Source: Candidatus Omnitrophota bacterium
Lineage (GTDB): Bacteria; Omnitrophota; Gorgyraeia; Tantalellales; Tantalellaceae
Assembly (NCBI GenBank): GCA_023142805.1
Contig: JAGLIU010000017.1
Coordinates: 1-43,653, forward strand
Direction of reading: 5' to 3'
Length of the DNA: 43,653 nt
Shown here: one piece after another, positions 1-43,653 of the stretch
Layout of the letters: each line of letters opens with the position of its first letter
How positions within the stretch are numbered: position 1 is the stretch's first letter
Position numbers and translations under genes: made by a program
The notes under the pieces: model-generated
The model's input: the letters and a program-made list of their open reading frames with translations, nothing else
What the model was told of the DNA's origin: nothing
Databases searched by the model: none

Positions 1-68
1 AAAAAGAAAATTTAGATGATTTTGCGATGTATCTATCTGGCATAGTCGAGACTTTAAAGCTGAAATAG
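1..68 (+). CDS. 3' end of a coiled-coil protein gene cut by the window edge (continuation of the ORF leaving the window at 43653)
   Basis: The frame starting at nt 3 is open from the window edge to TAG 66-68, just upstream of the GGAGG RBS of the next gene. Joining nt 43653 to nt 1 keeps the 43056.. ORF in frame (..NTAKA|KKENLDDFAMYLSGIVETLKLK*). Confidence 0.5.
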   Translation, partial: KENLDDFAMYLSGIVETLKLK

Positions 69-77
69 GAGGAATAA

Positions 78-299
78 GTGGACCAATTTAAAAAAGTGAC
101 GGAAAGGGCGATGGAGCATATTGACAATGAAGAGTACGGAAAAGCTGAAAAACTTTGGCTTGGTGTGATAAAACAAGACCTGGAAGCGCTCAAGGTGTAC
201 AAGTCGCGTAGAGCAAGGGCTATGATTGAGCTATCAAAGATTAAAACCATTAAGAAAGTGCGGGAGAATGCCGTACATACCGAAGAAGGGAGTTCTTAA
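78..299 (+). CDS. hypothetical protein (73 aa, Lys/Glu-rich, helical)
   Basis: GTG start a few nt downstream of GGAGG (68-72). Same orientation and tight packing with neighbouring genes. No recognisable family. Confidence 0.55.
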   Translation: MDQFKKVTERAMEHIDNEEYGKAEKLWLGVIKQDLEALKVYKSRRARAMIELSKIKTIKKVRENAVHTEEGSS

Positions 300-303
300 A
301 AAA

Positions 304-447
304 ATGAATAATAACGGAATCAAATTTTTCATAAGTCAAATTTCCTGGATTGAGGCGGTGGTTGTAATTGCTGCTCTTGTGTCCTGGGGAATATTTGTAG
401 CGGGAATATTTGTATGGAGGTTAATAGAATGGTGGTTTGTGGGATAG
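304..447 (+). CDS. small membrane protein (47 aa)
   Basis: ATG 304 lies inside the 226..447 ORF. There is one clear hydrophobic helix (AVVVIAALVSWGIFVAGIFVW). The 226 start would overlap the previous gene by 74 nt. Confidence 0.45.
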   Translation: MNNNGIKFFISQISWIEAVVVIAALVSWGIFVAGIFVWRLIEWWFVG

Positions 448-557
448 TTATTTTTATGGCTGTTGTGTGTTGTGTATTCGTAACCACAACCGACACGGCT
501 TCGGAAGACACGGATATAACATGAAAAAAGTGCTTGAAATAAAACGGAGGAATGCAA

Positions 558-1265
558 ATGTCAAAAATAGAATGGACAGATAAAACCTGGAACCCTGTAA
601 CGGGATGCGATAGAATTAGCGATGGGTGCAAAAATTGTTATGCTAGAAAAATGGCCCAGCGCTTACATGCAATGGGTTTAGAAAAATACAGGAATAATTT
701 TGAGGTAACCTGCCATCCGTTTGCCTTGAATCAGCCGCTAAAATGGAAAAAGCCTAAAAATATATTTGTAAATTCAATGAGCGATTTGTTTCACTATGAA
801 GTCTCAACAATTTTTATACTGAAAATTTTTGAAGTCATGAACAATGCGTATTGGCACAAGTTTCAAATATTGACAAAACGCTCAGAAAGGTTGCTCGAAA
901 CAATATACACGCTTCCGTGGAAAGACCACGTGTGGATGGGCGTCACTGTTGAGGATATCGGCAATCTTGATAGAATTAACAGTTTGAGAATGTGCAGGGC
1001 AAAGAACAAATTTATCTCCTTTGAGCCATTACTGGAAGATTTGGGCGAAATCAATCTTGACGGCATTGACTGGGTAATAGTCGGAGGCGAAACCGGACCA
1101 GGCGCACGGCCAATGGAAACGGAATGGGTGCTTAAAATACTACAACAATGCAAAAAACAAAATGTCCCGTTCTTTTTTAAGCATTGGGGAGGGGTTCGCA
1201 AAAAGAAAGACGACCACTTGATTTGTGGCAAGGAATTTAGAGCCAACCCCATGGAGGGCGCATGA
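558..1265 (+). CDS. DUF5131 / phage Gp37-Gp68 family protein
   Basis: The N-terminal IEWTDKTWNPVTGC-x6-GCKNCYA signature is characteristic of this family. ATG 558 lies 7 nt after GGAGG (546-550). The ORF-track start is 552. Confidence 0.85.
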   Translation: MSKIEWTDKTWNPVTGCDRISDGCKNCYARKMAQRLHAMGLEKYRNNFEVTCHPFALNQPLKWKKPKNIFVNSMSDLFHYEVSTIFILKIFEVMNNAYWHKFQILTKRSERLLETIYTLPWKDHVWMGVTVEDIGNLDRINSLRMCRAKNKFISFEPLLEDLGEINLDGIDWVIVGGETGPGARPMETEWVLKILQQCKKQNVPFFFKHWGGVRKKKDDHLICGKEFRANPMEGA

Positions 1266-1471
1266 TAGAACTTGACCCACTCGTAGCATTGGTCAACATT
1301 GTTTTGTTGCTAATTTTCTGGGTTGTCGTCAGGAAACTCCAAAGAAAGCAGCCAGACATAACCCCCGTACGTTGTGGGGAGTGCGGAAGAACATTTACAT
1401 TTGAAATAGATGGAGTCATTTGTTGCAACAAGATTTGTCCACATTGTAATATAAGGAGCAGACGGAAATGA
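1262..1471 (+). CDS. membrane-anchored zinc-ribbon protein (69 aa)
   Basis: ATGA overlap with the previous stop. An N-terminal TM helix (LVALVNIVLLLIFWVVV) is followed by CGEC..CPHC. Confidence 0.6.
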   Translation: MIELDPLVALVNIVLLLIFWVVVRKLQRKQPDITPVRCGECGRTFTFEIDGVICCNKICPHCNIRSRRK

Positions 1472-1800
1472 ATGTTAATTGGCAATATCCTAAAACAGAA
1501 ATTGACTATCTGGTACTGGCATCATTGCTCTGGAAAGACATCGCTGATAATGGGTATGAAAATAAAAAAGAATCTAAATACTGGAAATATGTGTGGGCCA
1601 TGAAGAGCCGGTGCCCATGCTGTGATTTTTATGAAAATTGCAGGAGTTGCCCGCTTGGAGAGGGGTATCGCTATTGCGAAACCATATACCAGGAATGGCG
1701 TAGCACATGTAGTTTCACAGGTAGAAAAAAAGCTGCTCAAAAAATATACGATCACCTAAAGCAAACAATAATAAATTTAAAATTAACAAGGGAAAAGTGA
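1468..1800 (+). CDS. Cys-rich hypothetical protein (110 aa)
   Basis: AAGGAG RBS. The start overlaps the previous stop. Contains CPCC, CRSC and further Cys residues. No family recognised. Confidence 0.6.
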   Translation: MNVNWQYPKTEIDYLVLASLLWKDIADNGYENKKESKYWKYVWAMKSRCPCCDFYENCRSCPLGEGYRYCETIYQEWRSTCSFTGRKKAAQKIYDHLKQTIINLKLTREK

Positions 1801-1955
1801 TGTCAGCAAAAGAAGAGGTGTCTTTACGGATAGCTATTGATCCGGATTTAAAAAATGCGTTTGTGTTATTCTGTCATCTAAGAAAGTCTACACAAAAAAA
1901 ATACATTACAATATGCATACAAGCCGCTGTGGATTCCATTAAAAAGAAAGATTAA
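1800..1955 (+). CDS. possible ribbon-helix-helix DNA-binding protein (51 aa)
   Basis: ORF below the track cutoff (MSAKEEVSLRIAIDPDLKNAFVLFCHLRKSTQKKYITICIQAAVDSIKKKD). Its ATG shares a base with the upstream TGA, and it ends 3 nt before the primase gene. The strand-helix-helix pattern is RHH-like. Confidence 0.5.
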   Translation: MSAKEEVSLRIAIDPDLKNAFVLFCHLRKSTQKKYITICIQAAVDSIKKKD

Positions 1956-1958
1956 CAA

Positions 1959-4715
1959 ATGTCAATTGATTTCGATTTAATAAACCAAAATGCGTTAGTT
2001 GGTCTTGCCTCCCTTGTGTGTGTGTGGTTGCCAGGGGGACACCTAAAAGGCAGAGAATATGTGGCCAAAAACCCAAATAGACCAGACGATAGTGTAGGTT
2101 CTCTGAGTATTAATGTTGACACCTGTTTATGGTCCGATTTCGCAGTACCTGGAATTGGCGGTAATGACCCGGTGTCATTATATGCGTTTGTGTTCAATCT
2201 CAAACAAGGCGAAGCTGCCAAGAAATTGCAGGGAGAATTAAATATTGTTCCCCTTAAATCAATTGAGGCACCCAAACAACAGACGAACCCATGGATACCA
2301 ATAGTTCCAGTCCTTCCATCGGCACCACCACCACCAAAGGAATATTGTAGGAAAAACGGAAAAAATAATGGCCTTAAAAAATATCCTATAATAGAATACT
2401 ACAAATACAAAACTAAAAAAGGCGACCTGGCAGGGTACACGTTTCGGATTAAAAACGAGCACGGAAAAAAAGAGGTGCTCCCCTTGACATATTGTAAGAG
2501 CGGCACAAAATTGAGCTGGAGGTTTAAATCTTGGTCTACACCAAGGCCAATATACAAACTTGACAGATTGGTAGCCAACAAAACCGCCCAGGTTCTGGTG
2601 GTCGAAGGTGAGAAATGCGCTGATGCGGCAACAATGCTATTTGAAAACCATAGTAACATTGTGCCCATAGCATGGATAGGTGGAGGCAAAGGTGTTAATA
2701 ATATAAAGTGGCTTCCTCTAAAAAACAGAAAAGTTATTTTCTGGCCCGATGCGGATTCGCAGAAATATGAGAATTCCCACAAAAACGCAGGTGAAGAAAG
2801 GGCTTTTGTGGATCAGCCCGGACCTATGGCAATGATAAAGATTTACAATATGGTAGTTCGAGGTGTAAAGGGGGCGCGAATTATTGTCCCTCCTCCTCCA
2901 TACCGTGATGGGTGGGATATTGCTGACGCTATAGAAAGTGGGTGGGACGCTGAAAAAGTGCTTGACTTTATAAAAAACAATATTGTTGATTTTGACAGCC
3001 TTTCCCAGAAGCCGAGAAAGATTGCGGTTAACTCAGTACAACAACCGTTTAAATGCCTTGGATATAATTCAAATGCAAAAACTATTGTATACTACTACCT
3101 CCCAGCGGGGACGCTTAAAGTGATAGAACTCACGGCAAATGGTCACGGCAAAATGAATTTGCTTTCACTCGCTCCTATCACATATTTTGAACGAGAATAC
3201 CCCGCCAAAAACGGCGCTGATTACATGGCGGCCGCTGATGACATGATTAGACACAGCGAAAAGTCAGGACTCTATGACCCGCTTAGGTGTAGGGGGCGTG
3301 GCGCTTGGTTTGACAAGGGGAGAACTGTTTTGCATATAGGAAACAAGCTAATAGTTGACGGCAGGGAATGCCAGATTGAAGATTTTGATTCTTATTACAT
3401 ATATGAGGCTGAAATTCCTACAGAAAATATGGATTATTTTATTAGGGAGCCGCTTAAAGTGTCGGAGTCGCAAAAACTTATAGAGATTACTGACATGTTT
3501 TCCTGGGAAAAAAGCATTAGCTCCAAACTGTTTGCTGGTTGGCTTGTTCTTGCTCCAATTTGTGGCGCTGTAGACTGGAGGCCTCACATATGGCTTACCG
3601 GCGAATCTGGTACTGGCAAGACCTGGATTCAAGAAAGAGTTATACCGCCAATTCTTGGCAAGGCCGTGCTAAATGTTTCGTCAAACAGTACTGAAGCTGG
3701 CATTAGAATGTCATTGACAAACGACGCTTTTCCGGTAACGTTCGATGAAGCCGAGGCCGAAACGAAAAGGGCGTCAATCCGCATTCAAGAAATTGTGGAG
3801 CTTGCAAGAAAATCATCAAGTAATGGAATGGCTTCCATTGTCAAGGGCTCGGCGAGTGGGCAAGCAATTGCGTATGTTATTAGGTCATGTTTTTTGTTTG
3901 CTTCCGTAAATCCATCAATTGATCAGCAGGCAGATGTGAGTAGGATAACACTACTAAAGCTTGTTAAGCGCGGCGACTATGAAGATGGCAGCAAGTTTGA
4001 TGATCTCAAAAACGAGGTTTCAGAAGTGTTGACAGACAAGTTTTGCGCTCAATTACGTGCGAGATCAATAACGCTCATCCCAACAATAAGAAAAAATGCC
4101 GAAATATTTTCAACGGCAATGTCAAGAATTTTTAAGAGCAAACGCACCGGGGACCAGATGGGTACGCTACTCGCTGGCGCTTTTTCTCTTAGGTCCGATA
4201 AGGTAATAGGTTTGGGTGCCGCATTAAAATGGGCTGAGTCAGTGAATTGGGACGATGGCACTGTATCAGACAATGCGCCAGATCAAAACCGGTGTATGGA
4301 GGCGATATTGCAACAGGTCGTGTCTATAGATTCGGGTGGGAAAACTGAGGCTGTAGGTTCTCTCATTCGCAAAGCCGGGCGGCCACGGCAGGCCACGGCT
4401 GACGTTGCAAATGATAACGAGATAGAAAACATTCGCATAGCAGCACGGGAGGTACTGCGAAAACATGGAATAACTACTGTGTTGCCATGTGGTAGCCAGT
4501 CGTACTATGTGGCTTTTGCGTGTAGCCATGCACTACTCAAGCGGTTGCTAAGTGAAACGCCTTGGGGAACGGGGTACAGGCACATACTCATGAGGCATGA
4601 CGGAGCAGAAGTCAAGAACGCTGTGTTCGCAGATAAGCGCAGATCGGCAGCAATATTAATACCGTATTGGATTATTTTTCCGGAGGATTTTGAAGATGAA
4701 CAAAGCAGATTTTAA
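1959..4715 (+). CDS. bifunctional DNA primase / helicase (TOPRIM N-half, P-loop NTPase C-half; P4 alpha / DUF927-like architecture)
   Basis: 918 aa. TOPRIM-like motifs VLVVEGEKCADAA and VIFWPDADS. Walker A LTGESGTGKTW and Walker B-like VTFDEAEA. Confidence 0.9.
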   Translation: MSIDFDLINQNALVGLASLVCVWLPGGHLKGREYVAKNPNRPDDSVGSLSINVDTCLWSDFAVPGIGGNDPVSLYAFVFNLKQGEAAKKLQGELNIVPLKSIEAPKQQTNPWIPIVPVLPSAPPPPKEYCRKNGKNNGLKKYPIIEYYKYKTKKGDLAGYTFRIKNEHGKKEVLPLTYCKSGTKLSWRFKSWSTPRPIYKLDRLVANKTAQVLVVEGEKCADAATMLFENHSNIVPIAWIGGGKGVNNIKWLPLKNRKVIFWPDADSQKYENSHKNAGEERAFVDQPGPMAMIKIYNMVVRGVKGARIIVPPPPYRDGWDIADAIESGWDAEKVLDFIKNNIVDFDSLSQKPRKIAVNSVQQPFKCLGYNSNAKTIVYYYLPAGTLKVIELTANGHGKMNLLSLAPITYFEREYPAKNGADYMAAADDMIRHSEKSGLYDPLRCRGRGAWFDKGRTVLHIGNKLIVDGRECQIEDFDSYYIYEAEIPTENMDYFIREPLKVSESQKLIEITDMFSWEKSISSKLFAGWLVLAPICGAVDWRPHIWLTGESGTGKTWIQERVIPPILGKAVLNVSSNSTEAGIRMSLTNDAFPVTFDEAEAETKRASIRIQEIVELARKSSSNGMASIVKGSASGQAIAYVIRSCFLFASVNPSIDQQADVSRITLLKLVKRGDYEDGSKFDDLKNEVSEVLTDKFCAQLRARSITLIPTIRKNAEIFSTAMSRIFKSKRTGDQMGTLLAGAFSLRSDKVIGLGAALKWAESVNWDDGTVSDNAPDQNRCMEAILQQVVSIDSGGKTEAVGSLIRKAGRPRQATADVANDNEIENIRIAAREVLRKHGITTVLPCGSQSYYVAFACSHALLKRLLSETPWGTGYRHILMRHDGAEVKNAVFADKRRSAAILIPYWIIFPEDFEDEQSRF

Positions 4716-5199
4716 ACTAAGTGCGCTTGATATTGAATTAGCGGTGGTTGAATTTTTTAACCCAAGACAAAATCTAATTGTTCCAAATGTGTGGTGGTCG
4801 TATTTTAAACACGAGTGCGATTTGCTTGTGTTGACAAAATCAAACTATGCCTATGAGATTGAAATCAAGACTACTCTCTCAGATTTGAAAAAAGATTTAT
4901 TAAAAAAACACGGGCATTACGATCACAAAATTAAAAGATTGTATTTTGCGATTCCCGAAAGCTTGGAAAAACACATTGTGCATATCCCAGAAAGGGCGGG
5001 GGTGCTGGCCGTAAAGCCAAGGCAAGGCAGGACGTTTTCTGGTGAAAAAATTATCTATACCCACCTGAGTGTTTTAAGAAAAGCCAAAGACACATCGAAA
5101 TATAAATTCTCAAATGAAGATAGATATAATTTAGCCAGACTTGGCACAATGCGAGTTTGGAAGCTGAAACAAAAGTTACAAGGAGGCAAAAATGTGTGA
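4696..5199 (+). CDS. MmcB-like / PD-(D/E)XK nuclease family protein
   Basis: Core motif ECDLLVL..YEIEIKTTLSDLKKD, then LYFAIPE..GVLAV, as in the MmcB (DUF1052) family. ATG 4696 follows GGAGG 4682-4686. TTG 4690 is the ORF-track start. Confidence 0.7.
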   Translation: MNKADFKLSALDIELAVVEFFNPRQNLIVPNVWWSYFKHECDLLVLTKSNYAYEIEIKTTLSDLKKDLLKKHGHYDHKIKRLYFAIPESLEKHIVHIPERAGVLAVKPRQGRTFSGEKIIYTHLSVLRKAKDTSKYKFSNEDRYNLARLGTMRVWKLKQKLQGGKNV

Positions 5200-5731
5200 A
5201 ATAAGCGTAGAGGTTCTAAGCGAAAACGGATACCACCAAGCCATGTTGGGATTGTCCCTAAACAAAGATCAGCCCGTAGAAAAAATGGGAGATGTTGCAA
5301 ACAAATTGTGTGATAAAGACGGCGGCCACAATAAATTTATGGAACAAATAATTGTATGGCTAATGGTTCGCGCACCGCGCTACTGGTGGCAAGAAGCGGA
5401 TACTTACAGAATGTCAAGCAAGAGTAGCCAGTCAACTATGCACACCATTCTGAGCAACAGGTTGGCCCCACAAAATTTTGAATTGGACAGTGTGACACAT
5501 GAAACCCTTGATTTTTGCAATTATTTTATACGCAACAATAAATTGTTTGAGCTTAAGCGAGTGCTTCCAGAGGGTTTCATGCAAAAAAGAATGTGGATGC
5601 TTTCGTACAAAGCCATTAGGAATATTGTTTTGCAAAGAAAAAACCACAGATTACCACATTGGACAAAACTTATATCAGTGCTTCGCAACAATTTGAAGCA
5701 TCCAGAACTTTTACCATTTGACAAGGAGTGA
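5192..5731 (+). CDS. ThyX-like (flavin-dependent thymidylate synthase fold) protein with degenerate signature motif
   Basis: HNKFMEQIIVWLMVRAPRYWWQEADTYRMSSKSSQSTMH aligns by eye to the ThyX segment HETPFEHI..V(K/R)AP.FV.RQ..RHR......S.R. VLPEGFMQKRMWMLSYKAIRNIVLQR aligns to ThyX VLP...YT...W..N.R.L.NF..LR. The RHR motif is replaced by TYR. GGAGG RBS. Confidence 0.6.
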   Translation: MCEISVEVLSENGYHQAMLGLSLNKDQPVEKMGDVANKLCDKDGGHNKFMEQIIVWLMVRAPRYWWQEADTYRMSSKSSQSTMHTILSNRLAPQNFELDSVTHETLDFCNYFIRNNKLFELKRVLPEGFMQKRMWMLSYKAIRNIVLQRKNHRLPHWTKLISVLRNNLKHPELLPFDKE

Positions 5732-5734
5732 AAA

Positions 5735-6337
5735 ATGTACAGCCCATTCGAAAGCGGAATAACATATCATGGAGATAGTGCCAATGATCCCATGATTGAA
5801 AACTTTAGCTATGTTGGCGAACCAATATCAATAGAAACCATGAAACCCATGTGGCGCATTACAAAAGGAAACATGAGGCTCAAAAGCAATTGTCCATCTG
5901 GGGGATTTGCTGAAATTAATGAGACTATGCGTGTTGTGTGGTCCGGAAAAGCATATTACAAAACGTGTATATCTGTTTCGTTTACAAAAAAAGATATGAA
6001 AATGATTAATGATTACGAGGGGTTCCACATTATGTTTAGATATCAAAACTCAGATAATTTATATGTGGCATCTATTAGAAATGACCAGAGAATCGTTGTA
6101 AAAAAAAAGGTAAATGGAATTTACAAAACGTTGTTTGAGGTTGGTTTTGTTCATGTTGTAAACGAAATAATTAACGCATCCCTGCAAATTGACGAAGGCT
6201 ATTTGGACTTGGTGGTAAATGGTGTTTGTTGTACTGTCGACTTTCCTGGCAACGAACTACCGTACGGCTCCATTGGGTTTAGGGGCGATAATTTAACCGC
6301 AGAAATTCACAAAGTTTCAGCAGGAATTTTGAAATGA
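5735..6337 (+). CDS. hypothetical protein, possibly a concanavalin/LamG-like beta-sandwich
   Basis: AAGGAG RBS. 200 aa, beta-rich. GFHIMFRYQNSDNLYVASI and GSIGFRGDNLTAEIHKV resemble lectin/DUF1080-type jelly-roll motifs. The fold call is weak. Confidence 0.55.
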   Translation: MYSPFESGITYHGDSANDPMIENFSYVGEPISIETMKPMWRITKGNMRLKSNCPSGGFAEINETMRVVWSGKAYYKTCISVSFTKKDMKMINDYEGFHIMFRYQNSDNLYVASIRNDQRIVVKKKVNGIYKTLFEVGFVHVVNEIINASLQIDEGYLDLVVNGVCCTVDFPGNELPYGSIGFRGDNLTAEIHKVSAGILK

Positions 6338-6516
6338 ATATAGAACAAATTTGTGCTATAATCAAAGAGGAGCTTGCACTACTAAGCATACTCAAGCGGC
6401 CAGAACACGGGCAAATGTTAATTGACAATGTAAGAATTAGATTAAAGATGAACCCAAGGGAATACTGTGAACACAAACCACTCTCTGAGACTATACCAGC
6501 AAAAAGCAGAAAATGA
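6334..6516 (+). CDS. small hypothetical protein (60 aa)
   Basis: ATGA overlap with the previous stop. The 3' end overlaps the GTG start of the helicase gene by 50 nt. Confidence 0.4.
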   Translation: MNIEQICAIIKEELALLSILKRPEHGQMLIDNVRIRLKMNPREYCEHKPLSETIPAKSRK

Positions 6517-7897
6517 CATTAGGATAGCGCTTAGAAAAGGCTGCAAAGCTCCGTTGTTAGTGCTGCCAACGGGATCGGGTAAAACACATATATTTACATC
6601 GATAGCGTCCAAGGCGGCTCAACGAGGAAACCGAACGCTGATAATAGTACACCGTTCTTTTCTCTGGGAGCAAGTAAGTAGTAAGCTGACAGACATAGGC
6701 GTTGAGCACGGCATCATTGCGCCGGGGCGTACGAGCACAGCGGACAAAATACAAATAGCATCAGTTGACACATTGATTAGAAGGCTTGACAAAACCACAA
6801 AGCCAGACATAATAATATATGATGAGGCACATCACGTAGTTGCTGGTAATAAATGGGGGCGTGTTGCCGAGTATTGGCCTGATGTACCAATAATAGGCGT
6901 TACGGCTACGCCTGTCAGAACCAGTGGACAGGGCTTGGGTGTTGGCTCTAATGGATATTTTGACCATCTAATCATAGGCGCTCAAATATCTGACTTGTCT
7001 CCTGAGTATATCGCTCCTTGTAAATTATTTGCCCCTACAGATATTGATCTATCCGGTGTAAAACGAGTGGCGGGAGATTACGACAGAAAGGAAGTCGGAA
7101 AACGAGTTGACACAAAAAAGATATACGGCTCTGTGCCAGGACACTACAAACTGATTTGCTATGGAGTTCCTGCAATAGCGTTTTGTGTGTCCATCAAGCA
7201 CGCTGAACACGTGTCCGAGGAATTTCAATCCGCTGGCATATCCTCCGCTTCTGTTTCTGGGAAAACCCCCAAAAACAGAAGGGAATATCTTTTTGATGCG
7301 TTGGCACGAGGGAAAATCATGGTGTTGACTTCATGCGATCTGGTAAGCGAGGGGTTTGATGTGCCTATTTGCGGATGCGCCATTTGCTTGCGCCCGACGC
7401 AATCACTTGGCCTTTGCTTACAGCAATGGGGGAGACCAGCGCGGCCGTACCCAGGTAAGAAGTGGGCTTACATACTGGACCATGTAGGGAATTATACTAG
7501 GCACGGAATGCCAAATGCTTATAGAGAATGGAGTTTGGAAGGCGCAAAACACAACCCAACAACCTCAAACGAGGAGGGTGTGGTAGCTGTTAGGACATGC
7601 CCAGTTTGCTTTAATGTTCACGCTCCAGCCCCAGTGTGTCCGGAGTGTAGCCATGTGTATGCGAACATGGGGAGGTTGCCCGAAACCGATGAACGTATTA
7701 GGTTAAGAGAAATTGAAATGGAAAAAGTTAAGGAGAATTTAAAAAAGCAAGATATAAAATTTCAGCGTGGAGGGTGTAGGTCGCTTGAGGAACTAGAGGA
7801 GTTTGCAAGGATTCATAACTACAAATCTGGATGGGCTCGCCATGTCTGGCAGTCCAGACAAAAGAAAGTGAGTAAATATGCAGTATGTAACTATTGA
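6467..7897 (+). CDS. superfamily-2 DEAD/DEAH-box helicase with C-terminal zinc ribbon
   Basis: LRLYQQ (Q/Ia-like), Walker A LPTGSGKTH, DEAH box IYDEAHH, helicase-C region, and CPVC..CPEC. GTG start, since there is no in-frame ATG before the conserved N-terminus. Confidence 0.9.
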   Translation: MNTNHSLRLYQQKAENDIRIALRKGCKAPLLVLPTGSGKTHIFTSIASKAAQRGNRTLIIVHRSFLWEQVSSKLTDIGVEHGIIAPGRTSTADKIQIASVDTLIRRLDKTTKPDIIIYDEAHHVVAGNKWGRVAEYWPDVPIIGVTATPVRTSGQGLGVGSNGYFDHLIIGAQISDLSPEYIAPCKLFAPTDIDLSGVKRVAGDYDRKEVGKRVDTKKIYGSVPGHYKLICYGVPAIAFCVSIKHAEHVSEEFQSAGISSASVSGKTPKNRREYLFDALARGKIMVLTSCDLVSEGFDVPICGCAICLRPTQSLGLCLQQWGRPARPYPGKKWAYILDHVGNYTRHGMPNAYREWSLEGAKHNPTTSNEEGVVAVRTCPVCFNVHAPAPVCPECSHVYANMGRLPETDERIRLREIEMEKVKENLKKQDIKFQRGGCRSLEELEEFARIHNYKSGWARHVWQSRQKKVSKYAVCNY

Positions 7898-7957
7898 CCA
7901 AGTTAAAAAAGCATTTTTTAATACTATTTGTTGTATCATATGTGAAGGAGGAAAATA

Positions 7958-8317
7958 ATGCCAGGGTATAATTTTAAAGAAAGATTTGCCAGCATGATAG
8001 AATCAGGTGACAAAAGACAAACAATAAGAGCAATCCGGAAAGATGGGTGGGTCCCAAAAGTGGGCAGTACGGCTTACTGCTACACCGGAATGAGGACTAA
8101 AAAATGTCGTAAGTTGGGTGAATTTAAGATTAAGTCGGTGCACTCCATTAAAATAGGCAGATATGGCTATAGCTGTGTCTCTATTTTTGAAAAAGAAAAT
8201 AGTTTTAAAATGGAAAGATTTGCAAAGGCAGATGGGTTTGACACGTGGGAGGACCTGACTTGCTTTTTTATCAAAACTCACGCTCTCCCATTCAGGGGGC
8301 TCTTGATAAAATGGTAA
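7958..8317 (+). CDS. ASCH domain protein
   Basis: GGAGG RBS. The N-terminal FKERFASMIESGDKRQTIR matches the ASCH signature (F...I.sG.K..T.R). Confidence 0.65.
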   Translation: MPGYNFKERFASMIESGDKRQTIRAIRKDGWVPKVGSTAYCYTGMRTKKCRKLGEFKIKSVHSIKIGRYGYSCVSIFEKENSFKMERFAKADGFDTWEDLTCFFIKTHALPFRGLLIKW

Positions 8318-8700
8318 ACTCTCATTACAACATTCGGTCCCAAACATTGATAAAAGCAAACAAAATCCCAGGTGTAAAGCTGTGGCCTAATCCCGTAGGG
8401 CTTGGGTATGCCGGTAGTGTAGCACATGAGTACAATGAGGGGGGGAATCATTTTGTGGTGCTAAAAAACCCTCGTAGAGTCCGGTATGGATTCGCTCCAG
8501 GCTCCAGTGATTGCATAGGATTTAGGCGCGAGTCTCATAATGGTGCGGTTATGCCACGTTTTGTGGCAATTGAAATCAAGGCCGGCAAGGACGTTCTCAG
8601 GCCGGCGCAAGGAAACTTCCTCAAAATGGTGAAAAATCACGGCGGAATCGCCGAAATAGTCAGAAATCCAGATGAGGTTATGGATATATTGCAGCGCTAA
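8311..8700 (+). CDS. VRR-NUC domain nuclease
   Basis: PGSSDCIGF..FVAIEIKAGKD.LRPAQ..F...V...GG is a D..ExK core followed by the typical VRR-NUC tail. ATG 8311 overlaps the ASCH stop (ATGGTAA). The 8245 start would overlap by 73 nt. Confidence 0.8.
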   Translation: MVNSHYNIRSQTLIKANKIPGVKLWPNPVGLGYAGSVAHEYNEGGNHFVVLKNPRRVRYGFAPGSSDCIGFRRESHNGAVMPRFVAIEIKAGKDVLRPAQGNFLKMVKNHGGIAEIVRNPDEVMDILQR

Positions 8701-8727
8701 CATATATAATGTAATAGGTAAAACAGC

Positions 8728-8793
8728 ATAAAATGCAAAAAAAATAATAAAATGCAAAAAAAACTTGACTTTCCCTCAGAAATGAGGTATTAT
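8728..8793 (+). promoter_or_regulatory. sigma70-like promoter with duplicated A-tract upstream element
   Basis: TTGACT (8765-8770), 17 nt spacer, TATTAT (8788-8793). Directly upstream are two copies of ATAAAATGCAAAAAAAA (8728-8744 and 8747-8763). Confidence 0.6.
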
Positions 8794-8835
8794 TATAGTA
8801 GAGGAAAAAACAAAACCCAAACCCAGGAGGATGAG

Positions 8836-9243
8836 ATGAATACCAAAACCCAAAGCAAAGTGATTGGCCTTATTAGTCTCAACAACATAACTGATCCTAC
8901 CAGCTCAAAAATTGAGGCTGTCGCAGATAGTTTTCCAGGAGAATATAGCAACGAGGATGAATATGTTGATTTTCAGATGGATATAGGACAGCTTGTCGAA
9001 GAAATGCAGGCGGCCAAAACAAAATACAGTTTTTCGGAAAATGGCTACGGCACCACAATCACAACGGGAAACTATGAGTTTTTTTATCCGGGAATTACTA
9101 TAGACGATATGATGCATTGGTCCCCAGCCAATTTTTCAGGAGTTTCGTCGGTCTCAGATGGAGGAGTATATTTTACATTGGATCAGGCTCCAGAAAATCA
9201 AGATTATTTTTTCTGTGCCTTGGAAGAGGCTCGTAATAATTAA
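8836..9243 (+). CDS. strongly acidic early protein (135 aa)
   Basis: ATG 8836 follows AGGAGG and lies downstream of the promoter. The 8752 start would place the promoter inside the gene. By my count there are about 20 D/E versus about 6 K/R. Confidence 0.65.
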   Translation: MNTKTQSKVIGLISLNNITDPTSSKIEAVADSFPGEYSNEDEYVDFQMDIGQLVEEMQAAKTKYSFSENGYGTTITTGNYEFFYPGITIDDMMHWSPANFSGVSSVSDGGVYFTLDQAPENQDYFFCALEEARNN

Positions 9244-9273
9244 TAATTTTTTCCCCAAACCCAGGAGGATGAG

Positions 9274-9468
9274 ATGTTTTACAGAAAAAATTCAGTTGGA
9301 AACGCGGTAATATTTGAAAATGATGGCTCAGTTGCAACCAGAATAATGCAATCTAAACACTGTGTGTATCCGGTAGGTTCCAATATGTCAACAAAATATG
9401 AGCATCCGGTAGGGGTTGTGCTGTCGGTTGAGGATGCGCAAAAACTTGGAATTTTGGAAGAAAATTAG
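9274..9468 (+). CDS. hypothetical protein (64 aa)
   Basis: Preceded by the same 23-nt initiation region (CCCAAACCCAGGAGGATGAGATG) as the previous gene. Confidence 0.55.
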   Translation: MFYRKNSVGNAVIFENDGSVATRIMQSKHCVYPVGSNMSTKYEHPVGVVLSVEDAQKLGILEEN

Positions 9469-9471
9469 ATT

Positions 9472-9767
9472 ATGAACAATATGAGAAATAGAATCAAAAA
9501 AAACTCTCTCTCACAAAATGGAGCGTACATTGTGATCGACTTTGGGTTTTTCTTGTTGAAAACGAACGATCTATAGATGACATAGAAATTGTATATTCAT
9601 CTGATCGCAATTTCGCATGTAGAAACCATCAGAAAAACGGGCGATGGGAAAATGTAGAAATTATAAAAAACCTTGGTGTAACAGGCAGCGCAAGGGGTAC
9701 ATCTTGGTGGGTTTTTGTTGTGGAAAAACAATCTCAGACAGGGAAAAAATATGAAAACAAATATTAA
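9472..9767 (+). pseudogene. frameshift-interrupted gene: a 34-codon ORF, then a start-less 91-codon open frame reachable by a -1 shift at an A8 run
   Basis: ATG 9472 opens MNNMRNRIKKN.. which stops at 9574-9576. The -1 frame is open from 9492 to TAA 9765-9767 but has no ATG/GTG/TTG until codon 77. The heptamer A_AAA_AAC (9498-9504) links the two frames. Confidence 0.35.
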
Positions 9768-9891
9768 ATCCAGAGCATTAAAAAGTCATGGCGATAATTC
9801 AAAAAAAATTGATCGGGTAATAAGTCGTGCCGAAAAAATACTCGCAAATATTGAAACAAAACTAAATATCCTAAAATCTATTAAGGGGTAA
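9751..9891 (+). CDS. small hypothetical protein (46 aa)
   Basis: ATG 9751 after GGGAAAAAAT. Ends 2 nt before the next gene. Below the ORF-track cutoff. Confidence 0.35.
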   Translation: MKTNIKSRALKSHGDNSKKIDRVISRAEKILANIETKLNILKSIKG

Positions 9892-9893
9892 TC

Positions 9894-10274
9894 ATGAAAC
9901 CATCAATACTCACGCAAAAACTACACGAACTATACGGCTCCGCGCTTACCTATAATGAAATGGAGCCGATGATAGGAACCGAAATAAGAAATTGTGTGGT
10001 TGACAACGGGGAGTTTCCTACAGAAATAGAAATAGATCTTAATTACATATCTATATACGATCATAATGGGGACACTGTTGACAATCCCTCCCTCCAAGAT
10101 CTGATAGACAATGATTTTGGAACCGTGTCAACAGTTGTCCCCATCCCTGCTAATCAATATTATGATGATGACTATCATGTGGTTGCAGCGGCCACAAAAG
10201 TTTGTAAAAGTATTGCTATCTATAGCACACAAATCATTTTTTCGCCTGGAGGTAAGCATGAAAAAGTTAGTTGA
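9894..10274 (+). CDS. acidic hypothetical protein (126 aa)
   Basis: AAGGGG RBS. Asp/Glu-rich. No family recognised. Confidence 0.6.
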   Translation: MKPSILTQKLHELYGSALTYNEMEPMIGTEIRNCVVDNGEFPTEIEIDLNYISIYDHNGDTVDNPSLQDLIDNDFGTVSTVVPIPANQYYDDDYHVVAAATKVCKSIAIYSTQIIFSPGGKHEKVS

Positions 10275-10596
10275 GTCACGAGTTAGGAGTAAGGCAATTG
10301 ACGAAAACAGATTTCCTAAAGTGGTTGCTATAGACCTGCAACCAGTTACTATTACGGACGGCAAGGGATTTGTGGTTGACAATCCAGGAGAAGCTGATCT
10401 TATTAAGCTCGGCAAAGGAATTATTAAGGGGAAAGTTGTGTTCAATAGTTCTAATAATCGTAATCGGTGGATTGAGTTCGATGCAACACTCCACTCAGTA
10501 GTGCATGATAGTGCTGTGTACAATATCTCGATCACCTCACAATCTCAGTTCCTAGAACGGCTAGGGTGTTTAGGCATGGGAATCACATATGACTAA
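10258..10596 (+). CDS. hypothetical protein (112 aa)
   Basis: ATG 10258 follows GGAGG. The 10111 start would lie almost fully inside the previous gene. Confidence 0.6.
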   Translation: MKKLVESRVRSKAIDENRFPKVVAIDLQPVTITDGKGFVVDNPGEADLIKLGKGIIKGKVVFNSSNNRNRWIEFDATLHSVVHDSAVYNISITSQSQFLERLGCLGMGITYD

Positions 10597-10692
10597 TCTC
10601 AAAAAGTTAATTAGCTTTATCAATTTCTTGTACATACGTCAATTAATCCGTGTGTACAAGATCGTGCTCAATTTTCTTTACAGGAGAAAGTG

Positions 10693-11514
10693 ATGGAAAC
10701 AATAAGGATATCAATGTTACAAAGCTCTGTTGATTGCTGTAGGCGCGCGGCATCGGGCCAATTTCAAAAATTAATTGGTGATGATGCAGGGTACGCGCTA
10801 ACACAAGAGAGGACAGGCGTGTACACGGCAATGGGAACCGGCGCGCATGCCGGAGTTCAAAATATGCTAATACATAAAATATTGCATGGATCATTGAACA
10901 ATGTCCAAGAAAACATTGATATGGCAATATGGGAGTACGATAAATCGCTACAAGAAACACCAGATGTGTTGTATGATAATATTACTGGGAACCAAGACAT
11001 AGGAAGATTACAGATAGAGCAATTTGTCAAGCATTATCAAAACGATGTGGCACCTTTCCTGAAATTCCCTGAAAATGCTGATCCAGCTAAACACATAGAG
11101 AGGCATATAGTGCTACAACTGAAGGGATATAAGGTTTCTGGACACATTGACGTTACGCCAACACGTTCAATCTGCGACACAAAAACCGGCAAGGCATTGC
11201 GTGCGTGTCATACACAGCTTGGTGGGTATGCCAACCTCGCGGTTTCAGATGGGGACGAAAAACCAGAACAACTAATAGTGCACCATCTCCCGCGCGTAAG
11301 TGTTGGCAAGCCCTACCCAGGGACCACCACATTATCGTATCCGGTAGATTTTTGCATGAATGAAGCCTGGTATATCATTAATCAACTAATTAGGGATGTA
11401 GAGAATTTTAAAGCAAGCGGGAACCCCGCTTGCTTCCAGGCAAACCCTAACTCAATGCTTTGCAATGAGAAATATTGTAGAGCCTATGGAACTAAATTTT
11501 GTGAATATCATTAG
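10693..11514 (+). CDS. PD-(D/E)XK exonuclease, Cas4/RecB-like with Cys cluster
   Basis: GHIDV..ICDTKTGK (D..D.K core). An N-terminal Cys pair (DCC) plus the C-terminal CNEKYCRAYGTKFC resemble the Cas4/AddB Fe-S arrangement. GGAG lies 6 nt before ATG 10693. Confidence 0.8.
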   Translation: METIRISMLQSSVDCCRRAASGQFQKLIGDDAGYALTQERTGVYTAMGTGAHAGVQNMLIHKILHGSLNNVQENIDMAIWEYDKSLQETPDVLYDNITGNQDIGRLQIEQFVKHYQNDVAPFLKFPENADPAKHIERHIVLQLKGYKVSGHIDVTPTRSICDTKTGKALRACHTQLGGYANLAVSDGDEKPEQLIVHHLPRVSVGKPYPGTTTLSYPVDFCMNEAWYIINQLIRDVENFKASGNPACFQANPNSMLCNEKYCRAYGTKFCEYH

Positions 11515-11522
11515 GAGAGAAC

Positions 11523-11900
11523 ATGGATCGCATAAATAGAATCGTGCTTGAAAACAGAGGGTTGCTGTTTGTTAAATTCAAATCAATTTCTATCGCCTCG
11601 CATCCCAAACATAGACGGATACAGCACCGCGACGGGAAAAATGGCCGTTATTGTACGGACATACGTCATGAGATCACTACCAATGTGCTACAACGTGACA
11701 TCCAAGCATCAGTAATGGATTTTGAAAGAATTGAGAGCGGAACATTTGTCTTGACATTTGACAGTGGTTGCCGTGTGGTGTATAGCAATGTTTTCACAAA
11801 AGAAATAAGTGACACTACAATAAACGATGATGGCGAATTGACAAAAACTATTGTATTTGTAGCGGAAAGTAAGCCAGTATCTACCAAGGGGGTAAAATGA
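11523..11900 (+). CDS. hypothetical protein (125 aa)
   Basis: AGGAGAG RBS. Tightly packed with neighbouring genes. Confidence 0.6.
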   Translation: MDRINRIVLENRGLLFVKFKSISIASHPKHRRIQHRDGKNGRYCTDIRHEITTNVLQRDIQASVMDFERIESGTFVLTFDSGCRVVYSNVFTKEISDTTINDDGELTKTIVFVAESKPVSTKGVK

Positions 11901-12136
11901 GCTACACCAGCGTTTCGAGTAACACAATGAATATGTCCAAAAAAGAAGATCCGACATACGCCATATTACACATTCCAGACCATAGTGTCAATACGCCAAG
12001 CTGGTTTAATCAATTGAAATATAGCGAACACATCAAAAGAGAAGTTGATTTTGATAACAAGATAATTTATTACAAACAAAGTTACGAGAAAAGGCTTTGG
12101 TACAATATATATACACTATTAACACGGAGGAAATAA
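11897..12136 (+). CDS. hypothetical protein (79 aa)
   Basis: ATGA overlap with the previous stop. AAGGGGG RBS. Confidence 0.55.
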   Translation: MSYTSVSSNTMNMSKKEDPTYAILHIPDHSVNTPSWFNQLKYSEHIKREVDFDNKIIYYKQSYEKRLWYNIYTLLTRRK

Positions 12137-13311
12137 TGGAACAAAAGTACGCCCCTGGCAAAAACCCAATTATAAAAAACTTGCTTCCAGGACTTACCGA
12201 AAGGGGTAAAATTAAAATAGGCAGAAAGGGCAAGATGCATTCAAAAGGATTTCAATTACCAGAAAAGCTGGACCATTTCATAGTCACAAAACTTGAACGG
12301 AGCCAAGACGGTAACTTTTTAGTTGACAAAGCCATCCACGCATTGCCTACTGTTGGTCAACAAGCAAAAACAATACCTGTTGTTCTCTTGTATGATGACA
12401 TATCTCTTAATTTTCAGTGCCGGTATGCCTGTTATTTCGGCAAGACGTTGTATTGTTCGGGGGATGGGGAATACGCTCATCAATTAACAAAAGGAAAAGC
12501 AGAAAGAATTCAAGCAGAGTGCTCTTGTTTTAGATCTGCGCCTACTTTTAACGGCGACAAAAACGATGGAAAGGGCAAGTGTAAAATTAATGGAACGCTT
12601 TCAGTAATGATTCAAGGAGCTGATTCTGTTGGCGGGGTATGGAAGTTTCGGACAACCGGATACAATTCAACTATTGGTATTCTGAGTTCGCTAACTCTCA
12701 TTAAAAGCATTACAGGCGGAGTATTGGCAGGACTACCACTAACCATGACTATTCATCCTAAGATCGCTACCAATCCACTTAATGGACAGGCACAGACAAT
12801 ATATGTTGTGGGGATTGAATACTCAGGTAACATCAAGGCGCTTCAAGACAAATCGCTTAAAATAGCTCAAACAAATGCAGAATACCGCGTAAGGCTTGGC
12901 AATGTTGAAAATGAGATGAAACAACTTATATCCGCCGATTCTTCTTTGGTGGATGAGGCCGGCGATATAGTAGAGGAGTTTCACCCGGAAGAAATGCAGT
13001 CACCAACAGGTGTCAATGATATTCCCACACAGTCAAGCCCGGTGGAGGACGCACCAAAACCAAAGGAGCCCACACGTGAACCTGAGAAAAAAGAGGCTTC
13101 AAAGCCAGCACGCAATAAGTCAATTCCGAAAAAAAGTAAAGAGAAAGCTGTTGAGAAGGCGGTGGCAACGACCAATGCCGGTGAAAAACCACCGGTTTCA
13201 GAAACGGTTGAAACGCAGATACAAGACGACATAGAACAAGACATGTTTGACGGCGCATCAATTGGGCCTCCTCCCGCTGTTGAGGACGATATGAATATAG
13301 ATCTATTTTAA
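12136..13311 (+). CDS. putative ssDNA-binding / recombination protein with disordered K/P/E linker and acidic C-terminal tail
   Basis: GGAGG RBS before ATG 12136. Cys-rich folded N-domain. A low-complexity KPKEPTREPEKKEASKP region. The C-terminus ..AVEDDMNIDLF* resembles the acidic, Phe-terminated tails of bacterial SSB and T7 gp2.5. Confidence 0.55.
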   Translation: MEQKYAPGKNPIIKNLLPGLTERGKIKIGRKGKMHSKGFQLPEKLDHFIVTKLERSQDGNFLVDKAIHALPTVGQQAKTIPVVLLYDDISLNFQCRYACYFGKTLYCSGDGEYAHQLTKGKAERIQAECSCFRSAPTFNGDKNDGKGKCKINGTLSVMIQGADSVGGVWKFRTTGYNSTIGILSSLTLIKSITGGVLAGLPLTMTIHPKIATNPLNGQAQTIYVVGIEYSGNIKALQDKSLKIAQTNAEYRVRLGNVENEMKQLISADSSLVDEAGDIVEEFHPEEMQSPTGVNDIPTQSSPVEDAPKPKEPTREPEKKEASKPARNKSIPKKSKEKAVEKAVATTNAGEKPPVSETVETQIQDDIEQDMFDGASIGPPPAVEDDMNIDLF

Positions 13312-13346
13312 ATTATAATTATTAACTTTTTAGAAAGAAGGATAAA

Positions 13347-13643
13347 ATGACATTAGACAAAATGTTTGGATTGGCAGAAGCCTACGCACGCAAGCGAGAT
13401 AATCACAGACGATTGTCAGAATCTCTAAAAGAAAAAAATCGGGCTGAAGTACAAGTGGCTGAAGACAGGCTTGTGTCAGCCATTTATGAATTTCTTGATG
13501 GCTACACAAAGCAAGAAAGCGTGGTGGTGCCTAAGAAAAAAGAAGCTCCCAAGCCAAAGCCAGCGAAAAAGACCGCCCCCATCCAGGTTGGAAAACCTGT
13601 TGATGACAACACTGATGAATCCACAAATCTTTTTGGAGGATAA
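13347..13643 (+). CDS. hypothetical protein (98 aa), Lys/Pro-rich centre, acidic end
   Basis: GAAGGA RBS. Ends 1 nt before the ATPase gene. Confidence 0.6.
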   Translation: MTLDKMFGLAEAYARKRDNHRRLSESLKEKNRAEVQVAEDRLVSAIYEFLDGYTKQESVVVPKKKEAPKPKPAKKTAPIQVGKPVDDNTDESTNLFGG

Positions 13644-13644
13644 T

Positions 13645-15336
13645 ATGAAATTCAAAATAAGAAATTATTGCGCGGTAAAGCACGCCGATATCAACACATC
13701 GAAACTCACATTGATTGGGGGGAAACACAGAGCTGGAAAATCCTCAACACTGGACGCCATTAGAAGCGTTTTGACGGCTAACCCGATGCCGTTCAAGGAT
13801 ATTAAAAAAGCTGAAATATCCATGCTGGTTCACTCCGGCACTCCATCAGGGTATTGCGTGGTAGAGGATGGGGACAATTCCGCTCGTATAGATTGGCCCA
13901 AGTGCGAGTACGTAACCAAGGGCAAGGTAAGCACACTGTCAACAATTGCTGTAGGCATTGACTCTTTGGTTTTTATGAAACCCGCAGAGAGAATAAATTA
14001 TATAGTTGACATGATGAAGGCGGCTCCTACAAAAGAGGATCTCCTGAGAGAGCTTCTTGACATGGGAATAATAAGTATCGGGCATGTGCTCCCTGCGTCC
14101 GAGGAAAAACACCCACTGTTTATCAAGCTATGGGAAAACATAGAGATGAATGGATGGGACAATACCCATCAGCAATGCAAAGAGAAAGGAGTAAAATTAA
14201 AAGCAAAATGGGAAATAGTAACGGGAGTTAGAAAATATGGTGTCAGAATTGCAGAGCAGTGGAAGCCGGAAGCGTGGAGCCTGGACCTGGATGGGCTTGA
14301 GGAAGTCATATTGATCACAGACGTTAACAAGGCTAAGGAATGGGTGGACGCTGCCAAAAAAGATGTTGCCATATCAGACTATGAAATTGAGAGACTCAAG
14401 GCAATCACGGCAAACAAGGATAAGGTGATTGACAAGTATGATGTGTTGGTTAAAAAACAAGGCGTGTGCGAACGCGCAATGAATGAAAAAAAAGCCAAAC
14501 TAAGGCTACTCAATAACACAAAGGAGGTGCGCGACCTAGTGTGCCCGAAGTGCCAAGAGTTTCTCACTTTTACAAATGGGAAATTGAAGATTGTACCCAA
14601 GAAAGAACACGAAAAAGCCGTTGAGTCAAAAGGCGAGGCCGAACAATTAAGAAAAGATATTGCATCGCTGGAAGCACAAAACAATATCCAAATAAAAGAA
14701 TGGTCTCAAGAAAAAGCTTCCCTCAAAATAATTAGAGATGCTGATGAAAAATTAAAAATTATAGAGTCGCAGGAAAACGATACTGGAACCGCGAAAGTAG
14801 AGGATGTTGAAAACCAATTAAAGAAAGCTGAAGATAGGCTTGGTGCATTCCGAACCTGTAAAGAAGCGCTGAAGATAGCAAGTGATATCATCAACAACAA
14901 AAAGCTTGGTGATATGCTTGCCCCTAACGGGCTGCGAAATACCAAACTTATTGGCGCACTTGACGTGATAAATAAATCAATGAAGATGCTTACGGACAAA
15001 GTTGGGTGGGATGCGGTGGAAATTGAGCCTGGTTGTAGTATTAGTGTGGGTGGGATACCATACGGTAGATTCAATGCTAAATCTGAGAGATATAGAGCGC
15101 GGGTTTTGTTACAATTAATGGTTGCTATGGCAGAACATGCGAAACTCGTTGTGATTGACGACAGCGATGAGCTGGTCAAAACTACAAAGAACTCTCTCAT
15201 GAAAGTCATATTGCAATCTAAAATTTCTGCAATAGTCGTTAGTGCACTTGATAATAGGAGCGAGCTGCCAGACCTTAGTAAAATAGATGGGCTATCGTAT
15301 TGGATTGAAAACGGAGAAATCAAGGGGGAAGGTTAG
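13645..15336 (+). CDS. SMC/Rad50/SbcC-like ATPase with CxxC in the coiled-coil
   Basis: GGAGG RBS before ATG 13645. Walker A GGKHRAGKSS. A long heptad-rich middle region contains CPKC (zinc-hook-like). Walker B-like KLVVIDDSDE lies near the C-terminus. The 13471 extension overlaps the previous gene and was rejected. Confidence 0.8.
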   Translation: MKFKIRNYCAVKHADINTSKLTLIGGKHRAGKSSTLDAIRSVLTANPMPFKDIKKAEISMLVHSGTPSGYCVVEDGDNSARIDWPKCEYVTKGKVSTLSTIAVGIDSLVFMKPAERINYIVDMMKAAPTKEDLLRELLDMGIISIGHVLPASEEKHPLFIKLWENIEMNGWDNTHQQCKEKGVKLKAKWEIVTGVRKYGVRIAEQWKPEAWSLDLDGLEEVILITDVNKAKEWVDAAKKDVAISDYEIERLKAITANKDKVIDKYDVLVKKQGVCERAMNEKKAKLRLLNNTKEVRDLVCPKCQEFLTFTNGKLKIVPKKEHEKAVESKGEAEQLRKDIASLEAQNNIQIKEWSQEKASLKIIRDADEKLKIIESQENDTGTAKVEDVENQLKKAEDRLGAFRTCKEALKIASDIINNKKLGDMLAPNGLRNTKLIGALDVINKSMKMLTDKVGWDAVEIEPGCSISVGGIPYGRFNAKSERYRARVLLQLMVAMAEHAKLVVIDDSDELVKTTKNSLMKVILQSKISAIVVSALDNRSELPDLSKIDGLSYWIENGEIKGEG

Positions 15337-15369
15337 CACTACAAAACAACTGTGGTAGTTGTGTGTTAC

Positions 15370-15408
15370 TGGCCGGCATAGTCTCCGGCCACCCCTCCCC
15401 ATTTTTTA
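15370..15408 (+). terminator. possible terminator hairpin after the ATPase gene
   Basis: TGGCCGG-catagtct-CCGGCCA stem, followed after about 10 nt by a T6 run. A second hairpin ACAACT-gtggt-AGTTGT lies at 15346-15362. Confidence 0.35.
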
Positions 15409-15425
15409 TAGAGAGGAGAAAAAAG

Positions 15426-15641
15426 TTGACAAAAAGAAAGCCAGAAAAGCCAGTAGTCTTAATAAGTCCTGCGCAACTGTCTAAGCGGTGGAATGTTAGT
15501 GTGCAGACGCTGAGGAATTGGAGGTTTCACAGAGCCGGCCCTAGTTATGTTGAGCTGGGTGATAAATATGCGGTTAGATATCCTGTTTCAGAAATAATAA
15601 AATACGAAACAAATTTATGCATAGAAAAAAAGCCGGGATAA
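15426..15641 (+). CDS. helix-turn-helix DNA-binding protein (excisionase/AlpA/MerR-like HTH)
   Basis: ISPAQLSKRWNVSVQTLRNWR..GPSYVELG..YRYPVSEI matches the HTH_17/excisionase pattern. A TTG start at 15426 follows GAGAGGAG and lies after the hairpin. GTG 15363 is the ORF-track start. Confidence 0.7.
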   Translation: MTKRKPEKPVVLISPAQLSKRWNVSVQTLRNWRFHRAGPSYVELGDKYAVRYPVSEIIKYETNLCIEKKPG

Positions 15642-15656
15642 CCGGCTTTTTTTTTC
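15624..15656. terminator. bidirectional rho-independent terminator at the convergence of the + and - gene blocks
   Basis: AAAAAAAGCCGG-gataa-CCGGCTTTTTTTTT. An A-run and a T-run flank a GC stem, and the structure lies exactly between the stop codons at 15641 (+) and 15657 (-). Confidence 0.75.
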
Positions 15657-16220
15657 TTAATCTACGATGTAGGTTATTGTTTGCCGAAAAAAAACTTTTG
15701 CCCTAATAGCAGAACCTCCCACCCCAAAATTAAACGCGCTTAATTCGCCACTGCTATCTGTTATTCTCGCCTGCCAAGTATCAGCCGCCCCGGTTTGTAT
15801 CCACAAAACACCCATCCTCTCCTCGGCCGTTCCAGCGTCTTGTTTTGACAGTGCAACAGGCACCCCCTTCGGGAGCGTTGGCAGAATGAGTGTAGGCCAT
15901 GTGGTATTTGGAGTAACAACAAGCTCTGTATTAGTGGCATGGTACCCCCGGAGTTCTTCTGTCGTGATGTGGACAACATTTCCTATTTTGGTATATGTCC
16001 AATTGACATTAACAGGCGTGGTGAAATAGGTACTCGTAACATCCACATTAATAGTGCCAGTCAAGTAATCATCTACAGAATCAGTAATTGATATTTTAGG
16101 ACATGAACCATCTGCATCAAGCCCTTGGTGGTTGTGTCCATTACTCGCATTGGTTCCCCAATACAAATCCAGGAAATCTGGGGTCATGTGGTCGCCATTA
16201 GACCAGTCTCTTTTAGCCAT
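15657..16220 (-). CDS. tail fibre-associated / receptor-binding-like protein (187 aa)
   Basis: GGAG RBS. Last gene of the late operon. The NGHNHQGLDADGS motif is similar to HxH motifs of fibre tips and to TGGHRHF in the large fibre. Confidence 0.5.
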   Translation of the reverse strand: MAKRDWSNGDHMTPDFLDLYWGTNASNGHNHQGLDADGSCPKISITDSVDDYLTGTINVDVTSTYFTTPVNVNWTYTKIGNVVHITTEELRGYHATNTELVVTPNTTWPTLILPTLPKGVPVALSKQDAGTAEERMGVLWIQTGAADTWQARITDSSGELSAFNFGVGGSAIRAKVFFRQTITYIVD

Positions 16221-16229
16221 AATTATCTC

Positions 16230-16865
16230 CTATGGTACATAAGTATATTCAAATTTAGTCCATGCCGGTTTTAATCGTTCGTACATGTTCTCAAGTTCTG
16301 GGGCACTCGCTGCTCCTGTAACGGTTACGGTGATTAGATAACAACTTGACCCAAACGGGCCATTGTGTATGGGCGCAGGTAATGGTGTCCCTGGACCTTG
16401 TGGGCTTGTGTGAATTGAGTATTGATGAATAACAAAACCTATTGCACCCGTGCCTTCGGCAAGGGAGACGGTATAAATGCCGCTCCCAAGCTTATTGCCC
16501 AATGATTCATAGTACGCTTTTGTCAATCCACCACGAGCCCTAACAGCCGCTTCAATCCTATTCCTTCTAATGGTATCCGAGTCGCCAGGAGCCACAAGGA
16601 GATTGTATGTTTCCTCAAATGACTCCATTAACAAAGTGGTGGTGTCAGGAAACAAATCATCCAGCAACAGCGCTCCTTGGTCTTCGCAGTAATCAAGAAA
16701 CTTTCCCATTACATGAAAATTATTTACAAAGATCGGATCTTCTTTCAGAATTTGAAGCGGTGATTGTTTCCGCATAGCGACTTCGTGCCGAAACGGATCA
16801 ACCGCACTGTCCTCATCTTTGTAATATGATTCACCGTATGAATAATTGGTGCCATAATCACCCAT
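16230..16865 (-). CDS. DUF2313 (Mu gp48 / YmfQ-like) baseplate-tail fibre junction protein
   Basis: LFPDTTTLLMESFEETYNL..DSDTIRRNRIEAAVRARGGLTKAYYESLGNKLG follows the DUF2313 pattern (T..L..WE...gl......RR..v.a.....g.t..y...l...lG). Confidence 0.7.
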   Translation of the reverse strand: MGDYGTNYSYGESYYKDEDSAVDPFRHEVAMRKQSPLQILKEDPIFVNNFHVMGKFLDYCEDQGALLLDDLFPDTTTLLMESFEETYNLLVAPGDSDTIRRNRIEAAVRARGGLTKAYYESLGNKLGSGIYTVSLAEGTGAIGFVIHQYSIHTSPQGPGTPLPAPIHNGPFGSSCYLITVTVTGAASAPELENMYERLKPAWTKFEYTYVP

Positions 16866-17261
16866 TTATGCCTCACAAAATTTGTTTAATTTGTCATTCC
16901 AAACAACATCAATTTCAAAAGGCTTGCTAATTTGCTTCATCATAGAACCACCCGTATCTATCCAAGAATACGGACGCGAGCCCTTTGTAACCTCCCACCC
17001 CTGCACACAATACCCAAGATCTTTTTTTGTAAATTCTACAAATTCCTCTTTGTCAATGTTTTCAAGCTGCGATATACAATCCTTGCATTCAATGGAATCA
17101 TCTATCGTTTTTTGATCTCTTGCTGCGAGCCTAAATAGGATTGTCAATAATTTTATTTCGTATTCCTTTATTGACAAGGTTTCTTCGCCTTTTTCCTCAT
17201 TGTACGTTTCTTTTACAATTTCCTCTGATTTAGAGAAATAAATTTTAAAAGTTTTAGCCAT
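16866..17261 (-). CDS. hypothetical protein (131 aa), possible fibre assembly factor by position
   Basis: AAGGAG RBS. Its stop abuts the next start (TAAATG). Confidence 0.55.
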   Translation of the reverse strand: MAKTFKIYFSKSEEIVKETYNEEKGEETLSIKEYEIKLLTILFRLAARDQKTIDDSIECKDCISQLENIDKEEFVEFTKKDLGYCVQGWEVTKGSRPYSWIDTGGSMMKQISKPFEIDVVWNDKLNKFCEA

Positions 17262-17288
17262 AATATAACTCCTTAAATTAGATTAAAA

Positions 17289-20200
17289 TTAACCATTCAG
17301 AAGGGTGTAGCTGTAAGTTACGGTCCCACCTATTCTGTTTTTTAAATATATTTTACCATCTGTGTGAACATTTACATTAAATTGCGCGTCAGTCCCATCT
17401 CCCGCTCCATCTGTTAGAGCACCAGTCGAAGCGGTAAACACGGTTGCCGTGTCAAGCTCTTCTGTGCACGCTGCGGTTTCAGCATCATATCCAAATATCC
17501 CAAACCGCAAATTGTTACCAGCATCCTCAAAGGATACGACAATTACACCGCGAGGATTGTTTGGGGTAAAACTAAATACTACATCATCCGCAAGACTCGT
17601 TCCCTCCTTGCTTAGATACGAACAAGTATTACTCCTAACAGTTGTGCCTTGTAGACTGCTAACGAAATCAAAATAATTTGTGTTTCCATTTAGAGTAAAT
17701 TGCATATTTGAAACACTGCCACCACTCAAAGCCTGTAAGCCAATGGCTCCATTTGGTGCCTCATCACCGATTTCTTTTGCATCTGCCCAAATCCTTGCGT
17801 ACAGGGTGTCACTAGAGGAAGAGTCATCAGCATAGCAACTAATATACATTATATCATCATCATTTGCTTGCGAACCGCCTCTATTGTTTCTAAATATTAA
17901 TTCTGATGCATCAGGTCCGTCTGTTTGTTGGTCAAGAACGAAATCACCGCCAACAGTTAGATAGGCCCTTACGCTAGTTCCGCCTGGCGCAAACTGTATA
18001 GGAGCGTCTGATTTTGTTGACACAATCAACAATGCCGCTGCGGTGTTACCAGAATATAGCGCTACTTTATCAGCCCACCATGCAGAACTATGTGTTGAAC
18101 TAACAGCATACAGCCCACCAAAACAAGAGTCAGAAGCACATTCAAACCCTGAAAGCGCAGCGGTTCCACCTGTCAAGTTTTGTGCCCTTATTAATGTGGA
18201 GGCATTTTGGTTCTCTCCAACATCAATGAGATTTGAGCCTATTGACATACCCACACTAAGCTGGTTGTATATTGTCATGTCGCCTTGGTATGTGTTGATT
18301 CCGGTAAGTGCCTTAATTTCTGTTTTGCCAGATGTCATTATACCACTTCCGCCCTGATACCTCGAAGTCGCTACGAATATTCCGTTGCCGTAACAGACGG
18401 AATACCATCCCAGGTCAGCCGCCGAGGTCCTTGATGTCCAGATCTTACCATCCGGCGAAGTCATGACTCTGTTACCCGTACCAGTATTTGAAACCGCCAC
18501 GAATATTCCGTTGCCATAAGTCACAGAAAACCAATCCAGGTCAGCCGCTGAGGTCCTTGATGTCCAGGTCTCACCATCCGGCGAAGTCATGACTCTGTTA
18601 CCCGTACCAGAAATTGAAACCGCCACGAATATTCCGTTGCCATAAGTCACAGAATTCCAGTCCAGGTCAGCCGCCGAGGTCCTTGATGTCCAGGTCTCAC
18701 CATCCGGCGAAGTCATGACTCTGTTACCCGTACCAGTATTTGAAACCGCCACGAATATTCCGTTGCCATAAGTCACAGAAAACCAATCCAGGTCAGCCGC
18801 TGAGGTCCTTGATGTCCAGATCTTACCATCCGGCGAAGTCATGACTCTGTTACCCGTACCAGTACTTGAAACCGCAACAAAAAGCCCATTGCCGTAAGTT
18901 ACAGATCTCCAACTTAGGTCAGCCGCTGAGGTCCTTGATGTCCAGATCTTACCATCCGGCGAAGTCATGACTCTGTTACCCGTACCAGTATTTGAAACCG
19001 CCACGAATATTCCGTTGCCGTAACAGACGGAATACCATCCCAGGTCAGCCGCTGAGGTCCTTGATGTCCAGGTCTTACCATCCGGCGAAGTCATGACTCT
19101 GTTACCCGTACCAGATTTTGAAACCGCAACAAAAAGCCCATTGCCGTAAGTCACAGAAAACCAATCCAGGTCAATGGCGGAAGTCTCACTTTCCCATTTC
19201 GTGCCTGCGGAAATAATGTCGCCAATAACTTCTAGTGTATTCGCCATTACATTAACTGTTTTTGTTGCACCAACAGTAATGCTCATTGTGTCAATGCTAT
19301 GATCGTACAACAGCATTGCAACGTCCGCATCCTCTGGATCAGACCAAGCCACACCAGTTGTTGCGGTATTAGGGTTTAGGAAGTTTATATAATTATCGTT
19401 TGCGTCATCTTCAAGTAAAAATTGAGCTGTTGATATTTTTGTAGCTCCAGAACTTGCAACAAAAGAATGAAATCTGACTTGTGGACTATCGGTCCCAACA
19501 CCAACATTGCCACCATTAAAATAAGTGTCTCCAGCAGAATTTAATTTTATCTTTGTAGTGGCACTCGAATTAGATATTGTAACATAACCGTTGTTTAAGG
19601 CGTCTGCTTTTAGCCCTATCACGCCAGCACTACCAGACGAAACACAATTTAAAAATTCTTTTGTGCTTGAGGCGCCCGTTGTTGCATCAAGACGTATCAA
19701 CGCCCTTCCTATAGTTATTGGGTCTCCAGATATGTGCACCAATGTAAGCGGAGATTCCACCCCAACACCAACATTGCCACCATTAAAATACGAATTTCCA
19801 TTGGAGTGCAAAACCGTAGTAATATCGTTGCTTGCGTCACGCAGTTGAATATTGCCATGGTTAGAAGCGTCAGCCGCTAATCTAATGCTACTCGTGGCAA
19901 TAGATGATGTGCACAACAAAAATGCTTTGTCGCCAACGGCAGACGTAAGGAAGATGTTTGCTGCTTGTTGCGCCCCATAAACCGTCAATGGTGATCCCGG
20001 ATAATTCGAAGAACCAATTGACACATTGTCAGGAAGATATATAACGCCTTTGTTGGCATGGGACGTGCTTTCTATTGTTATGTCATCACCGTCATCTGCC
20101 CCCCCATACAAAACCTGTCCGCCAGATCTGCCAGCAAGCAAGGCGTATATTGAATGATCATCATCAGCCAGACCAACAAGATCGCCATGTTCGGCAGCCG

Positions 20201-20498
20201 CAAGCCCATCATCAACATATTTTTTGTTTGCGACCTGGTAATCAGCGGTAGGCGCAGCGGATGGAGTAAGAGGAAAGTTTACAAACGTGCCTACAGCCGA
20301 ACTATTGACATTAAGCGCAATCGTTCCAGATGTCTCGCTATATAGTTTGAAATGCCTATGCCCACCAGTGTATTTGGTTTCATCCACACAATCCTCTACC
20401 AATGTGTCTATTATATCCTTAAAAAGTTGTTCCTCAGTAACTCCCCATGGTGGCGGATCACCGGCCGTATTATGTGTAAAATTTTTATATGTTGCCAT
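17289..20498 (-). CDS. large tail fibre / receptor-binding protein containing a seven-repeat Asp-box-like beta-propeller
   Basis: 1069 aa. Two GGNVGVG(V/T)(E/D)SP motifs common in fibre shafts. Seven 42-aa repeats of the form W.S..SA.DL.W.SV.YGNG.FVAVS..GTGNRVMTSPDG... Confidence 0.85.
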   Translation of the reverse strand: MATYKNFTHNTAGDPPPWGVTEEQLFKDIIDTLVEDCVDETKYTGGHRHFKLYSETSGTIALNVNSSAVGTFVNFPLTPSAAPTADYQVANKKYVDDGLAAAEHGDLVGLADDDHSIYALLAGRSGGQVLYGGADDGDDITIESTSHANKGVIYLPDNVSIGSSNYPGSPLTVYGAQQAANIFLTSAVGDKAFLLCTSSIATSSIRLAADASNHGNIQLRDASNDITTVLHSNGNSYFNGGNVGVGVESPLTLVHISGDPITIGRALIRLDATTGASSTKEFLNCVSSGSAGVIGLKADALNNGYVTISNSSATTKIKLNSAGDTYFNGGNVGVGTDSPQVRFHSFVASSGATKISTAQFLLEDDANDNYINFLNPNTATTGVAWSDPEDADVAMLLYDHSIDTMSITVGATKTVNVMANTLEVIGDIISAGTKWESETSAIDLDWFSVTYGNGLFVAVSKSGTGNRVMTSPDGKTWTSRTSAADLGWYSVCYGNGIFVAVSNTGTGNRVMTSPDGKIWTSRTSAADLSWRSVTYGNGLFVAVSSTGTGNRVMTSPDGKIWTSRTSAADLDWFSVTYGNGIFVAVSNTGTGNRVMTSPDGETWTSRTSAADLDWNSVTYGNGIFVAVSISGTGNRVMTSPDGETWTSRTSAADLDWFSVTYGNGIFVAVSNTGTGNRVMTSPDGKIWTSRTSAADLGWYSVCYGNGIFVATSRYQGGSGIMTSGKTEIKALTGINTYQGDMTIYNQLSVGMSIGSNLIDVGENQNASTLIRAQNLTGGTAALSGFECASDSCFGGLYAVSSTHSSAWWADKVALYSGNTAAALLIVSTKSDAPIQFAPGGTSVRAYLTVGGDFVLDQQTDGPDASELIFRNNRGGSQANDDDIMYISCYADDSSSSDTLYARIWADAKEIGDEAPNGAIGLQALSGGSVSNMQFTLNGNTNYFDFVSSLQGTTVRSNTCSYLSKEGTSLADDVVFSFTPNNPRGVIVVSFEDAGNNLRFGIFGYDAETAACTEELDTATVFTASTGALTDGAGDGTDAQFNVNVHTDGKIYLKNRIGGTVTYSYTLLNG
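18315..19196 (-). repeat. 7 x 126-nt in-frame tandem repeat array inside the fibre gene
   Basis: CCATCCGGCGAAGTCATGACTCTGTTACCCGTACCAG recurs every 126 nt (about 18448, 18574, 18700, 18826, 18952, 19078). Two units share about 118 identical nt by eye. Confidence 0.9.
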
Positions 20499-20507
20499 AA
20501 CTACCCC

Positions 20508-20924
20508 TTATGATATAACAATATTATCGTTTACTTTAATGATCATTTCTATTCCGGCTTGCGCTGTTGTTGCGTCGTCAGCCGAATTAACTTTTATCAA
20601 CACGCCATAGTATTGCCCGTCACCTATCCCATTTATTGAGGACGGATCAAAGGCATACACCACCGCGACATGTCCACTTGTCAATCTCTTAGAGGATAGG
20701 CTGATTACTGTTGCACTTGACACGTCAACCCCAGTCGTTTGCCAACTGTTGTTAGATGAACTTGGAGGATTCACCAGATATACTTCAGAAGTTAAACTTA
20801 TTATTTCCTCCAACACATCTATATCGAGCTTGATTTCTCCATGTGCTGTTGAATCCTGATTAAGCCTTATCACTGGTAATATGTGTTGGGGATAATCAAA
20901 ATCAAAAACTGCATTCCTATTCAT
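20508..20924 (-). CDS. hypothetical structural protein
   Basis: The internal ATG 20924 has AAGGGG 9 nt upstream. The ORF-track start 20951 has no RBS. Confidence 0.55.
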   Translation of the reverse strand: MNRNAVFDFDYPQHILPVIRLNQDSTAHGEIKLDIDVLEEIISLTSEVYLVNPPSSSNNSWQTTGVDVSSATVISLSSKRLTSGHVAVVYAFDPSSINGIGDGQYYGVLIKVNSADDATTAQAGIEMIIKVNDNIVIS

Positions 20925-20956
20925 TGTACACAACCCCTTTCCTATTATCATTACAA

Positions 20957-21229
20957 CTATAGCTCTCTATGACCAGATAAAACCGCCACACTTGGCTGTA
21001 TAGGTTTGTGCCACAAAAAAAACGCTTCCTCATCAACTAGCCCCTCATTGGTGACGACAAATAGATGTGATTTGATTTGTGCGGTGTCTCCAGATTTATG
21101 TATTGTCTTAACTTTGTATACCACAGTATCACTTCCTGCAAATTCATCTATGTCAACCTTTGGATCTTCGATAGCATAATAAGCAGAGTTTAATTCACTT
21201 ATTATATCCGTCTTTTTTTTCTTAATCAT
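20957..21229 (-). CDS. hypothetical structural protein (90 aa)
   Basis: AGGAGG lies 5 nt before ATG 21229. The ORF-track TTG start is at 21232. Confidence 0.55.
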   Translation of the reverse strand: MIKKKKTDIISELNSAYYAIEDPKVDIDEFAGSDTVVYKVKTIHKSGDTAQIKSHLFVVTNEGLVDEEAFFLWHKPIQPSVAVLSGHREL

Positions 21230-21250
21230 CAAATCCTCCTAAAGTTAATA

Positions 21251-22297
21251 TTATGCCTCTGTAACATTTATTGTTCCTGGTCTAATATGCTCATCATTGT
21301 CAACTGTAGTTTCTTCCGCCGCTGGCACTGAAACCACCGCAGTTGCTGCACCATATGACAATGCCGTACACGTCAGTATTGACTTGTGCAATGTTTGCCC
21401 AGGCTTGTATGTATCCAGCAAATTTTCAATAGCATCTTCTATTGCCGTTGTATCAACACTACCACCCACGGGTGCCGTCACTTCAATTGTCACAGCCTGT
21501 GTAGCTGGGTCTGATGAGGAAACAGTTACTGAAATCATACCAAGCGGCCTTACTGTTTCAATATATGTTTCGGTGGCCCTTCTAAGCAATTCCTCAGCTC
21601 CTGCAACACTATATCCCTCTGGTGTACCTGTAAAAATATCATCATTCAAAACCAGTGTATTTAAATCCTCTACTGATGCAACTGTGGTAATGGAGTCGTC
21701 TGTGGTGTTGGTTACGGGATCACCCGCTGCTACTGCGGCCGTAACAAAATCAGCCCCAGAATCGACTAGTTTGTTGACAACCACACTGGTATTGTTCCCA
21801 CTTGCTTTCACCTGATTTATTATGGTTTCGTCATCAGGAATTGTATACACACCTACAGTGCCAAGTAGATCGTTTGGTGTGCTTACAACAGTTGCGTACT
21901 CATTGGTGTATGTGGTGCCGCCATACGTAACATATGAGTTATCTGAATCTTTAGCCCAATTTTCAAAATCAAGGGCATTCCCACCCGCTGGAGGTTGCCT
22001 TAATTTATTTAAAACCTTTATCAAATAAGTCGCGTCAGTATCAGTTCCGGTATAAGTCACCTCAAGAATTGCGCCCCACCTCTTAAGATTGGTTGAATCC
22101 GCAGTGTCTGGAAAGTGCTGTTTGTGTATCCACCCCTGGTATTTGTATAGTCCCCATAGCATGGAAGATAATGTAGAGCCATTTACAAAAGCCATAGACC
22201 CAATTGACACGTCGGGAGAGTCGTCAAGGTTGTCATAGTCTGTCAACACATCATTTAATATTGTGTCAAAATCTTTTTCATATGGTGAAGTCGTCAC
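21251..22297 (-). CDS. baseplate J-like protein (Mu gp47 / P2 gpJ equivalent)
   Basis: Size, position after the gp46-like gene, and an N-terminal F..IL.D.L......D.S.GS....... pattern typical of Baseplate_J. GTG start with GGGGGA RBS. Confidence 0.75.
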   Translation of the reverse strand: MTTSPYEKDFDTILNDVLTDYDNLDDSPDVSIGSMAFVNGSTLSSMLWGLYKYQGWIHKQHFPDTADSTNLKRWGAILEVTYTGTDTDATYLIKVLNKLRQPPAGGNALDFENWAKDSDNSYVTYGGTTYTNEYATVVSTPNDLLGTVGVYTIPDDETIINQVKASGNNTSVVVNKLVDSGADFVTAAVAAGDPVTNTTDDSITTVASVEDLNTLVLNDDIFTGTPEGYSVAGAEELLRRATETYIETVRPLGMISVTVSSSDPATQAVTIEVTAPVGGSVDTTAIEDAIENLLDTYKPGQTLHKSILTCTALSYGAATAVVSVPAAEETTVDNDEHIRPGTINVTEA

Positions 22298-22661
22298 TCG
22301 GTCCCCCTACTGTTCTAAAGTAATCTATAGTTACCGGTATCCCATCTGCTTGAATCACTTCTACTTTAAAATTAACTCTTGTTTTGTCCTTTGAATCACC
22401 CTCAACAATTACAAAAATACTTTTGGCCTTACCTATATCTACCAACCATTGCAAGGCTTTTTCTGTCCTCGCTTTGATCAGATTAATATTAGTCGAAGCC
22501 ACTTTTTTAATGCCGCTAAAATCTAACCCAAAACTTGGCGCACTAAACAGCTTCCCTTTATTTATTGACAAAGACAAGAAAACATTTGTTGATATATTCC
22601 CTGGCTTATCCCATGACATTACTGGCACACCATTTTCACTTGTTGTAACTGAAAAATCCAT
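22278..22661 (-). CDS. baseplate protein, Mu gp46 / gpW-gp25-like by position
   Basis: 127 aa between the V-like spike and the J-like protein. TAATG coupling with the upstream gene. Confidence 0.6.
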   Translation of the reverse strand: MDFSVTTSENGVPVMSWDKPGNISTNVFLSLSINKGKLFSAPSFGLDFSGIKKVASTNINLIKARTEKALQWLVDIGKAKSIFVIVEGDSKDKTRVNFKVEVIQADGIPVTIDYFRTVGGPSDDFTI

Positions 22662-23164
22662 TACTGAGCCTCTGTTTTAGTTGTTGCATCGGTGACCAGG
22701 AACAAAACCGATGGTGGCCCGGTCTGCCCGCTTACTGGATCGACATGCACATGGGTGTTGTATTTTGTTATAATGTCTTCTGTCATCAATTTGCGCAAAC
22801 TCAAACCGCCTAATTCAATATCACCATTCGCTTTCAAAATAATTGAGTTATTATTATTTGCAATCTCAATATCGCCACCAGCGACTATTTTTACATATTT
22901 ATCAGCATCTGCATAGATAGCCACGTCTTTTTCGTTTGTCAATGCTGGTCTACTTGCTTGAGAATCAGCGGTTGCTATTACAGATACGTTGTTTCCGTCT
23001 ATCAATGCGACTCCCACAGAATCAACCGGAGGTATTGACGTCAAACCCACATGCTGAAAATAGGAACGCTCTGTTATTTCCTCGTTCGGCCTACCAATGC
23101 CATTAACAATTTTCTGGTAATCCCCATCGGTTACAGATGATATTTTACACTTTATAATTCGCAT
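22661..23164 (-). CDS. baseplate assembly protein V / Mu gp45-like spike
   Basis: OB-fold-like N-domain, then beta-helix-like GGDIEIANNNNSIILKANGDIELGG, and a C-terminal YNTHVHVDPVSGQTGPP motif typical of gpV. ATG 23164 overlaps the upstream TGA. Confidence 0.8.
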   Translation of the reverse strand: MRIIKCKISSVTDGDYQKIVNGIGRPNEEITERSYFQHVGLTSIPPVDSVGVALIDGNNVSVIATADSQASRPALTNEKDVAIYADADKYVKIVAGGDIEIANNNNSIILKANGDIELGGLSLRKLMTEDIITKYNTHVHVDPVSGQTGPPSVLFLVTDATTKTEAQ

Positions 23165-24327
23165 CAAATCCCCAATTCAAATAATTTTTCATGTGACAAT
23201 CTCAACACTGTAATTGGCCCTCTCGCGTCGAATGTAAATGTCCTACCATACAACACCAAGTGCCTATACACTTCTGAAATCTCATCATAAACATTAACAT
23301 ATCTGTTCACACTCCAAACCTGCCCATTGTCAGCAACATGGCCTTTGACCTCGTATTCTAACTGATATCCAGCAATCCTTTGCTCTTCCCTTGTCATTAT
23401 GGCAATTTTTTCAGGATCACCCTCATCACTATTTATGTGTTGAGCAAAAAACTTTTTGTCATCCAGGGTTGAGTCCGTTGCAACTACCTCTTTGTTTACA
23501 TGCACATCACCCCAAACATCTTCTACCTGACTCGATATAGATATCGTTGAATACCTTCCCGACACGTCTTCAGTAAGGCCAGAACTCAACACATTATTTC
23601 CAACACCATCTTTTCTATTTGTAATACTGTATACTACAGTGTCTGCAAATCTCTTTTTGTTTAGGTCTCCAATATATAACGTGCCGTTTTCTTGGTACAA
23701 TGTTTCAAACCCAGAAGATTTAACAAGTGCGCTTACTTTATCAAATACCGTATCACCTATATCTATTTTGTAATGTTTCTTATCTGCAAGCGCTGTAAAT
23801 TCTGCATCGTATGTTGTTGTGTCTGTTCTTGTACTCATGGTGTCACTGTTGTTTACATCTGCTAACAATGCAGTGTTACGACTTGTAATATCAGCGTTAT
23901 TATTGAACCCTGTAGTATCCGTGCTTGTAGCAGCCGCCCCTTTTGGCTTGGTGTAAAAATTGGTCTGTCCTATCAAGGTGTCAATTATATCTATTGGGCT
24001 TTCGTTGTTAAAATCTTTGTAGTCATTGCAATACCCTTCAACCAAGACAGACGCTCTATCCTTTCCGGATAGTTGCACCTCTCGCCTCGCCTTACTACTC
24101 ACAATCCTCCGCCGTTGAATTATTCCACGAAACTGTATTTTGCCATTAATTAAAAACTGGACTCCGCACCCCAAAGCAATGTCGGTTCTTGCATTGACAA
24201 GCACTAAATTAAAAGCACTCGATACCAAGCCCATTTCAGAATCAAACGCATAAGATTTAAATTCGTTCTTATCCGAAAGAATTGTTCCGTCCCTTGCCGT
24301 TATAATTATTTTTACATCTGTCATCAT
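23164..24327 (-). CDS. Mu gp44 (P) / P2 gpD-like baseplate hub protein
   Basis: 387 aa, located between the DNA-circulation and V-like genes as in Mu. Overlapping start and stop. Confidence 0.65.
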   Translation of the reverse strand: MMTDVKIIITARDGTILSDKNEFKSYAFDSEMGLVSSAFNLVLVNARTDIALGCGVQFLINGKIQFRGIIQRRRIVSSKARREVQLSGKDRASVLVEGYCNDYKDFNNESPIDIIDTLIGQTNFYTKPKGAAATSTDTTGFNNNADITSRNTALLADVNNSDTMSTRTDTTTYDAEFTALADKKHYKIDIGDTVFDKVSALVKSSGFETLYQENGTLYIGDLNKKRFADTVVYSITNRKDGVGNNVLSSGLTEDVSGRYSTISISSQVEDVWGDVHVNKEVVATDSTLDDKKFFAQHINSDEGDPEKIAIMTREEQRIAGYQLEYEVKGHVADNGQVWSVNRYVNVYDEISEVYRHLVLYGRTFTFDARGPITVLRLSHEKLFELGI

Positions 24328-25568
24328 TCTACACCTATCATAACATTGACTTCGCCGTATGTAAAATTAGGGTTTTTGATACCAGGATTCAATTTCAATA
24401 ATCGCTCTGCGGCTTGGTACGACTGCCCTGTATGAATTGCTATTTCATGTAATGACATTAACGAATAATCCTTAACAACAATTCTATCTCTGTCAAGTTT
24501 TATTTTATTTATGTAATCCTGCAAACTCCTTGCCTGGGTTTGTAGCGGCCTGTTGTCTCTATCCAGCAATATAGCCTCATTAATAAAAGCCCTGACTTCA
24601 TAAAGCGATTGCTCTAATTCAGTTAGTGTCATTGTTTCCGGCGCACTTACAGTGCCTTTAAAATTACCGGCATTGTCAAATGAGGGTGATGCTTCTTTGG
24701 TTTTTATGTCTCTGTGGTTTTGGTCGTCTTCGTCATAGAGATTAGCCGCTTCAAAAGACACCCGCGAAGCCCCCATAATATGTACGTAATTTTGATCTAC
24801 TCCGGAGACAGTTGCTTTAAGCTCCCTAATACCCATAATAATACTATTAATAAAAGATGCGGGAGCGTTTCTTGTCGTCTGGTAAAGCTCAACCACTCTG
24901 TCAATAGCTCCGTTAATAGACTCCATTACTAAGCCTGGTGTGCTCGTTCCGTAGTTAATGGTATTTACAATTGATGTGGCAGGAGATGTTAGGTTACTCA
25001 AGTTTGTATCTAATTTACTGATTAGTAGTGTTGCGTTCGCTGTCCATGTAGCAGCGCTTGGCGCTATTTTCTGTGATGCTTCAAGCTTTTCAGTCACCTT
25101 AGTATTTTGCTCTCTAAATTTTGCAGCGGTTTCCGGAATAACATATTTTATAATAATTATTTTTCCAGTAAGTAATTCTTCAATAAATGAAAATGACACC
25201 TTTACATATTCGTCGGTATCATCATGGAAAAATGATATATTACTTATTTTCCCGTTGAACTCGCCATACTTAGAATGTGTAAAAGTAAAATTTTTTCTTT
25301 TGCTGTTGATGTATTCCAAGAAAAAGAAATGCTCATTATATGTTGGCTCAACTATTTCACCGCTTGCGCTCCATCCCTCTGTTTTAGCTGGATTATTTTG
25401 AAAACTACATTCCACCTGAATTTTACGGGGTTTTCTGCCGAGATGTTCTATCTCATTATAATCACTATACGGATATTCGTTCACAGCAAGAGAGTATTCA
25501 ATATCGTCTCTAATACTGATTATATCGAGATAGTAATTGTCTAATTTTGCAATGTATCTATCTGGCAT
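24324..25568 (-). CDS. DNA circulation protein (Mu gp43-like) with C-terminal LysM-like segment
   Basis: 414 aa, immediately after the tape measure gene as in Mu. The C-terminal SLHEIAIHTGQSYQAAERLLKLNPGIKNP resembles LysM / gpX. Confidence 0.65.
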   Translation of the reverse strand: MPDRYIAKLDNYYLDIISIRDDIEYSLAVNEYPYSDYNEIEHLGRKPRKIQVECSFQNNPAKTEGWSASGEIVEPTYNEHFFFLEYINSKRKNFTFTHSKYGEFNGKISNISFFHDDTDEYVKVSFSFIEELLTGKIIIIKYVIPETAAKFREQNTKVTEKLEASQKIAPSAATWTANATLLISKLDTNLSNLTSPATSIVNTINYGTSTPGLVMESINGAIDRVVELYQTTRNAPASFINSIIMGIRELKATVSGVDQNYVHIMGASRVSFEAANLYDEDDQNHRDIKTKEASPSFDNAGNFKGTVSAPETMTLTELEQSLYEVRAFINEAILLDRDNRPLQTQARSLQDYINKIKLDRDRIVVKDYSLMSLHEIAIHTGQSYQAAERLLKLNPGIKNPNFTYGEVNVMIGVE

Positions 25569-25577
25569 AACCTACCC

Positions 25578-27305
25578 CTATCTTTGTGGTGCGAGTTCCC
25601 TGGTTACCATTCCAGACACCGCGCCCCTGCCATCGTGTATTTGTGCCTTGAGTATTGATTTTGATTTGTAAACATTTCCTGATGGGCCAAGAACCACATT
25701 GTTGTACACGTTTAATTCCATTTGCTCCAACTTTTTTTCTTGAGCTGCTATCTGATTGAATGAAATAAATTTTTCCCACGTAGTAAGCTTGGCTCCACGC
25801 TGCTGCTCCTCTGGTAGCGTTTCTATTTTCCTCTGAGACCTGGCCGCTCTACCGCCCGTAGGAGCGAGAAATCTAAATGCCTTTACCCCAAACATGCCGG
25901 CTTTTCCAATCAACCTAAACATGTCACCGATAGCACGAGCAGTTTCTTCAAGCTGTTTCAGTTTTTGCGGATCGTCAAGCAACCTGCCTATAGCGTCAGA
26001 CATATCGTTAAGGACACCAACAAGCGCCTTGTCGGATACCAGAGTAATGGCGGCAGCCATACGGTTGAATCCCTGCGAAGATGTTTGTGCTACTCGTTGA
26101 TATTTTTTTTCAATATTTTCAGAAGCATTAAGCCCAATGTCAACCAAATTGTTGTATTCCTTGATTTCACCATTTGCTCGTCTGTATTCAACCCCCAACA
26201 GCTCAATAGCTCTAAGTGATCTAATGTTCGGAAACAACGTTTTTAATTTTGTAATATCTCCACCGGTAACTCTTAAAATATCTTTTAAAATATCACCAAA
26301 ATTCCTAATTTCTTTATCCGAACCAAAAATAGTTACTTTTGCAGCTTCCAATTCATCTTTTCGCTTAATCAATGAATCCAGAAACCTAACCACAGAGGTT
26401 GTGCCTTCCGCTATTTCGCCACTCCTTGCGGCAAGCTGGACAAATGCACCAAACTCAGCAAACGACTGTTTTCCCTGAAATCCCTTTCCACGAAACGCTC
26501 CGAACAGTTTTGCGCCTTCAGTTGCCATTGCTGCAATGTTTACTTTTGCCTTGTCCCCCTGAGCAATTAGAAGCTCCATCAAATCAAATAACTCTTTATT
26601 TTCAATTCCTGACATAGAATCTTTTAAAGCAACTGCGAAAGTTCCAAGCTCTGAAGCGTCAGCACCAGTTCCTCTTATTATTTTTGCAAACTTAGTCAAC
26701 CCTTCTGATGCTAAATCAAAATCTCCTGACAAGTCTACAATTGTTTTTGCAGTTTCAATCATTACCTCTCTTTGTGCGCCAATGTCTAGGGCGGTTCTGT
26801 GAAATGCGTCCCTTAATGCAAATTGTTTTTCTACTGACACGCCCGCCTGTACTGATAGCCTTGCCAAGGCTTCGTCAAATTTTACGACTTCTCTTGCCTT
26901 GTAAAGTAACCCTATCCCACCACCTATACCAAGCAATCCAGCTATTCCACCACTCACACGACCAACACCACGCATAAGCCTTCTTCTTTTTGCCGCATGT
27001 CGCTTTAAAACTCTTTCTCGTTCTCTCGCAATTTTTTTTTCTGATCTTATAGCGTCTCGCTCTTCTCTCTTTCTGTCTCGTGCGAGCGCTGCATGTGTGC
27101 GCTTGTGTAAAGCCAGGTTAAACCGAACTTCTGACGCTGTTATTCTTTTTATTTCCGTTGAAGATGTTTTGGTTTGCTTAACACGCCTTTTGGACAACTT
27201 TTTGTTGGTCTTATCAAAACGATTAACGAGAGTATGGAGGTTTTTATACTCCTTCCTCACATCTTTTGTATCGGCGGTTATAGTGATTTTTACATCTGAT
27301 GCCAT
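25578..27305 (-). CDS. tail tape measure protein
   Basis: 575 aa. Basic coiled N-terminus, a Gly-rich hydrophobic segment (GGIAGLLGIGGGIGLLY) and a long helical body. Preceded by the chaperone frameshift pair. Confidence 0.85.
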   Translation of the reverse strand: MASDVKITITADTKDVRKEYKNLHTLVNRFDKTNKKLSKRRVKQTKTSSTEIKRITASEVRFNLALHKRTHAALARDRKREERDAIRSEKKIARERERVLKRHAAKRRRLMRGVGRVSGGIAGLLGIGGGIGLLYKAREVVKFDEALARLSVQAGVSVEKQFALRDAFHRTALDIGAQREVMIETAKTIVDLSGDFDLASEGLTKFAKIIRGTGADASELGTFAVALKDSMSGIENKELFDLMELLIAQGDKAKVNIAAMATEGAKLFGAFRGKGFQGKQSFAEFGAFVQLAARSGEIAEGTTSVVRFLDSLIKRKDELEAAKVTIFGSDKEIRNFGDILKDILRVTGGDITKLKTLFPNIRSLRAIELLGVEYRRANGEIKEYNNLVDIGLNASENIEKKYQRVAQTSSQGFNRMAAAITLVSDKALVGVLNDMSDAIGRLLDDPQKLKQLEETARAIGDMFRLIGKAGMFGVKAFRFLAPTGGRAARSQRKIETLPEEQQRGAKLTTWEKFISFNQIAAQEKKLEQMELNVYNNVVLGPSGNVYKSKSILKAQIHDGRGAVSGMVTRELAPQR

Positions 27306-27913
27306 TTATTCTTTTCCGTGTTTACGTACGCGATAGGTCTTGTTTTTGTCAGTCTTTTCTGATGCAGACTGCAAGCCCATAAGAACAGTTTCCATTACTT
27401 CAAAATACAGCAATTGCCCACTACTTAGCTCGATTGCTGGCTTACCAAAAAAAGCACAAGCCTTTTCAGCAAATTGATATCTGAAAGCATCGTGAGTTCC
27501 TCTTCCGGGTTTTTTTTTACGCTAACTACCAGCCTGTCAAAATCTTCCTCGGATATACTCGCAGGATCAGGCGAAAACTCATCGTGTAGAGCGTCTACAG
27601 CGGTTTGAAAATAATCCTTGAGTTCAGGCGTAAGCATAGAGCGAAATTCAGCAATGCTTTTGAATAGCTTCTTTCCTGTGTCTGGATCAAGCATTGTTCT
27701 AAACAGCAACTGGGTTTCTTTCTCTGCCTGGTAGTCAGATAGGTTTTCAACACCTATTTTTGTTCCGCTAAACATTTTGTCAGCTTCTAATGTAGCCTCT
27801 AAATTATCTTGTTCGTTGCACACACGAATGTCAACGTTCGCCCCGCCCTTGTCAGGCCATTCAATGGAGCGTTTAGCCTTGTCACCCGCTCTTATTTTGT
27901 CAATTAATTCCAT
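27306..27913 (-). CDS. tail assembly chaperone, -1 frameshift extended product (G-T / E-E' equivalent)
   Basis: From the A9 run, the -1 frame is open for 68 codons and stops at TAA 27306-27308, directly abutting the tape measure ATG (27305). Confidence 0.65.
27425..27913 (-). CDS. tail assembly chaperone (zero-frame product)
   Basis: 162 aa, acidic. Located between the tube and tape measure genes. TAATG coupling to the upstream gene. Confidence 0.75.
   Translation of the reverse strand: MELIDKIRAGDKAKRSIEWPDKGGANVDIRVCNEQDNLEATLEADKMFSGTKIGVENLSDYQAEKETQLLFRTMLDPDTGKKLFKSIAEFRSMLTPELKDYFQTAVDALHDEFSPDPASISEEDFDRLVVSVKKNPEEELTMLSDINLLKRLVLFLVSQQSS
27510..27518 (-). promoter_or_regulatory. 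slippery A9 run (gtA AAA AAA AAC) for -1 programmed ribosomal frameshifting
   Basis: A T9 run on the + strand. In the chaperone zero frame it reads V-K-K-N and gives A_AAA_AAA / A_AAA_AAC heptamers. Confidence 0.65.
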
Positions 27914-28257
27914 TACTTACAATGTCTCCTTATATAGAGTTTAATTCCTTTAAAGACGTCCTTCATAAAAAAATACTCTTCGTTTCCTTCTAATTCCGCA
28001 CAAAACTTCATAACCCTTATTTTATTTGCAAGTGCTGGAACCTTTACCTTGTCGTGCTTGATCCTTGTCAATCTTTCAAGCTGTTTACACGTTTTCAGCA
28101 CTTCTAAATTTCCCTTTGTCAAGATCTCGTTTTCCCATTCCTTCTCTTGTATTATTTGAACAAGCTTCTGGTTCTGGTTCACCAAATCGCCTACCTGCCT
28201 CATCAAATCTTTTACTTCTTTAGATTTACGACTTGATTTATTTTTTATAGCTGCCAT
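27913..28257 (-). CDS. hypothetical protein (114 aa, coiled-coil)
   Basis: GGAGG RBS. Lies between the tube and chaperone genes. Confidence 0.55.
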   Translation of the reverse strand: MAAIKNKSSRKSKEVKDLMRQVGDLVNQNQKLVQIIQEKEWENEILTKGNLEVLKTCKQLERLTRIKHDKVKVPALANKIRVMKFCAELEGNEEYFFMKDVFKGIKLYIRRHCK

Positions 28258-28273
28258 TTTAGCCTCCGGTTAA

Positions 28274-28633
28274 TTATTCTTCAATTTTATTTTCTGCGCC
28301 GAAGGTTACGGTTTTTGTGAGTTCTGTTTCACCGTCAATTGTCCCGTCACCTGTTTCCAGTGTGTATACTCCATAATATGAAGTCCTGTTTTTTGCATCG
28401 TCAATCACAGTACAAGTCCCACCCTCCACACTCGATAGGTCAACAGGCGGTTTGACATACGCACTTTTCACATTACAAGTAAAGCTGTAACGCGGAGTCA
28501 TTTTTGCGTGCCCTGTTTTCCCCATTAAATTCACTTGCTTGAATTTTGTTACCGATGTGTCTGTAAAAGATTCAAAATCGGTAAATTTTGCTCCGTTGAA
28601 TTCAAGCTCTACTGTATTTACATATAATGGCAT
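28274..28633 (-). CDS. tail tube protein
   Basis: 119 aa, directly downstream of the sheath gene. AAGGGG RBS. Called by position and size. Confidence 0.7.
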   Translation of the reverse strand: MPLYVNTVELEFNGAKFTDFESFTDTSVTKFKQVNLMGKTGHAKMTPRYSFTCNVKSAYVKPPVDLSSVEGGTCTVIDDAKNRTSYYGVYTLETGDGTIDGETELTKTVTFGAENKIEE

Positions 28634-28651
28634 ATTCTACCCCTTGTCAAG

Positions 28652-30097
28652 TTATAGTATTAAGTCAATTCTATTTGCTAATACGTGCAAACCATTAACT
28701 ACATCAGTTGGTATTTTTGTGTTTACCCTATTCGCATCCACTGAATCGCGTTCGCATATAACCCCATCCTTATTGGCCTGGACATTTTCCACAATCTCAA
28801 ACTCCTCTAGTTGATTCAATGTATATAGAACCTGAGTTTTTACTCTGTCAGGAGTTTTGGTTGAAAGTTTAGCTCTCTGAAAAACAGACCTTTGTCTTGC
28901 CTCAACAGCAAGCTTCACATATGCTAATGTTCTCATGGTAGTGGTGTCAAGCAATGCGGGGTCATCAAAACCAGACGCGTCAGTAGTGTATGTTGTTATA
29001 GATCTAACAATAGCAACCTCTTCCCCCGGGACCACGTGTAGTGGAGTCACGCCATTAGACAAGCAAGACTCTTGCTGTGTTCTGGTTAGCCGGTTGTCCA
29101 AATGAGCAGGTGCAATACCAGTTAAAACCAAATCATTTAATGGCCGTGCAGGATCTTCCTCTCCTGCCATAACAGCGGCATAAGCTGCGCCTATTTCATA
29201 TTCCAGAGAATGCCCGTTTTCGGTGGTCTTAGTATATTTGAGGTAAGCCGTGCTCATCCATTCCTCATTCATGGTTGTGCCTGCTAATGTCTCAAGTGTG
29301 GCCTGGACTCCATTATATCCAAACACCCCAATTGCTGGCTTGCCCTCAGTTGGTGCGACTCGTGAACCAAGATGGGTTTTAAGTAATCCCAAATTTGTTG
29401 CGTCGCTCAGTGTGCTTACTATGAACTGATAGTCTGAGGTAAGCAAAGAAGCAAAAGCATTTGTAAAATCAGGATCTGTTGCGCCTGCTGTGGGCTGTAC
29501 CACTACAATTGTTGTGGTACCAATATTATTGTTTTTGTATGCAACCGCAATATTATTTCCTGCAAGCCCATCATTACGAGCCGTAAGTGTTACCACGTTT
29601 GAAACCACGCCGGAGGTTACTTGAGTCAAGTGCTCCTTTGCCTGGATAGCTGTATCTATCGATGCTGCAATTACGGTATTAATATCCCCGCTTGTCACAG
29701 TCACTTGAATTAGCACATTCCCAATCCAGATATCGTAATATCCGGTCGTGCTCGCTGTGCCAGTCACTGTTATTGTGCCAGCGGCTTGAGAGCCGGAACC
29801 ATCGTCAACGGGCACGAGATAAAGCTCAATATTTGGGTTTGCATCTAATGCGGCCTTACAAGCAAGGTGCGCAATAGAACCCTGTCCACCAGCAGTAATC
29901 GCTTCGTCGGTTGACAATATTTTGAGTGGTTTATCCGCCACTGCTTCACCTGCGCTTGTCATCTGTGCGACAATAGCTATTTTTGGCGCATTAACCGGCA
30001 GAGATTTTATAGCGAGCGAAGTATTAAATTCCGAATACCTGCCTGGCTTGCGTAAGCTGGTTGGAATGTTGTCAAAAATTATATTAGGACTTGCCAT
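28652..30097 (-). CDS. contractile tail sheath protein
   Basis: 481 aa. The N-terminal ..IPTSLRKPGRYSEFNTSLA matches the conserved sheath N-terminus (R.PG.Y.E.d.s). GAGGAG RBS. Confidence 0.85.
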   Translation of the reverse strand: MASPNIIFDNIPTSLRKPGRYSEFNTSLAIKSLPVNAPKIAIVAQMTSAGEAVADKPLKILSTDEAITAGGQGSIAHLACKAALDANPNIELYLVPVDDGSGSQAAGTITVTGTASTTGYYDIWIGNVLIQVTVTSGDINTVIAASIDTAIQAKEHLTQVTSGVVSNVVTLTARNDGLAGNNIAVAYKNNNIGTTTIVVVQPTAGATDPDFTNAFASLLTSDYQFIVSTLSDATNLGLLKTHLGSRVAPTEGKPAIGVFGYNGVQATLETLAGTTMNEEWMSTAYLKYTKTTENGHSLEYEIGAAYAAVMAGEEDPARPLNDLVLTGIAPAHLDNRLTRTQQESCLSNGVTPLHVVPGEEVAIVRSITTYTTDASGFDDPALLDTTTMRTLAYVKLAVEARQRSVFQRAKLSTKTPDRVKTQVLYTLNQLEEFEIVENVQANKDGVICERDSVDANRVNTKIPTDVVNGLHVLANRIDLIL

Positions 30098-30109
30098 TAG
30101 TAAGCTCCT

Positions 30110-30316
30110 CTATGATTTAGTATTAGTGTTTGATTTGTATTTACTTTTTTCTTTTTTGTCAACTTTTGGAGCTTCCGGTTTTGCCTCAACTAACGAACCG
30201 TCTTGAAGCTTTTTGAAAACATTGTGATCCATAGAAACGCTTATGGGGCTTTCGCTATCTACCCACTTGCCCTGAACCCGAAATCTCAAATCTTTGTTTC
30301 CTGTTTTTACCTGCAT
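30110..30316 (-). CDS. small hypothetical protein upstream of sheath (Mu gp38/DUF2635-like position)
   Basis: AAGGAG RBS. 68 aa with a Lys-rich tail. Confidence 0.5.
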   Translation of the reverse strand: MQVKTGNKDLRFRVQGKWVDSESPISVSMDHNVFKKLQDGSLVEAKPEAPKVDKKEKSKYKSNTNTKS

Positions 30317-30328
30317 TTCAATCTCCTT

Positions 30329-30667
30329 TTATGAGACGGTTGCCCCGTCTGAAAATCTTTTCCAATTAGTTCCGTTGCAGTAGGCCGGTTGTGCTCCACC
30401 GGCTTCATCAGATACCCATACCATGCCCCGCGCATAACTCGCAGGTGTCAAGGTTGCTACCTGAACAACCGTATACGATTTTAAATATCTCATTCCTATT
30501 TGTGTAAAATAAGTTAGCGATGCCCACAAGTTTGAGCCGTCACCCACCTTAAATTGTCCTGTGTCTGTTTCAAAGCCTACCTCCCCCGCTTCCAGTGTAG
30601 GGTTTGCCGCTGTCCAATTGGTAGCCGTGTCATGTCTCGATTGAATCAGTTCTGGTTCTTTAGCCAT
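30329..30667 (-). CDS. protein with the fibre/hyaluronidase-type N-terminal motif (Mtd-N-like)
   Basis: RHDTATNWTAANPTLEAGEVGFETDTGQFKVGDGSNLWASLTYF matches the widespread R.dT...W...NP.L..GE.g.E.DT...K.GDG...W..L motif. Confidence 0.6.
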   Translation of the reverse strand: MAKEPELIQSRHDTATNWTAANPTLEAGEVGFETDTGQFKVGDGSNLWASLTYFTQIGMRYLKSYTVVQVATLTPASYARGMVWVSDEAGGAQPAYCNGTNWKRFSDGATVS

Positions 30668-31338
30668 TAATATGTACTCCCTGCTCTACCGCCGTATCTG
30701 GCGGGTTTTGTGTATGTTGTTCCCGCGCGGCCGCCATAAACACCGGCCGCCTTAAACACAGTGTCCGCACTGCCTCCGCAAATCCCCTGTAATACAACGA
30801 GCCCTTCCATATCTTCAATTCCGTCATCACTTGGTTCTTGTAAGTAATACTCGTTTACAATTGAGTGCAATGTCCCTAAATCTTTTTCAAAATCCTTCTC
30901 TATATTAAATGAACATGTTAAATCTAGTTTATATATTGAATAACCTGCGCTTGAATATTTCTCATCAGTTACATTTTCAAAAGTTGTTGGCATTATCGGG
31001 TCCTGTAAATCTAATCCTAATTTTTCAAGCATCAGCACTTTTGCTATCTGAGTCAATAGTTTGTAAGCCTTAAACCTCCTGGCCTCTTCACTCCGCAGAT
31101 CCTGAATCATCATGAAAATAGAGATCGTTATAAATTGCTTGTATGATGTGAGTGTTATCTTTTTAAAACTACCTGAATCTATAGCTATATTGGCAACTGG
31201 ACGTTGTAACGCTCCTACCTGTCTGTCAACCAGCTTGTCGAATCCTATGTGATCGGCCTCAATGCCTGATTTTACAAGATGAAACATAATCTTGTTAGAT
31301 ATTTCTTGGCCCATTTCTTCTGTTAATATGTATCCCAT
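30667..31338 (-). CDS. tail completion / neck protein (Mu gp37-like position)
   Basis: 223 aa. Overlaps both neighbours. C-terminal short repeat YGGRAG(T/S)TY x2. Confidence 0.5.
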   Translation of the reverse strand: MGYILTEEMGQEISNKIMFHLVKSGIEADHIGFDKLVDRQVGALQRPVANIAIDSGSFKKITLTSYKQFITISIFMMIQDLRSEEARRFKAYKLLTQIAKVLMLEKLGLDLQDPIMPTTFENVTDEKYSSAGYSIYKLDLTCSFNIEKDFEKDLGTLHSIVNEYYLQEPSDDGIEDMEGLVVLQGICGGSADTVFKAAGVYGGRAGTTYTKPARYGGRAGSTY

Positions 31339-31751
31339 ACCGTACTCGTATATGTCCTTGAACTTGATGTTTTGTTAGTAATCACCACTGCCGGTTCATT
31401 AGCTTCAGGAAACGGCGTGATTTTGCCCACCTGAATATCTTTCAGGGTTTGAATGCAATATTTATAATCTTTTGATATTGCTTCCGGTAGCGTTGCTTGT
31501 AATTTCCTCTTGTAAAGATTGTATGCTGCTAACTTTGTGGACAGGTCTTCAATAAGATCTGGCACGCTGCCTTCTGCTATTTCGTCTGGATATCTACCTC
31601 TTAGGTGCCCGTCAATAAGTTTATCGGCAGCACTAATCATATCCTCCACAATTTCAGTTACTAAAGAGCCTGTGTTGTAATCGTCTGACAACTGCTCTAT
31701 CATTGCAATGGGCATGTATTTTTTAAGATTTATCAATGTCGTATAAGCCAC
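31323..31751 (-). CDS. DUF1320 (Mu gp36-like) head-tail connector protein
   Basis: YTTLINLKKYMPIAMIEQLSDD....IVEDMISAADKLIDGHLRGRYP follows the DUF1320 consensus. GTG start with GGAGGG RBS. Confidence 0.75.
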   Translation of the reverse strand: MAYTTLINLKKYMPIAMIEQLSDDYNTGSLVTEIVEDMISAADKLIDGHLRGRYPDEIAEGSVPDLIEDLSTKLAAYNLYKRKLQATLPEAISKDYKYCIQTLKDIQVGKITPFPEANEPAVVITNKTSSSRTYTSTVWDTY

Positions 31752-31771
31752 TCTTTTTTCCCTCCTGTAAA

Positions 31772-31796
31772 GAGCCAGGGCTGTAAACCCTGACTC
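31772..31796 (-). terminator. weak hairpin after the major capsid gene (possible attenuator)
   Basis: GAGcCAGGG-ctgtaaa-CCCTGaCTC in the 79-nt gap between the capsid stop and the next start. Only a short U-run follows. Confidence 0.25.
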
Positions 31797-31830
31797 CCTC
31801 TCAATAAGTAAGGAATTACCCGCGCACTGG

Positions 31831-32835
31831 CTAAGTAGTTGCGGTATCTTTCCACATATACCCTAAGTCAATCCCAACTGCTGCAATATCCACATCTTCC
31901 TCACTATCATACATAACACCATGACGTGCTGGTACTGCCCATGTAGTTGAAATTCTTCCCGCTCCATTTTCCTTTTTGAGCCTGTACTGATATCCAGCAC
32001 TCGCAGTTTTCAGGTCTGGTGTAGCTGGCTTGTAATAAAGAAAACCAACCCCTTTGGTTTCAGAGCTTGTGGTTCCCCAGATATTCACTGATGTAAAGCT
32101 TGTATCAGCAACCGTTTCCTCATCAGTATTTTTAACTGCCATACCAACAATGATTTCATTAACGCCTATTAAAGACGCTAGTGTAGGAATCTGGACCAAT
32201 GCACTCGCACCCAAACCAGTAGGATTCATAAGGGCCAACAATGCGGGAGCCACCTGAAGCTTGCTCCATGCTGGCCAACTTAAAAACAATGTGTTTGGTA
32301 GCATTCCGGTATTGCTAAGAATGGAATCACGCCCAGCAACTATATCAGCAAGAAAGGTATCGTTTGCCGCTGTACCATCTCCCCAATGCCCCTCGGCATC
32401 AGCTCCACCAGCACCTGCTCCACCCCAATTAGTAGCGTGTAAAACCGCTGAAGTTCTAACCTCTCGCTTAAGGTCAAGCTTCTCAGCGATAAGTTCAAGC
32501 GCGTCAGCCTCCGGTTTGTAGGGTAATGCACCAGGCTCTTTTGAGGCCGCGAGTTCTTCTTCAGAAACACCCGCAGCAAACGCATAATTAATGGGATCAA
32601 GATTTTCAGTCGCAAGTCTGAACTCGCCTATAACAGCGGCGCCCATAGGTGCTCTTATCTCGGCCTCGTCACGAAACCATGGCCCCTTGACATACTTTGC
32701 GACTTTGGATTGTTTTAAAACACCGTCAATAATTGGAAAAAGTTTATCGGCTACATACAGAGGGTTTCTATACATTATACTCACGTTTTGCGAGGCCCCC
32801 CTTACTGTTACGCTGCCTATATTTGTTATTGCCAT
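31831..32835 (-). CDS. major capsid protein
   Basis: 334 aa. GAGGAG RBS. Follows the protease/scaffold and decoration genes and precedes a hairpin. Called by position and size. Confidence 0.8.
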   Translation of the reverse strand: MAITNIGSVTVRGASQNVSIMYRNPLYVADKLFPIIDGVLKQSKVAKYVKGPWFRDEAEIRAPMGAAVIGEFRLATENLDPINYAFAAGVSEEELAASKEPGALPYKPEADALELIAEKLDLKREVRTSAVLHATNWGGAGAGGADAEGHWGDGTAANDTFLADIVAGRDSILSNTGMLPNTLFLSWPAWSKLQVAPALLALMNPTGLGASALVQIPTLASLIGVNEIIVGMAVKNTDEETVADTSFTSVNIWGTTSSETKGVGFLYYKPATPDLKTASAGYQYRLKKENGAGRISTTWAVPARHGVMYDSEEDVDIAAVGIDLGYMWKDTATT

Positions 32836-32865
32836 TTTCTTGCTCCTCTTTAAAATTAAAAAATA

Positions 32866-33654
32866 TTATGATGTGGCATGCAGCCCATATGTTTCAAGTG
32901 TTGCGAGTATCGAGTCAAGCACCACGTTATTTGCATCAGTAGCAGTTTTACCCGCTGCGATATCAACTTTTACCTTGTCAAGCTCCGCGTCTATTAGCCC
33001 AAGCTCGGCTTCCGCCTCTGCTTTTGTAGGCGGATCAGTTAATGTTGTACTTGAAGTATAAGTGCCCTGTGTGGCCGCATCATTAGCCGCTGGGTCAGCC
33101 ACATGAGCCTGTTGTACAACTGGAGTCGCTCCATGAAAACTAAGTTTCTGGTCTGCGGCTTCACCTATCTCAGTACCCGTAGTGGTCCCAAATACAAAAT
33201 TAACCGCATCCGTAATAGTCAACAATGTACTTGCAATTGCAATATGATCTGTAACTGTGAGCGAAGCAAATTCATCAGCTCCCCCAAGCTCTTCAGATGC
33301 ATAAAACAATTCCACTTCGCACAAGTCGTCTTCTGCACCAGCCGCCTTGGTTACAATACTCCGTGGAAACTGTGTCAATGTAGCTTCTTGGGCTTTTCCG
33401 TCTGATTTTGTTGACACAATAACATCCACCGCAAGCGCCCCACCTGCTACAAGTTTAGATGCACCATATACTTTGACAAGCGCTTCCTGCCCTGATTCTG
33501 GAGCGTTCTGCAAAATCCCATAGGGATTATTTGTAATACCGTCAGCAAGATCAACTGTATTGTCGCTCTCAAGAGTAACATACATATATTGCGAATCAGA
33601 TAAATCCTCGCCAGCTATTTTTGATCTGACTTCACCCTCTGTAATAGTTGCCAT
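32866..33654 (-). CDS. DUF2190-like head decoration/cement protein with C-terminal extension
   Basis: The N-terminal about 110 aa (..YMYVTL..DNTVDLA....NPYGILQNAPESGQEALVKVYGASKLVAGGAL) matches the DUF2190 pattern. Confidence 0.6.
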   Translation of the reverse strand: MATITEGEVRSKIAGEDLSDSQYMYVTLESDNTVDLADGITNNPYGILQNAPESGQEALVKVYGASKLVAGGALAVDVIVSTKSDGKAQEATLTQFPRSIVTKAAGAEDDLCEVELFYASEELGGADEFASLTVTDHIAIASTLLTITDAVNFVFGTTTGTEIGEAADQKLSFHGATPVVQQAHVADPAANDAATQGTYTSSTTLTDPPTKAEAEAELGLIDAELDKVKVDIAAGKTATDANNVVLDSILATLETYGLHATS

Positions 33655-33697
33655 GTCTACCTCTCATTTGTAATTATAAAAATTGTTAATTGTCAAG

Positions 33698-34213
33698 CTA
33701 TGCGTTTGGCGTTTGCGCCATGTCAAACGCTTGTCTAAATGTTAGTGCCTTACCTGCGGCTTGCTGCCCAACAAGTATTTCGTTCGCTTTTTTATTGATC
33801 GCGTCCATCTCATTACCAGAATCTGGTGGTGCAGCATCTCCCTTGTTCGCAAAATGATCTGTGCCCACATCAATAATCGGTGCTTGCTCACCAAGATACT
33901 GCCTATATGCTTCCGTAGCTGGCTGAGTTTTATCAGTGCTTTGTGCGTCAGCCTGAAAATTTAGCTCCATATTATTTACATGAAAATCAATGGATGCAGG
34001 GAGTATTTTTCCCTCTTTGACAAGATTTTCGCAAAATGATTTAAACCCATTTTTTCTGGTATCTGTTACACTGGCTTGCATTACCTCGGTTTGGCTCTTA
34101 ACAGTTTTTGTCAATGTCTCGTTTTCCGCTACCAGAGTAGTGTTGGTGGCGTTGAGCTGTGCCTTCTCTTTCTCAAGAACCTCTATTCTTGTATTGAATT
34201 CAGCTTCAGTCAT
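33698..34213 (-). CDS. candidate nested scaffolding protein (internal in-frame start)
   Basis: AAGGAG lies 9 nt before the in-frame ATG 34213 (MTEAEFNTRIEVLEKEKAQL..). This is analogous to Mu I/Z and lambda C/Nu3. Confidence 0.4.
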   Translation of the reverse strand: MTEAEFNTRIEVLEKEKAQLNATNTTLVAENETLTKTVKSQTEVMQASVTDTRKNGFKSFCENLVKEGKILPASIDFHVNNMELNFQADAQSTDKTQPATEAYRQYLGEQAPIIDVGTDHFANKGDAAPPDSGNEMDAINKKANEILVGQQAAGKALTFRQAFDMAQTPNA

Positions 34214-35224
34214 ATTTTCAGGCTCCTTTTTAAAGTTAGTAAGTTTTTTTACATAGTCTATTATTCTCGAAAATTCCATTTTGTCAATTCCCTGTGCCGT
34301 AATCTTGTCGTTTCTATCAATGCCGTATTTGCTCAATACCGTTTCGGGTACTTCGCCATAATTGTAATCCGAAAAATCAAAATAGTTTAATACATCCTCC
34401 TCTTCTGTTACGGTATCAGCCAACCCAAGCCCTTGCGCTTCTAAAGCGGATAGCCAGGTAGTTTCTTTTAGCATGTTCTTTATTTCTTTTTCTGTTTTGC
34501 TCATCCTGCTTTTGTAAGCAAGCACAATGGAGTTTTCCATTTTATCAAGAGCCGTGGCCTGATTTCTGAGCTTGTCAGCATCCGCACCTACAACAACACC
34601 AGCAAATGGCTTGTGTATCATCATCATTGACGTTTCGGGCATTTCTATTGTGTCCCCTGCCATAGCTATGACAGAGGCTATTGATGCAGCGATCCCAGAA
34701 ACTTTAACCCTAACCTCTGCCTTATGACTTTTTAATGCTTCATATATAGAAAATCCATGGAATACCGATCCTCCAGGGCTATTGATATCGACAGATATTA
34801 TTTTCACGTCTTTATTTTCTGCTAACAATTGATAAAAATCTTTTGATTGCGTTCCCCAAAGCCCTATCTCATCATGCATTATAATATTTAGTTGTGATTT
34901 TGCTTTGTTGATATAATAAGAATAACACGGTGGGCGATCCTTTTGTTTTGATGTGGAAATCTCAAGCCCAAGATGTTTGATTTTATTATTGTCTAGCCAT
35001 TCTTGGGAGGCTATTGCTGTCCATCTTTTTTCTGGAAACCTTATGGAGTATGGGACTGAGGCTTCTTTGCCATTAACTATCTCCTTGTGCCACATTATTG
35101 ATATAGATTCCGGCACGTCAATGCCCTGCACAGGTATATTGGCACTACCTCGTGTGCGTTGTATACCTATTATATCAGGCGTAGTTTCTTTTAAGTTTGC
35201 AACATGTTCTCCTGAATACGGCAT
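33698..35224 (-). CDS. prohead protease (ClpP/S49-type) fused to scaffolding domain
   Basis: INSPGGSVFHGFSIYEALK...VSGIAASIASVIAMAGD..EMPETSMMMIHKP is a ClpP/SppA-type serine protease core. The C-terminal about 170 aa are coiled-coil. ATG 35224 has GGAGG 5 nt upstream. The ORF-track start is 35251. Confidence 0.85.
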   Translation of the reverse strand: MPYSGEHVANLKETTPDIIGIQRTRGSANIPVQGIDVPESISIMWHKEIVNGKEASVPYSIRFPEKRWTAIASQEWLDNNKIKHLGLEISTSKQKDRPPCYSYYINKAKSQLNIIMHDEIGLWGTQSKDFYQLLAENKDVKIISVDINSPGGSVFHGFSIYEALKSHKAEVRVKVSGIAASIASVIAMAGDTIEMPETSMMMIHKPFAGVVVGADADKLRNQATALDKMENSIVLAYKSRMSKTEKEIKNMLKETTWLSALEAQGLGLADTVTEEEDVLNYFDFSDYNYGEVPETVLSKYGIDRNDKITAQGIDKMEFSRIIDYVKKLTNFKKEPENMTEAEFNTRIEVLEKEKAQLNATNTTLVAENETLTKTVKSQTEVMQASVTDTRKNGFKSFCENLVKEGKILPASIDFHVNNMELNFQADAQSTDKTQPATEAYRQYLGEQAPIIDVGTDHFANKGDAAPPDSGNEMDAINKKANEILVGQQAAGKALTFRQAFDMAQTPNA

Positions 35225-35283
35225 TACTACCTCCATTTCTAATTTAATCATTTAGATTGGGAATTGTCAACACTTATTTTTCT

Positions 35284-35676
35284 CTACCGTTTTGTAATAT
35301 GTGATTTAAACAATTGCTTTATATTAATAACAACTTTCGCTTTTACAAACATGAATTTCCTCATTGCGATGCCACGCGGAGCAAAACCGAAATTATGCAC
35401 GGCCTGGTATTTTGTTCTGTTACCTATCACAACTTTGTTTTTTGATGGCTTGCTATAAGTTGCGTTCATCAATTTATTGGTCTTGCGCAATATGGGCCAT
35501 GGCTTATTTACCTTACGCGGAGCCCAGGCAATGGGCGATCCACCGGATACAAACATCTCTTTAATAGACGCCTTCACCATTTCGCCAACAGCCGCATATG
35601 GCATAGAGTTAGTGCGCCTTTTAATCCTGTCAAGCTTTTTTAATAGCTTCCTGGAATTTACCTTACCTCTGATCAT
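35284..35676 (-). CDS. virion morphogenesis protein (Mu gpG-like)
   Basis: ..ILRKTNKLMNATY....VVIGNRTKYQAVHNFG matches the gpG/Phage_tail_S pattern (L..tG.L..S......v.iG....Ya..H.fG). ATG 35676 makes an ATGA overlap with the upstream stop. The GTG 35691 start is an alternative. Confidence 0.7.
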   Translation of the reverse strand: MIRGKVNSRKLLKKLDRIKRRTNSMPYAAVGEMVKASIKEMFVSGGSPIAWAPRKVNKPWPILRKTNKLMNATYSKPSKNKVVIGNRTKYQAVHNFGFAPRGIAMRKFMFVKAKVVINIKQLFKSHITKR

Positions 35677-36011
35677 AACGGATTCACCCACATTTTAATA
35701 TCGTCATATTCTATATGAAAATGCGTCTTCTCTCTCACAATCTGATATTTGCCTCCTGTAAACCATTGCTTGATATCGTGCAATATTTTGCCTTTCTGTG
35801 CATTCGTCAATATCCAGATTCGAACGTCAAACGCATACCCCCAAGGATGTAAGCTTGTTGGTATGTGTGAGCCGCCGCCAGTACAGGTTACAGTAACTGT
35901 TTTGTTTTGCCGCTCGTAGGCTCTATCAACTATTAGTAAGGCCTTTCGCATTATCGGTTGTAAATCACGTGGATTCACCCCGTACTCCTTAGCCCAATGT
36001 ATTTTTCTCAT
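35673..36011 (-). CDS. LAS/M15-type zinc peptidoglycan peptidase (candidate endolysin)
   Basis: TSLHPWGYAFDV equals SxHxxGxAxD, and THFHIEY equals HxH. ATG 36011 has AGGAAGGA 6 nt upstream. The ORF-track TTG start is at 36029. Confidence 0.75.
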   Translation of the reverse strand: MRKIHWAKEYGVNPRDLQPIMRKALLIVDRAYERQNKTVTVTCTGGGSHIPTSLHPWGYAFDVRIWILTNAQKGKILHDIKQWFTGGKYQIVREKTHFHIEYDDIKMWVNPL

Positions 36012-36012
36012 A

Positions 36013-36144
36013 TTAATTCCTTCCTGCAAATTTATAAATGGCCCCGCATCCTACACACCGATACACTAAGCTTCCGCCTACGCACACAGCAACCCAGGCG
36101 CGACAACCACAGTCTCCACATTTTATTTCAGTTTTAGTTTCCAT
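36013..36144 (-). CDS. zinc-ribbon miniprotein (43 aa)
   Basis: METKTEIKCGDCGCRAWVAVCVGGSLVYRCVGCGAIYKFAGRN has two CxxC pairs. Its stop lies 1 nt before the peptidase ATG. Below the ORF-track cutoff. Confidence 0.4.
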   Translation of the reverse strand: METKTEIKCGDCGCRAWVAVCVGGSLVYRCVGCGAIYKFAGRN

Positions 36145-36319
36145 AACACTGCGCATCCAATACAGGGTTAGTAAAATCTATTAGCATTATATATTTTTCG
36201 TCATAACACGACTCACAAACATCTTCAGGCCTTTCCCCCAAACAGTTTCTAAACCCATGTGTCAACCGTCCTTCACAATCGCAACATGGGCATTCATACT
36301 TACTTTTGCCCTTACACAT
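36134..36319 (-). CDS. Cys-rich miniprotein (61 aa)
   Basis: AAGGAG RBS. Motifs CPCCDCEG..C..CESC. Confidence 0.55.
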   Translation of the reverse strand: MCKGKSKYECPCCDCEGRLTHGFRNCLGERPEDVCESCYDEKYIMLIDFTNPVLDAQCYGN

Positions 36320-36354
36320 AGCTACTCCTTGAAATTACATTTATTATTCTACAT

Positions 36355-36567
36355 TTATCCACCACGATAATACAACACTCTCAAAGTTGGTTCTTCCATT
36401 CGCTCTTCTCTATAACCTGGCCAATATCCAGTTTTATTTTTACTGTGTTTTGCCTCGCATTTATCACATAACGTGGCCGTTGAACTACTACACTCCCAAC
36501 AAGTACCGCATTGTCCCGGGGTGTACTTGTTAAAATGTTTACACTTACAACAGCTACACTTTTTCAC
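36355..36567 (-). CDS. Cys-rich miniprotein (70 aa)
   Basis: GTG start after GAGG. Motifs CSCCKC..CGTCWEC..CDKC. Confidence 0.55.
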   Translation of the reverse strand: MKKCSCCKCKHFNKYTPGQCGTCWECSSSTATLCDKCEAKHSKNKTGYWPGYREERMEEPTLRVLYYRGG

Positions 36568-36569
36568 AA

Positions 36570-36950
36570 CTACCTCACTTCATTTTTGTATTTAATTGTT
36601 AACACCAATTCTCTTATTATTTCTGTCTGTTCCTTGACGTTTACAGCTAATGTTTCTATTGATTTTTCTAACGACCTTGGAACCCGCCACAGATGTACCC
36701 CATCCATATCTTTTTCACTTAACATATCGTCAACATGTTTGCCGTGCCTGTAGGTATCATTCAATGTGGACACGATTTTCCCGATCATATCCTTGCACGG
36801 ATCAATTTTGCTGCTCCCAAACCTCCACACCTTCATAGCCTTTAGAAATGATAATATTTCCTTAAGCAACACATACGTAACTACTCCCGCAACTCCTACC
36901 TCAGTTACTCCTGGCATCATCTTCACCATCCTTTTTCGTAGCATCCCCAA
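36570..36950 (-). CDS. membrane-anchored protein (holin/anchor candidate); start uncertain
   Basis: A single N-terminal TM helix (VGVAGVVTYVLL), then a 90-aa soluble part. It overlaps the portal 3' end by up to 50 nt. The in-frame ATGs at 36929, 36920 and 36917 are alternative starts. Confidence 0.5.
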   Translation of the reverse strand: MGMLRKRMVKMMPGVTEVGVAGVVTYVLLKEILSFLKAMKVWRFGSSKIDPCKDMIGKIVSTLNDTYRHGKHVDDMLSEKDMDGVHLWRVPRSLEKSIETLAVNVKEQTEIIRELVLTIKYKNEVR

Positions 36951-38175
36951 CCTTTACGTCAACCACATCTTTGTCGGTCAAGTTATACTTTTTTTTGAAA
37001 TAATCCCTTGTGAATTGTACCCCGCTTTCTCTAAAGCAGGCTATTAAATTTACGTCGCGCGTCGATCTCTCGATGTCAACCTTCTCTTCTGCAAACAGCT
37101 TAAACCGTGGATGTGGAGTCAGGCCAAAATTAATCTCGTGTACCATTTTAATAAGTTCGTCAAATGCGCCCATAACAATACGGGCGTCCGATTCAATAAT
37201 ATCTTCCCTTACTTCCATATGGGATTTTGAAGCCGCGTATGATCCGCCTTGAACTTCAGTGGTGAGGTTTGTGCCTAATATAGCCATTGCAATTTCTGTA
37301 TTCATCACATCGATGTATATTTTGTGAAGCGGGTTATCGGTTGAGCCCACTCCCTTTGATTCTAAAATTTCTACTTCGTACGCGGAGGGAACAACTGCAA
37401 TGGCATCCTGGACCATGTAGTCCAACATATCCGCGACTTCCTGCATTGCCTCGGCTCTTGTTCCGTCTGGCGCCTTCCCCAACAGAAACGGGGAGCCATA
37501 TTTTTCTAAAAATATAGAGAAAAGCTTTAGGCCATTTTTCCGAAACGTAACCGGCCAATAACACGGGCTTAGAATCGCTTGACCAAATGGGTTGTCGTAT
37601 GTGGGGTTGTGCCGCGCAACTATGAATTTGTAGGGAGGAACCTCTATCCCTTTACCCATATCGGTCATAGTCAGAAACCTTAATTCGTTTTGCTCTCCAT
37701 ATGTAAACCAGCGTGACGGCTTGCCCACAAACTCTACAGGCACCATTTTGTTTTCCACTACTTCCCATACAATTTCAATCGGCTTATATCCATACAAAGC
37801 AGCATCCAGTATCTCCACCATTATATTTTCTAATTTGTAATTGCCAAAATACGACTTATGAAAATCAACTTGCTCTTGTGGTGTGTCCTCTCCTACAATC
37901 TCCCACTCCATGGATTGAACCGCTGATTTCCTGGACTGAATACACGCACTTACTCTTGAGTCGTATGTCAACGATTCAAATACTTCTATGGTAGTGCCAA
38001 GTCCATCAAGCACAGGATCAGGATTGGGAAGCGTTCCCATAAGCAAGCTCATAAAATCAATGGATGCTTCACGGGTTGCTATCTGTTTTGTGAGGCTTTT
38101 TTTTGTAGCTGGTGTTCCCATTTGTTTTAGTGACTCATTGGCTAAATCCACGAACGAAGTGGTAATGTTTTTCAT
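36901..38175 (-). CDS. portal protein (Mu gp29 / DUF935 family)
   Basis: 424 aa. ATGA overlap with the terL stop. The N-terminal ..LLMGTLPNPDPVL....FESLTYDSRVSACIQSRKSAV.S.EWEI matches the DUF935 pattern. Confidence 0.85.
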   Translation of the reverse strand: MKNITTSFVDLANESLKQMGTPATKKSLTKQIATREASIDFMSLLMGTLPNPDPVLDGLGTTIEVFESLTYDSRVSACIQSRKSAVQSMEWEIVGEDTPQEQVDFHKSYFGNYKLENIMVEILDAALYGYKPIEIVWEVVENKMVPVEFVGKPSRWFTYGEQNELRFLTMTDMGKGIEVPPYKFIVARHNPTYDNPFGQAILSPCYWPVTFRKNGLKLFSIFLEKYGSPFLLGKAPDGTRAEAMQEVADMLDYMVQDAIAVVPSAYEVEILESKGVGSTDNPLHKIYIDVMNTEIAMAILGTNLTTEVQGGSYAASKSHMEVREDIIESDARIVMGAFDELIKMVHEINFGLTPHPRFKLFAEEKVDIERSTRDVNLIACFRESGVQFTRDYFKKKYNLTDKDVVDVKVGDATKKDGEDDARSN

Positions 38176-39503
38176 TTTATATATCCCCTTAAATAATTTG
38201 GTGTCTTTTTCCCTTTGCGCGTCACAGCCTTAGCCTTTGGTACTGGGTTGCCCTTGACATATATAAATAATTGTGACGCGGCGTCAACTATGTCATCCAT
38301 AGTGTCAAGCCTGGCATTAAAATCGCATAGCTGGTCCTTAGCCACACCATTCCATGCGCCGAAAAGTAAATGAACTTTCTTAGCCTCAAAATACGGAGTA
38401 ACAGAAACCGCGCGGCTAAACTTGTCACCTGTTGGGGTAATAGCTCGTACTGGATATGGAAATTGATCTCTAAATGTCTGAAATAATGATGTGCCACTAG
38501 CCTTGTCTTCGATGAGAAACATGTCTGGATTATGTTTTAAATAAAACTCCTCTGCTTTTTTAATTAGCTCTGGAAATTCCAATTTCTCACAGAACGTATC
38601 TATCCAGAAATAATCATTTGCCGTTTCTATAACACACACGCCCGCGCTATCATCGTTTTCACATCCCTTTTTAAATGCTGTGTCTAATGATATTATCATT
38701 CTTTTCCACAAATGTTTAGGTGGCAATTCGTAAACTATATCAAACCAGTGTTCGTGGAATACTTCCTCATCCCCTACGTCAATAAATTCTCCGTGGATCT
38801 CTTGGCGCCTGGTTATGCGAGGCACTTCTTCCTCAAGTTCTTTTATGTCGTTTTCGTCAAGCAGTGGGTTGTCATATGATGAGAACGTCCTTGTTGCCCA
38901 ATCCGGTTGTTTATCTTCATCTGATTCAAGCCCGCCTTTTTTTGCGAGTTCGTAGTATAATGTGGTTTTGTGGGGGGACTCGTCTTTCTTGGCTCGTTTT
39001 CCCTTGGGTGTGCCAAGGAAATAAACGTCTGCCCTAAAGTCAAGCGTCATGGGGAATATAGAGTTTAGCCATAAGCTGCGCCCTTTTTGGCCCTTGAGCA
39101 CTATACCGGCCTCGTTAATCATAATTTTGTGATACCCAAACCCCTCAATGTTTTCGGGCTTCTCCGCGCTTCTAAAATCCATGACACCATGTAATATGTT
39201 GAGATCTTTTTGTTGTGTGCGATATCTCCAGAACTTGGGATCTATTCGTTTTAGGATGGGGAAAAAGTATTTTTTAAAATATTTGTCAAGATTTACTTGC
39301 ACTGTGTCAACCCACAGTATGTATTTTCCCTCTAACAGCATATCTATACAGAAAGCGGCGGCGGAGGATGTGATGCCATACCGCCGCCCCTTTGGTACTA
39401 CGAGGAACCGTTCGGGAATATCGTAGTACAGTTCTAGTTGTGGTTCTGTAAAGGGGAGAACTATTTCTCCCCCGTCAATTGTAATATCACAATGATATGA
39501 CAC
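38172..39503 (-). CDS. terL: terminase large subunit
   Basis: 443 aa. N-terminal ATPase (VVPKGRRYGITS Walker A-like, ..IMINEAG Walker B-like). C-terminal nuclease region with ISLDTAF..DDSAGV and FLIEDKASG motifs. GTG start. Confidence 0.85.
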   Translation of the reverse strand: MSYHCDITIDGGEIVLPFTEPQLELYYDIPERFLVVPKGRRYGITSSAAAFCIDMLLEGKYILWVDTVQVNLDKYFKKYFFPILKRIDPKFWRYRTQQKDLNILHGVMDFRSAEKPENIEGFGYHKIMINEAGIVLKGQKGRSLWLNSIFPMTLDFRADVYFLGTPKGKRAKKDESPHKTTLYYELAKKGGLESDEDKQPDWATRTFSSYDNPLLDENDIKELEEEVPRITRRQEIHGEFIDVGDEEVFHEHWFDIVYELPPKHLWKRMIISLDTAFKKGCENDDSAGVCVIETANDYFWIDTFCEKLEFPELIKKAEEFYLKHNPDMFLIEDKASGTSLFQTFRDQFPYPVRAITPTGDKFSRAVSVTPYFEAKKVHLLFGAWNGVAKDQLCDFNARLDTMDDIVDAASQLFIYVKGNPVPKAKAVTRKGKKTPNYLRGYIK

Positions 39504-39697
39504 TATGCTTTAAGCTCCTCTATCAGCGTGTTGAGGTATGTTGTTTTGCTCCACATCATAGTTTTTGCCATTTTAGCGCTTTCGCTATCGTCAAGCGCTT
39601 TGATAATTTCCAACAGCTCAATGATCTGAATCAGAATATCCTTGATGATTCCGATCTTCCTAATAATTTTCCAGAAACCTATTTTACGTTTACTCAT
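39503..39697 (-). CDS. small hypothetical protein (64 aa) between terS and terL
   Basis: ATG 39697 after GAGAGGAG. Its stop overlaps the terL GTG. The upstream extension to 39817 lies inside terS and was rejected. Confidence 0.45.
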   Translation of the reverse strand: MSKRKIGFWKIIRKIGIIKDILIQIIELLEIIKALDDSESAKMAKTMMWSKTTYLNTLIEELKA

Positions 39698-39713
39698 ATT
39701 TTTGTGACTCCTC

Positions 39714-40298
39714 TCATTGTAAAAAATTGTCCATGTCTTCGGACATAACCATTTCCTGTTTTTCATCGGTCTCAGGCTCCTCAGTGGGAGTGGGCTCAAC
39801 CACCCTGCACACAACATTCTTAATTTCTTTCGCGGCTTCTATGGTAAGCTGCGGAGTTTTTCCGTATGCCGCATTAAGTTCTTCGCGGGTTCTGATGATT
39901 CTTCTCTGGATATGCACCTGGAGATCGCCAGAGACTTTTGTGGTGACGTCCAGGCTTCCACCTATATTATTCCTGCGCTCTGATCTCTGGATATGTCGCT
40001 CCACTATCTCAGCATATAATTTCTGGGCTTGGATGTTTCCCGCTTTTGCATTTCGGGATATGGCGTCTATTACGGCCGGTGAGTGTATTTTCTGGCGCTC
40101 AAGGAGAAATTCCCAGTCCAGGTGTTTGAAATGCCTATCAACAGTGTTGACGGATACTCCTGCGCGTTTTGCGATGCTTTTATACGACGGAATGATGTTG
40201 CCATTTTCTTTTGTAATTTCGAGATATGCATTATAAATTTTCTGATGGTTCGCTTCGTAGTTTTTATAGGGTGCCGCACCAGGTTTTCTTTTTGCCAT
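39714..40298 (-). CDS. terS: terminase small subunit (HTH-containing)
   Basis: First gene of the late operon, directly upstream of terL. PSYKSIAKRAGVSVNTVDRHF is a clear HTH. Confidence 0.7.
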   Translation of the reverse strand: MAKRKPGAAPYKNYEANHQKIYNAYLEITKENGNIIPSYKSIAKRAGVSVNTVDRHFKHLDWEFLLERQKIHSPAVIDAISRNAKAGNIQAQKLYAEIVERHIQRSERRNNIGGSLDVTTKVSGDLQVHIQRRIIRTREELNAAYGKTPQLTIEAAKEIKNVVCRVVEPTPTEEPETDEKQEMVMSEDMDNFLQ

Positions 40299-40334
40299 TT
40301 TTTCCGATCCTCATTTCGGTCAGTATATACTACT

Positions 40335-40363
40335 AATATAATCAATGATGTTAATGCTGGCAA
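40335..40363 (-). promoter_or_regulatory. sigma70-like promoter for the terS/late operon
   Basis: On the - strand: TTGCCA (40363-40358), 17 nt spacer, TATATT (40340-40335). The spacer contains ATTAACAT. Confidence 0.55.
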
Positions 40364-40455
40364 AATAATCGTGGTTATGGGTGTTGGGGGGCAGTGGTAT
40401 TGGGTAATCCCTCTACTATTGACATTAAGTCATTGACATAGCTCAAATCCAAAAA

Positions 40456-40485
40456 TTGACAAAACACGGGTGTTCACTCTACATT
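40456..40485 (+). promoter_or_regulatory. rightward sigma70-like promoter with palindromic operator in the spacer
   Basis: TTGACA (40456-40461), 18 nt spacer, TACATT (40480-40485). The spacer holds AACAC-GG-GTGTT (40463-40474). Confidence 0.45.
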
Positions 40486-40514
40486 TTGGCCTAAGACATT
40501 GGTTTACAAGGCCC

Positions 40515-40584
40515 TAATAATAATAATAATAATAATAATAGAATATTTATATATATATATATATCGTGATAGTATCTATCTATC
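40515..40584. repeat. compound microsatellite: (TAA)8, (TA)8, (TATC)3
   Basis: (TAA)8 at 40515-40540, (TA)8 at 40548-40564, (TATC)3 at 40573-40584. Confidence 0.9.
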
Positions 40585-40820
40585 GATATACACATGGGTG
40601 TGTAAATTATTGTATATGTATCTATGTTTCGCGAAAAACCCATCCCTCTACTATTTTCGAGATGTAAACAGTGTAATGCCAACATGTTAAGCTTAATAGT
40701 AGAGTTTTAGCTGAAGTTATTTCGGAATAACCCGCCTAAATTGTGTAAATTATATTATGTAATGGCAATGAGTTAGTTACCAAAGTAGAATGTACCACTC
40801 GAAAAAAGGAGAAAAAGGTA

Positions 40821-41198
40821 ATGGAAAAAAGGCTGTGTACCGCGTGTTTAGGGCTTAAGGGGTTAGATGAGTACTACAAAAAGAGCAATGGGAAACCGTA
40901 TGGGCACTGCAAAAAGTGCTATTCCTTCATCAGATCGGTGGAGTTTCTTGATTTTGAGCAGGGAATTTCCAAGTGTTTTAGGGAAAAAACTCAGTGTTTT
41001 GAAGAAAAAACTGTGTGTTGTGGAGGTAAAAACACTAGTTATTGCCGAAAAACTGTGTGTTGTGGAGGTAAAAACACTAGTTATTGTGCTAAAAAGAAGC
41101 GTTTTGTGGCCGAAAGGGTGTTGAGAAAGAGCCGAAAAAGGCGAAAAACGTATGTAAAACACGTAGTTTTAGGGAAAAAAAGTATGTTTTTACCTTAA
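40821..41198 (+). CDS. dubious ORF: plausible N-terminal CxxC..CxxC zinc ribbon, with the remainder running through a repeat mosaic
   Basis: AAGGAG RBS. The N-terminus MEKRLCTACLGLKGLDEYYKKSNGKPYGHCKKCY looks like a real zinc ribbon. From about codon 50 the sequence is DNA repeats, and three frames are open across them. Confidence 0.35.
   Translation: MEKRLCTACLGLKGLDEYYKKSNGKPYGHCKKCYSFIRSVEFLDFEQGISKCFREKTQCFEEKTVCCGGKNTSYCRKTVCCGGKNTSYCAKKKRFVAERVLRKSRKRRKTYVKHVVLGKKSMFLP
41004..41086 (+). repeat. tandem duplication, 42-nt period
   Basis: GAAAAA(A)CTGTGTGTTGTGGAGGTAAAAACACTAGTTATTG x2. A degenerate third copy, AAAAACTATGTGTTGTAGA, lies at 41292-41310. Confidence 0.9.
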
Positions 41199-41212
41199 AA
41201 CACATGAAAAAA

Positions 41213-41259
41213 CCAAGTGTTTTGTAAATAAAAGTATGTTTTTTCTTCAAAACACTTGG
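41213..41259. repeat. perfect 12-bp inverted repeat (stem-loop)
   Basis: CCAAGTGTTTTG (41213-41224), 23 nt loop, CAAAACACTTGG (41248-41259). Confidence 0.85.
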
Positions 41260-41364
41260 AAAAACTCAGTGTTTTGGGTAGGAAATGATATAAAAACTAT
41301 GTGTTGTAGACCACAACTATGAAAAAATGGTAGTCGTCCCCTGAAAAAATAAATAAAATAAAAC

Positions 41365-41393
41365 TTGCATTACTGGGAAAAATTAGGTATACT
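41365..41393 (+). promoter_or_regulatory. sigma70-like promoter of the accessory gene cluster
   Basis: TTGCAT (41365-41370), 17 nt spacer, TATACT (41388-41393). An A/T-rich GAAAAAATAAATAAAATAAAA element lies upstream. Confidence 0.6.
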
Positions 41394-41430
41394 ATTAACA
41401 TATTAACATATTAACATCGGAAATGTTAAC
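41394..41430 (+). promoter_or_regulatory. operator-like repeats at the transcription start: (ATTAACAT)x3 plus an inverted copy
   Basis: ATTAACAT at 41394, 41402 and 41410. TTAACAT-cggaa-ATGTTAA palindrome at 41411-41429. Confidence 0.6.
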
Positions 41431-41456
41431 ACCAACAGAAGGGATTTCAGGGCATA

Positions 41457-41666
41457 ATGAGTAAAATAGAGAATGGGGTATTCAAAATTGAGGCCGAAAA
41501 ACCGCAGCAATGTGATAGTTGTGGAAAAATTGCGGAATTGAGGCCGTATGGACCTGGTGGTAGTTGTATTTGTTTTGTCTGCGGCATGAAAGATGAGCCG
41601 GGGGCGCTTTCGAGGTTTGTTGCGTTGTTGGATGACGTAGAAGGGGTAGATTATGGAAATGAATGA
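41457..41666 (+). CDS. zinc-ribbon protein (69 aa)
   Basis: CDSC..CFVC pairs. First ORF after the promoter/operator. Confidence 0.6.
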   Translation: MSKIENGVFKIEAEKPQQCDSCGKIAELRPYGPGGSCICFVCGMKDEPGALSRFVALLDDVEGVDYGNE

Positions 41667-41728
41667 AAATATTACCACTGTTGTATTTTGTGGCCATATT
41701 ACTGTATTTAGCGTGGCTAACCAAGTAG
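41663..41728 (+). CDS. possible 21-aa hydrophobic peptide
   Basis: ATGA overlap with the previous stop. Sequence MKILPLLYFVAILLYLAWLTK. Confidence 0.3.
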   Translation: MKILPLLYFVAILLYLAWLTK

Positions 41729-41740
41729 GGGGTATATATA

Positions 41741-41908
41741 ATGTATAGTAAAATACCTATAGATATGGTTCGGCCCTTGCCTAGAAAAATAAATAAAATA
41801 ACAATTATTGTTAAGAAAATTGCTGTTGAACAATATTGGGGAGGGGCCTTGAAAGCATTGTTTTTAGTGATAGCGATGATTATGATTATGATTATATTGG
41901 AGGCATAA
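41741..41908 (+). CDS. possible small membrane protein (55 aa)
   Basis: GGGGG RBS. C-terminal TM segment ALKALFLVIAMIMIMIIL. Below the ORF-track cutoff. Confidence 0.4.
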   Translation: MYSKIPIDMVRPLPRKINKITIIVKKIAVEQYWGGALKALFLVIAMIMIMIILEA

Positions 41909-41912
41909 TATA

Positions 41913-42068
41913 ATGAATAAATGGAAAAATGTCAACTACGGCAACGGGGAATTTGTTTTTTTTATGAATGAAATCGAGTGCAATCTATTTTCGTTGTGGT
42001 GGGGTGGAATAGACACAATAACAATTAAAGAGGCATTGCCAGAAGACGGAGGAAATGATGGTGTATAA
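41913..42068 (+). CDS. possible small protein (51 aa)
   Basis: GGAGG RBS 7 nt before ATG 41913. Overlaps the lipoprotein start. Confidence 0.4.
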   Translation: MNKWKNVNYGNGEFVFFMNEIECNLFSLWWGGIDTITIKEALPEDGGNDGV

Positions 42069-42450
42069 AATAGTCATGTTGTTTTGTTTGTTTTGTTTTG
42101 GGGGGTGTGATATTATTTTTCCGGTGCAAGAAAAAACAGTGATAAAAATTGAGTTCGGCGATATGATCATTGGCAAATGGGAGTCTGTTACCGGCGAATA
42201 TGAGCATACCATGGAATTTTACGAAAACAATTTTCTGACTTATAGTGGGATAAAAAATGGGAAATACAAAATCTATCACCCTTATAATATTGGTGATTAC
42301 ACTGCCTATGTGATGGAGACTCAATTTTACAACAATACCACAGGTAAAGCAATTCGTGATACCCACTCGGTTTGGATAGCAATTGACACACTGGTGATTT
42401 TTCCACACGTAACAAAAAAGCCAATCAAATATTTAAGAATGGAGGAATAA
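42058..42450 (+). CDS. lipoprotein (candidate surface/exclusion protein)
   Basis: Signal peptide with a lipobox-like LFCFGGC. GGAGG 42048-42052 favours ATG 42058 over 42055. Confidence 0.7.
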   Translation: MVYKIVMLFCLFCFGGCDIIFPVQEKTVIKIEFGDMIIGKWESVTGEYEHTMEFYENNFLTYSGIKNGKYKIYHPYNIGDYTAYVMETQFYNNTTGKAIRDTHSVWIAIDTLVIFPHVTKKPIKYLRMEE

Positions 42451-42666
42451 ATGAAAAAAAATCCGATATATGAACTATCGTTACGAACCAGGCTTGAAAG
42501 CAAGCCACCGGTTTTAGTGATGAAACAATCTCTTGACACTATCGAACTATACAAGGGGTTACTGGCAGAACATTTTTATGTGTTGGCTCGTTTGCAAGAA
42601 ATGAATAATGATCACAAAGAAGCGAAAGCAAGTTTTGCTCGGGCTGTTGGGATTAAGAGGTTTTAA
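42451..42666 (+). CDS. hypothetical protein (71 aa, helical)
   Basis: GGAGG RBS. Starts 1 nt after the previous stop. Confidence 0.55.
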   Translation: MKKNPIYELSLRTRLESKPPVLVMKQSLDTIELYKGLLAEHFYVLARLQEMNNDHKEAKASFARAVGIKRF

Positions 42667-42920
42667 TGGCTATGGAAATAGGTATAGGAATGTTGGGTGG
42701 GCAGGTTTTAAAAATGGCTAATGACATGTATAAAGCCAAGTGTTTTACATTTAAGAATTGTGTGGCAACATTCGAAAAACTACCCGAAATTACAGTTGTG
42801 AATGCGGAGGATTACCCAGGTAGTTTTGTGGTTAGGCTACACCACAATTTTTGGGGAGAGACATATATATTACGCTATAGCAAAACACTCATTGAACTAT
42901 ATGTTGAGAGGACCGCTTGA
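42666..42920 (+). CDS. hypothetical protein (84 aa)
   Basis: TAATG overlap with the previous gene. Confidence 0.55.
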   Translation: MAMEIGIGMLGGQVLKMANDMYKAKCFTFKNCVATFEKLPEITVVNAEDYPGSFVVRLHHNFWGETYILRYSKTLIELYVERTA

Positions 42921-43055
42921 ATTACAAAGGGGCAATAGTTAGAATGTTTAGCCAAGGAGACAAAAATAAAAACAATTAGGCAATACAGGCCAAGCTTTAT
43001 TGACATTTAGGAAGAGCTGCTTGTGGTCGAGTTTGGCACAACAGAGGAGCTATAG

Positions 43056-43653
43056 ATGCCATATCTAACATCAATCTGCCAACATGGACAAAGGGGAATA
43101 ATTAGAGAAAGGACTATACAAATGGAAAGCAACGACACGATTTCAATAAGGGCGCTGAATGCTGAGATAGGCGTTCTTGTACAAGAAAACGAAAAACTCC
43201 AATACAAAATATCAGAATTCAAGGCCCACAGCACAAAAATGTCCGAGGCAATAGAAACACAGGGTGACGAGGCTTCTATTAAAATGTGGCAAGAGGTGAA
43301 TGTTAAGTTGAAAAAAGAGCTTGACAATACAAACAAACGACTTCGGGCAATGATTTCCGCCTTAGAAACGGCAAATCGCGCATACTATCAGGAGGTCAAG
43401 GAATTAAAAACTGCTCTTTACAGAAAGAAAACCGCTGCGGACATTAAAGAGCTGAACAAGGGAATGTCAGCCAGTCACAACACGGCAAAAGATAAAATAA
43501 AAAGCCAGGCAATAGAAATTAATGCCTTGAAAGATGTGGTGCAAATATTGGAAGAAGAAAACAAAGATTTTAAAAACCTCACAGAGGGGCGTAGCGCCAA
43601 ACTCTTGCATATGTCTAGGGCAGAGATTAACACACACAACACGGCAAAGGCAA
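43056..43653 (+). CDS. coiled-coil protein, 3'-truncated by the window edge
   Basis: GAGGAG lies 6 nt before ATG 43056, and the frame is open to the last base of the window. Heptad-rich (..LNAEIGVLVQENEKLQYKISEF..). It is absent from the ORF track because it has no stop. ATG 43122 is an alternative start. Confidence 0.65.
   Translation, partial: MPYLTSICQHGQRGIIRERTIQMESNDTISIRALNAEIGVLVQENEKLQYKISEFKAHSTKMSEAIETQGDEASIKMWQEVNVKLKKELDNTNKRLRAMISALETANRAYYQEVKELKTALYRKKTAADIKELNKGMSASHNTAKDKIKSQAIEINALKDVVQILEEENKDFKNLTEGRSAKLLHMSRAEINTHNTAKA

Follow-up and report, generated by a model that had tools for sequence, protein, structure and literature searches.

A predicted seven-bladed propeller of near-identical blades within a phage tail-fibre gene

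The fibre gene and its repeat array

The window, that is, the whole stretch of 43,653 nucleotides that was analysed, carries on its minus strand an intact open reading frame (ORF) of 1069 amino acids (17289-20498) in the baseplate module of a Mu/P2-like myovirus. On one side of the ORF is a gpJ-like gene (21251-22297), on the other a gpI-like gene (16230-16865), and tape measure, hub and gpW-like genes are also found among its flanking genes. Judged from the sequence, it is of the phage tail-fibre type, as indicated by its location in the baseplate and tail module and by an N-terminus that is common to other fibre genes. The sheath gene (28652-30097) is Mu/P2-like, and its product has its best matches in phages of Proteobacteria, at no more than 48% identity. 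A Bacteroidota host, suggested by the closest relatives of the propeller described below, was dropped for this reason. No close relative of the phage was found by megablast of 20 kb against cultured phages, and the gpJ-like protein had no relative in IMG/VR.

The N-terminal attachment and shaft region of the fibre protein (amino acids 1 to 434; 19197-20498, minus strand) has one full-length match, P0121, which is a fragment of the same phage, and the other matches to this region consist of short fibre motifs only. Such motifs (amino acids 69 to 97 and 158 to 417) are common to 92 fibre-like genes in IMG/VR. The region includes two modules ending in YFNGGNVGVG (19761-19790 and 19494-19523, minus strand), and a BLAST self-comparison of the shaft gave nothing reportable. 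It leads into the repeats through the linker EVIGDIISAGTK (19197-19232, minus strand), which is kept in the phage-fibre homologues P0060 (as EVVGDITSTGTKW) and P0095 (as EVAGNTLTKGVTW) and is not conserved in the bacterial surface-protein homologues. On the other side, the linker GKTEIKALTGINTYQG (18282-18329, minus strand) is likewise kept in homologues: GKTE...(Y/F)QG stands behind the propellers of P0060 (twice) and P0095, and ...NIYQG behind one propeller of P0054. The C-terminal 341 residues (amino acids 729 to 1069; 17289-18314, minus strand) are nearly orphan and a candidate for the distal tip, with a single weak homologue among 5.8 billion proteins (P0156; E 1e-11, 29% coverage) and 0 matches in Pfam, PHROG and NCBIfam.

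Between these regions, translating the ORF and phasing it on the first Trp gives seven head-to-tail units of 126 nt (18315-19196, minus strand; amino acids 435 to 728), which reproduces exactly the coordinates proposed in a preliminary description of this DNA. Tandem Repeats Finder reported a period-126 array at 18369-19173 with 6.4 copies, 89% matches, 0 indels and a score of 1246, and the array is well outside chance expectation. All units are on the minus strand. Unit 1 (19071-19196; amino acids 435 to 476, starting with WESETSAIDLDWFSV) has 98 to 104 of its 126 nt in common with units 2 to 6, and it shares the tract AATGGGCTTTTTGTT with unit 3 (18819-18944; amino acids 519 to 560). Unit 2 (18945-19070; amino acids 477 to 518) and unit 7 (18315-18440; amino acids 687 to 728) have GWYSVCYGNGIFVA in common, as had been noticed before, and in the DNA this corresponds to the tract GGATGGTATTCCGTCTGT, found in no other unit. 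Unit 4 (18693-18818; amino acids 561 to 602) and unit 6 (18441-18566; amino acids 645 to 686) had been called identical in protein sequence; this is true of their first 40 residues, and the last two differ (ET versus KI), giving agreement at 40 of 42 amino acids and 124 of 126 nt. Unit 5 occupies 18567-18692 (amino acids 603 to 644).

Pairwise, units 1 to 6 have 32 to 40 of 42 amino acids in common. The motif W(T/E)S(R/E)TSA.DL.W.SV.YGNG.FVAVS..GTGNRVMTSPDG.. that had been proposed for the whole array is present in these six units, but unit 7 follows it only over ~24 residues from the start before diverging (FVATSRYQGGSGIMTSGKTEI), so that its second half is without PDGxxW. Likewise, the statement that units share more than 100 nt applies to all pairs of units 2 to 6 (107 to 124 of 126) and to unit 1 against units 3 to 6 (101 to 104), but not to unit 1 against unit 2 (98) or to unit 7 against any other unit (68 to 91). 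A 36-nt block conserved in units 1 to 6 had no exact match in the IMG/VR and JGI metagenome contigs.

Fold and family of the propeller

AlphaFold2, run with a 22-sequence alignment, returned a model with pLDDT 92 and pTM 0.89 in which 28 strands follow a regular 7x4 pattern; unit 7 is still given four strands, the last of them GIMTS. A single-sequence run of amino acids 397 to 780 was useless (pLDDT 41), and the alignment was therefore required for the fold. In a Foldseek search of the PDB, Ycf48 (5ojr and 2xbg) ranked first, with TM 0.66-0.72 and E down to 3.5e-13, followed by six-bladed Kelch propellers at TM ~0.55. A blade HMM applied to the 120 best homologues found arrays of 7 units (147 times), 14 units (22 times) and 21 units (once). 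The earlier suggestion of a seven-bladed propeller inside the tail fibre is thus borne out, and according to the model, amino acids 435 to 728 form one closed seven-bladed propeller with four strands per blade, in which the manner of ring closure is putative. A beta-trefoil was also considered, since phmmer against PDB sequences gave only designed Symfoil proteins (E ~5e-6). We put these matches down to a common 42-residue period and PDG turn, and the trefoil was ruled out because seven is not divisible by three, the homologous arrays count 7, 14 or 21 units and the model matches propellers only.

The SPDGxxW motif had been read as a BNR/Asp-box with one residue missing. The units do read S-P-D-G-(K/E)-(T/I)-W, shorter than SxDxGxTW between D and G, and the turn S-x-D-G-x-(T)-W, placed between two strands, is reminiscent of the S-x-D-x-G-x-T-W of that class of propellers. 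However, the likeness is a resemblance only: the BNR, BNR_2, PSII_BNR, Sortilin-Vps10 and sialidase models of Pfam gave no match to the whole protein at E <= 1, and none of these models appeared for the 22 aligned propellers at E <= 0.01 among the best 25 of 30 families. Sialidases of the classical type are six-bladed and have an asymmetric catalytic site, and nothing like such a site is visible in the fibre. The sole Pfam models that match the fibre protein, both weakly, are EPTP (PF03736) and DUF6242 (PF19755). For EPTP, the summed score is 47.9 bits with the whole protein and 60 bits with the domain against a cut-off of 21, with no single repeat passing alone and only profile positions 12 to 32 of 42 aligned; the model behaves alike in 19 of the 22 homologues, and LGI1-type structures are absent from the best 50 Foldseek matches in the PDB. 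For DUF6242 the score is 29.9-35 bits (cut-off 29) and the alignment is limited to profile positions 149 to 217 of 217; BamH, to which this family corresponds, is described as six-bladed. A search of NCBIfam with the fibre gave noise only, and PHROGs gave two weak families of unknown function.

The resemblance to Ycf48/HCF136 extends to seven blades, a length of ~300 residues and four strands per blade, and Ycf48 is the top solved structural match, but identity in the structural alignment is only 16-18%, the profile E-value is 0.016 and there is no match to PSII_BNR, so that the fold alone is in common. Ycf48 is a free-standing lumenal lipoprotein that binds a D1 peptide, while the propeller here is an insert in a virion fibre encoded in a phage baseplate module. 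Some phage homologues are annotated as 'ycf48-like' or 'photosystem II assembly factor', and we found nothing relevant in the literature on Ycf48 or EPTP in phage fibres.

The propeller belongs to a family of 42-residue blades with the consensus W-T-S-R-T-S-A-A-D-N-x-W-x-S-V-T-Y-G-N-G-L-F-V-A-V-x-x-x-G-T-G-N-R-V-M-T-S-P-D-G-I-T, with which it shares blade length, arrays of seven and hypervariable positions. A profile of this family found 53,699 protein clusters at 50% identity and no solved structure at a significant E-value (the best were BtSGBP-B, 0.0098, and Ycf48, 0.016). Over the propeller, identity is 42-76% in the best local alignments with the 120 top-ranking proteins, and it is 39-75% over 139 single seven-unit arrays. 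The nearest relatives (60-76% identity) are propellers of large surface-type proteins, several of them named from Bacteroidota. Homologues, again with several named from Bacteroidota, join the propeller to domains of surface proteins, among them PF18962 (a secretion-sorting tail), FN3 and CHU_C. Many family proteins have two, three or more propellers in tandem.

The preliminary description held such a module to be unusual for a myovirus fibre, but the same propeller occurs in phages of all three tail types, both cultured and uncultured. One homologous locus (L002) is a siphovirus in which TMP, Dit and Tal are followed by a 14-blade protein, and another (L003) is a podovirus whose PTL_trimer fibre has three propellers. 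Models in BFVD match the propeller at TM 0.85-0.93. One of them is a Caudovirales fibre that also has an S74 chaperone domain (56% identity, TM 0.93), and another is a collagen-repeat protein of the giant virus Hokovirus (58% identity). Public phage records with the propeller include Synechococcus phages B3 and B23 (46%) and Stenotrophomonas phages CM1 and RAS14 (44%). These comparisons show that the module is widespread, occurring very commonly both in fibres of phages and in surface proteins of bacteria. In phage homologues the alignment extends past the propeller, over amino acids ~400 to 800 of the query, and a self-contained cassette of linker, propeller and linker has spread among phage fibres and bacterial surface proteins. 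The fibre differs from the rest of the family in that its N-terminal 434 and C-terminal 341 amino acids are without close relatives, and in that its blades are unusually alike at synonymous sites.

Homogenisation of the blades and copy number

Identity at fourfold sites among units 2 to 6 is 0.889, compared to 0.27 by chance and to 0.35-0.39 among the blades of one podovirus and one bacterial homologue. Over all pairs of blades, synonymous-site likeness is 0.74 here and 0.35-0.56 in three other loci. Mosaic tracts link unit 1 with unit 3, unit 2 with unit 7, and units 4, 5 and 6 with one another. The earlier proposal of recent duplication or gene conversion is supported by the fourfold sites of units 2 to 6 and by the mosaic tracts, and recent unequal recombination or gene conversion between units would keep the array homogeneous. 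That the array is also a hotspot for host-range variation, as had been proposed, is plausible. GC3 is 0.33 in each flank of the fibre gene and 0.50 in the array. A recent donor of the cassette at the DNA level was sought in the three other loci and none was identified, since the best unit-to-unit nucleotide identity was 0.61-0.71.

Among the positions at which the blades of the fibre differ, 11, 13 and 27 vary most, and these same three have the highest entropy (3.5-3.7 bits) in 941 blades of the family. Amino acid differences persist at three loop positions that are hypervariable family-wide. Such high-entropy positions could also be merely unconstrained loops.

The risk of misassembly that had been raised earlier is real. 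The only other sighting of the phage, an independent short-read contig (L001; ENA ERZ23498528, 2271 bp), matches the window without a difference as far as unit 2, and it ends inside that unit in the adapter-like AGATCGGAAGA. An exact repeat of 121 nt, the longest in the array, starts at 18447 in unit 6 and recurs at 18699 in unit 4 (offset 252). Both observations would fit a copy number that is an artefact of assembly, in which case the true array would most plausibly differ by two units, more or fewer, through this repeat. We consider this quite improbable, as the reading frame is unbroken through all 882 nt, each of the seven units has its own set of substitutions, seven is the count that the family demands (7, 14, 21) and the seven units are predicted with high confidence to fold as a closed ring. 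Since the independent contig breaks inside the array, fibre genes with such arrays are likely under-assembled in viromes.

Function of the cassette

Our preferred reading, to which we give a probability of roughly 60%, is that the closed propeller is a cassette between shaft modules that acts as a multivalent, lectin-like binder of a host ligand, its array being homogenised by recombination or conversion. The cassette would be inserted into the shaft of a tail fibre that is presumably trimeric, with one shaft module on either side, and it would be displayed sideways. As the blades are nearly identical, the domain would have near-perfect sevenfold pseudo-symmetry, with one equivalent, lectin-like binding site per blade or blade interface, and the propeller would anchor the fibre to a ligand, probably a polysaccharide, that is repeated on the host surface, which may give it a role in host range. 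The orphan C-terminal 341 residues may give a second, distal contact. Tachylectin-2, AAL, RSL, PVL and the Photorhabdus PLL are beta-propeller lectins with near-identical blades, and highly repetitive blades imply one equivalent site each and binding by avidity. The near-identity of the blades here and the clustering of their variable positions point toward binding of this type, and multivalent binding of a ligand, in particular a glycan, is probably the function of the module. However, the fibre has no sequence match to the known propeller lectins, and these are absent from the best 50 Foldseek matches in the PDB, so that the likeness concerns a possible mode of action. It also counts against glycan binding that Ycf48, the closest solved fold, binds a peptide rather than a sugar, and that the Pfam families matched are a protein-binding domain (EPTP) and DUF6242.

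The same observations would fit a protein-binding or structural module that docks a peptide or virion protein, as Ycf48 or the EPTP of LGI1 does, with a neighbouring fibre, the baseplate or an assembly factor as partner, or that serves as a stiffener or spacer of the fibre. Ycf48 was solved with the D1 peptide bound, EPTP and DUF6242 are the sole matching models, DUF6242 corresponds to BamH, a scaffold-like subunit of the Bacteroidetes BAM complex, and the propeller sits in mid-fibre rather than at the tip, with 341 residues beyond it. Nevertheless, the cassette is found in unrelated virions (myovirus, siphovirus, podovirus and giant virus) and in bacterial surface proteins, which disfavours one conserved virion partner, and the two, three or more tandem propellers of many family members are typical for adhesins driven by avidity. 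We therefore regard a protein-binding role as unlikely, though worth keeping in mind.

A module that binds environmental material such as mucus or algal or particle polysaccharide, and so keeps the virion near hosts, would agree with the occurrence of the nearest relatives in large surface-type proteins, but is very unlikely given that the propeller is part of a fibre in the baseplate block and not of a capsid decoration protein, and that in L002 the propeller protein occupies the slot of a receptor-binding protein directly behind Tal. Propeller glycosidases exist, and the Asp-box resemblance, which is stronger in the family consensus SPDGITW, could be taken to indicate a depolymerase or a sialidase-like glycosidase that breaks down a polymer of the host surface. 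Propeller enzymes have one asymmetric active site built from different blades, though, and the nearly identical blades here leave no blade with unique residues. Models for BNR, sialidase and glycoside-hydrolase catalytic domains all fail to match the fibre protein, the aligned homologues give only stray weak matches to an Ig-like accessory domain, and the top structural matches (Ycf48, Kelch and designed propellers) are non-enzymatic, which makes an enzymatic function highly improbable.

The finding of a ligand-binding propeller on a fibre would in itself change little, since propellers on phage and phage-like fibres are already catalogued: the fibres of extracellular contractile injection systems include beta-propeller lectins on collagen-like shafts (PMC12923769) and, as here, carry a propeller module on a phage-tail-type fibre. 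Gp45 of Staphylococcus phage phi11 is reported (PMC4901313) to have a five-bladed propeller as the carbohydrate-recognising part of its adsorption device; blade number, sequence family and tail type differ from those of our fibre, and the comparison implies no homology. Public records of phages already include the 42-residue-blade family itself, for the most part under the name 'hypothetical protein'. What the fibre offers is a clean, nearly symmetric example from a very large family without a solved structure, suited to structure determination and glycan screening. More speculatively, and in our opinion doubtfully, the family could be a major unrecognised class of multivalent glycan binders exchanged among phage fibres, giant-virus fibres and bacterial surface proteins, with the present array acting as a shuffler of specificity. 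Conversion would then keep the scaffold uniform and move variants at the three loop positions from blade to blade, blades could also be added or removed with only the count of seven surviving, and the jump in GC3 would mark a recently imported cassette. If it is true that blade-to-blade conversion alters specificity, the array would provide a simple route to changes in host range for which no dedicated enzyme is needed.

Repeat array and fold of the fibre domain

The tail-fibre ORF (1069 aa; 17289-20498, minus strand) is intact, and translation phased on the first Trp reproduced within it the seven 42-residue units that the preliminary description had placed at 18315-19196 (aa 435-728). Tandem Repeats Finder reported a sole array in the region, at 18369-19173, with a period of 126, 6.4 copies, 89% matches, 0 indels and a score of 1246. 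Units 2-6 share 107-124 of 126 nt and 35-40 of 42 residues among themselves, so that the earlier figure of more than 100 shared nt holds for them. It also holds for unit 1 except against unit 2, the range with units 2-6 being 98-104 nt (32-35 residues), but it fails for unit 7, where divergence of the second half brings the match to all others down to 68-91 nt (22-30 residues). Units 4 and 6, thought to be identical in protein, are nearly so, differing at 2 nt and at two residues, both of them the final two of the unit, and the tract GGATGGTATTCCGTCTGT is, as described, common to units 2 and 7 and absent from the remaining units. The repeat observation is confirmed. Two plus-strand ORFs that overlap the fibre gene (18043-18357 and 19591-19848; 104 and 85 aa) have GTG/TTG starts and low-complexity translations and are taken to be shadow ORFs.

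Folding the domain without an alignment gave a useless model (pLDDT 41). We excised 139 seven-unit arrays from homologues and aligned 21 of them (39-68% identity to the query) with the fibre propeller, and on these 22 sequences AlphaFold2 predicted a propeller with a pLDDT of 92, a pTM of 0.89 and 28 strands arranged 7x4 with strict regularity. The top PDB fold match in Foldseek was the seven-bladed Ycf48 (TM 0.66-0.72, E down to 3.5e-13, 16-18% identity), followed by six-bladed Kelch and designed propellers at a TM of about 0.55, and in BFVD the same domain was found in many viral proteins (TM 0.85-0.93). As a check independent of structure predictors, blades were counted with a blade HMM in the best 120 homologues; the arrays had 7 (n=147), 14 (n=22) or 21 (n=1) blades, with few other numbers, in agreement with the model, and seven is therefore the structural unit. 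The seven-bladed reading thus stands. A beta-trefoil, to which phmmer matches to designed Symfoil proteins had pointed (these have a 42-residue period and a PDG turn in common with the fibre repeat), was ruled out by the array sizes of seven.

The label Asp-box or BNR could not be upheld. BNR, sialidase, PSII_BNR and sortilin models did not match the whole fibre protein, nor were they among the families listed (25 of 30) for the 22 aligned propellers, and S-P-D-G-x-x-W is one residue shorter than the Asp-box S-x-D-x-G-x-T-W, so the likeness is a resemblance; the nearest solved fold is a protein labelled BNR-type by some annotators. The Pfam families that did match were EPTP (cut-off 21 bits; the whole protein scored 47.9 and the domain 60, but none of the repeats passed individually) and DUF6242 (30-35 bits, cut-off 29, covering only the last third of the profile). 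DUF6242 corresponds to BamH, a six-bladed propeller that belongs to the BAM complex of Bacteroidetes. A profile of the propeller alignment found no solved structure with a convincing E-value, the best being BtSGBP-B (0.0098) and Ycf48 (0.016).

Copy number and history of the blades

The suspicion that short reads might mis-assemble the array was justified. The phage was also assembled independently from short reads, as a contig of 2271 bp (ENA ERZ23498528 scaffold_101218, L001). From about 21250 this contig follows the window without a difference until it enters unit 2, where three mismatches appear (L001:2200-2271, window ~18990-19070) and the contig stops in AGATCGGAAGA, a stretch resembling Illumina adapter. 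This assembly broke inside the array, whose longest exact repeat, 121 nt, recurs two units away; the array is thus difficult for short reads, and a two-unit error in the copy number is conceivable. Against such an artefact, the reading frame runs through uninterrupted, no unit lacks substitutions of its own, the predicted model forms a closed ring and seven is the rule in the family.

The homogeneity of the blades is a signature of recent duplication and gene conversion, as had been proposed. Where residues are conserved, the fourfold-degenerate sites of units 2-6 show 88.9% identity, compared to 27% expected from composition, and identity over all 21 unit pairs is 0.74, compared to 0.56, 0.35 and 0.39 in the siphovirus, podovirus and bacterial loci that carry homologues. 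A 39-nt block (nt 82-120 of the unit) is identical across units 1-6, and other tracts form a mosaic joining units 1 and 3, units 2 and 7, and units 4, 5 and 6. Selection on the protein alone would not yield such fourfold-site identity and such a mosaic. Among the differences between blades, positions 11, 13 and 27 are the most variable in this array, and they are also the top three in the family (3.5-3.7 bits in 941 family blades).

No recent donor of the cassette was found at the DNA level, the best nucleotide identity to blades at three other loci being 0.71. The array has a GC3 of 0.50, whereas the two flanking parts of the gene (17289-18314 and 19197-20498) each have 0.33 and six further genes in the window have 0.35-0.44. 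This jump in codon usage hints at an imported cassette, but homogenisation reduces the array to an effective sample of only one or two independent blades, which leaves a weak signal of about two standard deviations.

Architecture of the fibre and its phage

The window is a segment of a myovirus genome, with genes for a tail sheath, a tape measure, two hub proteins and gpW-, gpJ- and gpI-like baseplate proteins, along with a major head protein, protease, portal, large terminase, primase and helicase. The Mu/P2-like sheath reaches no more than 48% identity to phages of Proteobacteria. No cultured phage matched the window at the DNA level and no tRNA genes were found in it. The gene order is unusual (15657-17261 and 20508-21232, minus strand), in that the gpJ-like (21251-22297) and gpI-like (16230-16865) genes are separated by the long fibre with small ORFs on both sides of it, three in all (91, 147 and 131 aa; no family match in the two scanned). 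After the latter lies a 187-aa ORF (15657-16220, minus strand) that may be a second, short fibre, judging from its N terminus, NGHNHQGLDADGSCPKI, which resembles a fibre-type motif.

Outside the propeller, the only matches to fibre residues 1-434 are a fragment belonging to this phage and short fibre motifs. In the N-terminal shaft the identical decapeptide YFNGGNVGVG ends a first module (aa 237-246; 19761-19790, minus strand) and, about 90 residues on, a second (aa 326-335; 19494-19523, minus strand); the propeller flanks seem to carry a looser form of this boundary, and BLAST self-comparison of the shaft region gave nothing reportable. In phage fibres the propeller has conserved linkers, EV.GD...GTKW on the N side and GKTE...(Y/F)QG on the C side, the latter following both listed propellers of the homologue P0060 and one in P0095. 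Similarity to P0095, P0070, P0118 and P0060 extends past the propeller (query residues ~400-800). From these sequence features, the propeller would be a portable insert between shaft modules, and its chain ends would lie in the same or adjacent blades and so let it project sideways from a trimeric shaft. The C-terminal 341 residues (aa 729-1069; 17289-18314, minus strand) are a near-orphan, with one weak homologue among 5.8 billion proteins (P0156, E 1e-11, 29% coverage) and no domain match, and may be the distal tip.

Distribution and probable function of the propeller

The propeller is not unusual for a myovirus fibre, contrary to the preliminary description. A word-indexed search gave 1207 matches, and the best local alignments to the top 120 show 42-76% identity across the propeller. 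Most of these are large surface-type proteins, several of them attributed by name to Bacteroidota, that also have FN3 and CHU_C domains and a secretion-sorting tail (PF18962); phage fibres with the S74 chaperone domain occur among the 120 as well. When 1.84 billion cluster representatives were searched exhaustively with the profile, 53,699 proteins passed E <= 0.001 and 18,667 passed E <= 1e-30, and in some of them a single chain contains many propellers. Giants of the family (among homologues P0157-P0240) reach 7363 aa, and P0157 (7024 aa) has 21 separately matched stretches of the profile, the maximum seen. Cultured phages already carry the propeller (Synechococcus phages B3 and B23, 46%; Stenotrophomonas phages CM1 and RAS14, 44%), and other phage homologues are annotated "ycf48-like", "BNR repeat domain protein" or "baseplate wedge initiator". 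It also occurs at a siphovirus locus, as a 14-blade protein after TMP, Dit and Tal, at a podovirus locus, as three propellers on a PTL_trimer fibre, and at a bacterial chromosome locus. In a collagen triple-helix repeat protein of Hokovirus HKV1 (BFVD A0A1V0SF56_2) it shows 58% identity with the window's propeller (TM 0.90) and is no more distant than the best Caudovirales fibre match (P0118 / A0A6J7WX40), which indicates that the cassette crosses between very different virus groups. A 2026 catalogue of contractile injection system fibres describes beta-propeller lectins on collagen shafts (PMC12923769).

The most likely function, as we infer from sequence and context, is that the propeller binds a repeated surface ligand multivalently, each blade offering one equivalent site; the ligand would probably be a glycan. 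Four observations point this way: the blades are nearly identical, relatives have multiplied their propellers in tandem, the propeller occurs in adhesin and receptor-binding settings, and variation clusters at three loop positions. The likenesses to Ycf48, EPTP and BamH would fit a protein-docking or structural role, which is weakened by the spread of the propeller over unrelated virions. It is unlikely that the domain is an enzyme, as the Asp-box resemblance might suggest, given the symmetry of the blades and the lack of a match to any hydrolase model. Binding of environmental material instead of the host, which would fit the closest relatives being bacterial surface proteins, is likewise improbable, as the fibre gene lies in the baseplate gene block.

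In conclusion, the fibre propeller belongs, as a new member, to a family that is large and already known but uncharacterised, and the local interest of this array lies in the very recent homogenisation of its blades.

Follow-up and report, generated by a model that had tools for sequence, protein, structure and literature searches.

A helically phased repeat array of predicted curvature overlapping the first early gene of an uncultivated phage: a possible replication origin

Main finding

At the very start of the early arm of a complete phage genome, just right of a 520-bp divergent control region, lies a block of about 350 bp (40962-41320) in which some 16 copies of the short core GTGTTTT, usually preceded by AAAAAC, are set in both orientations on a 21-bp, i.e. 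two-turn, lattice. This repeat architecture is real and more ordered than the initial annotation had seen, since a 21-nt unit, a global inverted repeat and a 10.6-bp phasing with predicted curvature are now added to it. Cores are better conserved than the spacers between them, part of the array is an in-frame insertion into a conserved gene, and the relatives of the phage do not have it. The block had been proposed as a candidate origin or regulator landing pad; a candidate origin it stays, for that a protein binds it, which protein this would be and that it works as an origin are what we infer from this anatomy. A lineage-specific, helically phased protein-binding array acting as an origin or as an origin accessory is the preferred reading, put forward tentatively, as a possibility with an appreciable chance of being right rather than as a probability.

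The phage genome and its organization

The window, i.e. the whole stretch of 43,653 nucleotides that was analysed, is a complete, circularly closed phage genome (43.65 kb, 41% GC). ENA scaffold_209 (sample ERZ23498480) has the same sequence, and the junction 43653 -> 1 is crossed uninterrupted by an independent Logan contig. The contig is filed by NCBI in a Candidatus Omnitrophica genome bin, and the phage group is uncultivated. Late genes, a Mu-type portal among them, occupy the minus strand from ~15.7 to 40.3 kb, and the plus strand, from 40821 via the junction to 15641, is taken up by the early and replication genes. The landmarks used below are the following.

38172-39503, minus strand: large terminase, among the late genes
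39714-40298, late-gene arm: 194-aa HTH protein, in the slot expected for the small terminase subunit
40514-40616, strand not applicable: (TAA)8.7 + (AT)11 tract in the divergent control region
40821-41198, plus strand: gene 1 (125 aa), which opens the early arm to the right of the divergent control region
1959-4715, plus strand: 918-aa primase-helicase, assigned on PHROGs evidence
6467-7897, plus strand: DEAD/ResIII helicase of the early arm

Homologues of the primase-helicase carry Pfam matches to zf-CHC2, Toprim, DUF6371 and D5_N, and the 194-aa HTH protein gives weak matches to initiator PHROGs, at the level of the HTH only (E 1e-3 to 6e-6). Regarding relatives, no match for 40400-41800 was found by DNA similarity among GenBank phages, and IMG/VR queried with the terminase and the primase returned no useful relatives; syntenic contigs were reached via homologues of the primase-helicase.

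Core motif and recurring modules

The window holds 21 copies of GTGTTTT/AAAACAC vs. 12.1 +/- 3.4 in shuffled sequence, and nine of them fall within 40973-41275. All nine positions given for this 7-mer in the initial annotation (40973 to 41269) are exact, and its estimate of a chance expectation far below one per 300 bp is borne out by the computed value of about 0.08; the motif is strongly enriched in the block. The AAAAC-N5-GTTTT palindromes that it described are likewise exact at 40986, 41156, 41209 and 41261, and further ones with one mismatch lie at 41007, 41049, 41091, 41176 and 41293, so that the block contains nine of the 15 matches found in the window when up to one mismatch is allowed. 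The recurring modules are all present, GCCGAAA in three copies (read directly) and the longer ones as listed here.

40985 and 41260: module AAAAACTCAGTGTTTTG
40969 and 41213, inverted at 41249: module CCAAGTGTTTT, with a fourth copy at 42736 that the initial annotation lacked
40975 and 41166: module GTTTTAGGGAAAAAA, read directly
41006-41086, plus strand: exact 42-nt tandem duplication (1.9 copies, 100% matches), as had been claimed
42731-42747, plus strand: outlying copy TAAAGCCAAGTGTTTTA inside ORF 42666-42920, possibly a chance match

Each copy of the 42-nt duplication contains a convergent GTGTTGT-N7-AAAACAC pair. The right 264 bp of the block (41057-41320) is identical base for base in a separate Logan assembly, which breaks inside the 42-nt duplication and so makes the copy number of this unit the one uncertain detail. 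A weight matrix built from the 17-nt copies is not enriched in the genome outside the block (three sites of at least 14 bits vs. 1.2 +/- 1.2 in shuffled sequence), for which reason the copies at 42731 and 42882 are excluded as parts of the system. Three GTGTTTT 7-mers also lie at 4905-5075, just after the primase gene, with a p of about 0.01 as a post-hoc estimate; in P4, ori and crr are two separate cis regions bearing the same iterons.

Lattice and dyad symmetry

The basic unit is 21 nt long and of the AAAAAC-nnn-GTGTTTT type, with the consensus GAAAAAAC-nnn-GTGTTTTG-nn. The units are arranged in two arms around a centre.

40962-41108, plus strand: left arm, seven head-to-tail 21-nt units in frame inside gene 1
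41109-41150 (about 41110-41125), plus strand: dyad centre, native coding sequence for the conserved basic helix, with GCCGAAA/GCGAAAA copies
41151-41320, plus strand: right arm, comprising the last codons of gene 1 and an enlarged spacer

Similar repeats of 17-22 bp at two-turn spacing, of which an iteron-type origin has three or more, are thus present as the seven units of the left arm, and further copies stand at 41208, 41260 and 41292. The centre was placed by the midpoints of the inverted pairs I1-I5, and its coding sequence aligns with the IAeRiLrrRR segment of the homologues of gene 1. The right arm carries a 52-nt tandem repeat (41178-41276, 85% matches), in which ATGTTTT-N6-AAAACAC-N13-GTGTTTT occurs twice, followed by a final unit at 41292-41308. 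Taken whole, 40962-41320 forms one extensive inverted repeat, imperfect and with its midpoint near 41115, with arms of 54 nt matching at 72% and of 19 nt matching at 100%, the latter 226 nt apart. Core positions hold 1.2-1.6 bits of information and spacers 0.1-0.5 bits. The 11 differences between the two 52-nt copies all fall outside the 20 core positions (p=0.002, with cores defined from the left arm, in a test that is partly post hoc). Taken together, the 21-bp period, the two orientations, the conserved core, the variable spacers and the AT-rich flanks make up an iteron-like geometry.

Helical phasing, predicted curvature and duplex stability

Along 315 bp (40981-41295), or ~30 helical turns, the A/T tracts keep a spacing of 10.6 bp, and the corresponding spectral peak has a z of 14 vs. 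the genome, the next-best region reaching z=2. Such phasing follows from the two-turn lattice, which sets the A/T tracts at 10.6 bp and is thereby predicted to yield an intrinsically curved segment. By a wedge model, no other DNA of the genome is predicted to curve as strongly as the block, where 41086-41295 has an end-to-end/contour ratio of 0.12 (z -9.3); of the output of this model, only the ranking by curvature is to be trusted. The second most curved spot (8559-8873) consists of A-tracts just upstream of a strong promoter, TTGACT-17-TATTAT, on account of which curved upstream DNA seems typical of the promoters of this phage.

The dyad centre is the most stable duplex of the block (dG -71.8 at 41100) and is GC-richer than the arms. 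The least stable duplex of the genome (z 5.2 and 4.5) is the tract at 40514-40616, located 350-450 bp to the left of the block, and a (TAA)n/(AT)n tract occupies the same position of the control region in four of the related loci (L007, L008, L009 and L010). Being both the least stable and conserved in position, it is a candidate unwinding element. At the right end the block is adjoined by 41317-41427, which ranks among the ten least stable segments (z 2.7). Both of these weak-duplex segments also bear promoter features.

Gene 1 and its insertion

The initial annotation had taken the block for repeat DNA rather than a gene, and this is wrong: judged by sequence conservation, ORF 40821-41198 is a real gene, which belongs to a conserved family of 79-90-aa proteins found at the same position in relatives. 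The three open reading frames on which that view rested exist for 40960-41120 only (+0, +2 and one minus-strand frame), and not for the rest of the block. A word-index search with the 125-aa ORF returned the protein itself only, a false negative, and the homologues were found via synteny and then by profile search, which retrieved nine family members among 5.8e9 proteins, that of the window being the only long one. Homologues of 79-90 aa at the same position were identified in the loci L006, L007, L008, L009, L010 and L042.

Gene 1 encodes an N-terminal CxxC...CxxC zinc ribbon, a linker and a C-terminal basic helix, a layout to which no family annotation is attached, and the family shares the zinc ribbon, the motif FLDYEQG and the basic helix IAeRiLrrRRVKKVLRG. 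The protein of the window departs from its homologues by an in-frame insertion of 35 aa (K56-A90), encoded by the 105 nt at 40986-41090 as five 21-nt units and absent from all of them; a second insertion, of 6 aa, is present as well, and the protein ends in VKHVVLG, the counterpart of VKKVLRG. Only the left arm qualifies as an in-frame coding tandem repeat (VNTR), the right arm being non-coding. In the AF2 model the zinc ribbon has a pLDDT of about 90 and helix 90-117 of about 85, and residues 54-86, below 50, are predicted to be disordered; a fold search with this model gave generic zinc-ribbon similarities only (E > 1). Given the disordered linker predicted for the peptide that the repeats encode, the protein should tolerate the insertion. 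In the DNA alignment, unit 2 lines up with the ancestral linker codons of the homologues, CCAGAAAAACAGAAAATTGC, which suggests that the 21-nt unit was seeded from native linker codons and amplified in place. Downstream of gene 1, the spacer measures 258 nt vs. 64-93 nt in relatives.

Distribution of the array

Each syntenic contig runs from the large terminase through the HTH protein and a control region of 470-570 bp to the 79-90-aa gene. What is conserved in the relatives is the control region, in which all of them have the (TAA)n/(AT)n tract and two TAAGTYRTTGAT elements; in the six related loci, no repeat block, motif cluster or phased A-tracts were found, either at this position or within 10 kb of the primase gene. 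Protein-level homologues with synonymous drift through the repeats had been named beforehand as evidence against a cis-acting block; the homologues are indeed conserved at the protein level, but they carry no repeats, which leaves synonymous drift unscorable. Searches with the exact 17-mer and with a two-unit pattern gave single chance matches only, and whatever a pattern scan of 185,579 genomes matched was due to chance or unrelated. The latter include coding repeats of Micromonospora, which are unrelated, and, on a cyanobacterial chromosome, an array of seven 21-nt units, AAAAACTTAGTGTTCAT, which has no replication context and was judged unrelated.

The block as a possible origin or part of an origin

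The array combines a conserved short core on a two-turn lattice, both orientations, copies outside the ORF, a coherent helical phase and weak-duplex flanks. These features point to the DNA itself being under constraint, the simplest cause being a protein that reads GTGTTTT along one face of the curved DNA. The block would then most likely serve as a platform on which a phage DNA-binding protein lands and wraps the DNA, its most probable role being that of a replication origin or of that part of an origin at which the initiator is loaded. Occupied by protein on one face, the curved arms would strain the weak duplex beside them, with the AT-rich region around promoter P2 (41338-41431) on the right and the (TAA)n(AT)n tract (40514-40616) on the left as candidates, and the 918-aa primase-helicase would be loaded there. 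Early transcription would pass through the array, as it does at the lambda ori. As for how the block arose, it appears to have grown in place, the left arm through in-frame 21-nt duplications of gene 1 linker codons and the right arm through inverted copying into the downstream spacer.

Such an origin is supported by the location of the block at the start of the early replication arm and by the presence in the phage of both a primase-helicase and a DEAD-type helicase. Family scans recognised no other replication initiator (no Rep-, O-type or winged-helix protein), many early ORFs being matchless. The annotation had also called the primase-helicase P4-alpha-like. This does not hold beyond an analogy of architecture: P4 is absent from the best 25 of 51 matching phage records (tblastn), and the C-terminal domain of the enzyme (159 aa, model pLDDT 84) has no PDB fold match at E <= 1e-3, a PDB sequence search being equally empty, so that membership is not established.

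The skew check proposed for an origin does not single out the block, as the extremes lie at switches of gene orientation and to its left: the cumulative curves bottom out at 40023 (GC skew) and 40420 (AT skew) and peak at 15683 and 15641. Skew tracks gene orientation here and is uninformative on the block. Several observations speak against an origin. An essential one would be expected at a conserved position, yet the relatives lack the block both at this site and within 10 kb of the primase gene; the dyad centre is the most stable part of the block, and the best unwinding candidate is ~400 bp away, in the conserved control region. DnaA boxes are not enriched either, and no initiator whose DNA-binding domain would match was identified. 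In other words, the iteron-like mosaic first described is real, non-random and confined to the block, but its interpretation as an origin finds no comparative support in the six loci.

Alternative explanations

Recent slippage could by itself explain the 42-nt duplication and the 17-19-nt modules, all of which are exact. The block would in that case be a functionless, recent and local repeat expansion, a VNTR-like mosaic produced by slippage on the 21-nt unit in the gene 1 linker codons together with hairpin-mediated template switching into the spacer beyond the gene, and tolerated because it is in frame and falls in a disordered linker. This is somewhat doubtful but a serious competitor: it accounts for the uniqueness of the block among nine family members and six syntenic loci, for the alignment of unit 2 with the ancestral codons, for the insertion in a segment predicted to be disordered and for the assembler having broken inside the 42-nt duplication. 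It accounts less well for the older copies, which are down to 62-85% identity with their core still intact, and for the mismatches between the 52-nt copies, which spare the cores. Besides, the 10.6-bp phase holds through the two arms and the native centre alike, a coherence not obviously to be expected of random duplication, and phage genomes rarely retain 300 bp of unstable palindromic DNA without use.

Curvature upstream of a promoter suggests another function, namely that of an enhancer or regulator array for promoter P2 or of an autoregulatory roadblock inside gene 1, which we consider unlikely. The elements concerned are as follows.

41365-41370 and 41388-41393, plus strand: promoter P2, sigma-70-like, TTGCAT and TATACT with a 17-nt spacer, read from the sequence
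41338-41431, plus strand: AT-rich flank with an A-rich upstream stretch, P2 and repeats

The block lies 45-400 bp upstream of this good promoter, which has an A-rich stretch of its own, the second curved spot of the genome also precedes a strong promoter, and the 15-bp palindromes, with their conserved arms and variable centres, resemble operators of dimeric proteins. However, 350 bp far exceeds known upstream activating curvature, no predicted promoter overlaps the cores, and P2 has a separate operator-like set made of three tandem TATTAACA copies (41393-41417, period 8, 3.1 copies) and an inverted TGTTAACA at 41424-41431. The relatives, moreover, make do with a gap of 64-93 nt between gene 1 and gene 2.

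A further reading, which is distinctly unlikely, takes the block to record the birth of a cis-acting array, de novo, from a few linker codons of a conserved early gene. In-frame amplification may have made one arm and mirror copying downstream the other, and the product may be a new or accessory replication origin or a site at which the zinc-ribbon protein of gene 1 binds its own gene. If so, a coding segment became a nucleoprotein scaffold within one phage lineage.

Since the block is a large inverted repeat, a single strand of it folds into one long hairpin, and a role at the RNA level has to be weighed, either as a processing or stability element or through a smaller hairpin (~41207-41259) ending a short leftward antisense RNA. 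The RNA fold of 40955-41325 reaches -96.3 kcal/mol (z -5.5), with a near-perfect closing stem of about 25 bp that pairs 40966-40990 with 41238-41262. The smaller hairpin is as follows.

41207-41259, minus strand: hairpin with perfect 12-bp arms, CCAAGTGTTTTG / CAAAACACTTGG (-16.4 kcal/mol, z -3.1), followed by UUUUUUCAUGUGUUUU

The run of six U after this minus-strand hairpin makes it resemble a leftward intrinsic terminator, and a leftward promoter-like site is present at 41429-41400. Even so, a role of this kind is very unlikely: the fold is an automatic consequence of the inverted repeat in the DNA, the 5' arm is translated within gene 1, where ribosomes would melt the stem, and no Rfam family matches the block, which occurs in no relative and hence offers no covariation as support.

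A packaging site of the pac or cosB kind, bound by the 194-aa HTH protein, is highly improbable. Pac sites such as SPP1 pacL are typically bent, repeat-rich DNA near terS, and the HTH protein is encoded directly upstream of the large terminase in every relative; the block, however, stands 660 bp from the start of terS, past the control region and inside a divergent gene, relatives with the same packaging genes lack it, and the conserved elements of the control region are better candidates. Least credible of all is selection at the protein level for six Cys-containing heptads (SKCFREK TQCFEEK TVCCGGK NTSYCRK TVCCGGK NTSYCAK) added to the zinc-ribbon protein, because, even though 21 nt make seven codons, the frame is kept and eight extra cysteines are gained by a metal-binding protein, the same DNA units continue past the stop codon and in inverted orientation, where they encode different peptides, and the segment is predicted to be disordered and is absent from every homologue.

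Two further kinds of element were considered and rejected. A partition centromere of the parC or tubC type would comprise such an array next to genes for an adaptor and a motor (ParR/ParM, TubR/TubZ or ParA/ParB), but no partition ATPase/GTPase or integrase was found among the early genes. A CRISPR array or repeat mimic, with repeats of at least 23 nt between unique spacers or a match to a known repeat, does not fit a 21-nt period with no unique spacers, no Rfam match and only chance or unrelated matches in 185,579 genomes.

Significance

If functional, the array would show where replication or control is centred in an uncultivated phage group characterized by Mu-like head genes and a large primase-helicase, and would exemplify how sites of the iteron type emerge from a coding region and come to differ among close relatives, in the way iteron number does among lambdoid phages. 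Were it a mere repeat expansion, it would be a caution that iteron-like geometry alone identifies no origin. In practice, a compact 360-bp fragment is available for binding and curvature assays.

Comparison with known systems

Of the known kinds of element, the nearest is by analogy the iteron array that lambdoid phages carry inside a gene. Their ori is situated midway along gene O, with iterons that are intrinsically bent, and in Stx phages two iterons beyond those of lambda lengthen O by 13 residues (PMC7466680). As in that ori, the repeats of the block have internal dyad symmetry and run in frame within the linker of a small early gene; next to the array is an AT-rich segment, and early transcription would traverse the array. 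Gene 1, however, is not a recognisable initiator but a zinc ribbon with a basic helix, and ~16 cores are present in both orientations under a global dyad, as compared with 4-6 direct iterons. Gene 1 contains half of the array, the other half lying beyond it, and relatives have no copies at all rather than fewer. Extreme predicted curvature and restriction to a single lineage also set the present array apart.

In theta-plasmid iterons (P1 incC/incA, F, R6K, pSC101), a conserved core and variable spacers follow a two-turn lattice of 21-22 bp, and the arrays flank a coding segment on both sides. All of these traits are seen in the block, but it differs from theta-plasmid origins in that no Rep or winged-helix initiator was found, DnaA boxes are not enriched and the core is only 7 nt long.

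SaPI/PICI origins lie directly downstream of rep, with short iterons in opposite orientations on the two sides of a central AT-rich region (PMC9371898). The phage resembles these elements and P4 in encoding a large primase with an SF3-type helicase and in having iterons in opposite orientations on two sides. The layout of a SaPI/PICI-type origin is nevertheless not that of the block, in position or in the stability of the centre, since 4.6 kb separate the block from the primase-helicase gene downstream and GC content is higher in the centre of the block; unlike P4 alpha, the C-terminal domain of the primase-helicase has no detectable winged-helix match.

Finally, the block is akin to phased A-tract DNA, such as the kinetoplast minicircle bend and curved promoter-upstream DNA, in the spacing of its tracts (every 10.5-10.6 bp) and its extreme predicted curvature, and differs from it in that the tracts are embedded in a recurring motif of 7-17 nt with inverted copies, half of which is coding.

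Sites Within and Beside the Repeat Block

The right arm of the block, the GTGTTTT/AAAACAC repeat array at 40962-41320, and the surroundings of promoter P2 to its right contain the following features:

41207-41259, minus strand: terminator-like hairpin with a perfect 12-bp stem followed by U6, within the right arm of the block
41393-41431: three tandem copies of TATTAACA and an inverted TGTTAACA, immediately 3' of the P2 -10 box
41340-41366 and 41780-41806: two copies of the A-rich 27-nt repeat CCTGAAAAAATAAATAAAATAAAACTT, at 85% identity and 440 bp apart

The hairpin and its U6 run resemble an intrinsic terminator for leftward transcription, and a promoter-like site at 41429-41400 also points leftward, from which a roughly 185-nt antisense transcript could arise. 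Next to P2, the tandem TATTAACA copies together with the inverted TGTTAACA look like an operator set of their own. Because its first copy sits just upstream of P2, the CCTGAAAAAATAAATAAAATAAAACTT repeat may be a recurring promoter-upstream element. In the related phage locus L010, a GTACATAA repeat analogous to the tandem TATTAACA set is present in three copies (5580-5652) in the spacer behind the homologue of gene 1.

Weak and Curved DNA Segments

The lowest duplex stability in the genome is found at 40514-40616, in a microsatellite-like (TAA)n/(AT)n tract of the control region left of gene 1, which two TAAGTYRTTGAT elements adjoin and whose position, by alignment, is kept in the control regions of the related phage loci L007, L008, L009 and L010. 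This tract may be the true unwinding element of the phage group, or else a promoter feature. The segment at 8697-8800, between the VRR-NUC gene and ORF 8752-9243, ranks second in the genome for predicted curvature and is also among the least stable; its A-tracts, 9-nt GCAAAAAAT repeats among them, lie directly 5' of a strong TTGACT-17-TATTAT promoter.

Repeats Elsewhere in the Genome

Further repeats lie inside coding sequences:

4905-5075: three GTGTTTT/AAAACAC copies in 170 bp, inside the MmcB-like ORF 4690-5199, just downstream of the primase-helicase gene
18369-19173: tandem repeat with a 126-nt unit (6.4 copies, 89% identity) in the late minus-strand ORF 17289-20498 (1069 aa)

With a chance probability of about 0.01, estimated post hoc, the 7-mer cluster is reminiscent of a second cis site, for which the full 17-nt matrix built from the motif copies of the block gives no support. 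As for the 126-nt repeat, coordinate arithmetic places the overlap of both ends of the ENA contig, which carries the same genome, at 18461-18767 within it. Closure of the assembly hence ran through this repeat, the copy number of which may be uncertain.

Possible Host and Comparison with Known Systems

A primase-helicase identical to that at 1959-4715 is filed by NCBI under a Candidatus Omnitrophica MAG and the phage contig was therefore binned with that genome, which is at best a hint at the host. Among cultured phages, the closest homologues of this protein, at about 36% identity, belong to the Bordetella phages PBb001 and PY223.

Outside phages, one array was considered as kin of the block:

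L012 1015-1160, Chroococcales MAG contig JBBSCU010000168.1: seven tandem 21-nt units, AAAAACTTAGTGTTCAT(C/G)AA(T/C)A

It was set aside as probably an unrelated cyanobacterial tandem repeat. Its half-sites are almost identical to those of the phage unit; its context is chromosomal, with a small ORF on one side and a gene resembling acetolactate synthase on the other.
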